A stretch of DNA of 63,482 nucleotides from a virus (IMGVR_UViG_3300000303_000014:1-63482), one strand, 5' to 3'; counted from the first letter of the stretch, positions 1 through 63,482 are shown. Translations and numbers: made by a program. Notes: generated by a model not told the origin, from the sequence alone.

Positions 1-54
1 CTTGCGCCCAACGAAGATGCACGGATAACGCTCACTGATTACATGATGGCAAAG
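1..54. repeat. Terminal direct repeat, copy 1. It is identical to 63429..63482 and is most simply an assembly overlap of a circular or circularly permuted genome.
   Basis: The first 54 nt (cttgcgcccaacgaag...atgatggcaaag) recur exactly as the last 54 nt. The long + strand reading frame is continuous across the junction. Confidence 0.9.
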
Positions 55-2706
55 CACGGATTGGAGCGAAACCGGGTGATGTCTGAACGTGATGCACAAA
101 AGGATTACGAAGCCATACAAAAAGCGCACCCGCACAGCAAGAAAACCTTGCAGGATTTCATCGATGAGTACCGTCAAAAGGACTATGCAGGGCTTACCGC
201 ACTTACCGGCACGGACAACGTGGCAGACGCCGAGGCGGAGGCGCAAATACTTGTCAACGATTACGAGGCGGCACATGACACCGCCGCTTTATGGAAACGC
301 ACCAAGGACGTTAGCAATGCCATACTTTCCAAACTGTATGAAACCGGCATGATGTCAAAGGACACCTACGACAATGTGCGCTCCATGTATGAGTATTACA
401 TTCCGTTGCGCGGCTTTGATGAAAAGACAAGCGAGGAGGCATACGCCTACCTGAACAGCAAGAACAGCGCATTCAACGCCCCCATCAAGACGGCAAAGGG
501 AAGAAAATCAAAGGCAGACGATCCGTTTGCCTACTTGCAAAACATGGCCGAGAGTGCCATCATGCAAGGAAACCGCAACAAGCTGGTGAAGCAACGATTC
601 TTGAACTTTGTGCTGAATCATCCGAGCGACCTTGCCAGCGTAAGCGACCTGTGGGTGAAGTACGACAAAACGGTGGATGAATGGAAACCGGTGTTCCCGG
701 ATAATATCAACGAGGGTGACACCGCCGAAGAAGTGGAACGAAAGATGCAGGAGTTTGAGGAGCGGATGAAATTGCTTGCCGAACAAGAGCCTGATTTGTA
801 CAAGCATGGGAAAGATGCCGTTAACATCCCTTACCGTGTTGTAGAAAAACGTGATTTGCGCCAGCACCAAGTAGTGGTGAAACGTGGAGGACGTGATTAT
901 GTCATCACGATAAACGGTAATCCGAGAGTTGCACAGGCACTCAACGGACAGACCAACCCTGATAACGACATGTCGGGAGCAATTGGAGCCATACTAAGAG
1001 CCGGAGAGCGGATAAACCGTGAACTGAGTGCCTTGTACACCACACGAAACCCGGATTTCGTCGTGTCGAACTTTATCCGTGATATGTTATATTCCAACAG
1101 CATGGCATGGATAAAGGAAAGTCCGAACTACGCCTTGCGTTACCACCGTAACTTTGCGAAAGTGAACCCTGTAAGGATGAAAATGTTGTTGGCCAAATAC
1201 CGCAACGGCACTCTTGACATGAACAATGAAACGGAACGCATGTTCCACCAATTCATGATGAACGGAGGCGAAACCGGGTATGCCAACATCCGCGACATTG
1301 AGAGACACAAGAACGACATCCGGCGTGAAATCCGCAAGGCTAACGGCAGGATACCCATACGCAAAGCGTGGGATTGGCTGTCAGAGAGGTTTGACGAGTT
1401 TAACCGTGGTGTGGAAAACTGCGCCCGCTTTGCCGCCTTCGTGACTTCACGAGAAATGGGCAGGACAATAGACCGGTCCATCTACGATGCAAAGGAAATC
1501 AGCGTGAATTTCAACAAGAAAGGAAGCGGAGCAAAATTCATGGGCACGACCGGGCAGACAGGATTAGGCAACGCCAGCGCATTCCTATCAGGACTGGGCA
1601 GAAGCGGTTTCGTTTTTTGGAATGCTGCCATACAAGGTACGGCCAACTTCGGACGGCAAGCCAAACGGCATCCGGCCAAGGCATTGACGGGATTGGCCGT
1701 CATGTTCCTGCTTGGCGCGGTTGTAGCTTCTCTCGGATATGGCGACGATGACGAAGATGACAAGAACAGCTATTGGAACCTTCCCGAATATGTGCGCAGG
1801 AGCAACCTGTTGTTCCGTGTCGGAGACCAATGGATAAGCATTCCGCTTCCTGTTGAATACCGTGCGATATACGGACTTGGCGAGTTGATGACCAGTACGC
1901 TCAGCGGAAAAGAGCACTTCACCGATGCAGAAATCGCCAACAAGATAGCCGGACAGATAAGCCAATTGTTACCACTTGACATTTTGGAGGGAGGCGGAGG
2001 ATTCAAGGCACTTATCCCAAGTTCTGTAAAGCCGTTTGCCGAAGCATACGGATATAAGAAAAGCTGGACCGGCCTACCCTTGTATAAAGACACACCTTAT
2101 AATAAGGAAATGCCCGAATGGACGAAAGCCTATAAGAGTGCAAACAAATACCTCGTTGACTTGTCCGAGGCACTCAATGAAGTTTCAGGTGGCGACAAAT
2201 ATACGAAAGGCGCGATTGATATCAATCCTGCAAAGGTGGAATATGTTTTGACCGGCTATTTCGGAGGTGTGGCCAATACGATAGACCGGCTTACCAAGAT
2301 GGGCGAAACCATGATAGGCCAGCGCGAGTATGAGCCACGCAGTTTCCTGATACTGAACCGCATTCTGAAAAACGGTGACGAGCGTACGGAATACAAGGCC
2401 GTCAACAATGAGTATTTCCGATTGAAAGAGGAACACGACAAGTTGAGGACACGGCTTAGGAATTACGAGCGTGACACAGATAACGGCGTGTTTGATTATG
2501 CAGAGAAGATAGACTACCTCTATAACTCGCCTGAATACAGAAGATATGAAATATTCGAGAATTACCGTCCTGACATTGATGACTTGTATAACTTACTTAA
2601 AGAAGCCAATTCCAACGGTGACAAGGAAGCGGTGAAGGACATCGAAGCCCAGTTGAACGAAGTCAAGAAGATGATGATAAAAGACATGAACGATACCCGT
2701 AAATAG
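1..2706 (+). CDS. C-terminal 901 codons of the giant polyvalent virion-associated protein. This is the continuation of the ORF that starts at 49305.
   Basis: The frame is open from position 1 (codon ctt) to TAG at 2704..2706 and is in phase with the frame running off the window end. It contains a hydrophobic segment ALTGLAVMFLLGAVVASLGYG followed by an acidic DDDEDD run. It lies directly upstream of the portal gene. Confidence 0.85.
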   Translation, partial: LAPNEDARITLTDYMMAKHGLERNRVMSERDAQKDYEAIQKAHPHSKKTLQDFIDEYRQKDYAGLTALTGTDNVADAEAEAQILVNDYEAAHDTAALWKRTKDVSNAILSKLYETGMMSKDTYDNVRSMYEYYIPLRGFDEKTSEEAYAYLNSKNSAFNAPIKTAKGRKSKADDPFAYLQNMAESAIMQGNRNKLVKQRFLNFVLNHPSDLASVSDLWVKYDKTVDEWKPVFPDNINEGDTAEEVERKMQEFEERMKLLAEQEPDLYKHGKDAVNIPYRVVEKRDLRQHQVVVKRGGRDYVITINGNPRVAQALNGQTNPDNDMSGAIGAILRAGERINRELSALYTTRNPDFVVSNFIRDMLYSNSMAWIKESPNYALRYHRNFAKVNPVRMKMLLAKYRNGTLDMNNETERMFHQFMMNGGETGYANIRDIERHKNDIRREIRKANGRIPIRKAWDWLSERFDEFNRGVENCARFAAFVTSREMGRTIDRSIYDAKEISVNFNKKGSGAKFMGTTGQTGLGNASAFLSGLGRSGFVFWNAAIQGTANFGRQAKRHPAKALTGLAVMFLLGAVVASLGYGDDDEDDKNSYWNLPEYVRRSNLLFRVGDQWISIPLPVEYRAIYGLGELMTSTLSGKEHFTDAEIANKIAGQISQLLPLDILEGGGGFKALIPSSVKPFAEAYGYKKSWTGLPLYKDTPYNKEMPEWTKAYKSANKYLVDLSEALNEVSGGDKYTKGAIDINPAKVEYVLTGYFGGVANTIDRLTKMGETMIGQREYEPRSFLILNRILKNGDERTEYKAVNNEYFRLKEEHDKLRTRLRNYERDTDNGVFDYAEKIDYLYNSPEYRRYEIFENYRPDIDDLYNLLKEANSNGDKEAVKDIEAQLNEVKKMMIKDMNDTRK

Positions 2707-2787
2707 TTAAACAGCCCTTGATACTTGGAATGGCTACTTTTGCATCAGGCGAGAGCCACTTCCAAGCATCATAAAAAACGAAACGAT

Positions 2788-4761
2788 ATGCAGCATACGA
2801 ATAAGAATACAAGACTGTTCCCGATGAGCCGCATCATGCCGAAACGCGGCGATACGGAGATAGACACCGTGGCGTTCTCGGAAAAGCATTTCGGCGACCG
2901 CCGGGCGTTTGACGTGCTGATGGAAGCGCAGCATTACTGGAACCAAATGGACGATTTCCGTCATGACCGGGAGCGCAACAAGCGGTACACCTACGGCAAG
3001 CAGTGGGATGACGTGATATGCGTGGACGGCAAGAGCATGACGGAGGAGGACTATATCAAGACGCAGGGAAGCGTGCCGTTGAAAAACAATCTCATACGCC
3101 GCCTTGTCCGTAATGTCCTCGGCGTTTACCGCAGCCAAATGAAAGAACCTACTTGTACCGCCCGTGACCGTGACGAACAGAAGTTAGGCGAAACGATGAG
3201 CACCATACTGCAATGCAACATGCAACTCAACCGCATGAACGAGGTAAACGCCCGAAGCATGGAGGAGTTCCTGATTTCAGGTTTCATCGTACACCGGAAA
3301 AGCTACGGTTGGCGTAACAATAAGGAAGATTGCTGGACGGACTATGTGCAACCCAACAATTTTTTCATTGACAACAATATGCGCGATTTCCGAGGATGGG
3401 ACGTCACTTGTCTTGGCGAAGTGCATGACATCAGTTTCGGGCAGTTGTGCGAACAGTTCGCCCATACGCCACAAGACTACCGCAGATTGAAGGACATATA
3501 CAAATGGGCCGCACGAAGAGAGTACATCGCCAGTTATGCCGAACGGTTCGGCTACAGCCGCTTGGAAAACTACGATTTCCTGCTGACCAACGAGCCGGGA
3601 AGATGCAGGGTGATAGAAGTGTGGCGAAAGGAGCAGAAGCCCCGTTACCGTTGCCATGACTACCAAAACGGCGACATCTTCAAGATAGACATTGAAGACT
3701 ACGAGACGGAAGTCGGGCAAGTGAACCGCGAGCGTATGCAGATGGCCAAGTCCGCAGGAATGCCCGATGAGGAAGTTCCGCTGATAAAAGCCACATGGTT
3801 TGTGGATGACTACTGGTACTTCTACTACCTCTCTCCGTTCGGCGACATCCTGAAAGAAGGTGAAACGCCATACGAGCATGGAAGCCACCCCTACGTGTTC
3901 AAGGCGTATCCGTTCATTGACGGCGAGATACATTCGTTCGTATCAGACGTAATAGACCAACAGCGGTACACCAACCGGCTGATTACGCTATACGACTGGA
4001 TTATGCGGGCATCGGCCAAAGGCGTGTTGCTGATGCCTGAAGACTGCCTTCCCGACGGTGTGAGCATGGATGACATAGCCGACGAGTGGGCCCGATTCAA
4101 CGGCATTATTGTGTACAAGCCCTCGACGAGCCGTCAGGTTCCGCAGCAGGTGGCCAATAACTCCACGAACATCGGCATTTCGGAGTTGCTGAACCTGCAA
4201 CTGAAATTCTTCGAGGACATCAGCGGAGTGAACGGCGCACTGCAAGGGAAACCCGGTTTCTCCGGTCAAAGCGCGGCCATGTACAACCAACAGGTGCAGA
4301 ACTCGACAATGGCCTTGCTTGACATGTTAGAGTGTTACAGCCAGTTTACGATAGACGGTGCTTATAAGGACGTGAAGAACATGCAGCAGTTCTACGACAC
4401 CAAGCGAGTGTTCAACATCGCAGGCAAGAGCGGCGCACAGATTGAATACGACCCGAAGAAGATACGCGACGTGGAATTTGACCTTTCCATCACCGAAAGT
4501 ACTTCGACACCTGCTTACCGCCAGCTTGCCAACGACATATTGATGCAGCTGTTCCAGTCACAGGCTATCAATGTGGAGCAACTGTTGGAATTCGGCGATT
4601 TTCCGTTTGCGGACGAACTGTTGCAGAGCATCAAGGCGCAACGTGAACAAATAGAACGTGGCGGCACACCCGACGGCATATCGCCCCAGCTGATGCAACA
4701 GGCGCAGCAAGGCGCAAATATGGATGCCGTGAACAGGCTGCACAACGCTATGGTAGCATAA
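2788..4761 (+). CDS. Portal protein (probable)
   Basis: A 657-aa ORF counted from ATG 2788; the listed 2725 start is TTG. Its size and its position next to the giant head-associated protein and near terL fit a portal. The call rests on position and size only, with no diagnostic motif. Confidence 0.6.
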   Translation: MQHTNKNTRLFPMSRIMPKRGDTEIDTVAFSEKHFGDRRAFDVLMEAQHYWNQMDDFRHDRERNKRYTYGKQWDDVICVDGKSMTEEDYIKTQGSVPLKNNLIRRLVRNVLGVYRSQMKEPTCTARDRDEQKLGETMSTILQCNMQLNRMNEVNARSMEEFLISGFIVHRKSYGWRNNKEDCWTDYVQPNNFFIDNNMRDFRGWDVTCLGEVHDISFGQLCEQFAHTPQDYRRLKDIYKWAARREYIASYAERFGYSRLENYDFLLTNEPGRCRVIEVWRKEQKPRYRCHDYQNGDIFKIDIEDYETEVGQVNRERMQMAKSAGMPDEEVPLIKATWFVDDYWYFYYLSPFGDILKEGETPYEHGSHPYVFKAYPFIDGEIHSFVSDVIDQQRYTNRLITLYDWIMRASAKGVLLMPEDCLPDGVSMDDIADEWARFNGIIVYKPSTSRQVPQQVANNSTNIGISELLNLQLKFFEDISGVNGALQGKPGFSGQSAAMYNQQVQNSTMALLDMLECYSQFTIDGAYKDVKNMQQFYDTKRVFNIAGKSGAQIEYDPKKIRDVEFDLSITESTSTPAYRQLANDILMQLFQSQAINVEQLLEFGDFPFADELLQSIKAQREQIERGGTPDGISPQLMQQAQQGANMDAVNRLHNAMVA

Positions 4762-4787
4762 ATGACTAACAATAAACAAATAACGAT

Positions 4788-5252
4788 ATGGAGAAAAAGA
4801 CCATTTGTATTGATTTTGATGGAGTTATCCATGATTACAGCAACGGATTTCAGGGAGAGGACGTGTTTGGCGGCATGATTCCAAACGCCAACATCGGCAC
4901 ATCCGTCTTGAAAGAAAAAGGTTGGACTATCATTATTTTCACCACCCGGAAGAAAACAGAGAAGCTGAAAAAATGGCTGGAGGACAACAAAATCGCCTAC
5001 GACTACATCAATGAAAACCCCGAACAGCCGGAAAGAACGAGCGGCAAGGTGATTGCCGACGTGTATCTTGATGACCGTGGAATCTGTTTCAACGGACGCT
5101 GGGACCAATGGCTCATCCGTGAGATTGCGGACTTTGAGCCGTGGCAGAAACGCCAGCAAAAGGAAATGGAGCAATTATCCAATTTCCGGGAGCCGGAAGA
5201 CAGCATTTGGGATAGAGGCTGTGAGCGGAGGATTAAAGCCAGCTCCTTGTAA
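4788..5252 (+). CDS. HAD-superfamily phosphatase or nucleotidase-like protein
   Basis: The N-terminal ICIDFDGVIHDY matches the HAD motif I DxDGV. A later VYLDDRG matches the acidic motif IV. Confidence 0.6.
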   Translation: MEKKTICIDFDGVIHDYSNGFQGEDVFGGMIPNANIGTSVLKEKGWTIIIFTTRKKTEKLKKWLEDNKIAYDYINENPEQPERTSGKVIADVYLDDRGICFNGRWDQWLIREIADFEPWQKRQQKEMEQLSNFREPEDSIWDRGCERRIKASSL

Positions 5253-5255
5253 GCG

Positions 5256-5293
5256 AAAGGCGGACAGCACCATTATGGGATGCGTCCGCCTTT
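5256..5293. terminator. Hairpin between convergent genes, a candidate bidirectional terminator
   Basis: A 10-bp perfect stem, aaaggcggac (5256..5265) paired with gtccgccttt (5284..5293), flanked by short T/A runs. Confidence 0.45.
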
Positions 5294-5422
5294 ACTGCAA
5301 TCTGTAATCAGTTACGATTCTTTGTACGTTTCTTGTTCGTTGTTTGTTGCTTGCCTACACCGGCCACCTGATACGTGGCAATAGGGTCATTCGTTAAAGT
5401 CCGTATGCCCTCCAAGTTCTGT

Positions 5423-5779
5423 TTACCCTTTGCCGTGTACTTCATTTCTTTTGGATTTCTTGATGCAAGCGTTGTACCAATCAAAATATTGTCGGCGTTT
5501 GACACTCTCTATTTCGGGAGATATTGCGCACGAGCCGTTGCGGTAAGGCGTGAAATAGAAACATTCCCGTTCGATGTCGGCGACATACGCCTTGCGCATT
5601 ATATACCCTTTCTGTTTTAGTTTGCGGAAATTGAACCTATCCATGATGATGAGTTTGCAACCGTCCGCCGATGCTGGCATGACATAATAGCGTTCGCCTG
5701 TTTGCTGATGTGCCTCGTCAGCCTTTCTCACTGCCTCCCGTAAACGGAGGGATGCTTTTAACTTTTGAAAGATGTGCAT
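5423..5779 (-). CDS. Hypothetical protein
   Basis: A 118-aa ORF with an ATG start, last gene of the leftward packaging operon. No motif recognised. Confidence 0.55.
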   Translation of the reverse strand: MHIFQKLKASLRLREAVRKADEAHQQTGERYYVMPASADGCKLIIMDRFNFRKLKQKGYIMRKAYVADIERECFYFTPYRNGSCAISPEIESVKRRQYFDWYNACIKKSKRNEVHGKG

Positions 5780-5799
5780 AATGTTAAAGTATTAAATGT

Positions 5800-7896
5800 T
5801 TATATTGTTGCGGCTGAAACCGCTTTTTTCTTCCTTGCCCTCGTTGATAACCTATTCCGCATGATGAACTTGGGAAGTTCCATTTCATAGAAACAGACGT
5901 GCAGCCCGATAGCCCGTGTCATGAGCAAGTCATCGTGCTTGCCGACCACCGCGCCGAAAGACCCATTCGGTTTCTTTTCGTAAACAAGATACTCGTCAAG
6001 GCAACGCCGGTCACGCTCGATGTAGGCATTCTCACGGATTACCTTCACGAGCGTGGAAATGACCATCGGCTTGGTGGCCACATTCGTGTGGAAGCCGTAT
6101 TTTGTGGGCAGACCGGCCAAAATGTCCTCCTCAGACTGCTTACGTGCGTAGAGATTCGGATAAACGTTCTTAATCTGATTGAGTATGAACTGCGACTGGT
6201 CACCGTCCACGTCACGCTCCTTGTCGTGTGTTTCAAGTGTATTGCTCTCAATGACCAGCAATGAATTGTCGTAAAAAGCCGCTATCTGTGCCGCCTTCCA
6301 CGCCAGCAAGTCAATGTCGCAGTGGCCGTACCACTGGGCCACAACTACCGGTTTGCCGCCGTCGGCCATGAAAAGGCGGTCGAAAACGACGATTACCGAC
6401 CAGTCCGCCTTGTTGGAACGACCGCCCACATCGACTACCGTCAGGTAACGGTTGAGCACCTTTTCCGCCTCGTCCACCTCCGGAAGTTCCCATACCCAAA
6501 GCATCCCCTGCTTGTCCTCGGAGAAGCGCAGGTTCTTCAACGCATTCTTTCCCTCGTCGGCATCGGCATAGACGTCGCCCACGTAGCGAGGCTCTTTGCA
6601 ACACTTGTCGAAGTCCTCCACCTTGTATTTGTCGAACACCATCGTGCCGGAATGAACAAACGCCTCAATATCGTCTGACGGATATTCGGAAGCCATGGAT
6701 GCATGGTCGTTGTATTTGGCACGTTCAAGAACGTACCAATTGATGGCTTCGAGCGTAGCCCCTTTCTCCCACAACGCCCACAGATAGCGTCCGCTCTCCT
6801 CGCGGGCAGACGATACATTAGCATTCTCCCTATTGTCATACAGGTTGGCTGCAAAGGCTTTTATGTCAACTATCGGCTGTGAGTATTTCTCAATGTCGAA
6901 CCACGACACGAACATCGCCTCAAACTGCGAGTCGCCTTTTTTAGCCGCATCGTATTCACGCTGGAAGAAATTACCTGTGCCGTTGGCCGTACTTTCATAA
7001 ACAATCATCGTGTAAGGCCGGTAGAGGACACCCGAACAGGCGGAACGCACGATGTCCTCCGGCTTCTTGCCCTCCGTGGCTTTCCACAAGCCCACTTCGG
7101 AAAGATGCACAAGGCTGTAGTCACCGCCACGGCAACCGTCCGGCCGTTCCGCCGTGCCAATCTTTATCTTGCAGTTGCGTTGCGGCACACGGTAGATGCT
7201 GCCCGACTTGCCCACGCCCACCAGTTTCGGCTCATTTTCCTTGTAGGCTTCTCCCAGACGGTGGAGCATTTCGACAGGATATGCCTTGATCATGCGGTCG
7301 AACATATCCTTTATTTCGTCAGACCCCGTACCCTGATGTGCGATGATGAGCGAGTTAAGACCCACTTTGTGGATGAGTTGCAGCCACGCCATATAGAGCT
7401 GCGAGGTGGTGGAGCCGCCCCACTGGCGAGCCTTAAGCAAGACTATGCGTATGGGCTTCTCCGCCTTGCGTAATCTTTCGAGCCGTGCGACAAACCTACG
7501 CTGCGGACGTGTCAGCCGGAAAAGCACATCTTCGCCGCCGTCCTTATTCTTGATGTAAACCTGCGTGGCCGCCCAAAACGGAAAATCGTAACGGAAGCGC
7601 AATCGGACAAACTGCTCGATGACTTTCAGGCGATCTGCTTCGTTGTATTCAACCTCCATGCAATCCGTCAGGAACGCACGAACAGAGCCGCACTTGACAA
7701 GCTGCGCCACGAGAGGCACTTTCATCATTTCGACCGGCACCCATTGCATTTGAATGGGAAAATCGTCGATTACGATTTTCTTCCGCTCCCCCACCGAGCC
7801 ATATCCGGTAACAGGGTCGAACTTGGCGTAGATTTCCGCATTGCGCCGTTCGTTTTCTTTGATAATCTCCTTTATGGCCTTTTCCCTTACCGTCAT
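5800..7896 (-). CDS. terL: Terminase large subunit
   Basis: The ATG at 7896..7894 overlaps the TGA of the upstream gene in an ATGA arrangement. It carries the ATPase P-loop-like LLKARQWGGSTTSQ. The size is about 698 aa, with an acidic nuclease-like C-terminal half (VVDVGGRSNKADWSV). Confidence 0.8.
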   Translation of the reverse strand: MTVREKAIKEIIKENERRNAEIYAKFDPVTGYGSVGERKKIVIDDFPIQMQWVPVEMMKVPLVAQLVKCGSVRAFLTDCMEVEYNEADRLKVIEQFVRLRFRYDFPFWAATQVYIKNKDGGEDVLFRLTRPQRRFVARLERLRKAEKPIRIVLLKARQWGGSTTSQLYMAWLQLIHKVGLNSLIIAHQGTGSDEIKDMFDRMIKAYPVEMLHRLGEAYKENEPKLVGVGKSGSIYRVPQRNCKIKIGTAERPDGCRGGDYSLVHLSEVGLWKATEGKKPEDIVRSACSGVLYRPYTMIVYESTANGTGNFFQREYDAAKKGDSQFEAMFVSWFDIEKYSQPIVDIKAFAANLYDNRENANVSSAREESGRYLWALWEKGATLEAINWYVLERAKYNDHASMASEYPSDDIEAFVHSGTMVFDKYKVEDFDKCCKEPRYVGDVYADADEGKNALKNLRFSEDKQGMLWVWELPEVDEAEKVLNRYLTVVDVGGRSNKADWSVIVVFDRLFMADGGKPVVVAQWYGHCDIDLLAWKAAQIAAFYDNSLLVIESNTLETHDKERDVDGDQSQFILNQIKNVYPNLYARKQSEEDILAGLPTKYGFHTNVATKPMVISTLVKVIRENAYIERDRRCLDEYLVYEKKPNGSFGAVVGKHDDLLMTRAIGLHVCFYEMELPKFIMRNRLSTRARKKKAVSAATI

Positions 7897-8402
7897 CGCT
7901 TTATGTGTATTGGTTTGTTGAGCAAGGCGACCACGAAGCCGCAGAGATAACAGTACAGGTGCAACCAAGCATTGGTATTGGGCATGAAAAATCCGATGCC
8001 GATGTAGAAGAGCATCCAGCACTGGTAATACCGCTTACGCAGCACCTCGAACGAGATAGAGCCGAACAGCACGTACACCACACCCGAAAGTCCGACCGTA
8101 GGATTGTCAAAAGGCAGGAATCCCCCCAACGTATCAACAGGCACGGTCACGGCTAATAGATAAGCCACGAGCATACGCCTGAAAGAAACATCGTAGGAAA
8201 ACACCACGGAGAGCAAGCACCAAGCATTGAGTGAGGCATGGAAAACGCCCGAATGGAAGAATGGGTATAAAAACCTTCCGGCCAAAGGGCAATGCGCATA
8301 GATGCCGACCGAATGCCAGCCGGCAATGTGGAAGAACGACAAGACCGTCACCAACAGCGCAATTACAACAGCCGAAGCCTTTTCAACTTTTCCTGCACCC
8401 AT
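7893..8402 (-). CDS. Rhomboid-family intramembrane serine protease (minimal six-TM core)
   Basis: FFHSGVFHASLNAW matches the Hx4Hx3N motif. VGLSGVVYVLFG matches the GxSG catalytic Ser motif and resembles GlpG GGLSGVVYAL. NAWLHLYCYLCGFVVA supplies the catalytic His in the last TM. The protein is hydrophobic throughout. Confidence 0.85.
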   Translation of the reverse strand: MGAGKVEKASAVVIALLVTVLSFFHIAGWHSVGIYAHCPLAGRFLYPFFHSGVFHASLNAWCLLSVVFSYDVSFRRMLVAYLLAVTVPVDTLGGFLPFDNPTVGLSGVVYVLFGSISFEVLRKRYYQCWMLFYIGIGFFMPNTNAWLHLYCYLCGFVVALLNKPIHIKR

Positions 8403-8794
8403 TTCTTACGAGCCTTACAAACCATGATTTTCGCACTTCCCGGAGTGAGATAGAATTTAGGCGCGGGCTGTGCCACGACGATGCTGCAACACGTCCTGAT
8501 TGTGAGTTCAGGCCGTTTCTTCCGCAAGGCCAACACACGCCTTAAAATTTCCTCGAACATTTCACGTTTCAAAGGGCGCATATCTTTCAGTGGCACACCT
8601 CGCAACATGGCGTATATAACCTTAGTTGCCCGTATGTCACTCACCCAAAAACGCTGGGATTGCATATTGACGATAGCGGCATACACATCGGGCATACGGA
8701 TGTAAGCGCAGGACGAAATGTATTCGTCATACGCCCGCATAAGGTCTTGCATACGCTCCTCGGCGTATTCCATCATCGCTCCGTGGTGCTTCAT
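8363..8794 (-). CDS. Hypothetical protein, first gene of the packaging operon. A terminase small subunit role is possible on position only.
   Basis: A 143-aa ORF with an ATG start that overlaps the rhomboid gene by 40 nt. No motif recognised. Confidence 0.55.
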   Translation of the reverse strand: MKHHGAMMEYAEERMQDLMRAYDEYISSCAYIRMPDVYAAIVNMQSQRFWVSDIRATKVIYAMLRGVPLKDMRPLKREMFEEILRRVLALRKKRPELTIRTCCSIVVAQPAPKFYLTPGSAKIMVCKARKKWVQEKLKRLRLL

Positions 8795-8814
8795 AATACA
8801 GTTTATCTATGTTT

Positions 8815-8822
8815 CAAAATTA
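8815..8822 (-). promoter_or_regulatory. Candidate Bacteroidetes -7 promoter box (TAATTTTG on the - strand) for the packaging operon
   Basis: It matches the TAnnTTTG consensus about 20 nt upstream of the ATG at 8794. Confidence 0.35.
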
Positions 8823-8869
8823 GCGATTGGAGCGTAAAAAGTTATACCTCGCCAATTGGTTTGTTAGCC

Positions 8870-8877
8870 TAAATTTG
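8870..8877 (+). promoter_or_regulatory. Candidate Bacteroidetes -7 promoter box (TAAATTTG) for the head and tail operon
   Basis: It matches TAnnTTTG about 38 nt upstream of the ATG at 8916. No convincing -33 TTTG was seen. Confidence 0.35.
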
Positions 8878-8915
8878 CAATGTGACAAATCGCAAAACAA
8901 TTAAAAATCAAGAAT

Positions 8916-9704
8916 ATGCCTGATAAGACAACAGTTAAGAGCAACCGCGAACAATATGCGGAACGGTTGAAGGCCAAATATCCCGACCGTGAATTTGCCG
9001 ACGATGAAGCATTATGGGGGCAAGCCAATGAAGATTACGACGGTTACGACAAGGAACTGGCCGGATATAAGGAACGCGAGAAAGCGTTTTCCGACCTGTT
9101 TACGAGCGACCCCCGGAGTGCCGCTTTTCTGACGAACTGGCGCAAAGGCGGCAATCCTGCCGTTGAACTTGTGCGCATGTTCGGCGACGATTTCGTGGAG
9201 GAGCTGAAAGACCCGGCAAAGCAGGAAGAACTGGCCAAGGCCAGCAAAGACTATGCGGAGCGCGTAGCCAAGGAAAAAGAGTTCGACGAGCTGTATCAAA
9301 AGAACATATCCGAAACGCTGAACACCCTTGAAACCATGCAGCAGGAAGACGGTGTGAGCGATGACGAGATAGACCGTGCCATGGAGTTCCTCGTAGGCAT
9401 CGTAAAGGACGGCATTGTGGGAAAGTTTTCTCCTGAAAGCATACAAATGGCATTCCGTGCCATCAACCATGATTCGGACGTGGCCGTAGCCGCAAGAGAG
9501 GGCGAGTTGAAAGGGCGCAACACCCGTATTGAAGAAAAACTGCGCAAGAAGCAACGCAGCGACGGCACCGCCAACCTTGACGGAAAGAACGGAGGCGGCG
9601 GAAAGGCAAGGGATATGCCCGACTTGGGCGCATTGAACCGTTACGATGACGGAGGGCAGACCATTTGGGAGCGCGGAGGAGAAAAGCGCAGACCGGCACG
9701 GTAA
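8916..9704 (+). CDS. Scaffolding-like protein
   Basis: A 262-aa, highly charged and helical protein (E/K/D-rich) immediately upstream of the capsid gene. Confidence 0.45.
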   Translation: MPDKTTVKSNREQYAERLKAKYPDREFADDEALWGQANEDYDGYDKELAGYKEREKAFSDLFTSDPRSAAFLTNWRKGGNPAVELVRMFGDDFVEELKDPAKQEELAKASKDYAERVAKEKEFDELYQKNISETLNTLETMQQEDGVSDDEIDRAMEFLVGIVKDGIVGKFSPESIQMAFRAINHDSDVAVAAREGELKGRNTRIEEKLRKKQRSDGTANLDGKNGGGGKARDMPDLGALNRYDDGGQTIWERGGEKRRPAR

Positions 9705-9739
9705 GTTAAGAATTAAAAGTTAAGAGTGAAGAATGAAGA
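9705..9739 (+). repeat. Five tandem heptamers (gttaaga attaaaa gttaaga gtgaaga atgaaga) starting right after the stop codon
   Basis: Read directly from the sequence. The same element follows the TAA stops at 23797 and 24340. Confidence 0.7.
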
Positions 9740-9770
9740 ATTTATAAACAACAATTAAAACCCCAAAAAG

Positions 9771-11246
9771 ATGAAGACGTTAAAGAAAAGTACAAGTTTT
9801 CTGTATCACGTAATGCTGACGCTGTTGGCTATCGTGATTGGCGCAGCGAGCGGTGTTACGATGGCCGCAGCGAGTGACTTGCCCGACGCAGGAAAGACCA
9901 ACGCCGGTGCAGACGCTGACGGAGGCAATGACCCTACCGCCGGTATCGCCACCGAAACGCAAGGAAGGACGGACAGCGACCCCGATTTTTACATGGCGGA
10001 CGTGGACAAGCGCATTGTCAAAATCCGCCCTATGGCAAGTCCAATCGACCAAATCAGCCGCTATGCGAAATCGACCAGTTGCGACAGCTTCGAAGTGAAG
10101 TATTACAGCGTTGGCACGAGGGAAATCAAGTGTATGACAAGCGATGCCGTCACCGCCATGTCGAGCGGAGCAAGTACGAAGCTGCCTGTAAGCGACCCCA
10201 ACATGTTCACGTTGGACGATACTATCCGCGTAGTAGGTGTTAAGGGCGTGACCAATCCCGACACCGGCCAGGCATACGAAAAGGACGACCCCAACACGCC
10301 CGACCTTGTGCTGTGCGTATGCGGAAAGGATGCCACGACCAACATGCCCACCGTATATGCCGTGAACGGCGCGATGGACTCGTCGAGCAAGCAGCCGATA
10401 TGGGTTCCTGCCATTCCGAAGAGCACCGTATTGGTGCGCATGGGCAAAGCCTGCGGCGAGCTTGACGTGCAGACAGGACGTTTCAACAACATCCCGATGC
10501 CCGAAACGCAGTACTGCCAGAACTTCATGATTCAGATTGAGCAGTCCACGTTCGACAAAATTGCCAAGAAAGAAGTGAATTGGAGTTTCTCGGACATTGA
10601 GGAGGACGGAATCTATGACATGCGCCTCGCGATGGAGAACACCTACCTGTTCGGCGTGAAGAACCGCATCAAGCACGTTACTAAAGACGGCATGATGACA
10701 TGGTTCACCGGAGGTTTGTGGTGGATGGCCGGAAAGGACATCGAAGTTGGAGAATGGGATGCGGAGAAAGAATGCGCCGTTATCTCTGATGACAACCTCG
10801 TAGATATTACGAAAGACCTGTTTGTCGGCACGGGCATAGGCAACAAGCGCAAGATTCTGTTCTGCGGTTCTGAAATGCTCTCGGCTTTCTCGAAAATCAA
10901 AAGCGAGAAGTTCCGCCTGAAAGACACGGTGGAAGTATGGAACCTGAAGTTCAAGAGTTGGGACACCGACTTCGGCGAGGTGCTGACCATCCACCACGAA
11001 CTGTTTGACATGAACGGCATGAGCGACTGCGGCTTTGCGATGGATCCCGAATACCTGTCGAAAAAGACCCATGTAAGCTGGGCGCGCAACGTGCTTGACT
11101 TGCAGAAGGCCGGAATCCGCCGCACGGATGCCGTAGTAATTCAGGAAGTGAGCTGCCTGTACCTGCGCTACGCAAAGGCACACGCCCGAATGAGACTGGC
11201 AAAAGCACCCACTACGGACGGAGGCAGCAGTGATTCCGGAGATTAA
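9771..11246 (+). CDS. Major capsid protein (probable), with an N-terminal hydrophobic extension
   Basis: A 491-aa ORF placed after the scaffold-like gene. DVDKRIVKIRPMASPIDQISRYAK followed by EVKYYSV resembles the N-terminal signature of SU10-type and HK97-fold capsid proteins. Residues 10..35 form a TM-like helix rich in small residues. Confidence 0.6.
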   Translation: MKTLKKSTSFLYHVMLTLLAIVIGAASGVTMAAASDLPDAGKTNAGADADGGNDPTAGIATETQGRTDSDPDFYMADVDKRIVKIRPMASPIDQISRYAKSTSCDSFEVKYYSVGTREIKCMTSDAVTAMSSGASTKLPVSDPNMFTLDDTIRVVGVKGVTNPDTGQAYEKDDPNTPDLVLCVCGKDATTNMPTVYAVNGAMDSSSKQPIWVPAIPKSTVLVRMGKACGELDVQTGRFNNIPMPETQYCQNFMIQIEQSTFDKIAKKEVNWSFSDIEEDGIYDMRLAMENTYLFGVKNRIKHVTKDGMMTWFTGGLWWMAGKDIEVGEWDAEKECAVISDDNLVDITKDLFVGTGIGNKRKILFCGSEMLSAFSKIKSEKFRLKDTVEVWNLKFKSWDTDFGEVLTIHHELFDMNGMSDCGFAMDPEYLSKKTHVSWARNVLDLQKAGIRRTDAVVIQEVSCLYLRYAKAHARMRLAKAPTTDGGSSDSGD

Positions 11247-11259
11247 ACAATATGTAGTA

Positions 11260-11287
11260 ATTCAGGGAGGTTTTTCCCTCCCTGAAT
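11260..11287 (+). terminator. Strong hairpin after the capsid gene, acting as an attenuator or mRNA stabiliser
   Basis: An 11-bp perfect stem, attcagggagg paired with cctccctgaat, with a T-rich loop. There is no downstream T-run. Confidence 0.45.
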
Positions 11288-11311
11288 AAACCTTTCAAAA
11301 AGGATAGTAGT

Positions 11312-11710
11312 ATGATAAAGCAATATAAATCAAAGACCGCAATCAGCGTCAATGTCGTACTGCCAAGCAAAAAGAGCATACACATTGCATTTGCCGCCCA
11401 GTCGGACGGTAGCAGCGTATATGTGACCGACAATGCCAACATCCAGTATGCGTTGGAGCACCACTACAAGTATGGCAAGCTGTTCAGGCTCGTGGACGCA
11501 AGGGATGATAAAGAGGAGACCGAAAGCCACAATCCCGAAACAACGGATGAAAAGCCGGAGAGCAAAATACGCAAGGTGAAGATGAGCGACATTGCCGCCG
11601 CCAAGGACTTTTTGGCCGACACGTTCGGCATCAGCCGCACGTCGCTACGTTCGGAAAAGTCCATCATGGAAGCCGCCAAAGCCCATAACATTGAATTTGA
11701 AATAGGTTAA
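11312..11710 (+). CDS. Hypothetical head-associated protein
   Basis: A 132-aa ORF directly after the capsid gene. No motif recognised. Confidence 0.6.
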   Translation: MIKQYKSKTAISVNVVLPSKKSIHIAFAAQSDGSSVYVTDNANIQYALEHHYKYGKLFRLVDARDDKEETESHNPETTDEKPESKIRKVKMSDIAAAKDFLADTFGISRTSLRSEKSIMEAAKAHNIEFEIG

Positions 11711-11729
11711 GATAAAATCATATCACATC

Positions 11730-12362
11730 ATGATAGTACAAGCGGAGAAAATGGCCAAGGACGTGCGTATCGCCGTTGACATGAACCACGACAGTACGCC
11801 GTTGCTCTTAGAAGATGACATTGACACGATAAGTTTCAACGACATCATCTATGCCAAACTGACGGACGCTGTACGCATGGTGGAAATGGAAGCCCCCCTG
11901 CACCTGCTGGAACAAGGACACCAGTTCGGTGAAAACATCGTATGGGGCGATGGCGGCAAAGGCTGGTTAATACTGCCCGATGACTTCATGCGCCTTGTCG
12001 TGTTCAAGATGAGCGACTGGCATCACAGCGTGTCGGAAGCCATCACGCAGGATGACCCGAAGTATTCGCGTCAATGGTCGAAATGGAAAGGCGTCTGCGG
12101 CAATCCCGAAAAGCCGGTAGTGGCCATCGTGAACCGTGCCGAGGGGAACGTATTGGAATTTTTCTCCTGCAACGATGACACCGCCACTGTGGAACAGGCC
12201 GTTTACATACCCCTTCCACGGATAGACCTTGACGGAGGAATCGACGTAAGCGAGAAATGCTATAAGGCCGCAGTTTACCGGGCAGGAGCACTTGCCCTGT
12301 CGAGCATCGGCGACCAACTGGCCACAACTATGGTAGAACTCAGCAAGTCATTGCTGGATTAA
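11730..12362 (+). CDS. Hypothetical structural protein. A head completion or adaptor role is possible on position only.
   Basis: A 210-aa ORF in the structural operon. Confidence 0.6.
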   Translation: MIVQAEKMAKDVRIAVDMNHDSTPLLLEDDIDTISFNDIIYAKLTDAVRMVEMEAPLHLLEQGHQFGENIVWGDGGKGWLILPDDFMRLVVFKMSDWHHSVSEAITQDDPKYSRQWSKWKGVCGNPEKPVVAIVNRAEGNVLEFFSCNDDTATVEQAVYIPLPRIDLDGGIDVSEKCYKAAVYRAGALALSSIGDQLATTMVELSKSLLD

Positions 12363-12374
12363 AAAGAGAAGAAT

Positions 12375-13616
12375 ATGAGCAGCCTCAACAATGAAGCCAT
12401 ACAAGGAAATTTATCGGTGAGCCGCGACCACGTTGTCGGCGGACACCTGAAAGCGCGCGGAAATTCCCAGTTTGACCACAACGTGGTAATTAAGGGATGG
12501 CTCGACGCGAAAAACATCAAAGGACCGTGCAAGGGGCTGTATGCTTCCGAGGAAGCATTGAAGAAAGCATATCCCAAACCCATGCCCGGCTGGTATGCCC
12601 TTGTAGGCGACACCCTACCAGCCGATGTGTACCGCGTGGATGGCGGCGAATGGGTGGCTACCGGCGAGAAAGGCGGCGAGGTGAACCTATACCTTGACCA
12701 GCTTGAGCAAGACGTGGCCGACCTTGACGATGAGGTGAAGGACATCCAAGAGCTTATCGGGAACGGATTGCTGGTTGCAGGCAGCGTACAGTTTAACGCT
12801 ACGGCTACGGCGGTAACCCTAACATACAAGCTGCGCAAGTCTGACGGAACGGAAACGCCGTACAACGTGACCGTTCCCATTGTCACTGCGGAGAAAGCCG
12901 GTATGATGAGCGCAGCGGACAAACAGGCGTTAAACAATGCAGGAACAAACATCACCAAGCTGAACGAGGCATTGAACAACGAGATTAAGGCAAGAACCGA
13001 AGCCGACAAGAAACACTCCGAAGACATCACCGAACTTGAACAAGCCGTGTGGCCACTGACTGTATCGCTCAATGCCACCCCGACCATTGCCGAAGTAGGC
13101 GTAAGTACCAAAATAGAACTTGCATGGAACGTGACACGAAGAGGAGGCGATGTTGCGGACGAGAGCGAAATGACGCTGAACGGTGAAGAAGTGTTTTCGA
13201 CGGCAAAGGATGTTACCATCAATGAAAGCACCCCCAAGACACTTACCTACACACTGAAAGCGACCTACGAAGGAATGACCGAAAGCGCATCAAAACAGGT
13301 GAGCGTGGTATATCCGTCTTATTTCGGCAGCGTAGGCGCGGACTGGACACCCACGGAAACAACCGTCAGGGCATTAAGCAAATCCTTGCAGACCTCACGG
13401 GCATCCACCCATACGGGCATAAGCACTTCGAACGGAAAGATAGCCTACTGTTATCCGGCATCGTTCGGGAAGTTGACGAGCGTGAAAGACGGAAACGGCT
13501 ATGAAGTGATAGACAGTTATACCCTGTGGACGGTGAACGTAGGCGGAGTAAGCTACAACTGCTATTTATTGACAACCCCGGTAACCTCGTCAGGCGTTAC
13601 CCAAATATACAAATAA
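12375..13616 (+). CDS. Tail fibre or tail spike-like protein
   Basis: A 413-aa ORF with coiled-coil segments (LDQLEQDVADLDDEVKDIQELI and NITKLNEALNNEIKARTEADKK), followed by a beta-rich C-terminus. It lies in the tail module. Confidence 0.5.
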   Translation: MSSLNNEAIQGNLSVSRDHVVGGHLKARGNSQFDHNVVIKGWLDAKNIKGPCKGLYASEEALKKAYPKPMPGWYALVGDTLPADVYRVDGGEWVATGEKGGEVNLYLDQLEQDVADLDDEVKDIQELIGNGLLVAGSVQFNATATAVTLTYKLRKSDGTETPYNVTVPIVTAEKAGMMSAADKQALNNAGTNITKLNEALNNEIKARTEADKKHSEDITELEQAVWPLTVSLNATPTIAEVGVSTKIELAWNVTRRGGDVADESEMTLNGEEVFSTAKDVTINESTPKTLTYTLKATYEGMTESASKQVSVVYPSYFGSVGADWTPTETTVRALSKSLQTSRASTHTGISTSNGKIAYCYPASFGKLTSVKDGNGYEVIDSYTLWTVNVGGVSYNCYLLTTPVTSSGVTQIYK

Positions 13617-13619
13617 GCT

Positions 13620-14768
13620 ATGGCCGGAATACAACTTATAGACACTTTCAAGTATTCGGGAAAGAAGTTCTTGGACTTGCGTCAGTCATGCGCAACACTT
13701 GCAGAACTCAAAGCGACCGTTGAGACCAGCATACCTGACGGATTCACTAAATACTGCACAGAAACCAATTGCTGGTATGAGTATAACAGTAAAAATGAAG
13801 AATGGGAGGATACAGGACGCTGGCGAAAAGCTTCACCAATAAGCGAATTTCTCTCAATGGAATATATTTTTGCCATTGTTGATTTTGAAGATAATTTGCT
13901 TTTCGGTATCCGTAACGACGGAGAAGTGGTTTACAACAAGGGTATGAGCGATGAGGTACGTGTCAGGCTTGACGAATTGAGGGGAATACGGACCATGCAC
14001 AACGAAAACCTTGTGTTTGCCATTACCGACGCTAACGGGAATGTGCTGTTCGGAATAAACTGCAAAGGCGAGATAATATATGACAAAGGCGTACCAGGAG
14101 AGGTAAAGCCCATACTGGAGCGGCTCAACCGCGACCTGAAACGGACAATGGAGCGCATGAGTGAGGCCGAATCCGTCATAAAAAAGATGAAGGAACGGCT
14201 TCAAGAACTTTCCGGTTACACGCTCATGGAAGATGAGAACTTCATATTCGCCATCACCGACCCTTACGACCGTTTGCTGTTTGGCATAGCCCATGACGGC
14301 AAGGTTGTTTTCGACAAGGGAGTACCGGGCGAGGTTCAGGCAAGATTTGAAGAACTTAAGGGCTATCAAATCATGCACGATGACAACTATCTGTTCGCTT
14401 TGACTGACAAGTTTGGAAATGTATTGTTCGCCGTAAGGTATGACGGTTCAATCGTGATGCCGAAAGGAATCGTGCGCGTATTGACCTTTGAGGAATATAC
14501 AAAAGAGCCTTATACTCCCGACACTCTCTATGTCATACAAGGCAAAAAAGGGCGCATTGAAGGAGCTTTCATAAACGGAAGAGCCTTATCAGCCGGAGAA
14601 GAATATGCATTCATGTGCGATGCCAACCTGCTTGTTTATCATGGCAGTATGACCGTTTTGCCCGAAATATGGATAGACCACGAAGAAATGCGATTGATGG
14701 TAGAATACCCGTCATCCTATTCAGGGCCAATCTTCCATGTAGAGGACGGCATGTTGTTTTTAATTTAA
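13620..14768 (+). CDS. Tail-module protein with four copies of a 45-50 aa repeat
   Basis: The repeats are EYIFAIVDFEDNLLFGIRNDGEVVYNKG, NLVFAITDANGNVLFGINCKGEIIYDKGVPGEV, NFIFAITDPYDRLLFGIAHDGKVVFDKGVPGEV and NYLFALTDKFGNVLFAVRYDGSIVMPKG. Confidence 0.7.
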   Translation: MAGIQLIDTFKYSGKKFLDLRQSCATLAELKATVETSIPDGFTKYCTETNCWYEYNSKNEEWEDTGRWRKASPISEFLSMEYIFAIVDFEDNLLFGIRNDGEVVYNKGMSDEVRVRLDELRGIRTMHNENLVFAITDANGNVLFGINCKGEIIYDKGVPGEVKPILERLNRDLKRTMERMSEAESVIKKMKERLQELSGYTLMEDENFIFAITDPYDRLLFGIAHDGKVVFDKGVPGEVQARFEELKGYQIMHDDNYLFALTDKFGNVLFAVRYDGSIVMPKGIVRVLTFEEYTKEPYTPDTLYVIQGKKGRIEGAFINGRALSAGEEYAFMCDANLLVYHGSMTVLPEIWIDHEEMRLMVEYPSSYSGPIFHVEDGMLFLI

Positions 14769-14792
14769 GTATCACCAATAACAGTAATCAAG

Positions 14793-17700
14793 ATGAGCAA
14801 ATCATTAGGAACAATCGGCTTCCGCAAACGTGGAGATTGGAAGCCAAACGAAAAGTACCGCGCCGATGATGCCGTCAACTACGGACGCTCCTTGCTTTAC
14901 GCCAAAGTTGACCATACGAGCGGTGACGAATTTGAACCTGACAAATGGGGATTCATCGCCGACGCAACAGGCGTAGAAGAAATTGCGGAGCGTGCCGAAG
15001 CCGCCGCCACACTTGCCGAAACCAACGGAACCGAAGCAGGATTGCAGGCTCAAGCCGCAAAGAAAGCAGCGGAACAGGCAACAGAGCAAACTGAAGCGGC
15101 AAAAGCCGCCACAGGTATTTTCACGGAAAATTTCAAGTTCGTTGAAAGCGATGACTTTCTTTATGCCATTGCGGATAACCTTGGCAACCTACTTTGGGGC
15201 ATACGAAAAGACGGTTCAGTATTCCAGCCACGGGGCATATCAGAAGAAGCCCGGAAACGCCTTGAGGAATTATCCGGATTGCAAATTGTAGAAGATGACA
15301 ACTACATATTCGCAATAACGGACTCCGATGGTAACTTGCTTTTTGCCATAGACCGCAAGGGAGGCAGTGTAATCAACAAACTCAGCGGCGTATGTTCGAT
15401 TGAGCAGTATGAGGGCAGCGAATACATATTCTGCGTGATGGACAGTGCGGACAACCTTTTGTTCGGCATTAAACGTGACGGAAGTTTCGTCACATCGAAA
15501 TTCGAACTTCCTTCAGACATACTAAAACAGTTGAAGAAATTGTCGGCAAACGGTATGGAAACGGACGAGCAAGACCAAGAATTCATTTATAAGATACTTG
15601 ACAAGGACGGCCTTATCGTATTTGCTGTAAAATGGGACGGTACATCCTATATGCCTAAAGGCATACCCGAAGAGCAAAAAGCGGAAAACCGCAAATTGAA
15701 CCGTAAGTTAAGCGATTTGGAAAAATCGATTGCAAATTTCACAGGAGGAACAGGCGATTGGAGCGACGCCTCATATATGCAGGTTCCGCTTCCACGCTGT
15801 GCGAAGTTCAACATCCTGTCTGACAGGATGCCGACAGCGAAAAGCGGACTTGGCACTCCCGGTGTCACTTGTGATATTCCTTGCCAAGTGGAATTTTGGG
15901 ATATGCAGGGCAACTATTTCAAGAAATGGGTGCTTTTGTCAGCACAAGGCAATTCCAGCATGGCATTCACGAAAAAGAACCTTGCCATGGACTTTTACGT
16001 CACTCGTGAAGATATGCTCAATGACGATGAGAAGTTCAAGATGAAGTTCGGTGACTGGGTAGCCCAAGACAGTTTCCACCTGAAAGCCTATTACACCGAT
16101 ACATTCAGAGGCGTAGGCGCATGTAGCTACCTGTTGTATGAAGAAATGGTAAAAACGCGCAATATCAAAGACAACCGTCCTTACAAGGCCGCTTTCACAG
16201 GCGACTACGGCACCAGCGAACAGGGTGTTGACAGCATTGACGACTTGGACAAGAATTTCGACACTGGTGCAAAATGCTTCCCGATGCCATTTCCTGTGAT
16301 TGTATATCAAAACGGAGAGTTCTACGGCATCTATTCATGGCAGATGAAGAAAGACCGCGACAACATGTGGCAAAGCAAGAAAAAGGCCAAGCACGTACAT
16401 TTGGACGGAACTCTCGGCGCAGACACCATTTGGGGAGGAAACATCAACTGGACCGCTTTCGAGGTGAGAAATCCCAAAGACCTCATTGACATTGACGGTG
16501 AGGACTATGACGGCGACCACCCCAAAGAGCTTACAGGTGACATTGAGGTTGACGAGAAAACGGCAGAAGTAAAGCAATACATCATTGACCTGAGCGGCCG
16601 TATCGCAGAACTGAAAGCAGCAGAAAGCGCAAAGGAAGTATCAACCATCCAAAGCGACTATAACACGATCACAACAAATAATACGCATACGTCATCCACC
16701 GGATTGAACGTACTGCGCAGCGTGGCATTCATCGGTAAAGACGAATGGCTGGTATATCTGACAAAGGACGAAACCGGTACCAACGACAGCAAACTGATGA
16801 ACTACTACACCGAACGCCTAAATACGGCTAACGGCGTAGCAGCCTTTGCCCAGAAATACCCGGAAATCAGCGTTCCTAATTATGCCGCAAAGGTATGGGA
16901 AGACAGCGCACTTGTCAATGAAAGCGTGTGGAATACATTGTTGGCACAAGCAGGACTTGACGGCTATACGCTTAACTTCAACGGCAATACGGGAAATGTT
17001 TATCCGACAGGCAAGGAAATCTCCCTTGCTTCTCCGACTGACGAATACCCATACCTTAAAATTGTCAAGGCTCACGACCTCATTTCAGCAATGGAAGAAT
17101 ACCTTGCCACAGCCAATGAGGAAATGAGGACACTCATCGGGAAATACTTCATGCCTTCATTCATGGTTGACTATATCCTTGAAACCAACCTTGTAAGCGA
17201 CGGTGACGGTTACAACAAAAACTGGCAATGGACCACATGGGACGGTGAGTTGTGGACAGCCAATCCATACGACCACGACGGCATTTTCGGAGCATACCAC
17301 ATAGGAAACTTTGTAAACAGCCCCGGCAGCGGATGGTTGGGAAATTCAACGAGCATACCATCGGGGTGGATAATCAAGTATTTCATGCCCGAACTGAAAT
17401 CCCGCTATGCGGAACTGCGTACAAAGGGGATATTCGATGCAGCCCATATTGCCGGAATCATAATGGACTGGTGCTTGCGCATAGGCTACGACAACTTTGA
17501 ATCGGAATACGAGCGTTGGCCGGAATCCCCCTGCAACCGTCCAAGCCTGATAAACAGTGATAACTGGACGCGAAGCACCAGCTATGTATCATCCACATGG
17601 GCTGAAGGAACGACCTATTCAAAAAACGGAACGTGTAAAAAAGGCAGTAAAGTATATAAAAGCCTTATGTCGGGGAATATCGGCAACGACCCCGAAACAG

Positions 17701-17972
17701 ACGATGGTACGCATTGGGAAGATGTCACATACGATGAGGCCAAGAGCTATGCCGAAAATGAAGTATGTTATTACGGAAAAACAACGTTCTACGGCTTCAA
17801 ATGTATCTCCCCATGCCAAGGCATACCACCGTTGAGCGGCTTCTACACAATCTATCCTTATGAACTCGGTCATTACGACAGCGTTTACAGGGTGCAGAAT
17901 TGGCTTGAGCAGCGTATCAAGTACATGGACACATTACTTGGTTACACATCGGCATCAACAAACAAGGAATAA
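14793..17972 (+). CDS. Large tail protein with three parts: the same N-terminal repeats, a CotH-like domain, and a C-terminal CBM5/12-like carbohydrate-binding motif
   Basis: The repeats include DFLYAIADNLGNLLWGIRKDGSVFQPRG and NYIFAITDSDGNLLFAIDRKG. The CotH-like blocks are FHLKAYYTDTFRGVGACSYLLYEEM, PVIVYQNGEFYGIYSWQMKKDR and YNKNWQWTTWDGELWTANPYDHDGIFG. The C-terminus reads GTCKKGSKVYKSLMSGNIGNDPETDDGTHWEDV. Confidence 0.6.
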   Translation: MSKSLGTIGFRKRGDWKPNEKYRADDAVNYGRSLLYAKVDHTSGDEFEPDKWGFIADATGVEEIAERAEAAATLAETNGTEAGLQAQAAKKAAEQATEQTEAAKAATGIFTENFKFVESDDFLYAIADNLGNLLWGIRKDGSVFQPRGISEEARKRLEELSGLQIVEDDNYIFAITDSDGNLLFAIDRKGGSVINKLSGVCSIEQYEGSEYIFCVMDSADNLLFGIKRDGSFVTSKFELPSDILKQLKKLSANGMETDEQDQEFIYKILDKDGLIVFAVKWDGTSYMPKGIPEEQKAENRKLNRKLSDLEKSIANFTGGTGDWSDASYMQVPLPRCAKFNILSDRMPTAKSGLGTPGVTCDIPCQVEFWDMQGNYFKKWVLLSAQGNSSMAFTKKNLAMDFYVTREDMLNDDEKFKMKFGDWVAQDSFHLKAYYTDTFRGVGACSYLLYEEMVKTRNIKDNRPYKAAFTGDYGTSEQGVDSIDDLDKNFDTGAKCFPMPFPVIVYQNGEFYGIYSWQMKKDRDNMWQSKKKAKHVHLDGTLGADTIWGGNINWTAFEVRNPKDLIDIDGEDYDGDHPKELTGDIEVDEKTAEVKQYIIDLSGRIAELKAAESAKEVSTIQSDYNTITTNNTHTSSTGLNVLRSVAFIGKDEWLVYLTKDETGTNDSKLMNYYTERLNTANGVAAFAQKYPEISVPNYAAKVWEDSALVNESVWNTLLAQAGLDGYTLNFNGNTGNVYPTGKEISLASPTDEYPYLKIVKAHDLISAMEEYLATANEEMRTLIGKYFMPSFMVDYILETNLVSDGDGYNKNWQWTTWDGELWTANPYDHDGIFGAYHIGNFVNSPGSGWLGNSTSIPSGWIIKYFMPELKSRYAELRTKGIFDAAHIAGIIMDWCLRIGYDNFESEYERWPESPCNRPSLINSDNWTRSTSYVSSTWAEGTTYSKNGTCKKGSKVYKSLMSGNIGNDPETDDGTHWEDVTYDEAKSYAENEVCYYGKTTFYGFKCISPCQGIPPLSGFYTIYPYELGHYDSVYRVQNWLEQRIKYMDTLLGYTSASTNKE

Positions 17973-17981
17973 CAAGAGAGA

Positions 17982-19646
17982 ATGACTAATCGATTTATCA
18001 ACGTCCAAAAAAACAAGATTATGGCAAAAGGATTGAAAATTCAACTTCCTTCGGCAGTCACAGACGCAGAGGGATTGCACAAGCTCGAACATTATTACGG
18101 TATCGAGTTCACGCGCGGAGCGAGCAACGGCGGCGGCGACAACGGCTACCACAAAATGATTGGCGATGAAACGCTATTGAAGGAAATGCGTTTCCATAAC
18201 CAAATGAAAATTGTAACCGTCGGCAAGGACGCAGCCATTAAGAGTACGCTCAACCAAGTGAACTGGAACAAAATGGACAGCGGCGATGCTTCTGTCATTG
18301 ACGGCAGCGATGACACGGATGTAATCCAAGCACACACCAAGAACGTGTACGCCATCATAGGCGGAACAAACCCGACCTACGAGCGTTACATCGTGTCAGA
18401 CCAGCCTTTCACCTATGACGGGGACGAAGCAAAAGAGTATCTTGCCTACGGTGAAACTCCCGACTACGTTACATTGCTGAACGGTGTAGTGCGTTCAATT
18501 CGCAATGATGACGTGGACGGAACCCACGGAGCAGGAAACGGAACGAACCACAGCAGCGCAGGATATGGCACGGCAGAAGCCGGCGGCTACCCAAAAACAC
18601 AGTTAAGCCGTTTTGCGTTCGAGCAATATGCAAGAGCAAAAAACACCGACCCGAACAGCAACCTTCCGTATATGAACATCTGTAATCAGGATGTCGAATT
18701 GACACAAGCATTCATGTTCATCGAGTTCAGGACGAAACAGCTCAACGGCATACTCGGTCACGGCATGTCAACCGTCTCCATACCCACGAAAGAAACTTGG
18801 GGAAAAGTGAGCGGCTTCCGTATCACTACCGACAACGGTGCTACATATAAGTATGTAGGACTTGGCACGAACCTCTACCTCAACAGTTCAACAACAGGCA
18901 CTACCATGTGGGCAATCCTCAACGGCTCATGCCCGCTGCTCAAGATGTTCGAGGCACAATTGGCCGTATCAAACGGTGACACGCTTGAAGCCGTGAACAA
19001 CTCGGACGGCGAACCGGTACAAGGCTTGTCTGACGGCGTAATGACAGGTATTTGGACAAAGACGTTCTCATTCAAGGTGAACGCTTCGCTCACATCCGGC
19101 GGCGCTCCTGAACTGCTCAGCGTGGATGCTGTATTGCGTGTTCCCGTATGGCGCGGCAGAACACGCCTGTGGGGAAACTGCTCACAATGGTACAGTGGTT
19201 ATGAACTCCTGCGTTACCTTGACGAAGGTGGTCTGACCCATCACAAGATTTACCGCTCGCCCAGCGTGGAAGCATTGGTAAAAGACAGCGATGTTACAGA
19301 CAAGACGGAAGAAGGACAGTTTGAATTCGAGAAAAAATACAACTATCTCGGAGAATTGCCTACCATCACCGTAGATGCCGGATATTGGGCAAAAGAGACC
19401 CATAAGGACGGCGACATATCCACTCCATTGGTAAAGACCGGCGGAGGCGCACTCAGCACCTACGAGAGTGCATTCTTCTGGGCGCAGAAACACCCCACAG
19501 CAGGTACGTACTCCCGTCGTGGTACTCTCTTTGGCGGCTATGCGAACGAGAGTCTTGCCGCCCTCCGTTTCGCGACTTGCTTCAATTCGCCCTCGCTTGC
19601 GTTCACGAACCTCGGTTCCGGCTTCCGTGTGGAGCTTTCCGACTGA
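17982..19646 (+). CDS. DGR target protein, a probable receptor-binding tail protein with a C-terminal variable region
   Basis: A 554-aa ORF; an alternative ATG lies at 18021. The last 40 or so codons are the VR, reading RGTLFGGYANESLAALRFATCFNSPSLAFTNLGSGFRV, a pattern typical of C-type-lectin-fold DGR targets. Confidence 0.8.
   Translation: MTNRFINVQKNKIMAKGLKIQLPSAVTDAEGLHKLEHYYGIEFTRGASNGGGDNGYHKMIGDETLLKEMRFHNQMKIVTVGKDAAIKSTLNQVNWNKMDSGDASVIDGSDDTDVIQAHTKNVYAIIGGTNPTYERYIVSDQPFTYDGDEAKEYLAYGETPDYVTLLNGVVRSIRNDDVDGTHGAGNGTNHSSAGYGTAEAGGYPKTQLSRFAFEQYARAKNTDPNSNLPYMNICNQDVELTQAFMFIEFRTKQLNGILGHGMSTVSIPTKETWGKVSGFRITTDNGATYKYVGLGTNLYLNSSTTGTTMWAILNGSCPLLKMFEAQLAVSNGDTLEAVNNSDGEPVQGLSDGVMTGIWTKTFSFKVNASLTSGGAPELLSVDAVLRVPVWRGRTRLWGNCSQWYSGYELLRYLDEGGLTHHKIYRSPSVEALVKDSDVTDKTEEGQFEFEKKYNYLGELPTITVDAGYWAKETHKDGDISTPLVKTGGGALSTYESAFFWAQKHPTAGTYSRRGTLFGGYANESLAALRFATCFNSPSLAFTNLGSGFRVELSD
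19517..19631 (+). repeat. DGR variable repeat (VR)
   Basis: A 115-bp repeat with 100 matches to the TR. All 15 mismatches lie opposite TR adenines. Confidence 0.9.
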
Positions 19647-19682
19647 CGAACGGCGAAACCCAAGACGAAAACCGAAAACCTA

Positions 19683-19704
19683 CCTCTCCGCTCCGGCGGA
19701 GAGG
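19683..19704 (+). promoter_or_regulatory. Hairpin downstream of the VR, a candidate DGR target-recognition element
   Basis: cctctccgc-tccg-gcggagagg forms a 9-bp perfect stem with a 4-nt loop, about 50 nt after the VR end. There is no T-run. It is flanked by T-poor A/C-rich repeats. Confidence 0.5.
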
Positions 19705-19793
19705 TCTTAAACCGAAAACGCAACCCAAGCCTAAACCGAAAGCCGGACGTGGCTGTAGGGAGGACAACGATTTCAAAATTAAAATTAGAGAAT

Positions 19794-20120
19794 ATGGAAA
19801 GACAAATTTATTTTGCAGAGAAGCCCCAGCCTTTAGAATGGGGAGAAAAAAGAATAGTTCCTCTGAACATTAATGAGGAAGTGACCGTAGGCAGCGACGG
19901 TGCCATGCGAAAAGGCTACCGGGCCGACCTTGTGCCGAAAGTGAAGCAGCCGCTGACGGTTGAAAACATTGTTGACGCGGCCATCGCCGCAGAATACAGC
20001 GAAGATGCGTTGAAGCGCATCATGCGCAACTTGGCCAAAAGCGATGACGCGGAAGTGGAGAAATACAAATCTTTCGTGAAAGAAATCACCGAAGCGGCCA
20101 AGGAGGCAGGTTATGAATAA
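19794..20120 (+). CDS. Hypothetical acidic protein in the position normally occupied by DGR avd
   Basis: A 109-aa ORF from ATG 19794 (MERQIYFAEKPQPLEWGEK...); the listed 19749 start is GTG. It lies between the VR and the TR and does not resemble a basic four-helix-bundle Avd. Confidence 0.55.
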   Translation: MERQIYFAEKPQPLEWGEKRIVPLNINEEVTVGSDGAMRKGYRADLVPKVKQPLTVENIVDAAIAAEYSEDALKRIMRNLAKSDDAEVEKYKSFVKEITEAAKEAGYE

Positions 20121-20134
20121 AAAGTAGAGTTGTC

Positions 20135-20172
20135 GGGAAGTCCTGAAACGGGATGACCATTCAGGACTTCCC
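20135..20172 (+). terminator. Hairpin between the accessory ORF and the TR
   Basis: gggaagtcctga (20135..20146) pairs with tcaggacttccc (20161..20172), a 12-bp perfect stem with a 14-nt loop. Confidence 0.4.
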
Positions 20173-20203
20173 TCTCTTACTCCGGCAACGGTTGTCTGTG
20201 TAA

Positions 20204-20318
20204 TCGTGGTACTCACTTTGGCGGCAATGCGAACGAGAGTAATGCCGCCCTCCGTTACGCGAATTGCAACAATTCGCCCTCGAATGCGAACACGAACATC
20301 GGTTCCAGCTTACGTGTG
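20204..20318 (+). repeat. DGR template repeat (TR)
   Basis: A noncoding copy of the VR that would read RGTHFGGNANESNAALRYANCNNSPSNANTNIGSSLRV, rich in AAT/AAC codons. It lies 210 nt upstream of the RT gene. Confidence 0.9.
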
Positions 20319-20528
20319 AAAGCAAAAAAACAGAAAGAGTACATTCACAGAGACCCCACCAGCATGGTGAAAAACGACAGACAAGACAACGGGAAGGTTA
20401 TCAATTAACATCCACAGACGAGGTTGTCCGCTTATTAGTAAACAACCGTTTGTATGGTTGTTGGAAGTTAGCGAAAAAGGCTCACACGGGCACTTTGGTA
20501 AAAATAGTAATGCACAAAGTAGCTATCA

Positions 20529-21827
20529 ATGAAAAGATTGAAGAATGTTTGGAGTAAGATATGTGACGAATCACTTTTGAGGGATGCCATCTTGAACGCC
20601 TCGAAAGGCAAGATGAAATACCGCAAGGTAAGAAGGAAGGTGAAGCGAGTGGACATATACGCCAAAAAGCTATCGGACATGCTTGCAAGCGGTAAATTCA
20701 CTCCATCGCCTTACAAGGTGGACAAGATAAAGACAGAATACGGCAAGGAAAGGGAGATATTCAAGTTGCCGTTCTACCCGGACAGATGCGTACAACACGG
20801 CATAAGCATAGTAATGCGTCCGAGATGGGACAAAAGCCTTACGGCGGACACATACGCCTGCCTGAAAGACAGAGGAATAAACTGCAAGAAACGAAGATTC
20901 AACCTGAACCGCAAGGTAAGAAGTGCCATACGCAGCTATAAGCATAGGAAAGTGTATGTACTGAAGATAGACGTAAAGAAATGTTATCCAAGCGTTGACA
21001 ACGCCATACTTGCCGAGCGATACAGAAGGTATTGTGCCGACCCGTCGATGTTACGCCTTATGGATGACATCAACCATAACGGCAAAGGACTTCCGATAGG
21101 CAATTTCCTCTCGCAACTGTGGATAAACATCTACTTGGCACCATTGGACAGGTTTGTGAAAGAAGTGCTTAAAGCAAGACACTACTTCCGCTATATGGAT
21201 GACATAGTGATACTCTGCGAGGACAAGGCGACACTGCACGAATGGATGTGGAGAATACAAAATTTCCTTTGGTATGTGTTGCACTTGGAACTTAACTCTA
21301 AACGTCAGATATTCCCTTTGGGGTACAACCTGACGGAAAGAGGGCTGGACTTTGCCGGTTATGTGTTCCGTCATGACAGCACGATGGTAAGAAAACGCAT
21401 CAAGCAAGCCTTTGCACGGAGAAGGCACAAGCCAAAGAGCATACCAAGCTATATGGGTATCCTGCAACATTGCGATTCGAAAAACTTAGTAAACAAAATC
21501 GTAAAAAGAGACAATGACATGGAATTATCAGAACTGTTGAAAAGAAAGATTGAACGTCCGTTCGAGGGCGACAACATAAAGATAGAGGCCATTGTTGACC
21601 GGCCGATTGAAGTGTTGGACTTCCAAGTGCGGCCCAGCGAGAAGAAGCCGAACACCGACTACCTGAAGATGCAGATACGCTTCGAGGGAAAGAAGCGTTT
21701 TGTAGGCGGCGGTTACCAATTCCTGTGTGAAGTGTTGAAGCAGATAGACAAGAGCAACCTTCCGTTCAACACCATTATCCGCAACAAGCGCGGGTATTAC
21801 TTTGAGGGTACAATAGACGAGGAATAA
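20529..21827 (+). CDS. DGR-type reverse transcriptase with a C-terminal extension
   Basis: It carries LPIGNFLSQLWINIYL (the DGR-specific [ILV]GxxxSQ motif), the catalytic motif YMDDIVIL, and the fingers motif FYPDRCVQHGI. At 432 aa it has roughly 110 aa beyond the thumb region. Confidence 0.9.
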   Translation: MKRLKNVWSKICDESLLRDAILNASKGKMKYRKVRRKVKRVDIYAKKLSDMLASGKFTPSPYKVDKIKTEYGKEREIFKLPFYPDRCVQHGISIVMRPRWDKSLTADTYACLKDRGINCKKRRFNLNRKVRSAIRSYKHRKVYVLKIDVKKCYPSVDNAILAERYRRYCADPSMLRLMDDINHNGKGLPIGNFLSQLWINIYLAPLDRFVKEVLKARHYFRYMDDIVILCEDKATLHEWMWRIQNFLWYVLHLELNSKRQIFPLGYNLTERGLDFAGYVFRHDSTMVRKRIKQAFARRRHKPKSIPSYMGILQHCDSKNLVNKIVKRDNDMELSELLKRKIERPFEGDNIKIEAIVDRPIEVLDFQVRPSEKKPNTDYLKMQIRFEGKKRFVGGGYQFLCEVLKQIDKSNLPFNTIIRNKRGYYFEGTIDEE

Positions 21828-21831
21828 GACC

Positions 21832-22389
21832 ATGTTGTTTGACCATGATTCTGTAATGGAAACTGGCACGAGAGCCGTAGGCATATCCCTGTTCGGCAGC
21901 GAGCTGGTAAGCGTGATGACGGACGCACGCTGGATGCTGCTTGCCATCACCATTTGCGTAATGGCGGACTTCCGCTACGGTTGGGGAGAGAGCAGCAAGC
22001 GATACAAGCGGGCTAAGGAGAAAGGCGATAAAATCGTCATGGCGCAGTATAAATGGCGCACGTCAAGGGCAATGCGCCGGACGGTGAACAAGCTCATTGA
22101 TTACTTTATGTGGGTAACGTTGGGCATGTTCTTCGGCTGGGCGATACTGAAACCGTTGGGTGTGGATCACGTTATGGGCGGAGTCGTCGCCACGGCTGTT
22201 GCCATAGCGTGTGAGGCAAAATCTTTCTGCGGCCACTTCTTCTACCTGCACGGAATAAAGATAGAAGAAAAGTCGGTGAAAGGATTTCTACGTGCTTTTG
22301 TAGTAGCCTTTGCCAAGCGAAAGAACGAGGACTTGGGCGAGGCTTTGGAAGAGGGATTTAACAGTAACGATAAAACAGAAACGAAATGA
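21832..22389 (+). CDS. Holin (three predicted TM segments)
   Basis: A 185-aa ORF with hydrophobic segments WMLLAITICVMADF, FMWVTLGMFFGWAIL and GGVVATAVAIACEA and a charged C-terminus. It overlaps the amidase gene in an ATGA arrangement. Confidence 0.55.
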   Translation: MLFDHDSVMETGTRAVGISLFGSELVSVMTDARWMLLAITICVMADFRYGWGESSKRYKRAKEKGDKIVMAQYKWRTSRAMRRTVNKLIDYFMWVTLGMFFGWAILKPLGVDHVMGGVVATAVAIACEAKSFCGHFFYLHGIKIEEKSVKGFLRAFVVAFAKRKNEDLGEALEEGFNSNDKTETK

Positions 22390-22829
22390 GAAGTATCAAA
22401 AGGATTTTCGTGCATTGCACGGCAGGGAGCCAGCGTCAGACGGTGGCAGACCTTCAGGCAGAGTTCAAGCGTAAGGGATGGAAACACCCCGGCTATCACT
22501 ATGTGGTTCAGTCTGACGGGAAAATCACCCAGTTGCTCGGCGAACAATTCGTGAGCAACGGCGTGAAAGGCTACAATTCGACGGCCATCAATGTGGCCTA
22601 TATGGGTGGCATTGACGCAGAGGGAAAGGCCACGGACAACCGCACGGACGCGCAGAAAGAGAGTCTGCGGAAGCTGCTGAAACTGCTGAAAAGCCGTTAC
22701 CCCAAAGCGGAGATAATGGGACACAGGGACATCAGTCCGGACACGAACGGCAACGGAAAAGTGGACAGTTGGGAAAGGATTAAGGAGTGCCCCTGCTTTG
22801 ACGCTAAGGAAGAGTATAAAGAGATATGA
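22386..22829 (+). CDS. N-acetylmuramoyl-L-alanine amidase endolysin (T7 lysozyme / PGRP family)
   Basis: IFVHCTAG, GYHYVVQSDG, GYNSTAINVAYMGG, MGHRD and ECPCFD align with the conserved blocks of T7 lysozyme. Confidence 0.85.
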   Translation: MRSIKRIFVHCTAGSQRQTVADLQAEFKRKGWKHPGYHYVVQSDGKITQLLGEQFVSNGVKGYNSTAINVAYMGGIDAEGKATDNRTDAQKESLRKLLKLLKSRYPKAEIMGHRDISPDTNGNGKVDSWERIKECPCFDAKEEYKEI

Positions 22830-23353
22830 GAGCACTGGGAAGAATGGGGCAAATGAGCCTGATCACGTTGGCTGTTATGGCGGCTATCCTATTGGCCGGA
22901 TGCAGGAGCGTGAAGTATGTGCCGGTGTACATACAGAACGACAGCACGGAAACCCACGTAAAGACTGTGACGGAATACGTTAAGGACACGTTGCCCGTCA
23001 AGATACCTGCACAGACGGCAGAACGGACAACCGCCGACACAACGAGCCATCTTGAAAACGACTATGCAGAAAGCTACGCACGTATCAATCCGGACGGAAC
23101 GCTGTACCACAGCCTGATGACGAAGCCACAAGACTTGGAGGTGGAGTATGACAAGCCCATACAGCGTACGGACAGCATCGTCAACAGGAAAGGCACGACC
23201 ACCGTTGTACGCACCGTGGAAGTGGAACGCGAACTGACGTGGATAGAACAGGGGCAGATATACGGCTTCCGCATATTGGCCGTACTTATCACCGTATGGC
23301 TGATATGGAGGTACAGGAGCAAGATAACAAACCTAATACGCAAACTGATATGA
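22826..23353 (+). CDS. Unimolecular spanin-like lipoprotein
   Basis: It has a lipobox (LLAGC) after a signal peptide and a single C-terminal TM (FRILAVLITVWLIWRY). It lies directly after the endolysin with an ATGA overlap. Confidence 0.55.
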   Translation: MRALGRMGQMSLITLAVMAAILLAGCRSVKYVPVYIQNDSTETHVKTVTEYVKDTLPVKIPAQTAERTTADTTSHLENDYAESYARINPDGTLYHSLMTKPQDLEVEYDKPIQRTDSIVNRKGTTTVVRTVEVERELTWIEQGQIYGFRILAVLITVWLIWRYRSKITNLIRKLI

Positions 23354-23799
23354 ACGAACATGTATTAAAGATAAAGAAAGAGGACGTGTATAACGAAGTG
23401 GCCAAAACCACCTCGTACACCGGTGCCAAAATGGAGGACGATGCGGCATACGAGCGCATCTTCACCACTGCGGAAGACAAGACCATGCTGGAGAGGTTTT
23501 GGAACGAGAGCAAGAACGCCATTGCCGGAAGCCTGAAAAAGTTTCTTGCAAGCGAAACGGAAACGGACGGCACCTATACGCTGACTTTGGAACTATCCGC
23601 CTCGTTTGACGATAGCCTGTTGGAAAGCATGGAGCGCAGCCTGTTCAGCTTCTTTGTGATGAACATCACCGCCAAATGGTACACGTTCACCAACAAAAAT
23701 GAGGCAACCGACTATGCGGCAGGAGCGGCCACGAACTTGGAGGACATCATGCGCAAGGCTTTTTTCAAGAAAAAGCCCCGGAGACCGACATACAACTAA
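23350..23799 (+). CDS. Hypothetical protein, paralog 1 of 3
   Basis: ATG 23350 overlaps the spanin stop. The C-terminal block reads FFVMNITAKWYTFTNKNEATDY...KKPRRPTYN. Confidence 0.65.
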   Translation: MNEHVLKIKKEDVYNEVAKTTSYTGAKMEDDAAYERIFTTAEDKTMLERFWNESKNAIAGSLKKFLASETETDGTYTLTLELSASFDDSLLESMERSLFSFFVMNITAKWYTFTNKNEATDYAAGAATNLEDIMRKAFFKKKPRRPTYN

Positions 23800-23820
23800 G
23801 TTAAGAGTTAAGAATTAAAA
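23800..23820 (+). repeat. Tandem heptamers (gttaaga gttaaga attaaaa) right after the stop codon
   Basis: Read directly from the sequence. It is the same element as 9705..9739. Confidence 0.65.
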
Positions 23821-23829
23821 TTTACGACT

Positions 23830-24342
23830 ATGGCTGAGAACAAAAAGACACTGACAGTCACCCAAGAGGTGAAAGAACTGATGTATGACATCATGAACAA
23901 AGCCTACCTGACCGGTCAGGCACGAGAAGCCGGAGGAATGACCTATGAGGCCAGTTCGAACATGCAAGCCTCTGAGGACAACGAGAACAGCTACCAGTTG
24001 AGGCGCAGCCTTGCCAACGCATTCAGCAGCCTGAAAAGCCTGCTCGGTGAATACTTGGACGAGGACAAGACATCCTCAAACGACCGTATTCCCACAGAAA
24101 TTGACAATGACGGGCAACTGGTATTGGCATTCAAACTGCCCTCGAACTACAACAACGCATCGGCAGACAGCCTCGGCAACGGCATACACGCCTACTTGGT
24201 GGACATGGCCCTGTATGAATGGTTCACCATCACGAACAAGGCGGACGCACAGGACTACCTGAACCACTCGACGGCCAGCCTTGAAACGGTGAAACGCGCT
24301 TTGTACAAGAGAAGCCGCCCGACACGTCCGACATACAATTAA
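23830..24342 (+). CDS. Hypothetical protein, paralog 2 of 3
   Basis: The C-terminal block reads YLVDMALYEWFTITNKADAQDY...KRSRPTRPTYN. Confidence 0.7.
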   Translation: MAENKKTLTVTQEVKELMYDIMNKAYLTGQAREAGGMTYEASSNMQASEDNENSYQLRRSLANAFSSLKSLLGEYLDEDKTSSNDRIPTEIDNDGQLVLAFKLPSNYNNASADSLGNGIHAYLVDMALYEWFTITNKADAQDYLNHSTASLETVKRALYKRSRPTRPTYN

Positions 24343-24359
24343 GTGAAGAGTGAAGAATT
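24343..24359 (+). repeat. Tandem heptamers (gtgaaga gtgaaga att) right after the stop codon
   Basis: Read directly from the sequence. Confidence 0.6.
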
Positions 24360-24890
24360 ATGGTGTACTGCTGCGGAAAAGAGCCAAAACATAAGGAAGC
24401 GACCTTGACCTTCAAGCGAGCCGAACTAATCTACGATGCGAGCAACTACTCGTTCGTAGAGGCGGACATCATGCCGGAGGGTGACGAATGCAGACGGCAT
24501 CAAGTGTTCGACATCGGGCAAGCAGGTAACGTGGACCGGGTGACAAGGGTGCTGAACACCGCCCATGCGGAATGCGTGGAAATGCTCTATCCCTACACGA
24601 AAGAGGAGATACCCGACGAGCAGGAGGCATTGGACGATGTACTGAAAGAGCCTGAAACTTACGAAATAAAGCTGACATTGCCGGAAACATTCTCACTGAC
24701 CACCCTACGGCTGCTGGAAGAGCTGATACACGAATACTTGGTGTGTAGGGTGCTTGCCGACTGGATGAGCATCACCAATCCGGAGAGCGAAGCAAACTGG
24801 CAACGGAAGTTCACCACGCTACGTGAAAAGATACGGACGGCATTGGTGTCAAGAACCAAGATGATAAGACGGAAACTATCACCGTTTTAG
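24360..24890 (+). CDS. Hypothetical protein, paralog 3 of 3 (more diverged)
   Basis: The C-terminal block reads YLVCRVLADWMSITNPESEANW...RRKLSPF. Confidence 0.7.
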   Translation: MVYCCGKEPKHKEATLTFKRAELIYDASNYSFVEADIMPEGDECRRHQVFDIGQAGNVDRVTRVLNTAHAECVEMLYPYTKEEIPDEQEALDDVLKEPETYEIKLTLPETFSLTTLRLLEELIHEYLVCRVLADWMSITNPESEANWQRKFTTLREKIRTALVSRTKMIRRKLSPF

Positions 24891-24997
24891 GATTGTTATT
24901 ACCAAATAAGCAAGAGCCGAGGTGCATCACGCATCCCGGCTCTTTCGTTACAATCTAATTAACCTTAAAAACTAAACTAACCTATAAACAATACGTT

Positions 24998-27736
24998 TCA
25001 TCGCGGCTTATTGGTGAACCGTGGCGTGAACTGTACGGAACAACCATAGGCGGACTCAGCCTTGTCGAACTTGCAGATGAGCGCAAGGCGGAAATACTTA
25101 TATGGAGATCCACGGAATCCACGCAGATACTTGTCTGTGCTGCTCCACAGAATATGCCAGTCAAAGAGGTTACGAGAACCGTAGAGTACTTGGCACACAT
25201 GGCCGCTCCGGAAATATCCACGTTGGATAACTGTGTCTATCGTCTTGAACACATCGGGCTGCCCCAGCTTGAACGGACGGGTGACGATGAGAGCCGTTAT
25301 GCCTTCCGCATCGGAGGTGGAGAAATTGACCAACTTATTGCCGGACACCATGGCGAGCGCATCGGGATAAGCATTCACATTGTCCGTGATTTCGCTGTGT
25401 ATCATGCCCCATGCTTTAGACTTCAGGGAATAGACATAGGCGTAGCTGACAGACGGATTATAAACGAGGATGCGTTGCCCGGTGTAATCGTAAATCATGC
25501 GGCATCCGACAAGGAACTCACGGAACGGAAGCAGCGAAGCGTTTTCAAGCGTTATGCGTTCCTGCTCATCGGCAAACTGATTGAACACACCGACGAGTTT
25601 ATCAGCGGTGGGCAAATCGGAGAATGAAAAAAGGTCGCGGCTGTTGATGCTTTCGGACAGGCAGACGGTTTCCGAACCGCTGATGAGCATTATGCCCCGG
25701 TCGGTGGCAAAGAGAACGGCACTATCAATTTGCGTGATGCTATCGGGATTGATGCAGACATCGCGCGTGATTGGCTGTTTTGCCGAATAGGTGCCAGTGT
25801 CCGATACCTCCAACGCCCAAACGCCATCAGTGGAAAAAGCGTAGAGGGGAAACTGACCGAACTGGCCCTGCGAAAGAGCCTTGGCCGCAGAAATGATGCC
25901 GAGAATTATACCTGTGCCAATGGTATTGATACCCAGCACTGGGAAGTAGAACGGATTATTTACCTCGGATGTATAGATTTTGTTGGGTACGTCAATGGTG
26001 CGTTCGGCCAATGTGGACACACCGAAAGAAGAGTACTTTTCATTCTCACTGACGTTTATTCCCTCCCAGCCTCCGAAGTAATAAGCACCGTTTAGCGTGG
26101 GATGAGGCTCAAGAGGAACTTCATAATAGGTTGAAAGATATTGGTTAATTTCAAGCACCGCCTTATACGCATTGGTATTCGGATAGAAGAGCCAAAGGTA
26201 TGGCGTATTAAGTCCGAAACTGCCCACATCGCCACGAACCACAATGTCACGACCATCTTGCTTGATGAAATAATAGACTAATACGGAAACGCAATAATCC
26301 ACACTTTCAATCGGCACATCCGTAAAGTTATGCACGTTGCCATCCGTAAAAGAAAACATCGCAGCCGCCGGAAAACCTGTAAACAACTGTTTTTTCAGGT
26401 TGGCTATATTGAAGCGTGAATTATAGTTGTAGGAATACTTCGGTATAAGCAAGTCGTGGCTGTCGTAATCATCCGTCATGACTTCACGAGTGACCAATGA
26501 TTGCAGATATTCCTTATTGACAGGAATAATGGTACGTTCGGTTTTCAAATCGGTCACGTTGACAGACTTCAGGAAATAGAACAGGTGATTGTCCGTGATG
26601 TCGCCCTTAATCGCATCGCCGTCACGCTGGGGCAGCATTAACCGCCATGCCGGGTATGTCAACTTTTCAGGCTCGAATGTGAATGCATACAATTCGGAAA
26701 ACCGTGACTTCTGATAACGTATAGGAAATTTTGTCGTATCTGCCTTTTGCCCGACATTCTTACAAATAGAATAACAATCCGAATAATCAGTGTACAGAAA
26801 CCTCGTACACTCCCCATTCTGATTGTATGTATAAATAGGCGCAGAAACGAATATATCCACCGACTTGATGATGTCATTCCAGTTTTCGAGTTCGGTTATA
26901 GCCGTATCTTTAGTAACCGCATAGTCAAGCTGGTGAAACATTCCGGCAAGGCGCAGCGTAGCCTGATTGATAGCCGTAGAAGTATCTTCGCCATGCATGT
27001 GGGTGACGAAGCATTGCGGAGCAAGGTCGGACGAGCAAACCATGAGAACCGGCGCGGAGTGCATTGTAAGCGAACCATCGTAGAGGCGGTAAGCATAACG
27101 CACAAAGAACGGGAACATGAACTTACCCACATTGGTGGAATTGTCGGCAATGAACTTGTTGACCTTGGCCAGCACTTGTTCCGTTATCCTCGTCTTATTG
27201 TTGTCTGTAAAGTCTTTCCAAACGTCGCCATCGAAGAAATCAATGTTGTCGAAATTGATAGTAAACTCGTCATCGCGTATCATTTTGCCCTGCAATCCGA
27301 AAGAAATTGGGCATTCGGGAAGATGAGTGCCAAGATAGAGATAACCTTCGGACAGGCTTTTCCACAAAAGATAATGTGCCCCTGTGGAAGTAAGCGCAAT
27401 CAAAGTGTTGCCAACCGAATTGAAGCTATAAATCTCAACGGCAGAGGGGAAATTATACAGATGTTGCAGGAATTGTGCGTTCTCCGTATCGCCGTCGGTA
27501 AAGAACGTTTCGTTGGTAGACGTATCAAGAATGATGTAATACTTGAAAGCGGAAGTCTGATGTATGAACACCACCTTTTGGTTCTCGCCCAATGAAAACA
27601 GAACTTTAGGCGGCAGGACTGGTTTCAACGCCCCATCCTCCGGAACCAATCCTACCGACATGGCCAAATCACCGTCAGGACATTCATAATCGGACGGATT
27701 GGCCGTAAAACCGTTGTATTTAATCTCTTGTATCAT
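24998..27736 (-). CDS. Large hypothetical protein (912 aa). A virion or tail component is possible.
   Basis: A long uninterrupted ORF with an ATG start, beta-rich, with no motif recognised. It is the last gene of the leftward operon and is convergent with the structural genes. Confidence 0.8.
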   Translation of the reverse strand: MIQEIKYNGFTANPSDYECPDGDLAMSVGLVPEDGALKPVLPPKVLFSLGENQKVVFIHQTSAFKYYIILDTSTNETFFTDGDTENAQFLQHLYNFPSAVEIYSFNSVGNTLIALTSTGAHYLLWKSLSEGYLYLGTHLPECPISFGLQGKMIRDDEFTINFDNIDFFDGDVWKDFTDNNKTRITEQVLAKVNKFIADNSTNVGKFMFPFFVRYAYRLYDGSLTMHSAPVLMVCSSDLAPQCFVTHMHGEDTSTAINQATLRLAGMFHQLDYAVTKDTAITELENWNDIIKSVDIFVSAPIYTYNQNGECTRFLYTDYSDCYSICKNVGQKADTTKFPIRYQKSRFSELYAFTFEPEKLTYPAWRLMLPQRDGDAIKGDITDNHLFYFLKSVNVTDLKTERTIIPVNKEYLQSLVTREVMTDDYDSHDLLIPKYSYNYNSRFNIANLKKQLFTGFPAAAMFSFTDGNVHNFTDVPIESVDYCVSVLVYYFIKQDGRDIVVRGDVGSFGLNTPYLWLFYPNTNAYKAVLEINQYLSTYYEVPLEPHPTLNGAYYFGGWEGINVSENEKYSSFGVSTLAERTIDVPNKIYTSEVNNPFYFPVLGINTIGTGIILGIISAAKALSQGQFGQFPLYAFSTDGVWALEVSDTGTYSAKQPITRDVCINPDSITQIDSAVLFATDRGIMLISGSETVCLSESINSRDLFSFSDLPTADKLVGVFNQFADEQERITLENASLLPFREFLVGCRMIYDYTGQRILVYNPSVSYAYVYSLKSKAWGMIHSEITDNVNAYPDALAMVSGNKLVNFSTSDAEGITALIVTRPFKLGQPDVFKTIDTVIQRGYFRSGHVCQVLYGSRNLFDWHILWSSTDKYLRGFRGSPYKYFRLALICKFDKAESAYGCSVQFTPRFTNKPR

Positions 27737-28106
27737 CGTTCAATATATGTCTGTAAATAATAGGAATGGCCGTGCCGACCGTCAGGTTCACGGGCGTACC
27801 GCAAGAAAGCTCCACCTTGTCGAGCGACGAGCCACCTGCCTTGATGAGCGCACGGCATAGCCTTTGCGACCATGCCCGGAAATGACGGCTACGGGAGTGC
27901 GTGGGAAAGCAAGCCGCCTCATGCCGACCGACCGTAGGCGCATGGAGCTTGACGTAAATATAGAATTCTTCTCCACCGTCCATAACATCAATTACATCAC
28001 CTTTCTGCAAGGATAGAATGCCCGCCACACGGGCTGAAATGTCGATGCGCCCGTTGGTGTGAAAGGTTATGTCCGTTTTGCGTGTGTTTCCGAGGATGCT
28101 TTGCAT
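27720..28106 (-). CDS. Hypothetical protein, possibly with an AbrB/SpoVT-like N-terminus
   Basis: A 128-aa ORF. GRIDISARVAGILSLQKGDVIDV resembles a swapped-hairpin DNA-binding motif, but the match is weak. Confidence 0.55.
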   Translation of the reverse strand: MQSILGNTRKTDITFHTNGRIDISARVAGILSLQKGDVIDVMDGGEEFYIYVKLHAPTVGRHEAACFPTHSRSRHFRAWSQRLCRALIKAGGSSLDKVELSCGTPVNLTVGTAIPIIYRHILNDDTRD

Positions 28107-28510
28107 AGGCGTATGAGTTTTTTGGATGGAACATCAAACTGGTAATAAGTCTTTCCCTGCGGTGTCCGATGGACTGAAACCGACAGTTTAACCGGGCGAA
28201 GTGCAGGAAGTCCGTATTCGTAGAGGATGCGCCCGACTGAGGGGCAGAGCGTTTCAAAGCCGATGCAACGGTACTTGCCGTTGTACTGGATTTGGCAAAG
28301 CTGGGTCGGCTCGTCAATGCCGGGATTGAGCATGAAACCGAACGAGTTCAAATGCGGTATGCGGAACACGAACACGGAAACATTGTCCCCCGAACTTTTC
28401 CGCATGTGGGTGAAAAGGTGCTTAGACAACGTAACAGAGTTGTCGGCAGGGTCGGCAATCACGTAGTAGCGAAGCGACCGCCATTTGCGTATGAGTTTAG
28501 TGAATATCAT
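28067..28510 (-). CDS. Hypothetical protein
   Basis: A 147-aa ORF with an ATG start. Confidence 0.6.
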   Translation of the reverse strand: MIFTKLIRKWRSLRYYVIADPADNSVTLSKHLFTHMRKSSGDNVSVFVFRIPHLNSFGFMLNPGIDEPTQLCQIQYNGKYRCIGFETLCPSVGRILYEYGLPALRPVKLSVSVHRTPQGKTYYQFDVPSKKLIRLCKASSETHAKRT

Positions 28511-28553
28511 TATGCGAAAATAGTTTATTTGACCGTAGCCGGAGGTTTATGTT

Positions 28554-28796
28554 TTAACGACTGGCCATGCGTTTGGGTTGTGAATAGTCTTTCCGTGAGC
28601 GGAACGATATTGTTTCGATGTAACGAAACGACAATGTGGTCATCAGTTCGTCACGGTGTTTGGCCGCTTGCTCTTTCGTCAGGAAGATGAACGAGCAGAG
28701 CTGCATTTCGGCAGTGCCTTTCGTGCCTACGATATTGGCGTAGTATTTACGACCAAAGAGGAAGGCGATGATTTCTTTCAATACTGTTGTTTGCAT
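28554..28796 (-). CDS. Hypothetical protein
   Basis: An 80-aa ORF from ATG 28796; the listed 28802 start is GTG. Confidence 0.5.
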   Translation of the reverse strand: MQTTVLKEIIAFLFGRKYYANIVGTKGTAEMQLCSFIFLTKEQAAKHRDELMTTLSFRYIETISFRSRKDYSQPKRMASR

Positions 28797-28798
28797 AA

Positions 28799-29269
28799 TC
28801 ACTTTATTTTTAGATTTTCTATTTCAATGAGCATATTCTTGATGTAATAGTCACAAGTGCAGTTTATCTTGCGTTTTCCTTTTCCTATAATTGTTTCGCA
28901 TCGAGACTTGCATTCCTTAAAGTCCTTTACGTAGTAAGTGCAGCTTTCAGGCGGTTGTATATCAGTATTAGGGATGCGGTCCAGCGAATAGAACACCTGT
29001 TTGTCGTAGATTTCGGCAGCGGCATTCTCCAAACGGCATCCTTTTGAGGTACGCCAATTTTCCATGAATAGGACGGCATCGCATTCCAGCAATGCTTCGA
29101 TGTCATTACCCATGTGTTCTGAGTAAGTTGCATCCGGATCTGGCGATATGTCAAGCGGCGACACAGGTGTGTGGCCTTTGGCTTGGATTACTCCGGAGGC
29201 GTATATGCAACTGGCTTCGACTTTTTCAATGTCGTGGCCGGTGATTGGGAGGCTGATATATATTTTCAT
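28799..29269 (-). CDS. DUF4406 / nucleoside 2-deoxyribosyltransferase-like protein with a Cys-rich C-terminal tail
   Basis: MKIYISLPITGH...VSPLD...ECDAVLFMENWRTSKGCRLENAAA matches the MKIYIxGPITG...CDxxxxLxxWxxSxGxxxE pattern of that family. Confidence 0.55.
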   Translation of the reverse strand: MKIYISLPITGHDIEKVEASCIYASGVIQAKGHTPVSPLDISPDPDATYSEHMGNDIEALLECDAVLFMENWRTSKGCRLENAAAEIYDKQVFYSLDRIPNTDIQPPESCTYYVKDFKECKSRCETIIGKGKRKINCTCDYYIKNMLIEIENLKIK

Positions 29270-29288
29270 CGTATTTTTGTATATAATT

Positions 29289-30449
29289 TTATTGGATTCT
29301 TGTATTCAGGAACGATAGAATGTGCTTAATCACCTCTACCGTCCACCCATTTCCGAGCATTTTATACTGCTGTGTTTCTGAACACCCCCACTTGTACCAC
29401 GAGGGAATGGTTTGCAGACGTGCGCACTCGGTAGGGGTAAGGCGACGGATATAACCATTGAGAAGAACAGCGGGCGCAGATCCTGCATGTGCGGAACAGA
29501 GGGCAGGCGAAATGCCACCCACAGAGTAAACACGGTTCTGCTGGAACGGTTGGCGACCGTTGCTTTCCTTGCTTCCGTTAAGTTGAATCACGCGACGTCC
29601 TGACACCAACAGATTGTTCTGATGCCAAGAGCTGCTTGTCAATGTCGGAGTCTTGCCGCCAAAGAAACCGCCTTTGTTTCCGCCATGCGGCCGTTGGTAG
29701 ATTTGCGGCGTTATGAGCGTTGTACCTGTTGTGAGCGACATTTTTGAAGAATTGTTTCCTACGGTCAGCGTACCGGATTTTGGGGGATTGACGCGCGGTG
29801 CAAAGTTGGAACCACAGTCCAATCTTCTTTTAATCCTTTCAATCGTGGACCGCTTTGTGATGTGGTATTTGTTGGCGACTTCGTTTTCAGGCTGCAAGAT
29901 GTCAGCAAGCAATATGCCCCTATCTTCAGGAAGAGGAATGTCCGTATAGACATCGCCGAACAGCCCCTCCTTGCGTATGCGTATGTCCGACCAATACAGG
30001 CGCACACGTTCCTGAGCAGAAACGAGCGACGAATTGATGCGTACAGGACGTATGCCAAGGTATTCACTTATTATATTCTCAAACCGTTTATCCATGCGGA
30101 CGTTTTCGAGCATGAACCTTGCATTGGGATTGACGGCTTTCACTTCGTGCCATATCCGTACAAATTCAAAGAAGAGCGCACTACGAGGGTCGTTGAAATT
30201 GAGTTGCTTCCCGGCAAAGCTGAATCCCTGACACGGAGAGCCGCCAATCAGCAAGTCTATGCGTGGCAGGTCTTTTGCCCTTACTTTCCGCACATCGCCC
30301 AATTGCACCGTACCGGGGAAGTTGAGCTGCGTTTGCTCAATGGCATGACGGTCTATCTCGGAGGCAAAGTAGTTGTCCACTTTCATTCCGAGTTCACGCA
30401 GGGCGATTTGTCCGCAGCTCATTCCATCGAAAAGACTTAATACGTTCAT
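29289..30449 (-). CDS. DNA (cytosine-5)-methyltransferase
   Basis: It carries motif I LSLFDGMSCG, motif IV GGSPCQGFSFAG, motif VI MLENV, and the C-terminal motifs QNRVYSV and GNGWTV. Confidence 0.9.
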   Translation of the reverse strand: MNVLSLFDGMSCGQIALRELGMKVDNYFASEIDRHAIEQTQLNFPGTVQLGDVRKVRAKDLPRIDLLIGGSPCQGFSFAGKQLNFNDPRSALFFEFVRIWHEVKAVNPNARFMLENVRMDKRFENIISEYLGIRPVRINSSLVSAQERVRLYWSDIRIRKEGLFGDVYTDIPLPEDRGILLADILQPENEVANKYHITKRSTIERIKRRLDCGSNFAPRVNPPKSGTLTVGNNSSKMSLTTGTTLITPQIYQRPHGGNKGGFFGGKTPTLTSSSWHQNNLLVSGRRVIQLNGSKESNGRQPFQQNRVYSVGGISPALCSAHAGSAPAVLLNGYIRRLTPTECARLQTIPSWYKWGCSETQQYKMLGNGWTVEVIKHILSFLNTRIQ

Positions 30450-31012
30450 GGCTTTACAAGTTCAAAATCATAGACGAACACGTAGGGATTGCGTTCCCAT
30501 GTGCCTTTTCCGCTCACCTTGTCAATGAGGTGAGCAAAGGCTTCACGGAGTGTTTTCCCAAGAAACATCTTACGCCCAGTTTCTTTTTGGTAGTTGACGT
30601 AATACTGGGATGCCACCCCATCCCATTCCAATCCTTCTTTCAAGCAATCCTCGTCCGATGTGTCCTGCAAGTGCTCTACGCGCACGTCGGTTATGCGGAT
30701 GTGGTGGGGCATCAGGTCAGCTCGTACGAACATCTTGTTATCCCAGCCTGCGCTAACCGCGCCAACTGATATTGCAATTTCATTCCATCGTGGTATTCCA
30801 TTTTTACAGAATCCGCCACAATCGCGATAGCTTTGCGCCACTGCAACCACTTCTCCGACGTCGTATCTGGCATCGTCGATAAGTGTGGGGTCTTCCATCA
30901 TCGCGTATTTATCGATGACGGACTGCAGAACGACCCGCCTTGTCTGCGTCTTGCGACCATCCAATACGGCTTGCGTAAGCCCGAAACGGTCATTGAACAT
31001 TATCTTTTTCAT
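30446..31012 (-). CDS. ASCH/PUA-like domain protein (tentative)
   Basis: The N-terminal FGLTQAVLDGRKTQTRRVV resembles the ASCH signature. It overlaps the methyltransferase gene in an ATGA arrangement. Confidence 0.45.
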   Translation of the reverse strand: MKKIMFNDRFGLTQAVLDGRKTQTRRVVLQSVIDKYAMMEDPTLIDDARYDVGEVVAVAQSYRDCGGFCKNGIPRWNEIAISVGAVSAGWDNKMFVRADLMPHHIRITDVRVEHLQDTSDEDCLKEGLEWDGVASQYYVNYQKETGRKMFLGKTLREAFAHLIDKVSGKGTWERNPYVFVYDFELVKP

Positions 31013-31238
31013 TGTTGAGCCATTTTAAGAAGTTATTGTTGATGTTAAACCAGTATCTGTTCCCTTCCTTTGTGTCATGCCACACGAACGCACAAGTAAA
31101 CAAGTTGGCCGGCGAAGTCCTTTTCAGGTAAACACTCACGGACATTCTGTGCTGCACGCCACGGTTGTAGTTGGCTGTGAACTTGTCGTAAATGCGCTGT
31201 GCTTTGAGCCACTGTATTATCTGTTCAGGCGTTTTCAT
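30990..31238 (-). CDS. Hypothetical protein
   Basis: An 82-aa ORF from ATG 31238; the listed 31259 start is GTG. Confidence 0.5.
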   Translation of the reverse strand: MKTPEQIIQWLKAQRIYDKFTANYNRGVQHRMSVSVYLKRTSPANLFTCAFVWHDTKEGNRYWFNINNNFLKWLNNEKDNVQ

Positions 31239-31425
31239 TTCCGAATAGTTTTGGTTCACGTTTGTTGTTCAATATCCCATTAACGCGGATGATTTCATCG
31301 TCCACACGTTTTTCGAGAGCCTTGCTCTCACGCAAGGCAGACTGGCTGCGTGTACGGAAATACTCTTTCTGCTTGTCGCGCAAGGCGGCGACCAGCTTGA
31401 AAAATGATTTTGCGTCCATTGTCAT
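31225..31425 (-). CDS. Hypothetical small helical protein
   Basis: A 66-aa ORF with an ATG start and an ATGA overlap with the upstream gene. Confidence 0.5.
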   Translation of the reverse strand: MTMDAKSFFKLVAALRDKQKEYFRTRSQSALRESKALEKRVDDEIIRVNGILNNKREPKLFGNENA

Positions 31426-32162
31426 TCTTGCTCTAAAAGTTTATGATATTGATTATCATTCAAGCTCTCCTGCATATACATGATTTTGATAAGCCGTTCT
31501 TTTTCCTCTGCCGTCAATTCCCTACAATCACCTTCTGATTTGAGTTCCTTTATTCCTTGAATGAAATCCTCTACCGAATATGTGGCTTTGAGCTTAAATT
31601 GCTCGCAGAAATCTTCCTCTTTGTCATAATCAGTCAGTAAGAATTCACGTTTGTTGGCAAGTATGCACTTGTTTGGTAATCCGCATAAAATAGTGCTTCC
31701 TCTCGTTAATCCGAGTTCCTCCATGCTCTCATGAAAACCTAAGTCCCCATTTTGAAACAGGAAAGGATAACCAAATAATGCTACGCCTACATTTCCTCTT
31801 TTCTTAACATATTCCGGATTGTCGTGGATATTACCGATAACTTCAAAGTTTTCAGGGTGGTTAAGGAACTTATACCCGAAATCATTGTCTTTATAGCAGA
31901 ATTGCGGCGCGTCATATACGACTTCGACAAATATGTCGGTTCCGGATTCACACAAGATGTCATCCTCGTAGATTTCCAATCCGTTGGCATCGTAAAGTCC
32001 TGTGAATTGGCCTACTGTTTGGGAATAAACGTTTGCCCAAAATAGAGAGCCGTCAGGATTGACGTCATAAATTTCTGTTTTACCACTGCGTCCTAAGAGG
32101 TAACCGTACACCCATTCGTCGTTATAGAGCGACTTGCCACGAAATTTAATTGTCCTGTTCAT
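31422..32162 (-). CDS. YopX-family protein with an extra C-terminal domain
   Basis: IKFRGKS...WVYGYL...QTVGQFTGLYDANGLEIYEDDIL...FEVIGNIHDNPE matches the YopX domain pattern. About 110 additional C-terminal residues follow. Confidence 0.75.
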   Translation of the reverse strand: MNRTIKFRGKSLYNDEWVYGYLLGRSGKTEIYDVNPDGSLFWANVYSQTVGQFTGLYDANGLEIYEDDILCESGTDIFVEVVYDAPQFCYKDNDFGYKFLNHPENFEVIGNIHDNPEYVKKRGNVGVALFGYPFLFQNGDLGFHESMEELGLTRGSTILCGLPNKCILANKREFLLTDYDKEEDFCEQFKLKATYSVEDFIQGIKELKSEGDCRELTAEEKERLIKIMYMQESLNDNQYHKLLEQE

Positions 32163-32464
32163 TTGTTGTCCTCCTTTCCGTATGGTAGTAGGTCATCAAT
32201 GTATGCCCAACGCGCCCATGCCAAAGGGCATGATTTCATGTTGCCTCCTACCATATTCACACTGAATCTGCCATCATCGTGTTCAACAAGTATGGGACGA
32301 AACGGTATAGGTATTTCTTTATTCGCCTCGTGCCACACGGAGTTGATGCGCCAATGTGCGCCATGATAGAAACCTTTATGCAAATAATCTCTATCAACTA
32401 CGCTTGTCTCATATTCTCGGTTTGCGAACTCATCTGCCGCCTTATTAATCGTTTCTTTATCCAT
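32159..32464 (-). CDS. Hypothetical protein
   Basis: A 101-aa ORF with an ATG start and an ATGA overlap with the downstream yopX-like gene. Confidence 0.6.
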   Translation of the reverse strand: MDKETINKAADEFANREYETSVVDRDYLHKGFYHGAHWRINSVWHEANKEIPIPFRPILVEHDDGRFSVNMVGGNMKSCPLAWARWAYIDDLLPYGKEDNK

Positions 32465-32966
32465 TGTATATTTGTTTGATTTTTAATTTCATTCTTTCTT
32501 CTGCAGCCCGTACGTTGGCTATCTTTGTTGCGAGCTTCTCACGGGCTTTCTGCAGATCTGTATCGGTATTCTCATCAAAGAACATGTTATGCGCCCGGTT
32601 GTAGGCTACATATTCCTCAATCTTGCGCCGAACCTTTGTAACCTGTGCCTTTGCCGATATGAGCCGATGCAAATCCTCGTTCAACCGGGTATCCATTCCC
32701 AAACGCTTATCGTAATAGCTCGTGTAGCATCTGATGTTTCCTTTCGGGTATTGGCATACGAACCTTGACTTTCTCCACTCGATTACCCACCGCCTGCGCT
32801 CGTACACCTCACGGGGCAAATCGTAGCAAAACAGGCGTTCGTAATTGCATCTCCCGTCCGTGCGTTCGATGCTGATGAATACCCAATGCTGTACCTCCAG
32901 CTCTTTTTCTGCTTTGGCATAGTCCTTTGCCAGCTGTATGAAGTCATCTATGCGTTCCTGTGCCAT
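32457..32966 (-). CDS. Hypothetical protein
   Basis: A 169-aa ORF with an ATG start. Confidence 0.6.
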   Translation of the reverse strand: MAQERIDDFIQLAKDYAKAEKELEVQHWVFISIERTDGRCNYERLFCYDLPREVYERRRWVIEWRKSRFVCQYPKGNIRCYTSYYDKRLGMDTRLNEDLHRLISAKAQVTKVRRKIEEYVAYNRAHNMFFDENTDTDLQKAREKLATKIANVRAAEERMKLKIKQIYNG

Positions 32967-32993
32967 TGATTAGAATAATGTAAGTTGAAGAGG

Positions 32994-33224
32994 TTATTTA
33001 TTTCTCTTTGCTATTGTCCTTGCATATCTGTGGCATCTGTCACGGTAGTGGCAATTCCCTGATTTTGCTTGTGTAAACTTCTCATGCCAAGCATCCCAGT
33101 TATCATAGCCTTTGGTCGTTTCATCGTTATGCAAAAAGTCTAACAAATCGAAACACATAAAAGCCTTACTATCTAATTTTGCGTCATGAAGCTCTACAAG
33201 CCCATTATTCCGTGGTCTGCCCAT
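32994..33224 (-). CDS. Hypothetical protein
   Basis: A 76-aa ORF with an ATG start. Confidence 0.5.
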   Translation of the reverse strand: MGRPRNNGLVELHDAKLDSKAFMCFDLLDFLHNDETTKGYDNWDAWHEKFTQAKSGNCHYRDRCHRYARTIAKRNK

Positions 33225-33540
33225 CTTGACCTCCTTTCTTCAACTTTGATATAAGAATATCCGCAAGTTCAACGGACACTTCCGCATCTGCTTCAGCAGT
33301 TAATGAATGGTATTCTTGCGGAGCAAAAAGCATATTTGCGAACAATTCTTTCGCAATTTCATACCGCCGCTGTTCCCAATCAATTTCAGATTTGATAGCT
33401 GGTTTCATTTTCTTTTCCTTGCGAGATAATCTTGTCTGCTCTGCAACACAAGGCTTACATCGGTGAGGATATGACTTTGAGAACTCATTTAACGGCTTAT
33501 ATTTACCGCAAATCTCGCATTGTCTTTTTTGTTGTTTCAT
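33205..33540 (-). CDS. Hypothetical protein with an N-terminal zinc-ribbon-like CxxC...CxxC
   Basis: The N-terminus reads QCEICGKYKPLNEFSKSYPHRCKPCV. Confidence 0.55.
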   Translation of the reverse strand: MKQQKRQCEICGKYKPLNEFSKSYPHRCKPCVAEQTRLSRKEKKMKPAIKSEIDWEQRRYEIAKELFANMLFAPQEYHSLTAEADAEVSVELADILISKLKKGGQDGQTTE

Positions 33541-33565
33541 TATTCAAATTGTTTATAGGTTGTTT

Positions 33566-34489
33566 TTATGTAAAGTATTCTCGGCAAAGGAAACCCTTGC
33601 GCGGGCTAAAGTCCTTGAAATCGCACGAGCGGTATAACTCTTTGCGGTCAGCCCAATGAGCCATGTCCTTTTGCCATTGCGGTATCCGCTGGTGAGGATT
33701 GTTGAGGTCACGATACGGCTGCGCATGGGGCAACACGTACTTATACTTCCGCCAGTAGTTCAGACGATGGTAGCTCTCGGCAAAGTCAATCAGGATGCAG
33801 TACAGAAAGAACTCGCCCTTGTAACCAGCCTGACGGACAAGCTGTATGGCACGTTCGCACTCCACAATCTGCGCGGTGGTGTCGCAGCCGAAGCGGATGC
33901 GCTTAATCCACTTGACACGAGCCAACAGCCGGGCCACATCAAGAGTGACCAGCCGGGCATCCAAGCCCTGATTGAAGTCCACATGATACCCACGTTCGGC
34001 AATTTTCTCTAACTGGGAGAGGCCGTAATCACAGGCGAGGACATTGTTGTCCATCAGGACGGCGTAAGGACGTTCGCCGTGAAGCGTAATGTCATCAACA
34101 TCCATGTACGGACGTATGCCACCCTCTTTCTGCGGCACGACGCACCAGCGGCAGCGGTTGGGACAACCACGGGTGAGGAAGCCGTAGGAAGTGCGGCTGT
34201 CAACCGCAGGATAGAGCGAATAATCGGGCTGGAGCCGGTCCATATCGCCGGGAAGCGAGGAACGGATGTCGTAGCCGGTGCCACCGCGAACGACTTCGCC
34301 ACGCACATTGGCGATGACGAAACCATAATCAGGCGTGAACGAGAACACCTTTGCCATATACAGGCGGTCGTAGGTGTCGAACGGATTGTACCACTCGACG
34401 GTATCGCCCTGCGACTTGTGCCAAGCGGAGACTTTCATCAGCGCGAGATTAGGGTAATTGCTATCCACGGCAAGCAATGCTACGTTCAT
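33566..34489 (-). CDS. Radical SAM enzyme of unknown specificity
   Basis: GFLTRGCPNRCRWCVV contains the CxxxCxxC 4Fe-4S/SAM cluster motif. The protein is 307 aa, with an N-terminal Rossmann-like segment NVALLAVDSNYPNLALMKVSAWHK. Confidence 0.7.
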   Translation of the reverse strand: MNVALLAVDSNYPNLALMKVSAWHKSQGDTVEWYNPFDTYDRLYMAKVFSFTPDYGFVIANVRGEVVRGGTGYDIRSSLPGDMDRLQPDYSLYPAVDSRTSYGFLTRGCPNRCRWCVVPQKEGGIRPYMDVDDITLHGERPYAVLMDNNVLACDYGLSQLEKIAERGYHVDFNQGLDARLVTLDVARLLARVKWIKRIRFGCDTTAQIVECERAIQLVRQAGYKGEFFLYCILIDFAESYHRLNYWRKYKYVLPHAQPYRDLNNPHQRIPQWQKDMAHWADRKELYRSCDFKDFSPRKGFLCREYFT

Positions 34490-34492
34490 GGC

Positions 34493-35224
34493 TCAATCCT
34501 GCTTAATGGTTCTGAAAGACGTTTCGTTACCAAAATCGACGATGCGCATCATTTCTCGGAAGCGGTCGGCAAACCGCTCATCGTAATACTGGCGTATCTC
34601 GTCGGCGGCGAGGTTGCTCGTGGCCATCGTGCAGAGTTGTTCCTCGTAGCGGTAATTGACCATATCCATTGCGGCGTTGACGTAATCACCGTAGCTGAGG
34701 CTATCGCGCGGCTCTGTGCCGAGGTCATCTATGCAGAGTACTTCCACATCGCGCAGACGCTTATAACGCCCGACATCGGAAGCGTTGTCACGAGTGCGGT
34801 TGTTGTAAGACTTGGCGAGCAAGACCAGTTCCTTGGCTGTGATTATCTCGAAGCCGTAGGAGGGGAAACGGTCTTCGCGTGTGCTGTATCCCTCATCGGA
34901 GTGAAGGTAATTGTAGAGCGACTTCATGGCCTTTACCAGCGTAGTCTTGCCGTTGCCCCGGTTGCCGCAGAGGAAGAGGCCAAAGGTGGTGTCATCGGAC
35001 GTGAGCCACCGGGCAATATCGGCAATATGATTCAAGTAAGCAGCGGAAGCCATAAACCGGCGATGACGCAACGCCACTTCGGACTTACAGGCTGCAAGCA
35101 GCATGACATATACCTGACGTTCGGTGTAAGGAAGCCTAAAACGAGCCACCATACGTTTTCTTCTCATCAGTGACGAGAAGATTTCCTTTACGTCTATTTC
35201 TTGATTCGGTTCTATTTTTAGCAT
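34493..35224 (-). CDS. DnaC/IstB-like AAA+ ATPase (helicase loader)
   Basis: It has Walker A (LCGNRGNGKTTL) and Walker B (VLCIDDLGTE). The start is uncertain: ATGs at 35224, 35167 and 35152 all overlap the upstream gene. Confidence 0.75.
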   Translation of the reverse strand: MLKIEPNQEIDVKEIFSSLMRRKRMVARFRLPYTERQVYVMLLAACKSEVALRHRRFMASAAYLNHIADIARWLTSDDTTFGLFLCGNRGNGKTTLVKAMKSLYNYLHSDEGYSTREDRFPSYGFEIITAKELVLLAKSYNNRTRDNASDVGRYKRLRDVEVLCIDDLGTEPRDSLSYGDYVNAAMDMVNYRYEEQLCTMATSNLAADEIRQYYDERFADRFREMMRIVDFGNETSFRTIKQD

Positions 35225-35939
35225 TGTTATTCTGTTTTGCGGCCACTATGCGCAGCCAGTTGTTAAAGTGTTGTTTGGCATCGGAGAGACTATCATGCCT
35301 TTCCTTGCCATCGGAAGCACAGTGAAGACGGAACTCATCGAGCTTGGCGCGTAACGCCTCCACATCCATGTGGTGGAGCACCTGAAGCTGGTCGAGCCAA
35401 GCCGTTTCATTTTTAAGCGCATCAATTTCCTGTTCGAGAGTCAATGAATACGGTTCAACCTTGCCCGGAGGAAAATTACCCACTTTGGCGGAAGTCCGTT
35501 TGGCCGGTTTTCTTTTCGGATGGGTGGCAGACTTTACGCTGTCATCGTCAGCGGTGATAAGATTATAAACCGTGACGGTAGCCACACGCTTGCAAAGACG
35601 GTTGATATTCATGTACCTTACCTGTATTCCTTTCGATGTCAACACGCTTTCGTCCTTGAACAGTTCCTTAGAGAACAACCCGATGTTCAGGCAGCACGTT
35701 ATGACCTCGCGTATATACGCCTCATCATACCCAGTCTGTTCCGAGATTATGAAGGGCAGCTCTTCATCCCACCTGATGTAGTACCCATCACGATAGATAA
35801 GACATAGCAGGAGAGCATATACGGTTATGGCCTTGCCACCTTGATACTTGATTAGTTTCCTAATGCGCAAGTCCTGAAAGAAGTCGATGTCGAAAGGGAA
35901 ATATCCCAAACCTTGCTTTGCTGTACGTGCCATATTCAT
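35136..35939 (-). CDS. Replication initiation protein with a Lin1244/Lin1753-like (DUF4373) N-terminal domain, DnaD-like
   Basis: The domain reads GLGYFPFDIDFFQDLRIRKLIKYQGGKAITVYALLLCLIYRDGYYIRWDEELPFIISEQTG...IGLFSKELF. Confidence 0.7.
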   Translation of the reverse strand: MNMARTAKQGLGYFPFDIDFFQDLRIRKLIKYQGGKAITVYALLLCLIYRDGYYIRWDEELPFIISEQTGYDEAYIREVITCCLNIGLFSKELFKDESVLTSKGIQVRYMNINRLCKRVATVTVYNLITADDDSVKSATHPKRKPAKRTSAKVGNFPPGKVEPYSLTLEQEIDALKNETAWLDQLQVLHHMDVEALRAKLDEFRLHCASDGKERHDSLSDAKQHFNNWLRIVAAKQNNNAKNRTESRNRRKGNLLVTDEKKTYGGSF

Positions 35940-36361
35940 TCACAGTCATTAAGGAAGTCTGTAACTTCTCGCATGAAATCATCGAAGGAGTAGCAGACCA
36001 CGTATTTATACTCATCGTCCTTGGTAATGACCGACTGCCACCAACGCTGGCTGGCACTTTGCCTTCCGTCTTTCCTTTTCATTTCGATGAGAAGCGCACC
36101 ATAGCGGCGGTTGCTTTTCAGGAGAATGAAATCGGACACTCCGGCAATGACCCCCTCGGCTTTCAGGCGGGCGCCGGTCACAGCGTCGCGCCGACCTCCG
36201 TTTGGCACGGCGAAAAGACGCCCCCGAAGATGAGGATACTTGAGGTTGAACCACCGCACACAAGACACCTGTGTGCGGTGTTCGGCATCATCCGGTTTCT
36301 TCCGCCGTGCCCCGGCGTTGGAGCGGGCCAACAGTTCATCAAGCGTCATCTTGTTTTTCAT
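35936..36361 (-). CDS. VRR-NUC domain nuclease
   Basis: It carries EHRTQVSCVRWF, AVPNGGRR, GVSDFILL and LLIEMKRKDGRQSASQRWW. The ATG is at 36361; the listed 36379 start is TTG. Confidence 0.75.
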   Translation of the reverse strand: MKNKMTLDELLARSNAGARRKKPDDAEHRTQVSCVRWFNLKYPHLRGRLFAVPNGGRRDAVTGARLKAEGVIAGVSDFILLKSNRRYGALLIEMKRKDGRQSASQRWWQSVITKDDEYKYVVCYSFDDFMREVTDFLNDCE

Positions 36362-36977
36362 GGCCGTGCGTTTTGTCAATCACCACATCTTTGCACCCAG
36401 TCGCACTGATAGTGACTTTCTGCCCATCGGGAATGCTGTCAATGAACTTTTTCGCCGCCCGTCTGCAACTTGGAGAGCTTGCTACGGAAGCTGACGCTTC
36501 CTGAAGGATTCTGCCCTCGTAAGTCTCGGCTTTCCCATGCAGCGCATCGGGAGCATAGAGGAATACGTCCATGATCTTGGTTTCCTGTACGGCCTCGCAT
36601 ACCCAATCAGCCATAGTGCCGCGCATGTGTTCGTTAAGCCGTTTTCGTGCATCGTCAATGTCATGCGCCTGAACAAGCAGGTAAAGAGGCTGCTTCTTTT
36701 CGGCCATTGTTTTCTCATCGAGCGTGATAATGTTAATTTTGACCTTATACCATTTGTCTGCCTCGGTATTGTCGGTGCTGACAAGTTCGGAATAGTTGGT
36801 AATCTTTTCGGAGACCACCGAAAACTCGCCGCTGATGAAACAGGACATTTCACCTATTATGCGGCTTTCGGCCTCTGTAAACGAGAGCGCATCTACGATA
36901 TACAACTCCGTCACTTTCTTCTGCATCCCATTTTCAAGCGTCTTCTCGTAGCGGATGCCACATTCAAATAATCTCAT
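36339..36977 (-). CDS. DUF4494-like protein
   Basis: RLFECGIRYEKTLENGMQKKVTELYIVDALSFTEAESRI...KWYKVKINIITLDEKT matches my recollection of the Bacteroidetes DUF4494 pattern. Confidence 0.55.
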   Translation of the reverse strand: MRLFECGIRYEKTLENGMQKKVTELYIVDALSFTEAESRIIGEMSCFISGEFSVVSEKITNYSELVSTDNTEADKWYKVKINIITLDEKTMAEKKQPLYLLVQAHDIDDARKRLNEHMRGTMADWVCEAVQETKIMDVFLYAPDALHGKAETYEGRILQEASASVASSPSCRRAAKKFIDSIPDGQKVTISATGCKDVVIDKTHGHEKQDDA

Positions 36978-37252
36978 TTCAACAGGTTTTTAAGTTCATT
37001 ACTCAGTTTGAAACTCACTGTGCGGTGAGCAGGAACGATGCACGTTTCGCCCGTGGCAACGATACGCGCCTTTTTCTCCTTGACATTGCGGACGGCAAAC
37101 GTGCCGAATCCACGGAGGTAAACGTTATCACCGGCTGCAAAAGCCTGAGAGAGAATCTGCATCGTGCTTTCGACGGCTTTTTTCGCTTCGGAGCGACGCA
37201 GGCCGGTCTGCTGCGAAATCTTCTCTATGAGTTGTTGCTTGGTTACTTTCAT
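36974..37252 (-). CDS. HU/IHF-family DNA-binding protein
   Basis: A 92-aa ORF. KQQLIEKISQQTGLRRSEAKKAVESTMQIL...LRGFGTFAVRNVKEKKAR...PAHRTVSFK shows the typical HU fold signature. Confidence 0.85.
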   Translation of the reverse strand: MKVTKQQLIEKISQQTGLRRSEAKKAVESTMQILSQAFAAGDNVYLRGFGTFAVRNVKEKKARIVATGETCIVPAHRTVSFKLSNELKNLLK

Positions 37253-37403
37253 TTTTTATGAGTTTATTGTTTAACTTGTTGATTAACTGTCTTAACATGT
37301 GCGCCCGGCAAACATACCGTTGGCCGCGTTGCCGGTCGTATAGCACTGCGGCATCACCGAGATACTTGATGATGGTCCGCACATCGGTCTTGCATACATC
37401 CAT
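37128..37403 (-). CDS. Doubtful small ORF. Only its first 50 or so codons (37253..37403) lie outside the HU gene.
   Basis: The ATG lies 1 nt after the SNF2 stop. The distal part overlaps HU by 125 nt in another frame and reads as junk. Confidence 0.25.
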   Translation of the reverse strand: MDVCKTDVRTIIKYLGDAAVLYDRQRGQRYVCRAHMLRQLINKLNNKLIKNESNQATTHREDFAADRPASLRSEKSRRKHDADSLSGFCSR

Positions 37404-37404
37404 A

Positions 37405-38838
37405 TCAGCCTGAATTTAGGAAAGATGAAACCAATTCGTCGAAGTACATTTCATCGGTGGGAATGTCATCGTCGGAGTTCATTATCTCTGCGGCGATAGA
37501 CTTCTTCTGATGAATAAGCGAGTAGATGGTGTGATCGATAGTGCCCCGGCCAAGCAGGTAGTAGCACGTCACGTTGTCCTTCTGCCCGATGCGGTGGGCA
37601 CGGTCTTCACACTGGCAGCAGTCGGCATACGTCCAAGCGAGTTCGACGAAAGCAACATTTGAAGAAGCCGTAAGGGTAAGTCCTACGCCCGCCGCCTTAA
37701 TGGAGCAGATGATGAGCATCGTATCGGGATTGTTCTGAAAGGCATCTACGGATGCCTGTTTGCTGACGGCACTGTCACGCCCTGTAACCGTAACGGAACC
37801 TGGAAACGCCTTTACCAACGCATCGACCACTTCGTGAAGCGAGCAGAACACAATGAGCTTCTTGCCGCTGGAGAGGAACGTGCGTATGAAGTCAACCGCC
37901 TGTGCCACCTTGCCGAGCGTGGCAAGCTGACGCAGCGTCATGAAGCGGACAAGAGCCTCCATGCGCATCTTGCGGCGTATCTCCCAGTCGGTACACTCGG
38001 TGTACTGTCGGAGATATTCGGCGAGGTCGGCAGCGGCAAGGCTGTACTCCGGCGCGTTGCTGATGTCCACATACAGATCAACACGAGTTTTGTCGGGAAG
38101 CTGTGGCAGCACCTTGGCCTTTTCGCGGCGAATCATGCAGTTGGCATACAACTTATCGCTCAACACGGAAAGAGGCACGGCAGGTTCGGCCTTCTTATCC
38201 TTCGGGTCTGTGCAGTAGTCGGCAACGAACGCAGAGCGTCCGCCGAACTCCTGAAGCCGGTCCATGATGGAAAGTTGTGACACCAAATCCTCCGGACGGT
38301 TGACAACAGGCGTTCCTGAAAGGAGAATCACGTATTCCTTGCCCGTGGTTATGCCTTTGGTGAAAATGGTCTGTTGTGCCGATGGGTCTTTCACACGATG
38401 ACTTTCATCGATGATGACGGACTTGAATATCCTAATCTGAGGACAGAACACCACATCCTTAAGCCGGAAGGACTTTCCAGCCCGAATATCCCACACAAAA
38501 TACTTGCGGAGGCTCTCGTAGTTGACAACGGCCACTTGGTGCATACCCATTGAGAGCAGGTAAGGCCACGTAGTGCGCACGGCATTGTCAAGAACAATGG
38601 CGGACTTGTCGGTGAACTTCTCGAACTCGCGCTGCCAGTTTATCTTCAAAGAAGAGGGGCAGATGACAAGGCAGGGATAAGCGTCAGCCGTATCGACGAT
38701 GCCGATGCTCTGCAAGGTCTTGCCAAGACCCGGCTCGTCTCCGATGATAAGGCGTTTCTTATCCAGCCCGTAGATGATGCCCTCTCGCTGGTAGGGATAA
38801 GGCTCGACACGCAGGTGATGTTTCAGTTCGTTTTGCAT
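37405..38838 (-). CDS. SNF2-family helicase
   Basis: It carries YPYQREGI, motif I GDEPGLGKTLQS, motif II IIDESHRVKD, and motif VI QCEDRAHRIGQK. Confidence 0.88.
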   Translation of the reverse strand: MQNELKHHLRVEPYPYQREGIIYGLDKKRLIIGDEPGLGKTLQSIGIVDTADAYPCLVICPSSLKINWQREFEKFTDKSAIVLDNAVRTTWPYLLSMGMHQVAVVNYESLRKYFVWDIRAGKSFRLKDVVFCPQIRIFKSVIIDESHRVKDPSAQQTIFTKGITTGKEYVILLSGTPVVNRPEDLVSQLSIMDRLQEFGGRSAFVADYCTDPKDKKAEPAVPLSVLSDKLYANCMIRREKAKVLPQLPDKTRVDLYVDISNAPEYSLAAADLAEYLRQYTECTDWEIRRKMRMEALVRFMTLRQLATLGKVAQAVDFIRTFLSSGKKLIVFCSLHEVVDALVKAFPGSVTVTGRDSAVSKQASVDAFQNNPDTMLIICSIKAAGVGLTLTASSNVAFVELAWTYADCCQCEDRAHRIGQKDNVTCYYLLGRGTIDHTIYSLIHQKKSIAAEIMNSDDDIPTDEMYFDELVSSFLNSG

Positions 38839-39026
38839 GGCTTATACCTCCATCCGTTTAATTCGTAGACACGCTTACGTGCTTCCTCGCGGTTGTAGTA
38901 ATACGGCTCATCAGGGAGCGGAGAAGCCGTAGCCACCGTATCGGAAACATAATCGTAGCGATAGATGCGGAAAGCACGGCCACGGGGCGCGTAATAACAT
39001 TGTCCTACTTTCGGTTTCATAATCAT
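38823..39026 (-). CDS. Hypothetical small protein
   Basis: A 67-aa ORF with an ATG start. Confidence 0.5.
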   Translation of the reverse strand: MIMKPKVGQCYYAPRGRAFRIYRYDYVSDTVATASPLPDEPYYYNREEARKRVYELNGWRYKPCKTN

Positions 39027-39464
39027 TCATTTAAAATTCTCTATTTCTACAAGCAAGTCCTGACGATTGATGCCGGGAATGTACTGGTGGAGCACAAGGT
39101 TGACACAATCGTCGTAGAACCGCTCAAATTCCTGTTCATCCATTGCCGAGAACGATATGCTTCGGTATTCAATCTCACGTTCGCCGAAGTCGTTGACTGT
39201 AGATGAATAATAACCGAGGTCGTGCTTGAAGCGGCGCAACATGTCGTTCTCGCTCCGCACGTTCCACCGCTCAACGAGCGGCAGGGGAAGGTTGTCGAAC
39301 GTCAGGCGGACGAGCGCAAAAAACTTCTTGTGGAAGCGGTAGTTGCGCGGAAGGCTGACGCGGCAACGGACTGTTGAGCCGACACGTAGACGCTGTTTCA
39401 AGTCGTGGTCGCTATTGTAAAGCGGCACAAGACCGTAGGGAGTTACACGGCAATAGATGTCCAT
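39027..39464 (-). CDS. DUF1367-like phage protein (tentative)
   Basis: PRNYRFHKKFFALVRLTFDN and SISFSAMDEQEFERFY resemble the DUF1367 pattern. Confidence 0.5.
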   Translation of the reverse strand: MDIYCRVTPYGLVPLYNSDHDLKQRLRVGSTVRCRVSLPRNYRFHKKFFALVRLTFDNLPLPLVERWNVRSENDMLRRFKHDLGYYSSTVNDFGEREIEYRSISFSAMDEQEFERFYDDCVNLVLHQYIPGINRQDLLVEIENFK

Positions 39465-39470
39465 ATCATG

Positions 39471-39686
39471 TTACTTTGTTATTCTTGGGATTATGCCGAT
39501 AGCAACTAAAGTCATTTTAAGCTGCATACCTTCAGGTCCAAACTTTTCAAAGTCCATAGAGATTGGAGCTTCCGTTACCGTCCGCCAGCGTTCATCCGTC
39601 AGTTTCTCGCCGAGCAACATCATTGTTGCGGCCACTTCGTCACGGTCGAACTCGACCACGAGACGCATTTTCTTTTCTTCATCCAT
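39471..39686 (-). CDS. Hypothetical small protein
   Basis: A 71-aa ORF from ATG 39686 (MDEEKKMRLVVEF...). The longer listed ORF overlaps the upstream gene and its N-terminal part reads as junk. Confidence 0.5.
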   Translation of the reverse strand: MDEEKKMRLVVEFDRDEVAATMMLLGEKLTDERWRTVTEAPISMDFEKFGPEGMQLKMTLVAIGIIPRITK

Positions 39687-39702
39687 TTGTTTATCTGATT
39701 TA

Positions 39703-40380
39703 TTAGTTATTACTGTTTTGCACCGTGAGCAGCCACCATTGAAAGGCAAGCTCTTCATACTTCTCCCGTCCACGGTTGTATATCTCATCGCCACGGTTGA
39801 TGAACTTCTTGAATACCAGGCAATTCTTCTTGCTGATGGCGTAGATGAAATCGCGCTGGCTTCCGGCAATGTCCATGTACCATGCACGGCTTCTATCCCA
39901 GTCGAAGAAGTCCACCGCCTCGTCGAACTCCGCCTGAGAGCGGGCGAAAGTGGTTTTCAAGTCGCCACCAAAGCCGAAAGCGGACAGGTACCAGTCCCAC
40001 TTGCAACGGGTGTCGAGGTAAAAAGGCCAGTCGCAGTAGGTGAACATCTGACCGTGGTTCACCATGAAGCGTTGCGTGTCGGCCAATTCGAGCACGTTGG
40101 CCAAGAACGGATCATGCCGCGCCTCCATACGGAGAGAGCGTTGCATTTCCTTGGCATGGCGGAACTCGTCATCGGTGTATTGCACATCGTCCACGGTGTA
40201 GCGGTAGTAGTCCACGCGAGCCGGTTCGGTGATGAGCGCATCGACCAATGTGCCGAAGCGGAACGCCGCCTCACGGTCTCCGAACTGCTGGCGTGGGTGG
40301 AGGATGTCGCGCAGGGCTGTAAGGTCGCTGTTCGACACCTCCGTACGGTTGTAGTATTCATCGGGATTATGATTGGGCAT
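39703..40380 (-). CDS. PD-(D/E)xK exonuclease (RecE/YqaJ-like partner of RecT)
   Basis: FGTLVDALITEP resembles the GxxxHxxxLEP-like block. FGGDLKTT supplies the D-x-K catalytic block. Confidence 0.6.
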   Translation of the reverse strand: MPNHNPDEYYNRTEVSNSDLTALRDILHPRQQFGDREAAFRFGTLVDALITEPARVDYYRYTVDDVQYTDDEFRHAKEMQRSLRMEARHDPFLANVLELADTQRFMVNHGQMFTYCDWPFYLDTRCKWDWYLSAFGFGGDLKTTFARSQAEFDEAVDFFDWDRSRAWYMDIAGSQRDFIYAISKKNCLVFKKFINRGDEIYNRGREKYEELAFQWWLLTVQNSNN

Positions 40381-40382
40381 GA

Positions 40383-41714
40383 TTATTTTGCTTTAACTTC
40401 TTCCACGTATTCCACGCTCTCATTCTGTATGAAAATCTCGTCCTTGTTGGCCAGTTTCTCGCAGAAGGCGATTTGCTTTTTGAACATCTTGGAAAGCTCC
40501 TCAACTGAGAGCGAGCAGCCTTCCTTGCTCCACCAAAGGGAGATAACGGGCATGATGCCTTCGGGATTAAGGAGGCTGATGCGCTTGGTGACCTTTGTCT
40601 TGGGCTGGTAGGTGGAAGCGGCTGCTTGGCCGTCGAAAAGAGAAGTCATTTCAGCCGTCTTGCGTTCCAGCTCGGCCTTGCGCTTTTCTTCTGCCTCGCG
40701 TTCGGCACGTTCTTTCTCGGCGCGTTCGGCTTCGGCACGTTGTCGGGCTTCCATTTCGGCCTTCATCCGGGCCGCTTCCTCGGCGTTGGCCTGTGCGATG
40801 CGTTCGAGGTTGGTTTTTTTTGAGGGCATACGGTCAATGGTGTAGTTAATAGTATCACCCACTTCGGCGGCATACTGCCCACTGAATTGCTTGTATAGCG
40901 TATGTTTAAGTTCGTTTTCGATGTCGGCTACCTTGACACCGAGGGGAATGCGGAGCGATGTGTGCAGACTGCCCATCCATTCAGCAGACAGCCCTTTGTC
41001 CACTTCTTCCTTTATGTTGCGTAACATGAGCAGCGAATTGTCGTAGTTTTCAAGCGTTACGTCGTTGTCAATCTGCGTAATCTGATTGATTGTCGTGTTC
41101 ACATAGTCTTGGAACTTGCGCTTGAAATCGTCCTCCACGTCAAGGCGGAACTTGCGGCGGGCTTCTTCGGCCTGACGGCGTTCCATTTCCTCGCGCAAGC
41201 GGCGTTCTTCCTCGGCGCGTTTCTTTGCGGCGTACTGGTTGCGGAACTGCTGGAGGTCGTAGGCTACGGTGCCGGGCTTGGAGGGGTCAATCTCGTTTTC
41301 CATCGTGGTGAATGCCGAGCGCACTTCGTCGAAGAGCTTAGTTACAGGCGAGCGGCGTTCATTCATTACCTTAACCGTGCGCCGGGCCTTGTCAATGAAG
41401 GCAGCGGCCTGTTGGTCGAGTTCGTCGTTCATGCCCTGCGTACGCACGGCGTTGAGGATGGTAAGACCGAAGTCTATGCAGCGGTCGTGGGAGTTCTTAT
41501 TATCGTTGTAGGACTGCGGCGCAGCCTGTACGATAGTCTGTATGTTTTCAGGCCGGATTATGGCCAATTCGTTGTTGTTCATATCGTTGTCGTTTTGTTG
41601 CGGCTCGCATTGCTTTGTAACCGCATGGTGAATATATCGGTGTAACTTGTCGCAGTAGAGGCCGTTGATGCATTGGCGGCTCATAGTGCAGTTGGCGCAT
41701 TCTTTCGGCGGCAT
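40383..41714 (-). CDS. Coiled-coil protein with an N-terminal Cys cluster (DUF1351-like, tentative)
   Basis: A 443-aa ORF from ATG 41714; the listed 41729 start is TTG. It has CANCTMSRQCINGLYC and two E/R/A-rich coiled-coil tracts. It lies between the RecT and exonuclease genes. Confidence 0.65.
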   Translation of the reverse strand: MPPKECANCTMSRQCINGLYCDKLHRYIHHAVTKQCEPQQNDNDMNNNELAIIRPENIQTIVQAAPQSYNDNKNSHDRCIDFGLTILNAVRTQGMNDELDQQAAAFIDKARRTVKVMNERRSPVTKLFDEVRSAFTTMENEIDPSKPGTVAYDLQQFRNQYAAKKRAEEERRLREEMERRQAEEARRKFRLDVEDDFKRKFQDYVNTTINQITQIDNDVTLENYDNSLLMLRNIKEEVDKGLSAEWMGSLHTSLRIPLGVKVADIENELKHTLYKQFSGQYAAEVGDTINYTIDRMPSKKTNLERIAQANAEEAARMKAEMEARQRAEAERAEKERAEREAEEKRKAELERKTAEMTSLFDGQAAASTYQPKTKVTKRISLLNPEGIMPVISLWWSKEGCSLSVEELSKMFKKQIAFCEKLANKDEIFIQNESVEYVEEVKAK

Positions 41715-41719
41715 CTGTG

Positions 41720-42682
41720 TTAGAAACAATCGTCGTTACCGGCAGCAGGGGCTACCTTCACTCCGGCGGACGTGTCGGCAGGAGCGGCAAAGGAATTTTC
41801 TTCCTGCGGTGCGGGCGCATCGCCACCGGCCATGCCGCCGTAGGGGTCAAAGGATGTTTCGGGCTGGTTGTTTTCTTCGATTATTTCGCTTTCCAGCTGT
41901 GTGCCCTTGCCAATGGCTATCTTGGGGTAGGTTTTGAAGGCGTGTTTGATGCACTTGGCCTTTAGGAAGCCTGTATCTATCTGGCCATCGAGCGAAGTGT
42001 ATAATTGGTTGGGATTTTCAACGTATCTACGTGCTGTATTGTCCCAGTAGCGGTTTGCCTTTCCGGAGTAATCAGAGAGGCGTTTCCAATCCTGCTCGGT
42101 CATCACGGAATAGTCAACCGTGCCGTCGGGACGTGTAATCTTCAGGAAACAGGCTATGATACGGTTGGACTGGCGAGGGATGCGGCAGCAGTAGTTGACG
42201 TACTTACGCCTGTCTTTCTCGCCGAACTCGAAGCCGTCGCCCTCATAAACGATAACCGGATTGTCGGCGTGGAGTATCTGCCCGGCCTTTGCCCTGAGCA
42301 CCAATTCGCCGTAGCCGGAAATGGTGAGGTTGCAACGTTTCTCGTAGACGTTCTGCCCCTGCTGGTTCTTGCCGATGCAGTAGTTGCGTGGTAGGAGGTA
42401 ACATAACGCCTGTGCGCCCGGCTCCAGCGTGAGGCCGCGAACGGCAAGATCGATGAAGGAGATAAACACGGACATTCCGGTACATTCGCGAAGCTGGTTG
42501 TTGTCGCGAAGCTGGTTGTTGAAGTACATGGCCTCACGTTCGTATGCGCCCTCGCCGCCTTCTTTCCAAATGGCGTTGTAGACGTTGATGAACTGCTGGC
42601 GCACGTAGTCGTTGCGGATTACGTCAGGGGCTTTGAGCGACTGAATGATCTGCGCTTGGTTTAATGTTTCTTGATTGTTCAT
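41720..42682 (-). CDS. recT: RecT-family single-strand annealing protein
   Basis: The blocks are SVFISFIDLAVRGLTLEPGAQALCYLLPR, LTISGYGELVLRAKAGQI, VIVYEGDGFEF and AKCIKHAFKTYPK. Confidence 0.7.
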   Translation of the reverse strand: MNNQETLNQAQIIQSLKAPDVIRNDYVRQQFINVYNAIWKEGGEGAYEREAMYFNNQLRDNNQLRECTGMSVFISFIDLAVRGLTLEPGAQALCYLLPRNYCIGKNQQGQNVYEKRCNLTISGYGELVLRAKAGQILHADNPVIVYEGDGFEFGEKDRRKYVNYCCRIPRQSNRIIACFLKITRPDGTVDYSVMTEQDWKRLSDYSGKANRYWDNTARRYVENPNQLYTSLDGQIDTGFLKAKCIKHAFKTYPKIAIGKGTQLESEIIEENNQPETSFDPYGGMAGGDAPAPQEENSFAAPADTSAGVKVAPAAGNDDCF

Positions 42683-42701
42683 AATCTTGTTTGTTTATAG
42701 G

Positions 42702-42974
42702 TTATAAATCGAAGTAATCTTGGTGTGTGTGCTGTGCTTCCCTCAATTCGGCGACGAAGTACTCTATCTTTCCCGGACGCTTGCAGGGATGTATCTTACC
42801 CTGCTTACGCCAACGGTCAACATTGCCGCGTCCAAACATGGCGTATGCCTTGCGCTGACTGACCATTTCGGGATCATTGCGCTGTGCTGATAACTGGCGC
42901 ACGACCTCTGAGGCCACATCGCGGACGAATGTTGCGTAGGTAACGGACTTGTCGGAGAAATCGAGGGTGAGCAT
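42702..42974 (-). CDS. Small DNA-binding protein (excisionase/MerR-like HTH, tentative)
   Basis: MVSQRKAYAMFGRGNVDRWRKQGKIHPCKRPGKIEYFVAEL resembles Xis-type HTH_17 proteins. Confidence 0.45.
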   Translation of the reverse strand: MLTLDFSDKSVTYATFVRDVASEVVRQLSAQRNDPEMVSQRKAYAMFGRGNVDRWRKQGKIHPCKRPGKIEYFVAELREAQHTHQDYFDL

Positions 42975-42986
42975 GGCTACGTAGTT

Positions 42987-43181
42987 TTAATGGCTTTCGC
43001 GCAATTCCCTATAGGATATGCGGAGCAACACCCATGAAAGGTAGATGAACACAAAACTCACGAGATAGCCGAAAACTGAGGTGATGTGGCCCAATACGAT
43101 GTGGCCGACCACACTTGCTACTACGCATAGAAATATCAGCGCGGCAATAATCAGTTGAACGAACGTAAATGTCTTATCCAT
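42987..43181 (-). CDS. Small membrane protein (two TM segments)
   Basis: A 64-aa ORF with the hydrophobic segments FVQLIIAALIFLCVVASVVGHIVL and VFGYLVSFVFIYLSWVLL. Confidence 0.55.
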   Translation of the reverse strand: MDKTFTFVQLIIAALIFLCVVASVVGHIVLGHITSVFGYLVSFVFIYLSWVLLRISYRELRESH

Positions 43182-43201
43182 AATTGAAATGATTTAATCG
43201 G

Positions 43202-43390
43202 TTACTGAATTCTTTTCACGATGACGATGCGGCGCTTCTTGTCTATCTCTGTGGTGTACTTTCGGTTGAAGCGGAAACTCAACGTGCTCGCCATCGAACG
43301 TGCGGAGGTGCATCTTGCTGCCGGGTATTCTTTTGCTTCCCCGACCTTCATTTGCTCTAATTCGCTTGTAAACGTCTGTTTTTTCGGCAT
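43202..43390 (-). CDS. Hypothetical small protein, first gene of the leftward early operon
   Basis: A 62-aa ORF with an ATG start. Confidence 0.5.
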   Translation of the reverse strand: MPKKQTFTSELEQMKVGEAKEYPAARCTSARSMASTLSFRFNRKYTTEIDKKRRIVIVKRIQ

Positions 43391-43431
43391 TTTATTCTTG
43401 TTTTTGATGTTTAATGTTTAACTTTATGGTG

Positions 43432-43439
43432 CAAAGGTA
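43432..43439 (-). promoter_or_regulatory. Candidate -7 box (TACCTTTG on the - strand) of the leftward early promoter
   Basis: It matches the Bacteroidetes TAnnTTTG consensus about 40 nt upstream of the ATG at 43390. It lies adjacent to the operator palindrome. Confidence 0.4.
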
Positions 43440-43447
43440 ATCATTTG

Positions 43448-43463
43448 TGATTTACATAAATCA
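43448..43463. promoter_or_regulatory. Operator-like palindrome tgattta-ca-taaatca
   Basis: Perfect 7-bp inverted arms. An additional tgattta half-site lies at 43468..43474. Confidence 0.55.
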
Positions 43464-43510
43464 CTTTTGATTTAATTATTTTCGTGAGTTTACATTATTT
43501 AACCTTTTAA

Positions 43511-43525
43511 CGATTTAATAAATCA
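43511..43525. promoter_or_regulatory. Second operator-like palindrome cgattta-a-taaatca
   Basis: It uses the same half-site as 43448..43463 and lies just upstream of the repressor start codon. Confidence 0.5.
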
Positions 43526-43534
43526 AATTTGATT

Positions 43535-43912
43535 ATGAGAATAGAGCGGGTTAATATAGGTTTGGCAATCGAACAAAAAATAAACGAGCTTGGATTGTCA
43601 AAGTCTGAATTTGGCAGAAAGATTGGTATTCCTCAACAAAATGTGAATAGGATACTTGAGAAACCAAATATAGACACAGAAAAGTTAATCACGATAAGTG
43701 AAGCACTTGGATATAACTTCTTTGCGGATTATTCAGGTGACCATAATGCTGTTGCCAATGGTGACGGTTCTGTAGCCGTTAGTGGTAACAACAATAGTAA
43801 CGTAGTAGCTGGTGGGGAAACGGCTTTGCTTCAGGAGCGGATAAAGCATTTGGAGGAGTTGCTTGCTGAGAAGGAGAGGCTGATACAGGTGTTGATGGAG
43901 GGGAGGAAATGA
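43535..43912 (+). CDS. XRE-family HTH transcriptional regulator (CI/Cro-like repressor) with a C-terminal coiled coil
   Basis: The HTH reads LGLSKSEFGRKIGIPQQNVNRILEKPN. The C-terminal zipper reads LLQERIKHLEELLAEKERLIQVL. The ATG is at 43535; the listed 43529 start is TTG. Confidence 0.75.
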   Translation: MRIERVNIGLAIEQKINELGLSKSEFGRKIGIPQQNVNRILEKPNIDTEKLITISEALGYNFFADYSGDHNAVANGDGSVAVSGNNNSNVVAGGETALLQERIKHLEELLAEKERLIQVLMEGRK

Positions 43913-44277
43913 AGGATTCAAGAACGTATTATTTGTTCTTGGGAATACTTGTTTTTGTGGGGATTGTTTGCTCGTATGCACATACGATATTCCCTGTAAT
44001 GGACGTTGATGAATACTTCGTTGATGAAAACAACGTCATCCATAATACACTATGTCCATACAAAGGTGTGCCATGGTTTACGAATAAACAAAGCAAATAT
44101 GAATTTATAAAAAACGGAGATTGGGAATTTTGCAAAGAGTGCTTTTCGGAAGACGAAATAAGCAAATTGATGATGCTCCATGAATGCAATATTGAACTAT
44201 ACATAGATAATCTATTGCATAAAGGTGCATCAACAGAATATATTGATAGCAAACTTGAAGAAATGAAACTTGAATGA
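43909..44277 (+). CDS. Membrane-anchored hypothetical protein (moron)
   Basis: It has an N-terminal TM (YYLFLGILVFVGIVCSY), sits in AT-rich sequence, and has ATGA overlaps on both sides. Confidence 0.6.
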   Translation: MKDSRTYYLFLGILVFVGIVCSYAHTIFPVMDVDEYFVDENNVIHNTLCPYKGVPWFTNKQSKYEFIKNGDWEFCKECFSEDEISKLMMLHECNIELYIDNLLHKGASTEYIDSKLEEMKLE

Positions 44278-44972
44278 TGAGAAAGATAGTAAATCTTTTA
44301 CCAATAGCCATAAGCATTATACTTGCATCATGCTCGAATGATGATACAGATGTGTATGATGAATTGTTGTCTAATACGACATGGCACCAGTTCTACGTCA
44401 TACCTGATTCGGAAGTAGTAGAGGAAACCTATACGATACCCGAAGAGATACTATCCCGGCTGGAATCAACGAAACGTACCGAGGAGGCAAAAGATACGAT
44501 AGGCGACATTCAGCAGACCAACGAATATGTACTGACTTTTGGAAGTGATGAAACGTGCGAGTTGAACGACATACATCATTTCGGGGGTACTTACCAAATT
44601 GAGACCTACGAAGAAGAAATAACTTACTATCCCAACCAAACATACCGAGAGGATGTCGGCGAAGGATATACAACGGAAATCATCGTGTTGAACGACAGTA
44701 TTACATTGCGAAGCCTGAAAGGTGAAGAGCTGGTAAGGCAGAACACGATGTTCTTAGGAAAGAATAACGAGATAAGGAGTAAAGGCCGGACGATAGACGT
44801 ATCAGAACCATCTGATTACGATGTAGAAGATAAGGCCGAAGCGTATCACATGACGTACACGAGGAATGGCAATCGCTTAGAACTTGCTGGAGATAAAAAC
44901 CTTTCAGGAGTTATAAGCGAGGACTTTAGCGAGATAGATTTTGAGGAGATAGGAAGTTTCGGAAGGAAATAA
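44274..44972 (+). CDS. Lipoprotein (moron; a candidate superinfection-exclusion or surface protein)
   Basis: It has a signal peptide with a lipobox (IILASC) and sits in AT-rich sequence. Confidence 0.65.
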   Translation: MMRKIVNLLPIAISIILASCSNDDTDVYDELLSNTTWHQFYVIPDSEVVEETYTIPEEILSRLESTKRTEEAKDTIGDIQQTNEYVLTFGSDETCELNDIHHFGGTYQIETYEEEITYYPNQTYREDVGEGYTTEIIVLNDSITLRSLKGEELVRQNTMFLGKNNEIRSKGRTIDVSEPSDYDVEDKAEAYHMTYTRNGNRLELAGDKNLSGVISEDFSEIDFEEIGSFGRK

Positions 44973-45108
44973 TTTAAATTATGATATAGACAAAATGAAT
45001 GTTGTCTAATTGTCGCTTGAAATTATATAAGTGACTGATAAAAAAGCATTCTTGGCTGCGGCGCAGGCGGCGGTAGAGGACGCTCAGTAATTAGCTGATT
45101 ATCAGAAA

Positions 45109-45151
45109 AATAGGCGGCAATTAGTTGTATTTCAACAGGTTGCCGCCTATT
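45109..45151. other. 12-bp perfect-stem hairpin in the int-proximal intergenic region
   Basis: aataggcggcaa (45109..45120) pairs with ttgccgcctatt (45140..45151), with a 19-nt loop. Confidence 0.6.
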
Positions 45152-45208
45152 GCTTTGTATAAGAGTATGTGCATTTTGGTACGGAAAATGTGCAGGATGA
45201 ACGCAAAT

Positions 45209-45259
45209 GTTGTACAAAAGTTGTACGTTTCCGACAACGCTGTTGTATGGGTGTTGTAC
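45209..45259 (+). repeat. Four phased GTTGTA(C/T) direct repeats plus one inverted copy upstream of int
   Basis: The copies start at 45209, 45220, 45242 and 45253, giving spacings of 11, 22 and 11 bp. An inverted acaac lies at 45234..45238. Confidence 0.6.
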
Positions 45260-45322
45260 AGGCGAAATCAGGCGGTTATCAGAGGTTAGCGGATTTTCAC
45301 ACCAAACAATTGGAACATAGAT

Positions 45323-46804
45323 ATGGCAACATTGAAAGCAGTAGTAAGAACGATGAGGGCTGACGGCTTCTATCCCGTCTACATACGTGTAACCCATCAC
45401 CGTGCATCAACGTTTATCAAGACGGACAAAATGGTGACCCGTAAGGAACTGACGAAATCGGGCGAGATTAAAGACCCGTTCGTGCTGCAATTCTGCACGC
45501 AGCGCATCTTGGAGTACAACGAGAAGCTGAACAAGGCGGACATTGGGAATTGGACGGCGAAGGAGGTGGCGGAGTTTCTGACCAAGGAAAGCGAGGACGT
45601 CTGTTTCTCGGATTATGCACGTAAGCACATAGACCGCATGATTGACCGGGGACAACAACGCAACGCACGGAACTACGAACTGGCGTTGCAGCACATGGAA
45701 CGGTTTGCAGGCACGACGAGGATTATGTTCTCGCATCTTACTTCCAACTTTGTGGCCCGGTGGATACAGTCGTTGGAACAGACGCACAGGGCTAAGGAGA
45801 TGTACCCCATTTGCATGAGGCAGGTGTTCAAGGCGGCGCAACTTGAGATAAACGACTACGACAACGGCATCATCCGCATCAAGACGAATCCGTGGGTGAA
45901 GGTGCAGATACCGAAAGCAGACAGGACGGAGAAACTGGCGATAACGCCGGAGGCTTGCCGGGAGTTCTTCTCGTTCCCTTTGCCGGAGAGCAAGATGAAG
46001 CTGCCGCTCATGGAGCTTGGCCGGGACGTGGCGATGATGGTGCTTTGCCTTGCCGGGATCAACACGGTTGACCTGTTCAACCTGCGCAGGGAGGACTACC
46101 ACGGAGGCATCATACACTACCAGCGGGCGAAAACGAAGAAGTTCAGGGCGGACGGTGCGTATATGGAAATGCGTGTTCCGGCCATCATCCTGCCGCTGTT
46201 CGAGAAGTATGCCAACAAGAACGAGAATGACGAGCACCTGTTTGACTTCTACAGCCGCCACACTTCGTATGACAGCTTCAGTGCGAACGTGAACGGTGGC
46301 ATACGTCAGGTGTGCGAGGCGATGGGGATGTCAAAGGACGAGGACTATTCATCGTACACGTTCCGGCACACATGGGGCACGGTGGCGCAGAACGATTGCG
46401 GAGCGTCCATCAGCGAGGTGGCGTTCGCGATGAACCACAGTAGCGGCCACAAGGTGACACGAGGCTACATAAAACTGGACTTCACCCCGGCATGGGAGTT
46501 GAACGAGAAGGTGGTGGACTTCATTTTCTTTTCCGACAAGCCGTCTGTACGCGAACGCAAGGAAGAAGAGCCGCATTTCCGCTTGTCGTACCGTTACCAA
46601 GTGCATGGCACGGCGTTCTTTCAGGGGAAAAAGGTTGCAGAGGTGATAGACACCGGATTTGACAACGTGGACGAGGTTATCAGGAAACTGGCCGGGCAAC
46701 TGCCTGATGACATCCCGGCACGTTCGATGGTGATGTTCAGGATAGAGAACGTTGACAAGGGGCAGACGGTGGTTTACCAGCGGATGAAGGGGAAAGGATT
46801 TTAA
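45323..46804 (+). CDS. int: Tyrosine recombinase (phage integrase) with a Bacteroidetes-type N-terminal arm-binding domain
   Basis: YQRAKTKK contains the catalytic Arg/Lys region. YTFRHTWGT is the HxxR-type box. MNHSSGHKVTRGYI supplies His and the catalytic Tyr. The N-terminus is LKAVVRTMRADGFYPVYIRVTHHR. Confidence 0.85.
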   Translation: MATLKAVVRTMRADGFYPVYIRVTHHRASTFIKTDKMVTRKELTKSGEIKDPFVLQFCTQRILEYNEKLNKADIGNWTAKEVAEFLTKESEDVCFSDYARKHIDRMIDRGQQRNARNYELALQHMERFAGTTRIMFSHLTSNFVARWIQSLEQTHRAKEMYPICMRQVFKAAQLEINDYDNGIIRIKTNPWVKVQIPKADRTEKLAITPEACREFFSFPLPESKMKLPLMELGRDVAMMVLCLAGINTVDLFNLRREDYHGGIIHYQRAKTKKFRADGAYMEMRVPAIILPLFEKYANKNENDEHLFDFYSRHTSYDSFSANVNGGIRQVCEAMGMSKDEDYSSYTFRHTWGTVAQNDCGASISEVAFAMNHSSGHKVTRGYIKLDFTPAWELNEKVVDFIFFSDKPSVRERKEEEPHFRLSYRYQVHGTAFFQGKKVAEVIDTGFDNVDEVIRKLAGQLPDDIPARSMVMFRIENVDKGQTVVYQRMKGKGF

Positions 46805-46832
46805 TCCTCATATTGTGGTTTATATTTTTAAG

Positions 46833-46880
46833 CCCACAGGGAAAGCGTGTCTTTCTTTGTGGGTTTTCTTTTGTTTTTTG
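46833..46880 (+). terminator. Rho-independent terminator of int
   Basis: A 13-bp stem (cccacagggaaag / ctttctttgtggg, including two G-U pairs) with a 5-nt loop, followed by ttttcttttgttttttg. Confidence 0.7.
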
Positions 46881-46928
46881 AGCCTTTACGCACACGCGCT
46901 ACGCGCGCGATGGAGAAGAAGTAGAAGG

Positions 46929-46952
46929 GAAATATATATACTTATATATTTC
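46929..46952. repeat. AT-rich palindrome gaaatatata-tact-tatatatttc
   Basis: 10-bp inverted arms made almost entirely of A/T, preceded by a GC-rich tract (cgcacacgcgctacgcgcgcg). Confidence 0.6.
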
Positions 46953-46972
46953 TTCTCTTTTCTTTGTTCCCC

Positions 46973-47071
46973 AAATTCCGAAGAAAAGGGCATTTCTTCG
47001 GAAGATATACGCATTTCTTCGGAAGAAATAACAATAACTTCGGAAGAAAAGCCTATTTCTTCGGAAGAAAT
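46973..47071 (+). repeat. Iteron array A: five copies of ATTTCTTCGGAAGAAAT-like 17-mers phased at 21 bp
   Basis: The motif centres lie at 46978, 46999, 47020, 47041 and 47062. Each motif is an 8-bp inverted repeat around a single central base. Confidence 0.85.
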
Positions 47072-47133
47072 AAAGCGGTTCTTAGACCTGATTTTTGCCC
47101 TAAAAACGGCCTTTTCCGCCCTGTTTTTGCGTA

Positions 47134-47231
47134 TGTTCTGAAGAAAAAGCCATTTCTTCGGAAAGAATACGTATTTCTTCGGAAGAAATGAGTATAACTT
47201 CGGAAGAAATACCCTTTTCTTACGAAGAAAT
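47134..47231 (+). repeat. Iteron array B: five more copies of the same 17-mer phased at 21 bp
   Basis: The motif centres lie at 47138, 47159, 47180, 47201 and 47222. Array B is a direct repeat of array A offset by 160 bp. Confidence 0.85.
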
Positions 47232-47267
47232 AGCTATAAATGGGTAAGGAATTACGGTTTTTGCCAA

Positions 47268-47303
47268 TTAAAAAGGCGATGCCCGGAATGTTCAGGCACC
47301 GCC
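47268..47303 (-). terminator. Rho-independent terminator of the 47364..47654 gene
   Basis: On the - strand, ggcggtgcc-tgaacattccg-ggcatcgcc (one mismatch in the stem) is followed by tttttaatt. Confidence 0.55.
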
Positions 47304-47363
47304 ATTGGTTATGAAACACAAATGAAAAAGAAGTCGGTCTAAAGTAGAGGTAAATAGACGGAG

Positions 47364-47654
47364 CTAATCTTCGTCCGAACTTTCATCGGAGGAGAGGGCG
47401 AGAAGTTTATCCTCGATGGTCTTACGTGTTTCCACCGTGGCATCTATGGTCGTAGATTGCATCTTAGGGGCGACATATTGCGTGAGCCGTTCCATAATCA
47501 TTACACGTTCTTTCGGTTCAAGAGCGGCTAAGTCTTTAAAGAAATTCTCGCTGTTGTAATAATCACTGGTGGCTTCGGCAAGACATTCACGAATGGTTCT
47601 TGTCGTTTTGTTGGGTGTTCCCTTTGTTCGTCCTCCTGTTTTCTTTCCTCTCAT
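47364..47654 (-). CDS. Small protein with a basic GGRxKGxxNK N-terminus and an acidic tail. It may be a DNA-binding protein or a terminase small-subunit-like protein.
   Basis: A 96-aa ORF from ATG 47654 (MRGKKTGGRTKGTPNKTTRTIRE...). The C-terminus is SSDESSDED. Confidence 0.6.
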   Translation of the reverse strand: MRGKKTGGRTKGTPNKTTRTIRECLAEATSDYYNSENFFKDLAALEPKERVMIMERLTQYVAPKMQSTTIDATVETRKTIEDKLLALSSDESSDED

Positions 47655-47684
47655 ATACGTGTGTAAAAAGTTAAACTGCAAGTG

Positions 47685-47692
47685 CAAAGATA
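47685..47692 (-). promoter_or_regulatory. Candidate -7 box (TATCTTTG on the - strand)
   Basis: It matches TAnnTTTG about 30 nt upstream of the ATG at 47654. Confidence 0.35.
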
Positions 47693-47713
47693 AGGCTTTA
47701 ACTTCGCCACATA

Positions 47714-48214
47714 ATGATAAGTTTTAACAGATATATGGGATTAATAGGCAGTGCATTAGGAGCCGTCGGCAGTATCTTCGGCGGCATATCGGCATCGAAA
47801 GCGATGAAGAAGGCGAAGAAGAACGTAGAGCAGCAGATTCAGAAGAATCAGGACTGGTACGACCGGAGGTATAACGAGGATGCCACGCAGAGGGCAGACG
47901 CGCAACGCATCCTGACGATGACGGAGGAGAGCATAAAGAACCGCAACCGCCAGGCGGCAGGAACTCAGGCCGTCATGGGTGGCACTGACGAGAGCACGGC
48001 GGCGGCGAAAGCGGCCAACAACCAAGCATTGGCAGACGCAACGGCGCAGATTGCCGTGAACGGAGAGCAGAGGAAAGACCAGATAGAGCAGCAATACCTG
48101 CAACGTGACGCAGACTTGCAGAACCAGTTGCAGCAACTTGAAATAGGCAAGGCACAGGCCATATCGGGAGCCGTGCAGGGTGTAACACAGGCGGCTTCGC
48201 AGTTGCCGTTCTAA
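47714..48214 (+). CDS. Glycine-zipper membrane or internal virion protein (hypothetical)
   Basis: GLIGSALGAVGSIFGGISAS at the N-terminus is followed by a Q/A-rich helical region. It is the first gene of the operon containing the giant ORF. Confidence 0.65.
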   Translation: MISFNRYMGLIGSALGAVGSIFGGISASKAMKKAKKNVEQQIQKNQDWYDRRYNEDATQRADAQRILTMTEESIKNRNRQAAGTQAVMGGTDESTAAAKAANNQALADATAQIAVNGEQRKDQIEQQYLQRDADLQNQLQQLEIGKAQAISGAVQGVTQAASQLPF

Positions 48215-48229
48215 CCAAAGGAGGATACT

Positions 48230-49297
48230 ATGGCGACAACGATAGAAAACATATTGGGTGGTGGAAAGAAGCCGACGGCACAGACACCTCCGGCAACTTC
48301 CCCACCGCCCACACCGGATAAGGAGAGGCTGAAAATCTCGGATGAGGAGAAAAAAGGTGTTTCTCCGGCACAGGCCATGCCGACAACGAAGCAGACCGAA
48401 CCACCCCAGCAGCCTAAGAGGATGAGCTACGAGGATATGTTCAAGAAACTCAATCCGTACCAGCCTCCGACTGAGCAGGAACTTGAAAAGGAACGGAAGA
48501 AACAGCGGAGGGAGCAGATATTCGCCGCCATAGGCGACGGCATATCGGCACTATCAAACCTTTTCTTCACCACGCAATATGCGCCGAACATGTATTCAGG
48601 ACGGAATACGGCATCACAGCGGACAAGGGAACGTTGGGACAAGCTCGCAGCCGAACGCAACGCCAACATGACGGCCTACATCAACGGAGTGATGAGGGCT
48701 CGTCAGGCAGATGAAGAATACAACGCTAATGAACGTGCATGGGAGCGGCAGCTTGGTCTTGACAAAATCAAGCAGGAACGTGACAAGGCGGCTGACGCAC
48801 GCGCCGAAGCCAAAGAGAAACGCGATGCGGAAATGCACGACCTTAACAAGCAGCTCATGGACAATAAAATTACCCAAGCGGAATATGATGCAAAGAAAGC
48901 CGAGGTCGAAGCGAAGTATGCGCCGCAGCTCGAAGAAAGCAAAATCGGGCGCAACAGGGCGGCCGCAAGCGCATCGAGGGCACGCGCGAGGTACTACGAC
49001 AACGGAGGAAGCTCCGGCAACCGGTATTACGGCGAGTTCCAAGGCAAGAAGTACAAGACACAGGCGGACTATGAGAAAGCCGTGCTGGATGCCGCAAGGG
49101 ACGCAGGGGTTGACATCTACGACACCGAAGTAACCGAACGGAACTACAAAGGAGAGCCGAGGAAACAGCGCAGAGTGAAACGTTCCATAGCCGCCATTGC
49201 GGCAGAAGTAGACGAAAAGACCAACCAGTTCAACGTGGAAGATTACAGACGCGGAGGCGGCACGAGACAAGAGAACAGCGCACCTCCATTAAACTGA
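48230..49297 (+). CDS. Highly charged coiled-coil protein (hypothetical internal or ejection protein)
   Basis: A 355-aa ORF, K/E/R-rich, preceded by aaaggagga. Confidence 0.7.
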   Translation: MATTIENILGGGKKPTAQTPPATSPPPTPDKERLKISDEEKKGVSPAQAMPTTKQTEPPQQPKRMSYEDMFKKLNPYQPPTEQELEKERKKQRREQIFAAIGDGISALSNLFFTTQYAPNMYSGRNTASQRTRERWDKLAAERNANMTAYINGVMRARQADEEYNANERAWERQLGLDKIKQERDKAADARAEAKEKRDAEMHDLNKQLMDNKITQAEYDAKKAEVEAKYAPQLEESKIGRNRAAASASRARARYYDNGGSSGNRYYGEFQGKKYKTQADYEKAVLDAARDAGVDIYDTEVTERNYKGEPRKQRRVKRSIAAIAAEVDEKTNQFNVEDYRRGGGTRQENSAPPLN

Positions 49298-49304
49298 CAG
49301 CATT

Positions 49305-52300
49305 ATGCCAAACAAGATAACATACACCATTACCACCTCGGACGGCAAAAGCCACCAAGTAAGCGAGGAAAACATTAACAAGTACGGTATGCAGTCGTAT
49401 GCGTCCGCATACAAGGGCGCAACCATCCGTATGCGCGACAAGGACGGCGCGGACTATGACATACCGCTGGGCAACTATGACGACGCACAGCGTCAGGGAT
49501 TGCACCCGTTCCGTTTCAATCATACCCCGGACAATACAGACATCCGACAGGAACGTGAGCCGCAAGAAACGCAGAATACACAGACGCAGGAGCAAAAGCC
49601 GTGGAAACCGACGGCGCAGCAGAGAGCCGTTATGACGGCCAACTTGGAGGGAATCAGCCGTTCGGCACAGCGCACAATGGAAGACTTCAACGAGCGCATG
49701 GACAACTTGCAGGAATACGGCAAGCGTTTCGGAGGCGGTCAGACGGTGAGCGGCGGTTTACGGTTCAATCCCGGCACCAAGAAGATGGAGCGCACCTACC
49801 TCACCCCAACCGGCGACCGCACTTTCAACAAGGGGGCAGCGGATAAGGTGAGCCGTGAATACAGGGAAGCCGTGGACACGACCGTCGGAGGACAAATACG
49901 CCGTGCGCAGCGCAGACTTGAGGAATTGCAGGAAAAGGCACGCCAACGCCAGCAGGAGATACACGACAAATGGGAGCAGGACTACACGAACAACAAAGCT
50001 CCGCTTGCAGCCGTGCTTGCTGCTGACACCTACGTTCCCTCGTTCGACAGCGACCAGACTTATAGAGCCTTGCAAGTGGCCATCCGTCAGACGCAAGAGC
50101 AGCTAAAGACCCTGCAAGAGCAGCAAGACCGTGACAACGGTGTGGACGTGGGCTTTTGGCGCGGCTTCGGACGTGCCGCAGGCGACATCCGTTCGTGGGA
50201 CTTCGGCATTGGCGACATGAAGGACGCACTGACCATGCTACGTGCATCGGATGACAAACACGGTCTGCCACCGACAGATCAGGAAAAGGAAGCCAATCAG
50301 GAAATGTTGAAGGCCATACACGAGAACCAGCAGACGGAAGCCATGTATGGAGGCAACGCCAGCTTTTGGAACAGGGCGGGCATGATGACCGGCTACATGC
50401 CCTCGTTCATGGTGGACTTCGCACTAACCGGCGGAGGCTTCGAGGGCATCAACTTGGCCACGAGAGCGGCAGGGAAAGCGGCCACCAAGATGTTGGGCAA
50501 GGAAGCAGTCAAGGAAATGGCCGAACAGGGATTCAAGATGTATGTGAAACGCAACGGCCTGAAAGGTCTTGGTCAGGAAGCCGCCAACTGGACGGTGAAG
50601 GCTTTGGGAACAACGGCCGACGAACTGCTGATACGTGCCCCGCTGATGACCAACACCGTGCAACTGGGCGACACGGCAGCTGACATCATAGACCGCAAGC
50701 TCGGCGACGTGGAGGTTGACGAGAACGGGAACTACGATTTCACCAATGACAAAACTTGGGGCAGTGCCGTTTGGCAGGGAGAAGCCAATTCCATTATTGA
50801 GAATTATTCTGAAATGTTCGGTACGCACTTGCCCGAAGCGGCATCGCTGGAAAACCTCGGCAGACTGGCCAACGTGATAGGCGCAAAGCGGTTGAGCGGC
50901 GTGTTGTCACGAGCCAATGCAGGAGCGTTGGGCGGAATAACGGACACCACACGCAGGATATTCGGGCAAATGGGCGTGAGCGACTATCTGGGCGAGGTGT
51001 CGGAGGAATACTACGGCCAGTTGTGGCGCACTATGCTCAACCTTGATGACGCATACCAGCAGAACGCCGACGGCACACGCACCAACCTGTTTGCCACCGG
51101 GCAGTTCCACGGCGACATTTGGGGAGGCATGGCCTTGTCGATGGGATTGATGGGCGCAGGAAAGGCCACGTTGAGCGGTGCCAATTACTTGGCTATGAAG
51201 CACGACGTGAACAAGGCAGACGCACGGGCAGGCGAGCTTCTTACTCCCGAAATATGGGAGCCGCTGCGCAGCACCATAGACATGGCCACCAACGACAACG
51301 TGGGCGACGTGGCCGAAACCATCATTAACGATAAGGAACTGACCAATGAGGAGAAAGCAGCCGTGATGAACTATATGGAGCGGTCGCTGTATCTCCGTGG
51401 GGCGAACCTTTCCGAGCTGGTAAACTCCCGTGGCGGTGTACAGGACGAGAGGAAGCAACAGGCCAACGACAGCTACATTGACGGCTACAACGCACAATCG
51501 GGCGAGGAAATGCAGGATGCCCGGAACATGTACGAATTGCAGCGGCAGAAAGCGGAACAAGCGTTATCTCCCGAAATGCTTGCGGAGATAGACGCAGACC
51601 CGATTGGCGCATTGCAAGACCTTGTGGATGATTCGGAAGCCGGTCAGACCGCCATTGACTATATCAACGCCAAACAGGTGTATGACGGCATGATACAGCG
51701 TGTGCGCGATGACATTGACAGCCGCATCGACCAAAGCAACGCGATGATAGACAGCCGTGTGAACCGTGCAAGCGGCATGATACAGGGCGCAACGATGAAA
51801 GTTCAGAACGATGATGGAAAAGACAGGCGCGTGTATGTGCTGGACGGCAATCTTGCCACATTGCCTGACGGCGCGGGCATTGACCATGAGAACTCGGACG
51901 GAAGCATCATCATACGTGATGCGGATACGGGCGCAATAGAAATGGTTTCTCCCGATGCCATATTCAGCGTTGAGCAGCCTATTGACCCTGAAACGGAGAA
52001 GATGACGGCAGCGGAAGCCATCCGCCAGCAGTTCGCAGCGGAAGCGGCTGGACGTATAGACGGTGTTGTGGCGTTCAATCCGGGCGACACGTACACCTTG
52101 ACCGATGAGAACGGTCAGGCGGTACAGATACAGATTATGGCCAACCAAGACGGACTTGTCGATAACGGTGACGGCACGGTGAACGTAAGTTCAGACGGCG
52201 GACAGACCATTGTTCCCATGTCAAAAGAGGACATTCAGGCAATGGTGGACGCCACCAACAGGGCGAGAGTGGCTCGGTTGGAAGAGGAACGCGGGACAAT

Positions 52301-55300
52301 ACGGACACAACAGCCAACGTACAGCCTGAATGAAGAAATCACCATTACGGACGAGAACGGAAACACCGTGAGAGGAAGCATCACCGCAGATGCCAACGAG
52401 GACGGCCAATATGAGGTCTATACGGAAGCACCTATAAACGGCAGGAAAGTAAACCTGTTTACGGCAGAGGAGCTTGACAGGCTCCGGGCTGTTTCTGATG
52501 AAAATTTTCAGCAGAACGGAGAGGGAGCCATGGAAAACGGCAACAATGGTGCTGAAAATATTCCGCAGAATGGCAACATTGAGCCGCAAAATATTCCAGC
52601 ACCAACAGAAACCTTGCAAGTTGACGGGGAAACCTTGCAAGAAAACTTGCAAGCCGGTACCGATGGAGCATCGGCTCTCGAACGAATCCCGAAAGACGAG
52701 CAGGGGCAACCACTGTATGAGCAGGCCGACCCTGAAACGGCGTGGGATGCCATCGTTGAGCAAACGGAAGGTGACGAGGCTATGGCACAGAGCGTGGCCG
52801 ACAGCATGGTAGCCGATAAGGAAGCCGAATTGAAGAAGATTGAGAAGGTGAAGCCAAAAACCGGAACGACCATTGCAGAGAAGATTGCGGCCGAGCGTGA
52901 GCGGAAGAACGCCGTGGAACAGGCTAAAGCCAACCTTGCCTTGTGGCAGAAGATAGCGCAGACCTCCCAGCGCAGGAAGCAAGCCGCACTTGCCGAACAG
53001 TCGAAAGCAGCCGAGGAAGCCGCACGGCTTCGCCGGGCAGAGGAAGAAAAGCTCCGTGCCGAGCGTGAGGAAGCCGAACGCATACGCAGGGAGGCATTGA
53101 ACGGTGTGCCCGATTTCGTGGAAGATACGCCGCAGGACGCAAGGGCGAGAGGCTTCCGCAGGGTAAACGGCAACAAGGTTGACCGCCAACAGGCCATACC
53201 GACAAGGCAGGGCAACGAGGTTCAGGTGAAGTTTGATGACAACAACATACCAACCGGGCATGTCAGCCTGATTGACGCATCACAGTTGCAGCCGAGCCAC
53301 ATCAACGGACAGCGCAACCCCCTGCACTTCATTGACGAGGCGCAACCCAAAGAGCGCAATGACGAGGCAAGCGTCATGTCGGCACGTAAGATTGCGGCCA
53401 ACATACGCCCGGAGGAGATCACCTCGTCCGTTACGGCTTACACTGGCGCACCCACGGTGAACACGCGCGGCGAGGTGATACAAGGAAACAACCGCAGTGC
53501 GGCTTTGCGTGAAATGTGGGCGGAGCATCCCGAACAGGCGACGAAGTACAAGCAATACCTGACGGAACACGCCGCAGACTTCGGACTGGCACCCGAAGAT
53601 GTGGAAGCTATGCAGCAGCCTGTGCTGGTGAATATGGTAGACGTACCTGACGATGAAGCCATCAGCCTTGGACAGTTCGTTGCGCAGGACACCGAGAGCG
53701 GTGGAACAGAGCGCATCAAGCCGAAAAACATCGTTCAGAAAATGGGCGATGATATGAAAGGCTTTGCCGGACGGTTGCTTGCCTCGCCCGATGAGGAAAT
53801 GACATTCTCTGAATTGGTGGACCGCAATGGCATGGACGTATTGAAGTGGATGCAGGCAAAGAATTACATCACCCCAACACAGTACCGTAGCGCGTTCGAC
53901 AGCAAAGGCAATCTTACCGGCGAGGCCAAGAATGACCTTAAAGGCATAATGTATCAGAGTATTTTCCAAAATGGAAACACCCATTTGGAGGAAATGTTCG
54001 GCGCATTGCCTGCAAAGGCGCAGAAAGCGATACTGGCTACGGCGTACAGGGACTATGACAGCCCGAACTCTGAGCGCATGAACGCCGAACTGCAAGCTTC
54101 GATAAACGCATACTACGCCTTGTCGCAAATGCCCGACTTTGCAAATGCCAAGAACTACAAGGAGGCACGCAAGGCGGCAGAGGCATGGAAAAGGCAACTG
54201 TCTTTTGACGATGTTACCGGCGAAAGCTATCTTCCTTCAGAAAGATACAGTAACTTTGCGCTGTTGTTGGCCACAATGTACAAAGGGCAGACGCAAGTAT
54301 TCATACAGAATACACTGAAAAACATCTTTGACCTTGTACAAGGCACGAAAGAGGCTACCCTTTTTGAAGAGCCTAACAACACGCCGCGCACACTGGTAGA
54401 GGCTGTGAACGAGACGATGAACGGCCTTAGTGACGAATTATTGTTAAACGAGAATTTTATATACAATGGACAACGGAGAAATAATGTATTGGCTGGCGGT
54501 AGTGCAGCAGGCCAACAAGGGAGACAAGGAAGCGGTGGAGGTACTCCGTCAGGAGAACGAGTTGAGGGCGGAGACGGCACAGCCGACCGTCCAGGAGGAA
54601 CTGGAAGCGGTAGCACAGAGGAAGAAATAGAACGCCGTGAAGCGGAACTGGCTTCACGAGTAGAGGTAAGTGATGATGACTGGCAAGAGGGAGACAATGA
54701 AAAGCCGACCTACAAACGGAGCATCCTCATTGACGGCAAACATACCGCCACGCAAGTGGACCAACCCGACAAGGACGGTCATTATACCGGTTCCTATTTC
54801 GAGTTTGACAACAAGCGGTTTGGCGACATTGCCGAAATCGTCGATTACATAGACAGCGGCCATACGCTCGCCTCGAAGATTGCCCAAGCGGAAGCGGAAA
54901 CCGATACGGAGCCTACCGAAGCTCAGAAAGAGGCGGGCAATTACAAGAAAGGCCATGTGCGCATCGGTCAGTTCGACATCACCGTAGAGAATCCGAAAGG
55001 AAGTGTGCGCCGTGGAACGGATGCCAGCGGCAAAGCGTGGGAACAGACGATGCAGAACACCTACGGCTACATCCGTGGCACGGAAGGCGTGGACGGCGAC
55101 CATATCGACGTGTTCCTGACGAACGACATAGACGGCTGGAACGGCAGACGTGTTTATATCATTGACCAGTACAACGAGGACGGTACGTTTGACGAGCACA
55201 AGGTGATGCTGGGGTTCAACGATGAGGCAGACGCACAGGACGCTTATCTTTCCAACTATGAAAAGGGCTGGAGCTTCAAGCACAAGCTCGTCCTGTCCTC

Positions 55301-58300
55301 GGTCAACCTACCCGACTTCGAGAATTGGATTAACAGCAGCCACAGAAAGACAAAGCCGTTTGCGGAATACAAGAGCGTGAATAAGGCGGATGTGTCCAAT
55401 GAGCCGAATGTGCCGGAGGCTGGATTTGAGATTGCACCTGCACAGTACACCACAAAGCGTGGCAAGGTGCTTGACATGTTCCTTGTGACCTTCGCAGAAC
55501 CATTGAGCAAAGAACAACAACGGGCGGCAAGGGAACTTGCAAAGGCAGAAAAAGGCTGGTATGACCGCGACAAGGGAGGCTTCATGATGCGCAGCGAGGA
55601 AAGTGCATGTAAGTTGGCCGACACAATAACCGGCAACGAAGAAGCCGTGAGCGACGCACAACCGTTGTCGCTTGCAGACACCCGGAAGTTGGAAGAGCCT
55701 GTGATGAGGCAGGTGGATGTTGAGGGACTGATGCAGGAGATACACGAGAAGGGTGAAGCCAAGCTGAGCGACCATTTTGTGCCACAATCGGAACAGAACG
55801 AGGGAACAACACCGGATGCGGATAAAGTAGTGGATGACTTTCGTGATTCTACCTTTGGAAAGGGAATGAGTATTGAAGACTATTTGGAGACCGTTTCAGA
55901 TGTAGCACTCGATGTGTTAGAGGAAGCATATAAAGATAACAACAACATAACAGCAGCCATCGAGCAGGAGAAGTGGTTCAGAAAAAACAATGCACGAAGA
56001 GACACAAAACCGCAGCAAGTGAACATTGAGGGTTTGGTTGACGACCTGCGCGAGAGCGGGGAAGCCAAGCTGAGCGACCATTTTGTACCACAACCGGAAC
56101 AGAAAGAGGAAAACTATACGCAAAAAACAGAAAATTCGGAACAGGAAGAGGGAAACGCTTACGGTGCGAGCAACAAACTCGTTAGTCGTGAGCGATACGA
56201 GCAACTGAAAGCAAGGATGCGTAATAAGCTCGGCGGTCAGTTGAACATGGGCATTGACCCTGAAATACTGGCCATCGGTACGGAAATGGCCGCATACCAC
56301 ATTGAAGCCGGAGCGAGGAAGTTTGCCGACTATGCCACGCACATGATTGCAGATTTGGGCGATGCCATACGTCCTTATCTCAAATCGTTCTATAATGGCG
56401 CGAGGGATTTGCCCGAAGTACAGGAATCCGGCCTTGCTGGTGAAATGACCGCGTATGACGAAGTGCGCACGTTTGACGTGGCAAACTTCGACAAAGGACA
56501 TTCGGACGCTTTGGCCACCGCTGAAATGGTGGTGCAAGAGCAGGAAGCGGACAAACAGGCGGACGAAGCCAAGGAGAAACTAATCAACCAACGTAATGAA
56601 CAAAGGAGAAAAGAAGATGAACAGACAACAGCAGATACGACAGCTATTGCAAGCAAAGCAGAGGCTGTTGCAAGCAAAGCAGAAAGCGACATCGAAGCTG
56701 CAGCAACTGAGCAGCAAGTAAACAATGCCGTCGAAAGCATAGACAAGCAACTTGAAGAAGTCAACAAGCAGCTTGCGTTGCTCGGTTATTATGAGGCAGA
56801 GCCGGTTGAGAGCGACTTTAACGAGGCATACGGCTACATGCGCAATGCCGAGAAGAAAGCCGTTAAGGACGCGAACAACCTTGCCAAACGCCTTGTGAAC
56901 GATTTGGGCATTGACCCGAATAAGATTGTCGATAAGAAAGGCAAGAAGCGAAGGAGCATAGCCACGGCGAACATCGCCCCGGCAGGAGGCGAAATTTCCA
57001 TTTATCTGCCCTTGTCAAGTGAAGCCAACCTTTATCTGTCAATAGGTTTGGCACCCACATACGATCGAAAAGCCTCGACACCGTTAATAAACAGAGGCAA
57101 AGGCGGACGTTGGGAAGGTGACAATCTTGAAGTGGAACACATCATGTACCGTATTGAGCAGCCAAATTCAAACGGCAGTGAACGATATGGAAGTAACAAC
57201 TTTGCAGATACGGATGTGACTTATTCTGATTTACTGAAAGACATACGGAGAATATCTAAAAAGTATCTTCCCATAAAAGAGGAAGCAAAAGAGGAAAGCG
57301 GAGAGAAAAACAAGCCGAAAGATGCTAAGAATAAGAAAAAATCAGTATCTTCGCAAACGCAGGTAGCCGATTTGTTCGGAGGGCTGTTTGAGGAAAATGC
57401 AAGCACGGAAACCGTTGCGAGCCAAGGCAACGAACTTAACCGAAAATTCGCAATGACGGTTAAGGATGACATGCTTGCAGCCCTTGACAATGGCACGAAG
57501 CCGTATCGGAGCATATTGGACTTGCGCAAACGTGCAAGCGGTCTTGGCATGGAAGTGGACAATGACGGGCGCACCGACATCCTGCTTCAGGAGCTTGTGG
57601 AGGACGGATTGGTGAGAGCTGCCCGTGAAGTGGCGGAACGTCACGGCAGCGACAGCAGGGAAACCTACGACCTTATCTGCAAACTGTATGAAATGCAGCC
57701 CACCATTGCCGCACGGAGCAGCAACCGCATCAAGATGCAGCAATACTCCACCCCATTGCCCATGGCATGGAACGCGTCCAGATTCGTCATGACCGGGAAG
57801 AAAGACGGGAAAGTGCTGGAGCCGACAGCCGGAAACGGTATGTTGGTATTCGCCATACCGGCAGGACAAGTACACGCCAACGAACTTGACGGCACACGGT
57901 TGGCCAACCTGCGCGAACAAGGCTTTGCACAGGTGACGCAGCAGGATGCCACAGAGCCGTTCGAGGGTGGAGAGCAGTATGACGTGGTGATAGCCAATCC
58001 TCCTTTTGGGAGGCGGGAAGCCGTGGACTATGACGGAAAGCTGATAAGCGGTCTTGACCCACAGATAACGCTCAATGCTCTTGCCAGCATGAAAGATGAC
58101 GGACGTGCGGCCATCATCATTGGCGGAAATATGGGATATGGTGCCAATGGAGCCATAAACAATATGAAGCCTTTCTTCACTTACCTGTACGACCACTACA
58201 ATGTGAAAGGCGTGGTGGATATGGACGGGAGCCTGTATGCCAAGCAGGGTACGACCTATCCCACTCGAATGATACTGATAGACGGACGGAGAAGTGATGA

Positions 58301-61300
58301 GGAACGGGCGCAGAGTGCCGTATATCCGCCTGTGCAAAGCAAGGCCATCCGTAAGGCTGACAGCTTTGAAGCACTTTATGACATCATTGACGAAGTAATC
58401 AACTCAAAGGACAAGACAAATGGAACAGAAATTTTACGTAGCCAGCAAGGGCAACTCGTATCTGTCACTGACAAACCATCCCGGAACACTGACGGAAAGG
58501 GACATCGTGAACAACCTCGAACGAATGATGACGCTCGAAGCAGAGGAAGAGAGCGAAGAAATAAACCCGAAAACAATTCAGGAAGAAGCCAACAGGTTTT
58601 ACCAAGAGAACGTAGAGAGGATAATCGAAATGGTGAAACCCGGAACGAAGTTAGTGGAAATACCGCAGGAGGAAGCCGAGGAGTATCAGAACCTGACGTT
58701 CAGAGAGTGGGAGCAGTGGGAGCTTCCACGGAACGAGTGGGATTAATCCCCCAAAGGACAACAGAACAACCGAAGAAACGCACCCTTACAGAAGAAAAGA
58801 GTGCGTATAGGCCACACAACAGTGCTTTTTCCCTGCAAAGCGTAGCCCCTGCCGCCATGGTGGAGGCAATGGACCGTGTGCTGTCACAAATCGAAGAAAA
58901 GCATGGGAGCATAGATGAATTTGTCAGAAAAGAACTTGGCTATGATACGATAGATGAAGCTCATCAAGCCCTTGCCGCAGAACAAATAGACAGCGTGGCA
59001 ATGGCCATTTATCAGATGAAGCAAGGCCAAGCACTTATCATCGGTGACCAAACAGGCGTGGGAAAAGGCCGTCAGATGGCCGCACTTATCCGTTGGGCTG
59101 TAAAACGTGGAGAAAAGCCCATATTCATTACCCAAAAAGCAGACCTGTTTTCCGATATTTACCGTGATTTAGTAGATATAGGCAGCGGCGACCTTGTTCC
59201 TTTCATTTTCAATTCGGACGGAGCAATGGTTGACAGTAACGGAAATACAGTACACAAGCCTCTCTCATCCAAAGAAATGGCAAAAGTATTTGCCACAGGG
59301 GTATTGCCTGATGAATATGATTTTGCCGTCCTTACCTATTCGCAAGTGAACACTGGCGATGAAGTAAGCCAAAAGGAAATGGAGGAAGCCGCCAAAAAGA
59401 ACGGTGCCCGTTCAAAGAAAAGCAAGAACGTAAAAAGCGGGAAAGCCACTCCCAAAGCTACCTTCTTACGTGCCATTGCCGAGGACAACTACCTGTTTCT
59501 TGACGAGAGCCACACCGCAGCAGGTTCGAGCAATACTGGCGCATACTTGCAAAGCATCCTCCGCAGTGCGAAAGCGGCCACATTCGCCAGTGCGACTTTC
59601 GCCAAGCGCCCTGACACCATGCCCCTATACGCCATACGGACGGCCATGAGCCAAGCCAAGGTTGAACCCGACAAGCTGATAAGCATCATCGAGAAAGGCG
59701 GCGTGACCTTGCAGGAGATTATGAGCCGCGAGCTTACCAATGCCGGGCAGATGGTACGCAGGGAGCGTGACATGAGCGATGTCGTGACCGATTGGAAAAC
59801 CATAAACGACCCTGAAACCGTCAGGCGAGCAAGAGAGAACTACGACCGTACGATTGCTGCATTCAACGCCATTATCAAATTCCAGGAGGATTATGTCAAG
59901 CCGATGGTTGACGCAATGGATAAGGAGCTTGCGGTGATGGCAGAGAGTGCGGGTATTAAGAGGGGTACGGATAAAATGGGTGTAGAGAACGTTCCGTTTG
60001 CCAGCAAGACCTACAACTACACCAAGCAACTTATGCTTGCCCTTAAAGTGGATGCCATAGCCAATGAAGTGGATGCTGAAATAAAGGCTGGCAGACATCC
60101 GGTCATTGCGTTGGAAAGTACGATGGAAAGCAGTATCAAGGACTATTCCGCAGGAGAAGTCATTGCAGAGCCTACCTTCAGCGCAAGTTTGCTTAGAGGT
60201 CTTGACACCGTGATGCAATATACCATCAAGGACGAGAACGGAAAAGAACAGCATGCGCGTTACTCTCCTAAGCAGTTAGGTTCAGCCGGGGAGAAAGCCT
60301 ACTATGAATTGCAGGACTTCATCCGTGAGAGCACCAGCGACATTTTCATCAGTCCACTTGATGCCATTATTGAACGGTTGCACGATATGGGGTATAAGGT
60401 CGGTGAGCTGACCGGACGCAACTTGTACGTGGAGCGTGACAGTGAAGGCCGTGTAGTGGTGAAACGCAGGACAGACAAAGACAAAAAGAGGATGCAGCGC
60501 GAGTTCAACAATGGTGAGCTTGACGTGCTCATCCTCAACAAGTCCGCCTCGACCGGCATCAGCCTGCACGCATCTGAGAAGTTCAGCGACCAGCGTCAGC
60601 GGACGATGATCATCGCCCAGCCACTCAGCGACATCAACGACTATATGCAGATGATTGGCCGTATAGACCGCACAGGACAGGTACATAGGGGATATTATAT
60701 CAACCTCGGTTTGCCTGTACCGGCAGAAAACCGTTTTCTGATGATGCTGTCCACCAAGCTGAAATCGCTGAATGCCAACACAACCACCTCACAGGACAGC
60801 GAAAGCAACGAAGTGGAAGCTCCCGACCTTCTGAACAAATACGGTAGCCAAGTGGTTGTGGAATACCTGCGTGACAATCCTGACATATACGATAAGATGG
60901 GCACACCTTTGAAAAAAGGAGGGGAAGGCGGCGGACGTGTGCAAACCAGCGAGCTTGACGAGTATAAACCGCAAGAGGATGACGCACGTAAGATTACCGG
61001 TTACGTTGCTTTGCTGACCACTCAAGAGCAGGAAGAATTTTATGATGATGTGGTAAGGCGGTATAATGAACTCATCAAGTACCTGAACGACACGGGGAAC
61101 AATGATTTGAAGATAACCGTCATGCCGCTACGTGCCAAGACGTTGGAAAAACGTGTGTCATCTGAAGGAATAGACCCGACCGGTGCCAACCCCTTTGCAC
61201 AAAACTCATACGTTGAGCAGGTTGAAATGGATGTGTTGCGCAAGCCGATGAAAGCAGCCGAGATACGCAAGACTATTGAACAGGTCAATAAAGGGAAACG

Positions 61301-63482
61301 TCCGGAGGATTATATACGCCAAGTCATTTCTACCATTGAAAAGGAGGACGAGGCAAGAATTGCCGCAGAGGAAGCCCGTTATGAGCGGTCAAAGGTAAGG
61401 GCGCAGGAAGATATTGCCAAGCAGACCGAGAAAATCAACCGCCAGCAGAAACGTACCGCCGAAGAAAAGCAAGCCGCCATTGCCGACTACGTGAGAGAGA
61501 CCAATGAGAATGTGGAAACCAAGCATAACGACAACATAGTGCGCCTCAATACGAACAGCGATATGCTGAAACAGCGTCTGCACATGTTTGAAGTCGGGAA
61601 GTCGTACCTCATGCCTGACAATCTTGAAAGCATGGTGTTCGATTTTTCCACGCCAGCCATATTCTGCGGCTACAAAGCAAAGGACAGCAAGATAACCGCC
61701 TCGACCACGCTTGCCGTATTTGCGACCCTTGACGGACGCAGACGTGTTGAAGTCAAACTATCCGATATAGCGGCACTGCGAAGCATCTACAAGACAACCA
61801 ATGACAATTGGGATGCCGCACGTTCCACCACGCTTGAAAACTGGGACAGCCAAATACCGACAGGCACACGAAAGACCGGCTATATCATGACAGGGAACAT
61901 CCTGCAAGCCATTGCCGACACCCAAGACGAAAGAGGAGGTTTCCCCGGCCAGCTTATCAGTTACACCGACATTGACGGGAACGTGCATGACGGCATATTG
62001 ATGCCCGACAAATGGAACAGGTCTATGTTGAAAACCAGCGGTGCGCCCATCATCAGCCGTATCAAACAGATAAAAGATTATATGCCTGTAGCCAGCCATG
62101 ACGGTAAAGTGGAGATTACAGGCAGCAGTTGGGCGAAAATGTATTACCTGACCGTGCCCAAGACGAAAAAAGACGGTGCTGTTTATTACGAGAACAAGAC
62201 GTTGCTTCGTTCCGTCAATGGCGGGAACTTCTATCCTTACCGTGGGAAGTTGCGTGCGGACATTCCGGCAGAGCATATTGAAAGCGTGGTAAAGGAGTTG
62301 TCAAAGTTGGGCGTAAAGGTACAGGAAGAGGATAAAGAGGATGACGTTATGCTTCGTAACGGAAATGGCGCACTGACTGATGATGACTTGGCCAATGCAA
62401 ATGACCCTATGTCCAAGTTGCTGGGCAAGTCCACGAGGACGGCACGGCAGCGAAAGGCATTCGCCGAGCGTGAACGTGGTCGCATGGTGGAACGTGTACG
62501 AGAGCTTGCCGAAACGCTGCATCTTGACAACGTGGACATCGTAACCGATGCGTCCACGTTGCAAGGCAACCGGGCAAAGGCCAAAGGCTTCTATTCACGC
62601 AGTACAGGACGCATTACGATAGTTATACCGAATCAAACGAGCGTGTTCGATGCGGAACAGACACTGCTGCATGAAGCCGTGGCCCACTACGGACTTCGTG
62701 AGTTGTTCGGCGAGCATTTCGACACGTTCCTTGATAACGTGTTCCAAAATGCCGATACGGATGTGCGCAGACACATTGTAGAGCTGGCAGAACGGCGCGG
62801 TTGGGATTTCAGGACGGCCACTGAGGAATACTTGGCATCATTGGCCGAGAATACGAATTTCGAGAACGTTAATGCAAGCTGGTGGAGCAAGATAAAGGAA
62901 CTGTTCCTACGGATGCTCCACAAGATAGGCTTTGAGGACTTCTCCGGCGTAACCTTGTCGGACAATGAACTCCGCTATATCTTGTGGCGCAGCTACGAGA
63001 ACCTTGCAGAGCCAGGAAGATACCGCAGCATCTTAGGGGAAGCCGCAGACGTGGCCAAACAGCATGAGTTAAAGGTCGGGAACTACGCCGTTGTAAGCAG
63101 TGAGGGCAGAAATGTTGCCGACAATGACCTTTACAGGGACGGCGCACCCGAAGTGCATGAACGTGTGTATGCCCGTAGGCGTTATGAAGAAATGGTAAAA
63201 CGTGGAATGTACCAAGTGCAGGAGGCATTGCAAGACAGTATGCTCGGACTTCGAGAAGCCATGAACGCCATTCTTCGTGGAGAAGGTAAGAAAAAGGTGA
63301 ATATCGAGGACGTGGACGGCTTCGAGAACGCCTACTTAGGAGAAAACAGGTTGTCTTCGGTCAACAAGGCCGAAGCGGACGCTTTCGCCCACCTGCTGTT
63401 TAAGCCGCTGCTGGACGAAGTGGCCAAACTTGCGCCCAACGAAGATGCACGGATAACGCTCACTGATTACATGATGGCAAAG
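49305..63482 (+). CDS. Giant polyvalent protein, N-terminal 4,726 codons within the window. The ORF continues through the junction to 2706, for about 5,609 aa in total.
   Basis: It starts at the first ATG after an in-frame TAA at 49290. None of the + strand ORFs the track lists between 49305 and the window end lies in this frame, consistent with a frame that runs off the end without a stop. I hand-translated several segments and they are coding. All long antisense ORFs in this span are shadows. Confidence 0.85.
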   Translation, partial: MPNKITYTITTSDGKSHQVSEENINKYGMQSYASAYKGATIRMRDKDGADYDIPLGNYDDAQRQGLHPFRFNHTPDNTDIRQEREPQETQNTQTQEQKPWKPTAQQRAVMTANLEGISRSAQRTMEDFNERMDNLQEYGKRFGGGQTVSGGLRFNPGTKKMERTYLTPTGDRTFNKGAADKVSREYREAVDTTVGGQIRRAQRRLEELQEKARQRQQEIHDKWEQDYTNNKAPLAAVLAADTYVPSFDSDQTYRALQVAIRQTQEQLKTLQEQQDRDNGVDVGFWRGFGRAAGDIRSWDFGIGDMKDALTMLRASDDKHGLPPTDQEKEANQEMLKAIHENQQTEAMYGGNASFWNRAGMMTGYMPSFMVDFALTGGGFEGINLATRAAGKAATKMLGKEAVKEMAEQGFKMYVKRNGLKGLGQEAANWTVKALGTTADELLIRAPLMTNTVQLGDTAADIIDRKLGDVEVDENGNYDFTNDKTWGSAVWQGEANSIIENYSEMFGTHLPEAASLENLGRLANVIGAKRLSGVLSRANAGALGGITDTTRRIFGQMGVSDYLGEVSEEYYGQLWRTMLNLDDAYQQNADGTRTNLFATGQFHGDIWGGMALSMGLMGAGKATLSGANYLAMKHDVNKADARAGELLTPEIWEPLRSTIDMATNDNVGDVAETIINDKELTNEEKAAVMNYMERSLYLRGANLSELVNSRGGVQDERKQQANDSYIDGYNAQSGEEMQDARNMYELQRQKAEQALSPEMLAEIDADPIGALQDLVDDSEAGQTAIDYINAKQVYDGMIQRVRDDIDSRIDQSNAMIDSRVNRASGMIQGATMKVQNDDGKDRRVYVLDGNLATLPDGAGIDHENSDGSIIIRDADTGAIEMVSPDAIFSVEQPIDPETEKMTAAEAIRQQFAAEAAGRIDGVVAFNPGDTYTLTDENGQAVQIQIMANQDGLVDNGDGTVNVSSDGGQTIVPMSKEDIQAMVDATNRARVARLEEERGTIRTQQPTYSLNEEITITDENGNTVRGSITADANEDGQYEVYTEAPINGRKVNLFTAEELDRLRAVSDENFQQNGEGAMENGNNGAENIPQNGNIEPQNIPAPTETLQVDGETLQENLQAGTDGASALERIPKDEQGQPLYEQADPETAWDAIVEQTEGDEAMAQSVADSMVADKEAELKKIEKVKPKTGTTIAEKIAAERERKNAVEQAKANLALWQKIAQTSQRRKQAALAEQSKAAEEAARLRRAEEEKLRAEREEAERIRREALNGVPDFVEDTPQDARARGFRRVNGNKVDRQQAIPTRQGNEVQVKFDDNNIPTGHVSLIDASQLQPSHINGQRNPLHFIDEAQPKERNDEASVMSARKIAANIRPEEITSSVTAYTGAPTVNTRGEVIQGNNRSAALREMWAEHPEQATKYKQYLTEHAADFGLAPEDVEAMQQPVLVNMVDVPDDEAISLGQFVAQDTESGGTERIKPKNIVQKMGDDMKGFAGRLLASPDEEMTFSELVDRNGMDVLKWMQAKNYITPTQYRSAFDSKGNLTGEAKNDLKGIMYQSIFQNGNTHLEEMFGALPAKAQKAILATAYRDYDSPNSERMNAELQASINAYYALSQMPDFANAKNYKEARKAAEAWKRQLSFDDVTGESYLPSERYSNFALLLATMYKGQTQVFIQNTLKNIFDLVQGTKEATLFEEPNNTPRTLVEAVNETMNGLSDELLLNENFIYNGQRRNNVLAGGSAAGQQGRQGSGGGTPSGERVEGGDGTADRPGGTGSGSTEEEIERREAELASRVEVSDDDWQEGDNEKPTYKRSILIDGKHTATQVDQPDKDGHYTGSYFEFDNKRFGDIAEIVDYIDSGHTLASKIAQAEAETDTEPTEAQKEAGNYKKGHVRIGQFDITVENPKGSVRRGTDASGKAWEQTMQNTYGYIRGTEGVDGDHIDVFLTNDIDGWNGRRVYIIDQYNEDGTFDEHKVMLGFNDEADAQDAYLSNYEKGWSFKHKLVLSSVNLPDFENWINSSHRKTKPFAEYKSVNKADVSNEPNVPEAGFEIAPAQYTTKRGKVLDMFLVTFAEPLSKEQQRAARELAKAEKGWYDRDKGGFMMRSEESACKLADTITGNEEAVSDAQPLSLADTRKLEEPVMRQVDVEGLMQEIHEKGEAKLSDHFVPQSEQNEGTTPDADKVVDDFRDSTFGKGMSIEDYLETVSDVALDVLEEAYKDNNNITAAIEQEKWFRKNNARRDTKPQQVNIEGLVDDLRESGEAKLSDHFVPQPEQKEENYTQKTENSEQEEGNAYGASNKLVSRERYEQLKARMRNKLGGQLNMGIDPEILAIGTEMAAYHIEAGARKFADYATHMIADLGDAIRPYLKSFYNGARDLPEVQESGLAGEMTAYDEVRTFDVANFDKGHSDALATAEMVVQEQEADKQADEAKEKLINQRNEQRRKEDEQTTADTTAIASKAEAVASKAESDIEAAATEQQVNNAVESIDKQLEEVNKQLALLGYYEAEPVESDFNEAYGYMRNAEKKAVKDANNLAKRLVNDLGIDPNKIVDKKGKKRRSIATANIAPAGGEISIYLPLSSEANLYLSIGLAPTYDRKASTPLINRGKGGRWEGDNLEVEHIMYRIEQPNSNGSERYGSNNFADTDVTYSDLLKDIRRISKKYLPIKEEAKEESGEKNKPKDAKNKKKSVSSQTQVADLFGGLFEENASTETVASQGNELNRKFAMTVKDDMLAALDNGTKPYRSILDLRKRASGLGMEVDNDGRTDILLQELVEDGLVRAAREVAERHGSDSRETYDLICKLYEMQPTIAARSSNRIKMQQYSTPLPMAWNASRFVMTGKKDGKVLEPTAGNGMLVFAIPAGQVHANELDGTRLANLREQGFAQVTQQDATEPFEGGEQYDVVIANPPFGRREAVDYDGKLISGLDPQITLNALASMKDDGRAAIIIGGNMGYGANGAINNMKPFFTYLYDHYNVKGVVDMDGSLYAKQGTTYPTRMILIDGRRSDEERAQSAVYPPVQSKAIRKADSFEALYDIIDEVINSKDKTNGTEILRSQQGQLVSVTDKPSRNTDGKGHREQPRTNDDARSRGRERRNKPENNSGRSQQVLPRERREDNRNGETRNEVSGNTAGGSRGVSEPDVQRVGAVGASTERVGLIPQRTTEQPKKRTLTEEKSAYRPHNSAFSLQSVAPAAMVEAMDRVLSQIEEKHGSIDEFVRKELGYDTIDEAHQALAAEQIDSVAMAIYQMKQGQALIIGDQTGVGKGRQMAALIRWAVKRGEKPIFITQKADLFSDIYRDLVDIGSGDLVPFIFNSDGAMVDSNGNTVHKPLSSKEMAKVFATGVLPDEYDFAVLTYSQVNTGDEVSQKEMEEAAKKNGARSKKSKNVKSGKATPKATFLRAIAEDNYLFLDESHTAAGSSNTGAYLQSILRSAKAATFASATFAKRPDTMPLYAIRTAMSQAKVEPDKLISIIEKGGVTLQEIMSRELTNAGQMVRRERDMSDVVTDWKTINDPETVRRARENYDRTIAAFNAIIKFQEDYVKPMVDAMDKELAVMAESAGIKRGTDKMGVENVPFASKTYNYTKQLMLALKVDAIANEVDAEIKAGRHPVIALESTMESSIKDYSAGEVIAEPTFSASLLRGLDTVMQYTIKDENGKEQHARYSPKQLGSAGEKAYYELQDFIRESTSDIFISPLDAIIERLHDMGYKVGELTGRNLYVERDSEGRVVVKRRTDKDKKRMQREFNNGELDVLILNKSASTGISLHASEKFSDQRQRTMIIAQPLSDINDYMQMIGRIDRTGQVHRGYYINLGLPVPAENRFLMMLSTKLKSLNANTTTSQDSESNEVEAPDLLNKYGSQVVVEYLRDNPDIYDKMGTPLKKGGEGGGRVQTSELDEYKPQEDDARKITGYVALLTTQEQEEFYDDVVRRYNELIKYLNDTGNNDLKITVMPLRAKTLEKRVSSEGIDPTGANPFAQNSYVEQVEMDVLRKPMKAAEIRKTIEQVNKGKRPEDYIRQVISTIEKEDEARIAAEEARYERSKVRAQEDIAKQTEKINRQQKRTAEEKQAAIADYVRETNENVETKHNDNIVRLNTNSDMLKQRLHMFEVGKSYLMPDNLESMVFDFSTPAIFCGYKAKDSKITASTTLAVFATLDGRRRVEVKLSDIAALRSIYKTTNDNWDAARSTTLENWDSQIPTGTRKTGYIMTGNILQAIADTQDERGGFPGQLISYTDIDGNVHDGILMPDKWNRSMLKTSGAPIISRIKQIKDYMPVASHDGKVEITGSSWAKMYYLTVPKTKKDGAVYYENKTLLRSVNGGNFYPYRGKLRADIPAEHIESVVKELSKLGVKVQEEDKEDDVMLRNGNGALTDDDLANANDPMSKLLGKSTRTARQRKAFAERERGRMVERVRELAETLHLDNVDIVTDASTLQGNRAKAKGFYSRSTGRITIVIPNQTSVFDAEQTLLHEAVAHYGLRELFGEHFDTFLDNVFQNADTDVRRHIVELAERRGWDFRTATEEYLASLAENTNFENVNASWWSKIKELFLRMLHKIGFEDFSGVTLSDNELRYILWRSYENLAEPGRYRSILGEAADVAKQHELKVGNYAVVSSEGRNVADNDLYRDGAPEVHERVYARRRYEEMVKRGMYQVQEALQDSMLGLREAMNAILRGEGKKKVNIEDVDGFENAYLGENRLSSVNKAEADAFAHLLFKPLLDEVAKLAPNEDARITLTDYMMAK
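53235..53530 (+). other. DdrB-like ParB/sulfiredoxin-superfamily domain within the giant protein
   Basis: The hand translation reads HVSLIDASQLQPSHINGQRNP...EAQPKERNDEASVMSARKIAANIRPEEITSSVTAYTGAPTVNTRGEVIQGNNRSAALREMW. It matches the LQPRDR...GAPIV...GNGR pattern of polyvalent-protein ParB domains. Confidence 0.55.
54936..55125 (+). other. Inorganic-pyrophosphatase-like module within the giant protein
   Basis: The hand translation reads GNYKKGHVRIGQFDITVENPKGSVRRGTDASGKAWEQTMQNTYGYIRGTEGVDGDHIDVFL. It resembles the family I PPase core (E.P.G...YG.IP.T...DGDP.DV). Confidence 0.4.
57740..58300 (+). other. N6-adenine DNA methyltransferase domain within the giant protein
   Basis: It carries QQYSTP, motif I VLEPTAGNG (57813..57839), and motif IV NPPF (57996..58007). 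Confidence 0.8.
58980..60700 (+). other. Strawberry-notch/SNF2-like superfamily 2 helicase domain within the giant protein
   Basis: It carries motif I GDQTGVGKGRQ (59043..59075), motif II DESH (59502..59513), and LILNKSASTGISLHA followed by QMIGRIDRTGQ (60648..60680). Confidence 0.8.
62560..62790 (+). other. Zincin-like metallopeptidase domain (polyvalent-protein type) within the giant protein
   Basis: The region reads AKGFYSRSTGRITIVIPNQTSVFDAEQTLLHEAVAHYGLRELFG. The HEAVAH motif lies at 62670..62687. Confidence 0.6.
63429..63482. repeat. Terminal direct repeat, copy 2 (identical to 1..54)
   Basis: Exact 54-nt identity with the window start. It implies a unit length of 63,428 bp. Confidence 0.9.

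Follow-up and report, generated by a model that had tools for sequence, protein, structure and literature searches.

A single gene takes up 26.5% of the genome of a temperate, probably short-tailed Bacteroidales gut phage and encodes a polyvalent protein of 5,609 aa (16,830 nt with the stop; 627.6 kDa), which is probably packaged in the capsid and injected into the host to serve both in anti-defence and in ejection. The window analysed here is a 63,482-nt stretch of viral DNA whose first 54 nt are identical to its last 54 nt, yielding a circle of 63,428 bp. A first-pass annotation of this DNA had proposed one unbroken ORF of about 5,609 codons running through the 54-nt overlap, and when computed on the circle this frame indeed holds no stop. 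From ATG 49305 to the window end at 63482, zero stops occur over 4,726 codons, the nearest in-frame stop 5' of the ATG being a TAA at 49290. The junction (nt 1-54, repeating 63429-63482) encodes aa 4709-4726, and the frame resumes in phase at nt 55 to reach its stop at 2704-2706. Given the base composition, a stop-free run of 5,609 codons has a chance probability of ~1e-124, and the next longest stop-to-stop frame in the genome spans 1,067 codons. The features of the gene and its neighbours are collected in the table.

Features of the giant gene and its neighbours (window coordinates; residues are those of the giant protein)
Feature	Position	Strand	Residues	Basis or remark
Upstream 166-aa gene	47714..48214	+		N-terminal hydrophobic segment, Gln-rich helical remainder; homologues start at M8
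Upstream 355-aa gene	48230..49297	+		Charged, low complexity; one hydrophobic segment; no family match
Giant ORF, first part	49305..63482	+	1-4726	Runs off window end
Conserved N-terminal module	49305..53174	+	1-~1290	No known family
Three to four small beta-barrels, SH3/Tudor/KOW-like	51786..52463	+	~828-1053	AF2 strands; weak call
DdrB-type ParB/Srx nuclease-like domain	53262..53636	+	1320-1444	Pfam PF18763, E 1e-25
InPase (family I inorganic pyrophosphatase-like)	54918..55331	+	1872-2009	Pfam PF18823, E 2e-53, full-length match
Unnamed conserved domain, 115 aa	56091..56435	+	2263-2377	Common to BcepMigl gp16
N6-adenine DNA methyltransferase domain	57735..58304	+	~2811-3000	EPTAGNG (motif I), NPPF (motif IV)
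Basic, polar linker, methylase to helicase	58347..58829	+	~3015-3175	Composition scan
Strawberry-notch (Sno) SF2 helicase/ATPase	58962..61115	+	3220-3937	GVGKGRQ, DESH, GRIDRTGQ
Conserved post-helicase region	61608..62324	+	~4102-4340	In all relatives aligned
Cassette-insertion hot spot	62283..62357	+	~4327-4351	Alignment breakpoints
Zincin-like metallopeptidase candidate	62442..63104	+	4380-4600	HEAVAH at 62670-62687
Conserved C-terminal module, start	63213..63482	+	4637-4726	BLASTP to BcepMigl gp16 begins at aa 4637
Giant ORF, second part	1..2706	+	4709-5609 plus stop	In phase with first part
Conserved C-terminal module, remainder	55..2703	+	4727-5609	Whole module ~970 aa
TM-like hydrophobic helix	1681..1737	+	5269-5287	Hydropathy scan; followed by acidic run
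LPD38 domain	1765..2310	+	5297-5478	Pfam PF18857, E 2e-40
P22-type portal gene	2725..4761	+		Pfam P22_portal 5.5e-42; PHROG portal 8e-104

The ORF crosses the contig ends, and frameshifts occur in some metagenomic relatives, as might be expected if an assembly chimera or a false junction had fused two separate genes. We regard such an artefact as practically negligible, however, since the codon-position GC pattern is uniform over the whole gene, long contiguous homologues span the junction, the same colinear ORF is found in single records of an isolated phage and two isolate genomes, and the frame is intact in 32 of 34 complete IMG/VR relatives (4,836-6,564 aa). The isolated phage is Bacteroides phage BS-TP4 (PQ571277.1), whose gp3, annotated 'hypothetical protein', is an unbroken 5,391-aa orthologue in a syntenic 64-kb temperate genome with the same DGR and integrase and, as here, a portal gene 3' of the giant gene. 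The BS-TP4 record is a linear GenBank entry; the equivalent of the window junction falls inside it, and gp3 aligns across aa 4709-4726 in one HSP covering aa 2660-5609. The two proteins are colinear from end to end, identity rising from 54% in the N-terminal half to 77% in the C-terminal half, and gp3 is 218 aa shorter, with the differences lying mostly in linker and cassette regions at aa ~2440-2660. The junction is also spanned by colinear prophage ORFs in two cultured isolates, Phocaeicola massiliensis DSM 17679 (complete ORF, 5,407 aa) and P. coprophilus An818 (complete ORF, 5,528 aa). Altogether, complete ORFs were found at 12 genome or MAG loci (4,126-5,819 aa, all but one of them 5,055 aa or longer). 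The giant ORF is a real single gene.

Frameshifts or in-frame stops were seen in only a few relatives (L004, L029 and L045); either the single chain is not always kept or those assemblies are erroneous. In L004, an ENA scaffold, the gene is split into 3,600 and 2,219 aa; a gene-caller artefact was rejected there, as homology switches frame at nt ~9878-9894, and this frameshift inside the helicase is either a real mutation or an assembly error. One MAG contig (CALUMB010000006.1) likewise carries an ORF of 5,609 codons, a coincidence to which we attach no meaning, the mosaic being different. Such genes are easily missed or mis-annotated: for this family, the protein collection searched yielded fragments no longer than ~2,300 aa, and gp3 is labelled hypothetical. 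A megablast of the giant ORF against 50,697 phage records gave no match, BS-TP4 was found by protein-level search only, and gp3 is not discussed in the BS-TP4 paper (PMC12694917).

We identified in this one frame ParB, InPase, methylase, Sno helicase, zincin-like and LPD38 domains, in agreement with the phage-type polyvalent protein proposed initially. Pfam confirmed the order given by that annotation for ddrB-ParB, InPase and the helicase halves AAA_34 and Helicase_C_4, with LPD38 following them, and every motif it had named was found where it had been placed. The ParB-like domain expected at ~53.2-53.5 kb is a ddrB-ParB match carrying a GNNR arginine motif at aa 1394; it is clearly homologous to P1 DdrB, with whose N-terminus it aligns over 150 aa (33% identity, E 1e-21). 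The pyrophosphatase-like module placed at ~54.9-55.1 kb is likewise a firm Pfam assignment, InPase, with a DGDHID motif at aa 1930. Further downstream, the 115-aa domain aligns with aa 1449-1560 of gp16 of Burkholderia phage BcepMigl (42% identity, E 9e-21) and is present in 98% of the relatives aligned. DdrB-ParB, InPase and LPD38, which are listed as specific to phage-type, virion-linked polyvalent proteins (PMC5512222), all score above Pfam cut-offs in the giant protein.

The N6-adenine methylase called at ~57.7-58.3 kb is borne out by its motifs (EPTAGNG at nt 57819, NPPF at 57996), by PHROG (methyltransferases, E 8e-8) and PADLOC (mad2 methylase, 4e-12), and by similarity to methylase-Sno proteins of plasmids; the methylase of P1 DarB also matches it weakly. 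Its Pfam matches (N6_Mtase/MTS/Eco57I) lie under curated cut-offs. A linker that is probably disordered, as its composition suggests, leads to the helicase. The Sno/SNF2-type helicase reported at ~59.0-60.7 kb is of the Strawberry-notch type by Pfam (AAA_34, 1e-16, 60.9 bits; Helicase_C_4, 1e-24, 87.8 bits; both above cut-offs) and by its intact motifs I, II and VI (GVGKGRQ at nt 59055, DESH at 59502, GRIDRTGQ at 60657). Over ~94% of aa 2701-3965, the giant protein is ~30% identical to methylase-Sno proteins of plasmids and ICEs, which stand alone on conjugative elements, with a length of ~1,200-1,300 aa and no fusion to virion modules.

The occurrence of this free-standing pair on 698 plasmid records (291 of them conjugative) would suit an unpackaged, cytoplasmic multi-enzyme polyprotein that acts late in infection or in the lysogen, methylating or processing progeny DNA or countering defences in the producing cell. 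We consider this improbable: the gene sits in the head-gene block directly 5' of the portal, its C-terminal module is common to proteins found in purified virions, and the only proteins reported to carry DdrB-ParB, InPase and LPD38 are polyvalent proteins of the phage type, which are virion-linked (PMC5512222). More remote still is a methylase-helicase core belonging to a prophage-borne R-M, DISARM or BREX-like system that guards the lysogen. Weak partial matches to DrmD (NCBIfam E 0.005, PADLOC 6e-4) and the temperate nature of the phage, with an integrase at 45323-46804, point that way, but PADLOC returned generic methylase models only, with no system-specific helicase or partner genes, no nuclease partner lies nearby, and the gene is inside the morphogenesis block and fused to virion-type modules. 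Such a defence role is thus very improbable.

Beyond the helicase, the chain alternates between conserved and exchangeable parts. The post-helicase region is retained even in a 1,838-aa deletion variant (P0024). We rejected a reading of that variant as a natural 'minimal chassis': the prophage around it is decaying and has a split portal, and the variant gives no evidence that the payload is dispensable. At the hot spot that follows, relatives hold 200-700 additional residues, with inserts that include MuF_C/PBECR, LPD3, LPD23, ART-PolyVal and PBECR3; effector cassettes are swapped among relatives between conserved ends, an exchange already described for polyvalent proteins by Iyer et al. 2017 (PMC5512222). 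The HEAVAH zincin peptidase proposed at ~62.6-62.8 kb is a zincin-like candidate. HEAVAH is of the HExxxH form, not HExxH, and a metallopeptidase of this form has been described in polyvalent proteins, where a zincin is recognised by a three-stranded sheet followed by an HEXXH or HEXXXH helix and a Glu helix (PMC5512222). In the AF2 model (pLDDT 70-88) the candidate shows three strands, the motif helix and then a Glu helix; the latter (ATEEYLA) lies ~45 aa 3' of HEAVAH, and both motifs are invariant in relatives that retain the segment (alignments of 26 relatives, one without the segment, and of 17 relatives). Profile support, in contrast, is sub-threshold (Peptidase_M76 in 7 of 18 family members, best E 0.008), and the region had no match in the PDB by sequence or by profile.

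The two ends of the protein had been described as ~3.9 kb and ~3.5 kb without an assignable motif. At the N-terminus this holds insofar as there is no named family: Pfam, PHROG and NCBIfam gave no match (NCBIfam returned nothing useful for the giant protein at all), nor did a PDB sequence search with the N-terminal 1,300 aa. The region is nevertheless a conserved module, not filler, with 80 clusters in one search and 744 metagenomic representatives at E<=1e-3, nearly always in N-terminal position and heading proteins of up to 7,236 aa. It is predicted to be mostly helical with glycine-rich low-confidence stretches (AF2, mean pLDDT 62), and the best Foldseek PDB matches of the model (aa 1-1200) are tandem Tudor/KOW/SH3-like domains at E 1e-3 to 0.1, none being below 1e-3.

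At the C-terminus the earlier description did not stand: the region is a conserved module with LPD38 that is common to other phages. By tblastn it reaches 360 phage records (Stx phages, Vibrio, Ralstonia, Burkholderia) at 21-26% identity over 73-85% (E to 1e-41); it matches phrog_10089 (E 7.5e-111) and BcepMigl gp16 (E 2e-38 over 881 columns). The homologues are giant proteins encoded by phages of ~57-68 kb; those with an annotation are called 'DarB-like antirestriction' or 'LPD5 domain-containing protein'. Foldseek against BFVD gave 54 matches (best 1.8e-39), among them proteins labelled LT_GEWL, L,D-transpeptidase, RelA/SpoT and methylase; the LT_GEWL and L,D-transpeptidase labels imply passage through the periplasm. 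The TM-like segment and the position of the gene end beside the portal, both part of the first-pass annotation, were recovered: aa 5269-5287 form the sole strongly hydrophobic helix of the protein, and the stop lies 18 nt before the portal gene. A hydrophobic helix ~340 aa from the C-terminus is also present in BS-TP4 gp3, in IMG/VR relatives and in BcepMigl gp16 (aa 4316-4334). On sequence grounds, both end modules are conserved parts that define the lineage.

The genomic neighbourhood is that of virion genes, with genes for an SU10-type major capsid protein and TerL nearby and no terminator-like site found between the three genes leading up to the portal gene. The 166-aa protein matches Pfam T7_gp14 weakly over its full length (E 0.003, 17.9 bits against a cut-off of 27), as does every one of the 24 family members scanned (E<=0.01, the best being 5.4e-7), and PHROG labels it 'pilot protein for DNA ejection' (E 0.004). 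The 355-aa gene ends 7 nt before the giant ATG. This trio of a small gp14-like, a mid-size and a giant gene adjoining the portal, with one hydrophobic segment in each protein, would also be expected of a structural ejection conduit, a counterpart of T7 gp16 and the P22 E-proteins in which the ends of the giant protein and the two small proteins form a trans-envelope channel and the enzymes are secondary passengers. Phage JC1 has the same order, gp67 (196 aa), gp68 (510 aa) and gp69, all in virions, and its gp69 starts with an LT-like domain, as T7 gp16 does (PMC9144972); this role was also proposed for gp47 of Stx phage phi24B by its authors (bioRxiv 10.64898/2026.04.10.717836), and peptidoglycan-active domains are among the labels of BFVD proteins related to the C-terminal module.

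We nonetheless find a conduit as the main function rather unlikely. Neither structure nor sequence searches matched the giant protein to T7 gp15/gp16 or a solved ejection protein: neither end-module AF2 model (pLDDT 62, and 64 for aa 4410-5609) matches a solved structure at E<=1e-3, T7 gp15/gp16 included, and the C-terminal model finds only generic helical repeats (karyopherins, E>=0.1). A T7 gp15/gp16-like fold for the ends is therefore unsupported by Foldseek against the PDB, the models being of medium confidence. The two upstream proteins have no BLASTP similarity to the BcepMigl virion proteins of equivalent position, and the gp14 link is sub-threshold here, the 166-aa protein having no PDB match and its profile not reaching T7 gp14 itself. 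Finally, Pfam found no peptidoglycan hydrolase or lytic transglycosylase domain in the giant protein, unlike JC1 gp69.

Comparison with known systems favours the packaged anti-defence and ejection protein. Polyvalent proteins as defined by Iyer, Burroughs, Anand, de Souza and Aravind (2017, J Bacteriol; PMC5512222) carry 2 to 15 domains per protein and, as here, many unrelated enzymatic domains per chain, a methylase-helicase dyad and a portal/terminase gene context; the present lineage adds a ~1,300-aa N-terminal module without a named domain. The likeness to P1 DarB noted initially is one of functional logic. In sequence, the methylase is weakly similar (pairwise E 7e-6 at 24% identity over 152 aa, with motifs I and IV in register), and the helicase, which is Sno-type, gives only short marginal matches to that of DarB (E 0.001-0.012). 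The P1 Dar system sends a methylase and a helicase into the host together with its DNA, as is proposed here, and in P1, too, the portal gene is a neighbour of darB. DarB, DdrB and DarA are, however, capsid-packaged anti-restriction proteins from separate genes, and here the domains are in one chain. No DarA or Hdf counterparts were seen here, and LPD36, N-terminal to the methylase in P1 DarB, is absent, LPD38 being the only LPD family reported by Pfam at E<=0.1.

Closer in architecture are the 'DarB-like antirestriction' proteins of Bcep22-like and Ralstonia podophages (Bcep22 gp75; JC1 gp69, 4,515 aa; BcepMigl gp16, 4,658 aa; phrog_10089), which have a homologous ~830-aa C-terminal module, LPD38, a hydrophobic helix at the same position, the 115-aa domain and a methylase plus SF2 helicase core. 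Their genes take up about a fifth to a quarter of ~60-kb temperate genomes with small virion-protein genes 5', as here. However, identity in the common C-terminal module is only 22%; these proteins start with a lytic-transglycosylase-like domain, carry LPD3, and have neither the N-terminal module nor DdrB-ParB or InPase; the annotation of their helicase is COG4646/HepA-like instead of Sno; and their gene closes the morphogenesis block and does not precede the portal. JC1 gp69 (LT-like, methylase, helicase, LPD3, LPD38) was detected in CsCl-purified virions with 51 unique peptides (PMC9144972). The 'LPD5 domain-containing protein' of phi24B (gp47) and 933W-type phages is ~25% identical over 73-80% of the last 901 aa (E ~1e-39); at 2,811 aa, gp47 is about half the size and carries LPD5, LPD1, MuF-C and LPD38, not ParB/InPase/methylase-helicase. 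It is abundant in the virion proteome yet missing from the cryo-EM map, and the role proposed for it is that of an ejection protein carried inside the capsid (bioRxiv 10.64898/2026.04.10.717836). Very large, capsid-borne podovirus proteins that are ejected into the cell include the virion RNA polymerase of N4 and T7 gp14/gp15/gp16, and in N4 vRNAP the C-terminal part, which has a metallopeptidase domain, is required for encapsidation (PMC5512222); the giant protein has no sequence or fold match to N4 vRNAP or the T7 core proteins and no RNA polymerase domain.

From these comparisons we infer how such a protein could be packaged, ejected, processed and active against restriction. The gp14-like gene, the 355-aa gene, the giant gene and the portal gene would be expressed with the head genes, and the giant protein would be taken into the capsid. 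It would leave through the portal and tail, at least partly unfolded, either before the DNA or along with it. Virion incorporation, passage and membrane insertion may be the task of the two conserved end modules, the C-terminal one with its hydrophobic helix and LPD38, and the middle would supply exchangeable effectors (DdrB-type ParB, InPase, methylase-Sno) acting on the incoming DNA and the host. The methylase, coupled to the Strawberry-notch translocase, could methylate or shield the entering genome against restriction in the manner of the P1 Dar proteins, and the HExxxH zincin-like domain might cut the chain into working pieces.

The giant protein is a very large addition to an already described class (Iyer et al. 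2017; JC1 gp69; phi24B gp47), and we do not regard the system as being of a new type. Erwinia phage Pavtok gp27 (5,007 aa) was called the longest known phage protein in 2021 (PMC8402733); the protein described here exceeds it, and relatives are longer still (6,564 aa in IMG/VR, 7,236 aa among metagenomic representatives). We further entertain, tentatively and as a doubtful extension, that the conserved ends are a delivery chassis (capsid loading, tail passage, membrane insertion) around a swappable payload bay, the ~3,000-aa middle, with a favoured insertion site just before the peptidase. If true, phages would have their own equivalent of polymorphic-toxin or Rhs-type effector delivery, in which a whole anti-defence arsenal is injected as one chain and then cut up, in a lineage of hundreds of 50%-identity clusters with proteins of up to ~7,200 aa in highly prevalent human-gut temperate phages. 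The relevance to the human gut is seen in the detection of BS-TP4 in 31.3% of 930 gut viromes (PMC12694917) and in the intact copies in Phocaeicola isolate genomes. That over a quarter of the genome is spent on one gene points to a strong selective advantage when the phage enters Bacteroidales hosts, where restriction and other defences abound. With BS-TP4 and its host in culture, packaging and portal threading of a >600-kDa chain, self-cleavage and module-by-module defence targets become testable in a gut commensal.

The window begins and ends with the same 54 nt, and so represents a 63,428-bp circle with this stretch given twice. As the first-pass annotation had read it, the frame opening at ATG 49305 (preceding in-frame stop, TAA 49290) is stop-free to the window end at 63482 and, past the junction, stays in phase from nt 55 to a stop at 2704-2706. 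The computed gene measures 16,830 nt (26.5% of the genome) and encodes a 5,609-aa giant protein (627.6 kDa, pI 5.15) with only four cysteines. From base composition, the probability of 5,609 codons without a stop is ~1e-124; the second-longest stop-to-stop frame of the genome has 1,067 codons. The codon-position GC pattern is coding-like and even over the length of the gene. The orthologue in Bacteroides phage BS-TP4, in culture with its host Bacteroides salyersiae BG8, is gp3 (PQ571277.1, 5,391 aa); it sits within a linear record and aligns in one piece to aa 2660-5609, junction residues 4709-4726 included. The genomes of Phocaeicola massiliensis DSM 17679 and P. coprophilus An818 each contain a prophage copy that likewise spans the junction. 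The circular junction supposed at first pass is real and no artefact.

Genes of the window and modules of the giant protein (nt, window; aa, giant protein)
Feature	Position	Strand	Remark
Integrase	nt 45323-46804	+	A long hairpin resembling a terminator comes after it
166-aa gene	nt 47714-48214	+	
355-aa gene	nt 48230-49297	+	Giant gene starts 7 nt later
P22-type portal gene	nt 2725-4761	+	Starts 18 nt past the giant gene's stop
TerL	nt 5800-8022	-	
SU10-type major capsid protein	nt 9771-11246		
DdrB-type ParB domain	aa 1320-1444		Pfam E 1e-25, above cut-off
InPase domain	aa 1872-2009		Pfam E 2e-53, above cut-off
Methylase	aa ~2811-3000		EPTAGNG and NPPF; slightly under Pfam cut-offs
Strawberry-notch helicase, first half (AAA_34)	aa 3220-3499		Pfam E 1e-16, above cut-off
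Strawberry-notch helicase, second half (Helicase_C_4)	aa 3684-3937		Pfam E 1e-24, above cut-off
LPD38	aa 5297-5478		Pfam E 2e-40, above cut-off

Long polar linkers set the modules apart. The ParB-like, pyrophosphatase-like and Sno helicase modules recognized by eye at first pass were all recovered by Pfam, with intact catalytic signatures (ParB GNNR; InPase DGDHID; helicase GVGKGRQ, DESH and GRIDRTGQ), and the ParB domain is 33% identical to the P1 DdrB N-terminus (E 1e-21). The N6-adenine methylase proposed next to the helicase is supported by matches to PHROG methyltransferase families (8e-8), to the PADLOC mad2 methylase (4e-12) and to methylase-Sno proteins on 698 plasmid records (~30% identity across ~94% of aa 2701-3965). 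It also aligns weakly with the P1 DarB methylase in a pairwise comparison (24% over 152 aa, E 7e-6). The giant protein is no strict member of the DarB family, as its helicase is not of the DarB type and LPD36 was not found. Separately, a ~31-residue internal repeat (..EGL..E.GEAKLSDHFVPQ.EQ..), spotted by eye and below the length range of our BLAST self-comparison, occurs at ~55710-55802 and ~56019-56114 (aa 2136-2166 and 2239-2270), in the linker from InPase to a conserved domain at aa 2263-2377.

The zincin peptidase read from HEAVAH is a candidate of mixed standing. The motif (aa 4456-4461) is of the HExxxH and not the HExxH form, and an HEXXXH clade is known among polyvalent-protein metallopeptidases (Iyer et al. 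2017, PMC5512222). It is invariant in all aligned relatives that keep the segment, as is an ATEEYLA..LAE helix ~45 residues C-terminal to it, and in an AF2 model three strands precede the motif helix and the Glu helix follows it, which is the order expected of a zincin. Against this, Peptidase_M76 profile matches are weak, occurring in 7 of 18 family members with E no better than 0.008, and the region had no match in PDB.

Both ends of the protein had been left without an assignable motif. The N-terminal ~1,300 aa indeed match nothing in Pfam, PHROGs, NCBIfam or PDB, but each end is a conserved module. The N-terminal one matched 80 clusters in a word-indexed search and, when 1.84 billion representatives were searched exhaustively, 744 proteins at E<=1e-3 (381 at E<=1e-30), nearly always at the N-terminus of the matched protein, many of these proteins being 4,000-7,236 aa long. 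Helices make up most of its AF2 model (pLDDT 62); the three or four small barrels it shows at aa ~828-1053 resemble Tudor/KOW/SH3 domains at borderline significance only. The C-terminal ~970 aa gave tblastn matches in 360 phage records (21-26% identity, 73-85% of the query, E to 1e-41), from Stx-converting and other Escherichia phages and from Vibrio, Ralstonia and Burkholderia phages; among the matches listed, genomes are ~57-68 kb, except for two Vibrio phages of ~37 kb. This module also matches phrog_10089, 'DarB-like antirestriction' (7.5e-111), BcepMigl gp16 (4,658 aa; E 2e-38) and, by Foldseek, 54 BFVD models (best 1.8e-39), several of them labelled LT_GEWL, L,D-transpeptidase, RelA/SpoT or methylase. 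No solved structure matched the AF2 model of either end. The TM-like segment noticed at first pass is the sole strongly hydrophobic stretch of the protein (aa 5269-5287), immediately ahead of LPD38; this helix is ~340 aa from the C-terminus, and BcepMigl gp16 has its own at the same distance.

Scanning IMG/VR with the methylase-helicase segment gave 45 loci (62-90% identity), and 44 full-length matches were analysed. Both ORF ends lie inside the locus in 34 of the 44, and 32 of these 34 ORFs are uninterrupted (4,836-6,564 aa). The other two (L029 and L045) show frame changes and an in-frame stop, and an ENA relative (L004) has a frameshift within the helicase. GTDB genomes contributed 12 loci with complete ORFs (4,126-5,819 aa), two Phocaeicola isolates among them. 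The BS-TP4 paper reported no chromosomal homologues by BLAST (PMC12694917); the cultured isolates P. massiliensis DSM 17679 (NZ_KB905472.1; 5,407 aa) and P. coprophilus An818 (5,528 aa) each carry an intact prophage giant gene. In an alignment of 26 relatives, breakpoints fall at linkers (aa ~1085/1112, 1775/1850, 2030, 2130-2270, 2440-2660 and ~4350). At aa ~4350, directly N-terminal to the zincin, additional cassettes occur in relatives (MuF_C/PBECR nuclease, PBECR3, LPD3, LPD23 or ART-PolyVal ADP-ribosyltransferase); the window's protein is the version without one.

Two further relatives are shortened. In L003 (JGI 3300045988 Ga0495776_102373, nt ~9700-10070), the gene is reduced to 2,099 aa, with homology beginning mid-helicase at aa ~3507 of the window's protein. 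It directly abuts Mu-like genes (DUF3164, AAA_22) on the opposite strand, as if a transposable phage had inserted there. L005 (Logan SRR10097269_11086, gene 5490-11006) is a 1,838-aa in-frame deletion variant that joins the equivalents of aa ~394 and ~4102, with every effector module lost; the prophage around it is decaying, its portal gene is split and host genes are adjacent. The longest match in the protein collection searched for homologues was ~2,300 aa; relatives of 5,000-7,200 aa exist in IMG/VR, GTDB genomes and the representative library. That collection holds giant phage proteins only as fragments, and surveys of length or architecture can be misled.

Around the giant gene, the 166-aa, 355-aa and giant proteins have one hydrophobic segment each. 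The 166-aa protein aligns over its full length with Pfam T7_gp14 under the cut-off (17.9 bits), a profile matched by all 24 tested members of its family (best 5.4e-7); the family profile did not find T7 gp14 in PDB. Nothing but this weakly gp14-like neighbour connects the giant protein with T7-type core proteins. Among the ORFs scanned, none was recognisable as a tape-measure or tail-tube gene, which fits, without proving, a short-tailed virion; a T=9 podovirus would be expected. Elsewhere, a rhomboid-domain membrane protein gene (7893-8402, minus strand; Pfam 5e-7) overlaps the large terminase gene start and is kept in BS-TP4 (gp8) and metagenomic relatives, unusual company for packaging genes. 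A 154-aa ORF directly 3' of the portal gene (4788-5252) has a PHROG match (E 1e-23) to a family annotated as phosphoheptose isomerase and may be an auxiliary sugar-metabolism gene within the head-gene block. A 1,059-aa tail-fibre-like ORF (14793-17972) has a CotH-kinase-like domain (Pfam 2e-6, above cut-off). The window also holds a complete diversity-generating retroelement (19517-19631, 20204-20318 and 20529-21827): its variable repeat is at the 3' end of a 554-aa ORF (17982-19646), with the template repeat 687 nt downstream of it; the repeats differ at 15 positions, each of them a template adenine, and a reverse transcriptase gene comes next (PHROG 5e-90).

By the features tested, the giant protein fits a phage-type polyvalent protein, the class proposed at first pass, and the LPD38-terminated virion-protein group. 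JC1 gp69, a 4,515-aa protein that takes up 22.1% of its genome, has LT-like, methylase, helicase, LPD3 and LPD38 domains; 51 unique peptides identified it in CsCl-purified virions, in which the two proteins encoded immediately upstream were found too (PMC9144972). Phi24B gp47 (LPD5, LPD1, MuF-C, LPD38) is plentiful in the virion proteome and unseen in the cryo-EM map, and its authors suggested that it is an ejection protein carried in the capsid (bioRxiv 10.64898/2026.04.10.717836). Because its C-terminal module is homologous to virion proteins, and from its gene position, the best-supported reading is that the giant protein is packaged in the capsid and leaves it together with the DNA, as the literature has it for the class. 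Casjens and colleagues noted that very large putative ejection proteins must be unfolded, at least in part, to traverse the conduit (PMC8402733). Incorporation, passage and membrane insertion would be the task of the end modules. The activities of the other domains are predicted: the methylase-Sno translocase would, like the P1 Dar system, modify or shield the genome as it enters, nucleic acids or nucleotides would be the substrates of the ParB and InPase domains, as Iyer et al. discuss (PMC5512222), and the HExxxH domain may release modules.

Iyer et al. (2017, PMC5512222) have already published the class, the proposed logic and most of the domains. What is new is the size (5,609 aa, where 5,007 aa was given for the longest known phage protein in 2021, PMC8402733, with relatives larger yet), the presence together of DdrB-ParB, InPase and a methylase-Sno helicase, flanked by two conserved end modules, the undescribed N-terminal module, and the occurrence of such a protein in prevalent temperate phages of human-gut Bacteroidales, from which the single deposited orthologue is annotated as 'hypothetical'.
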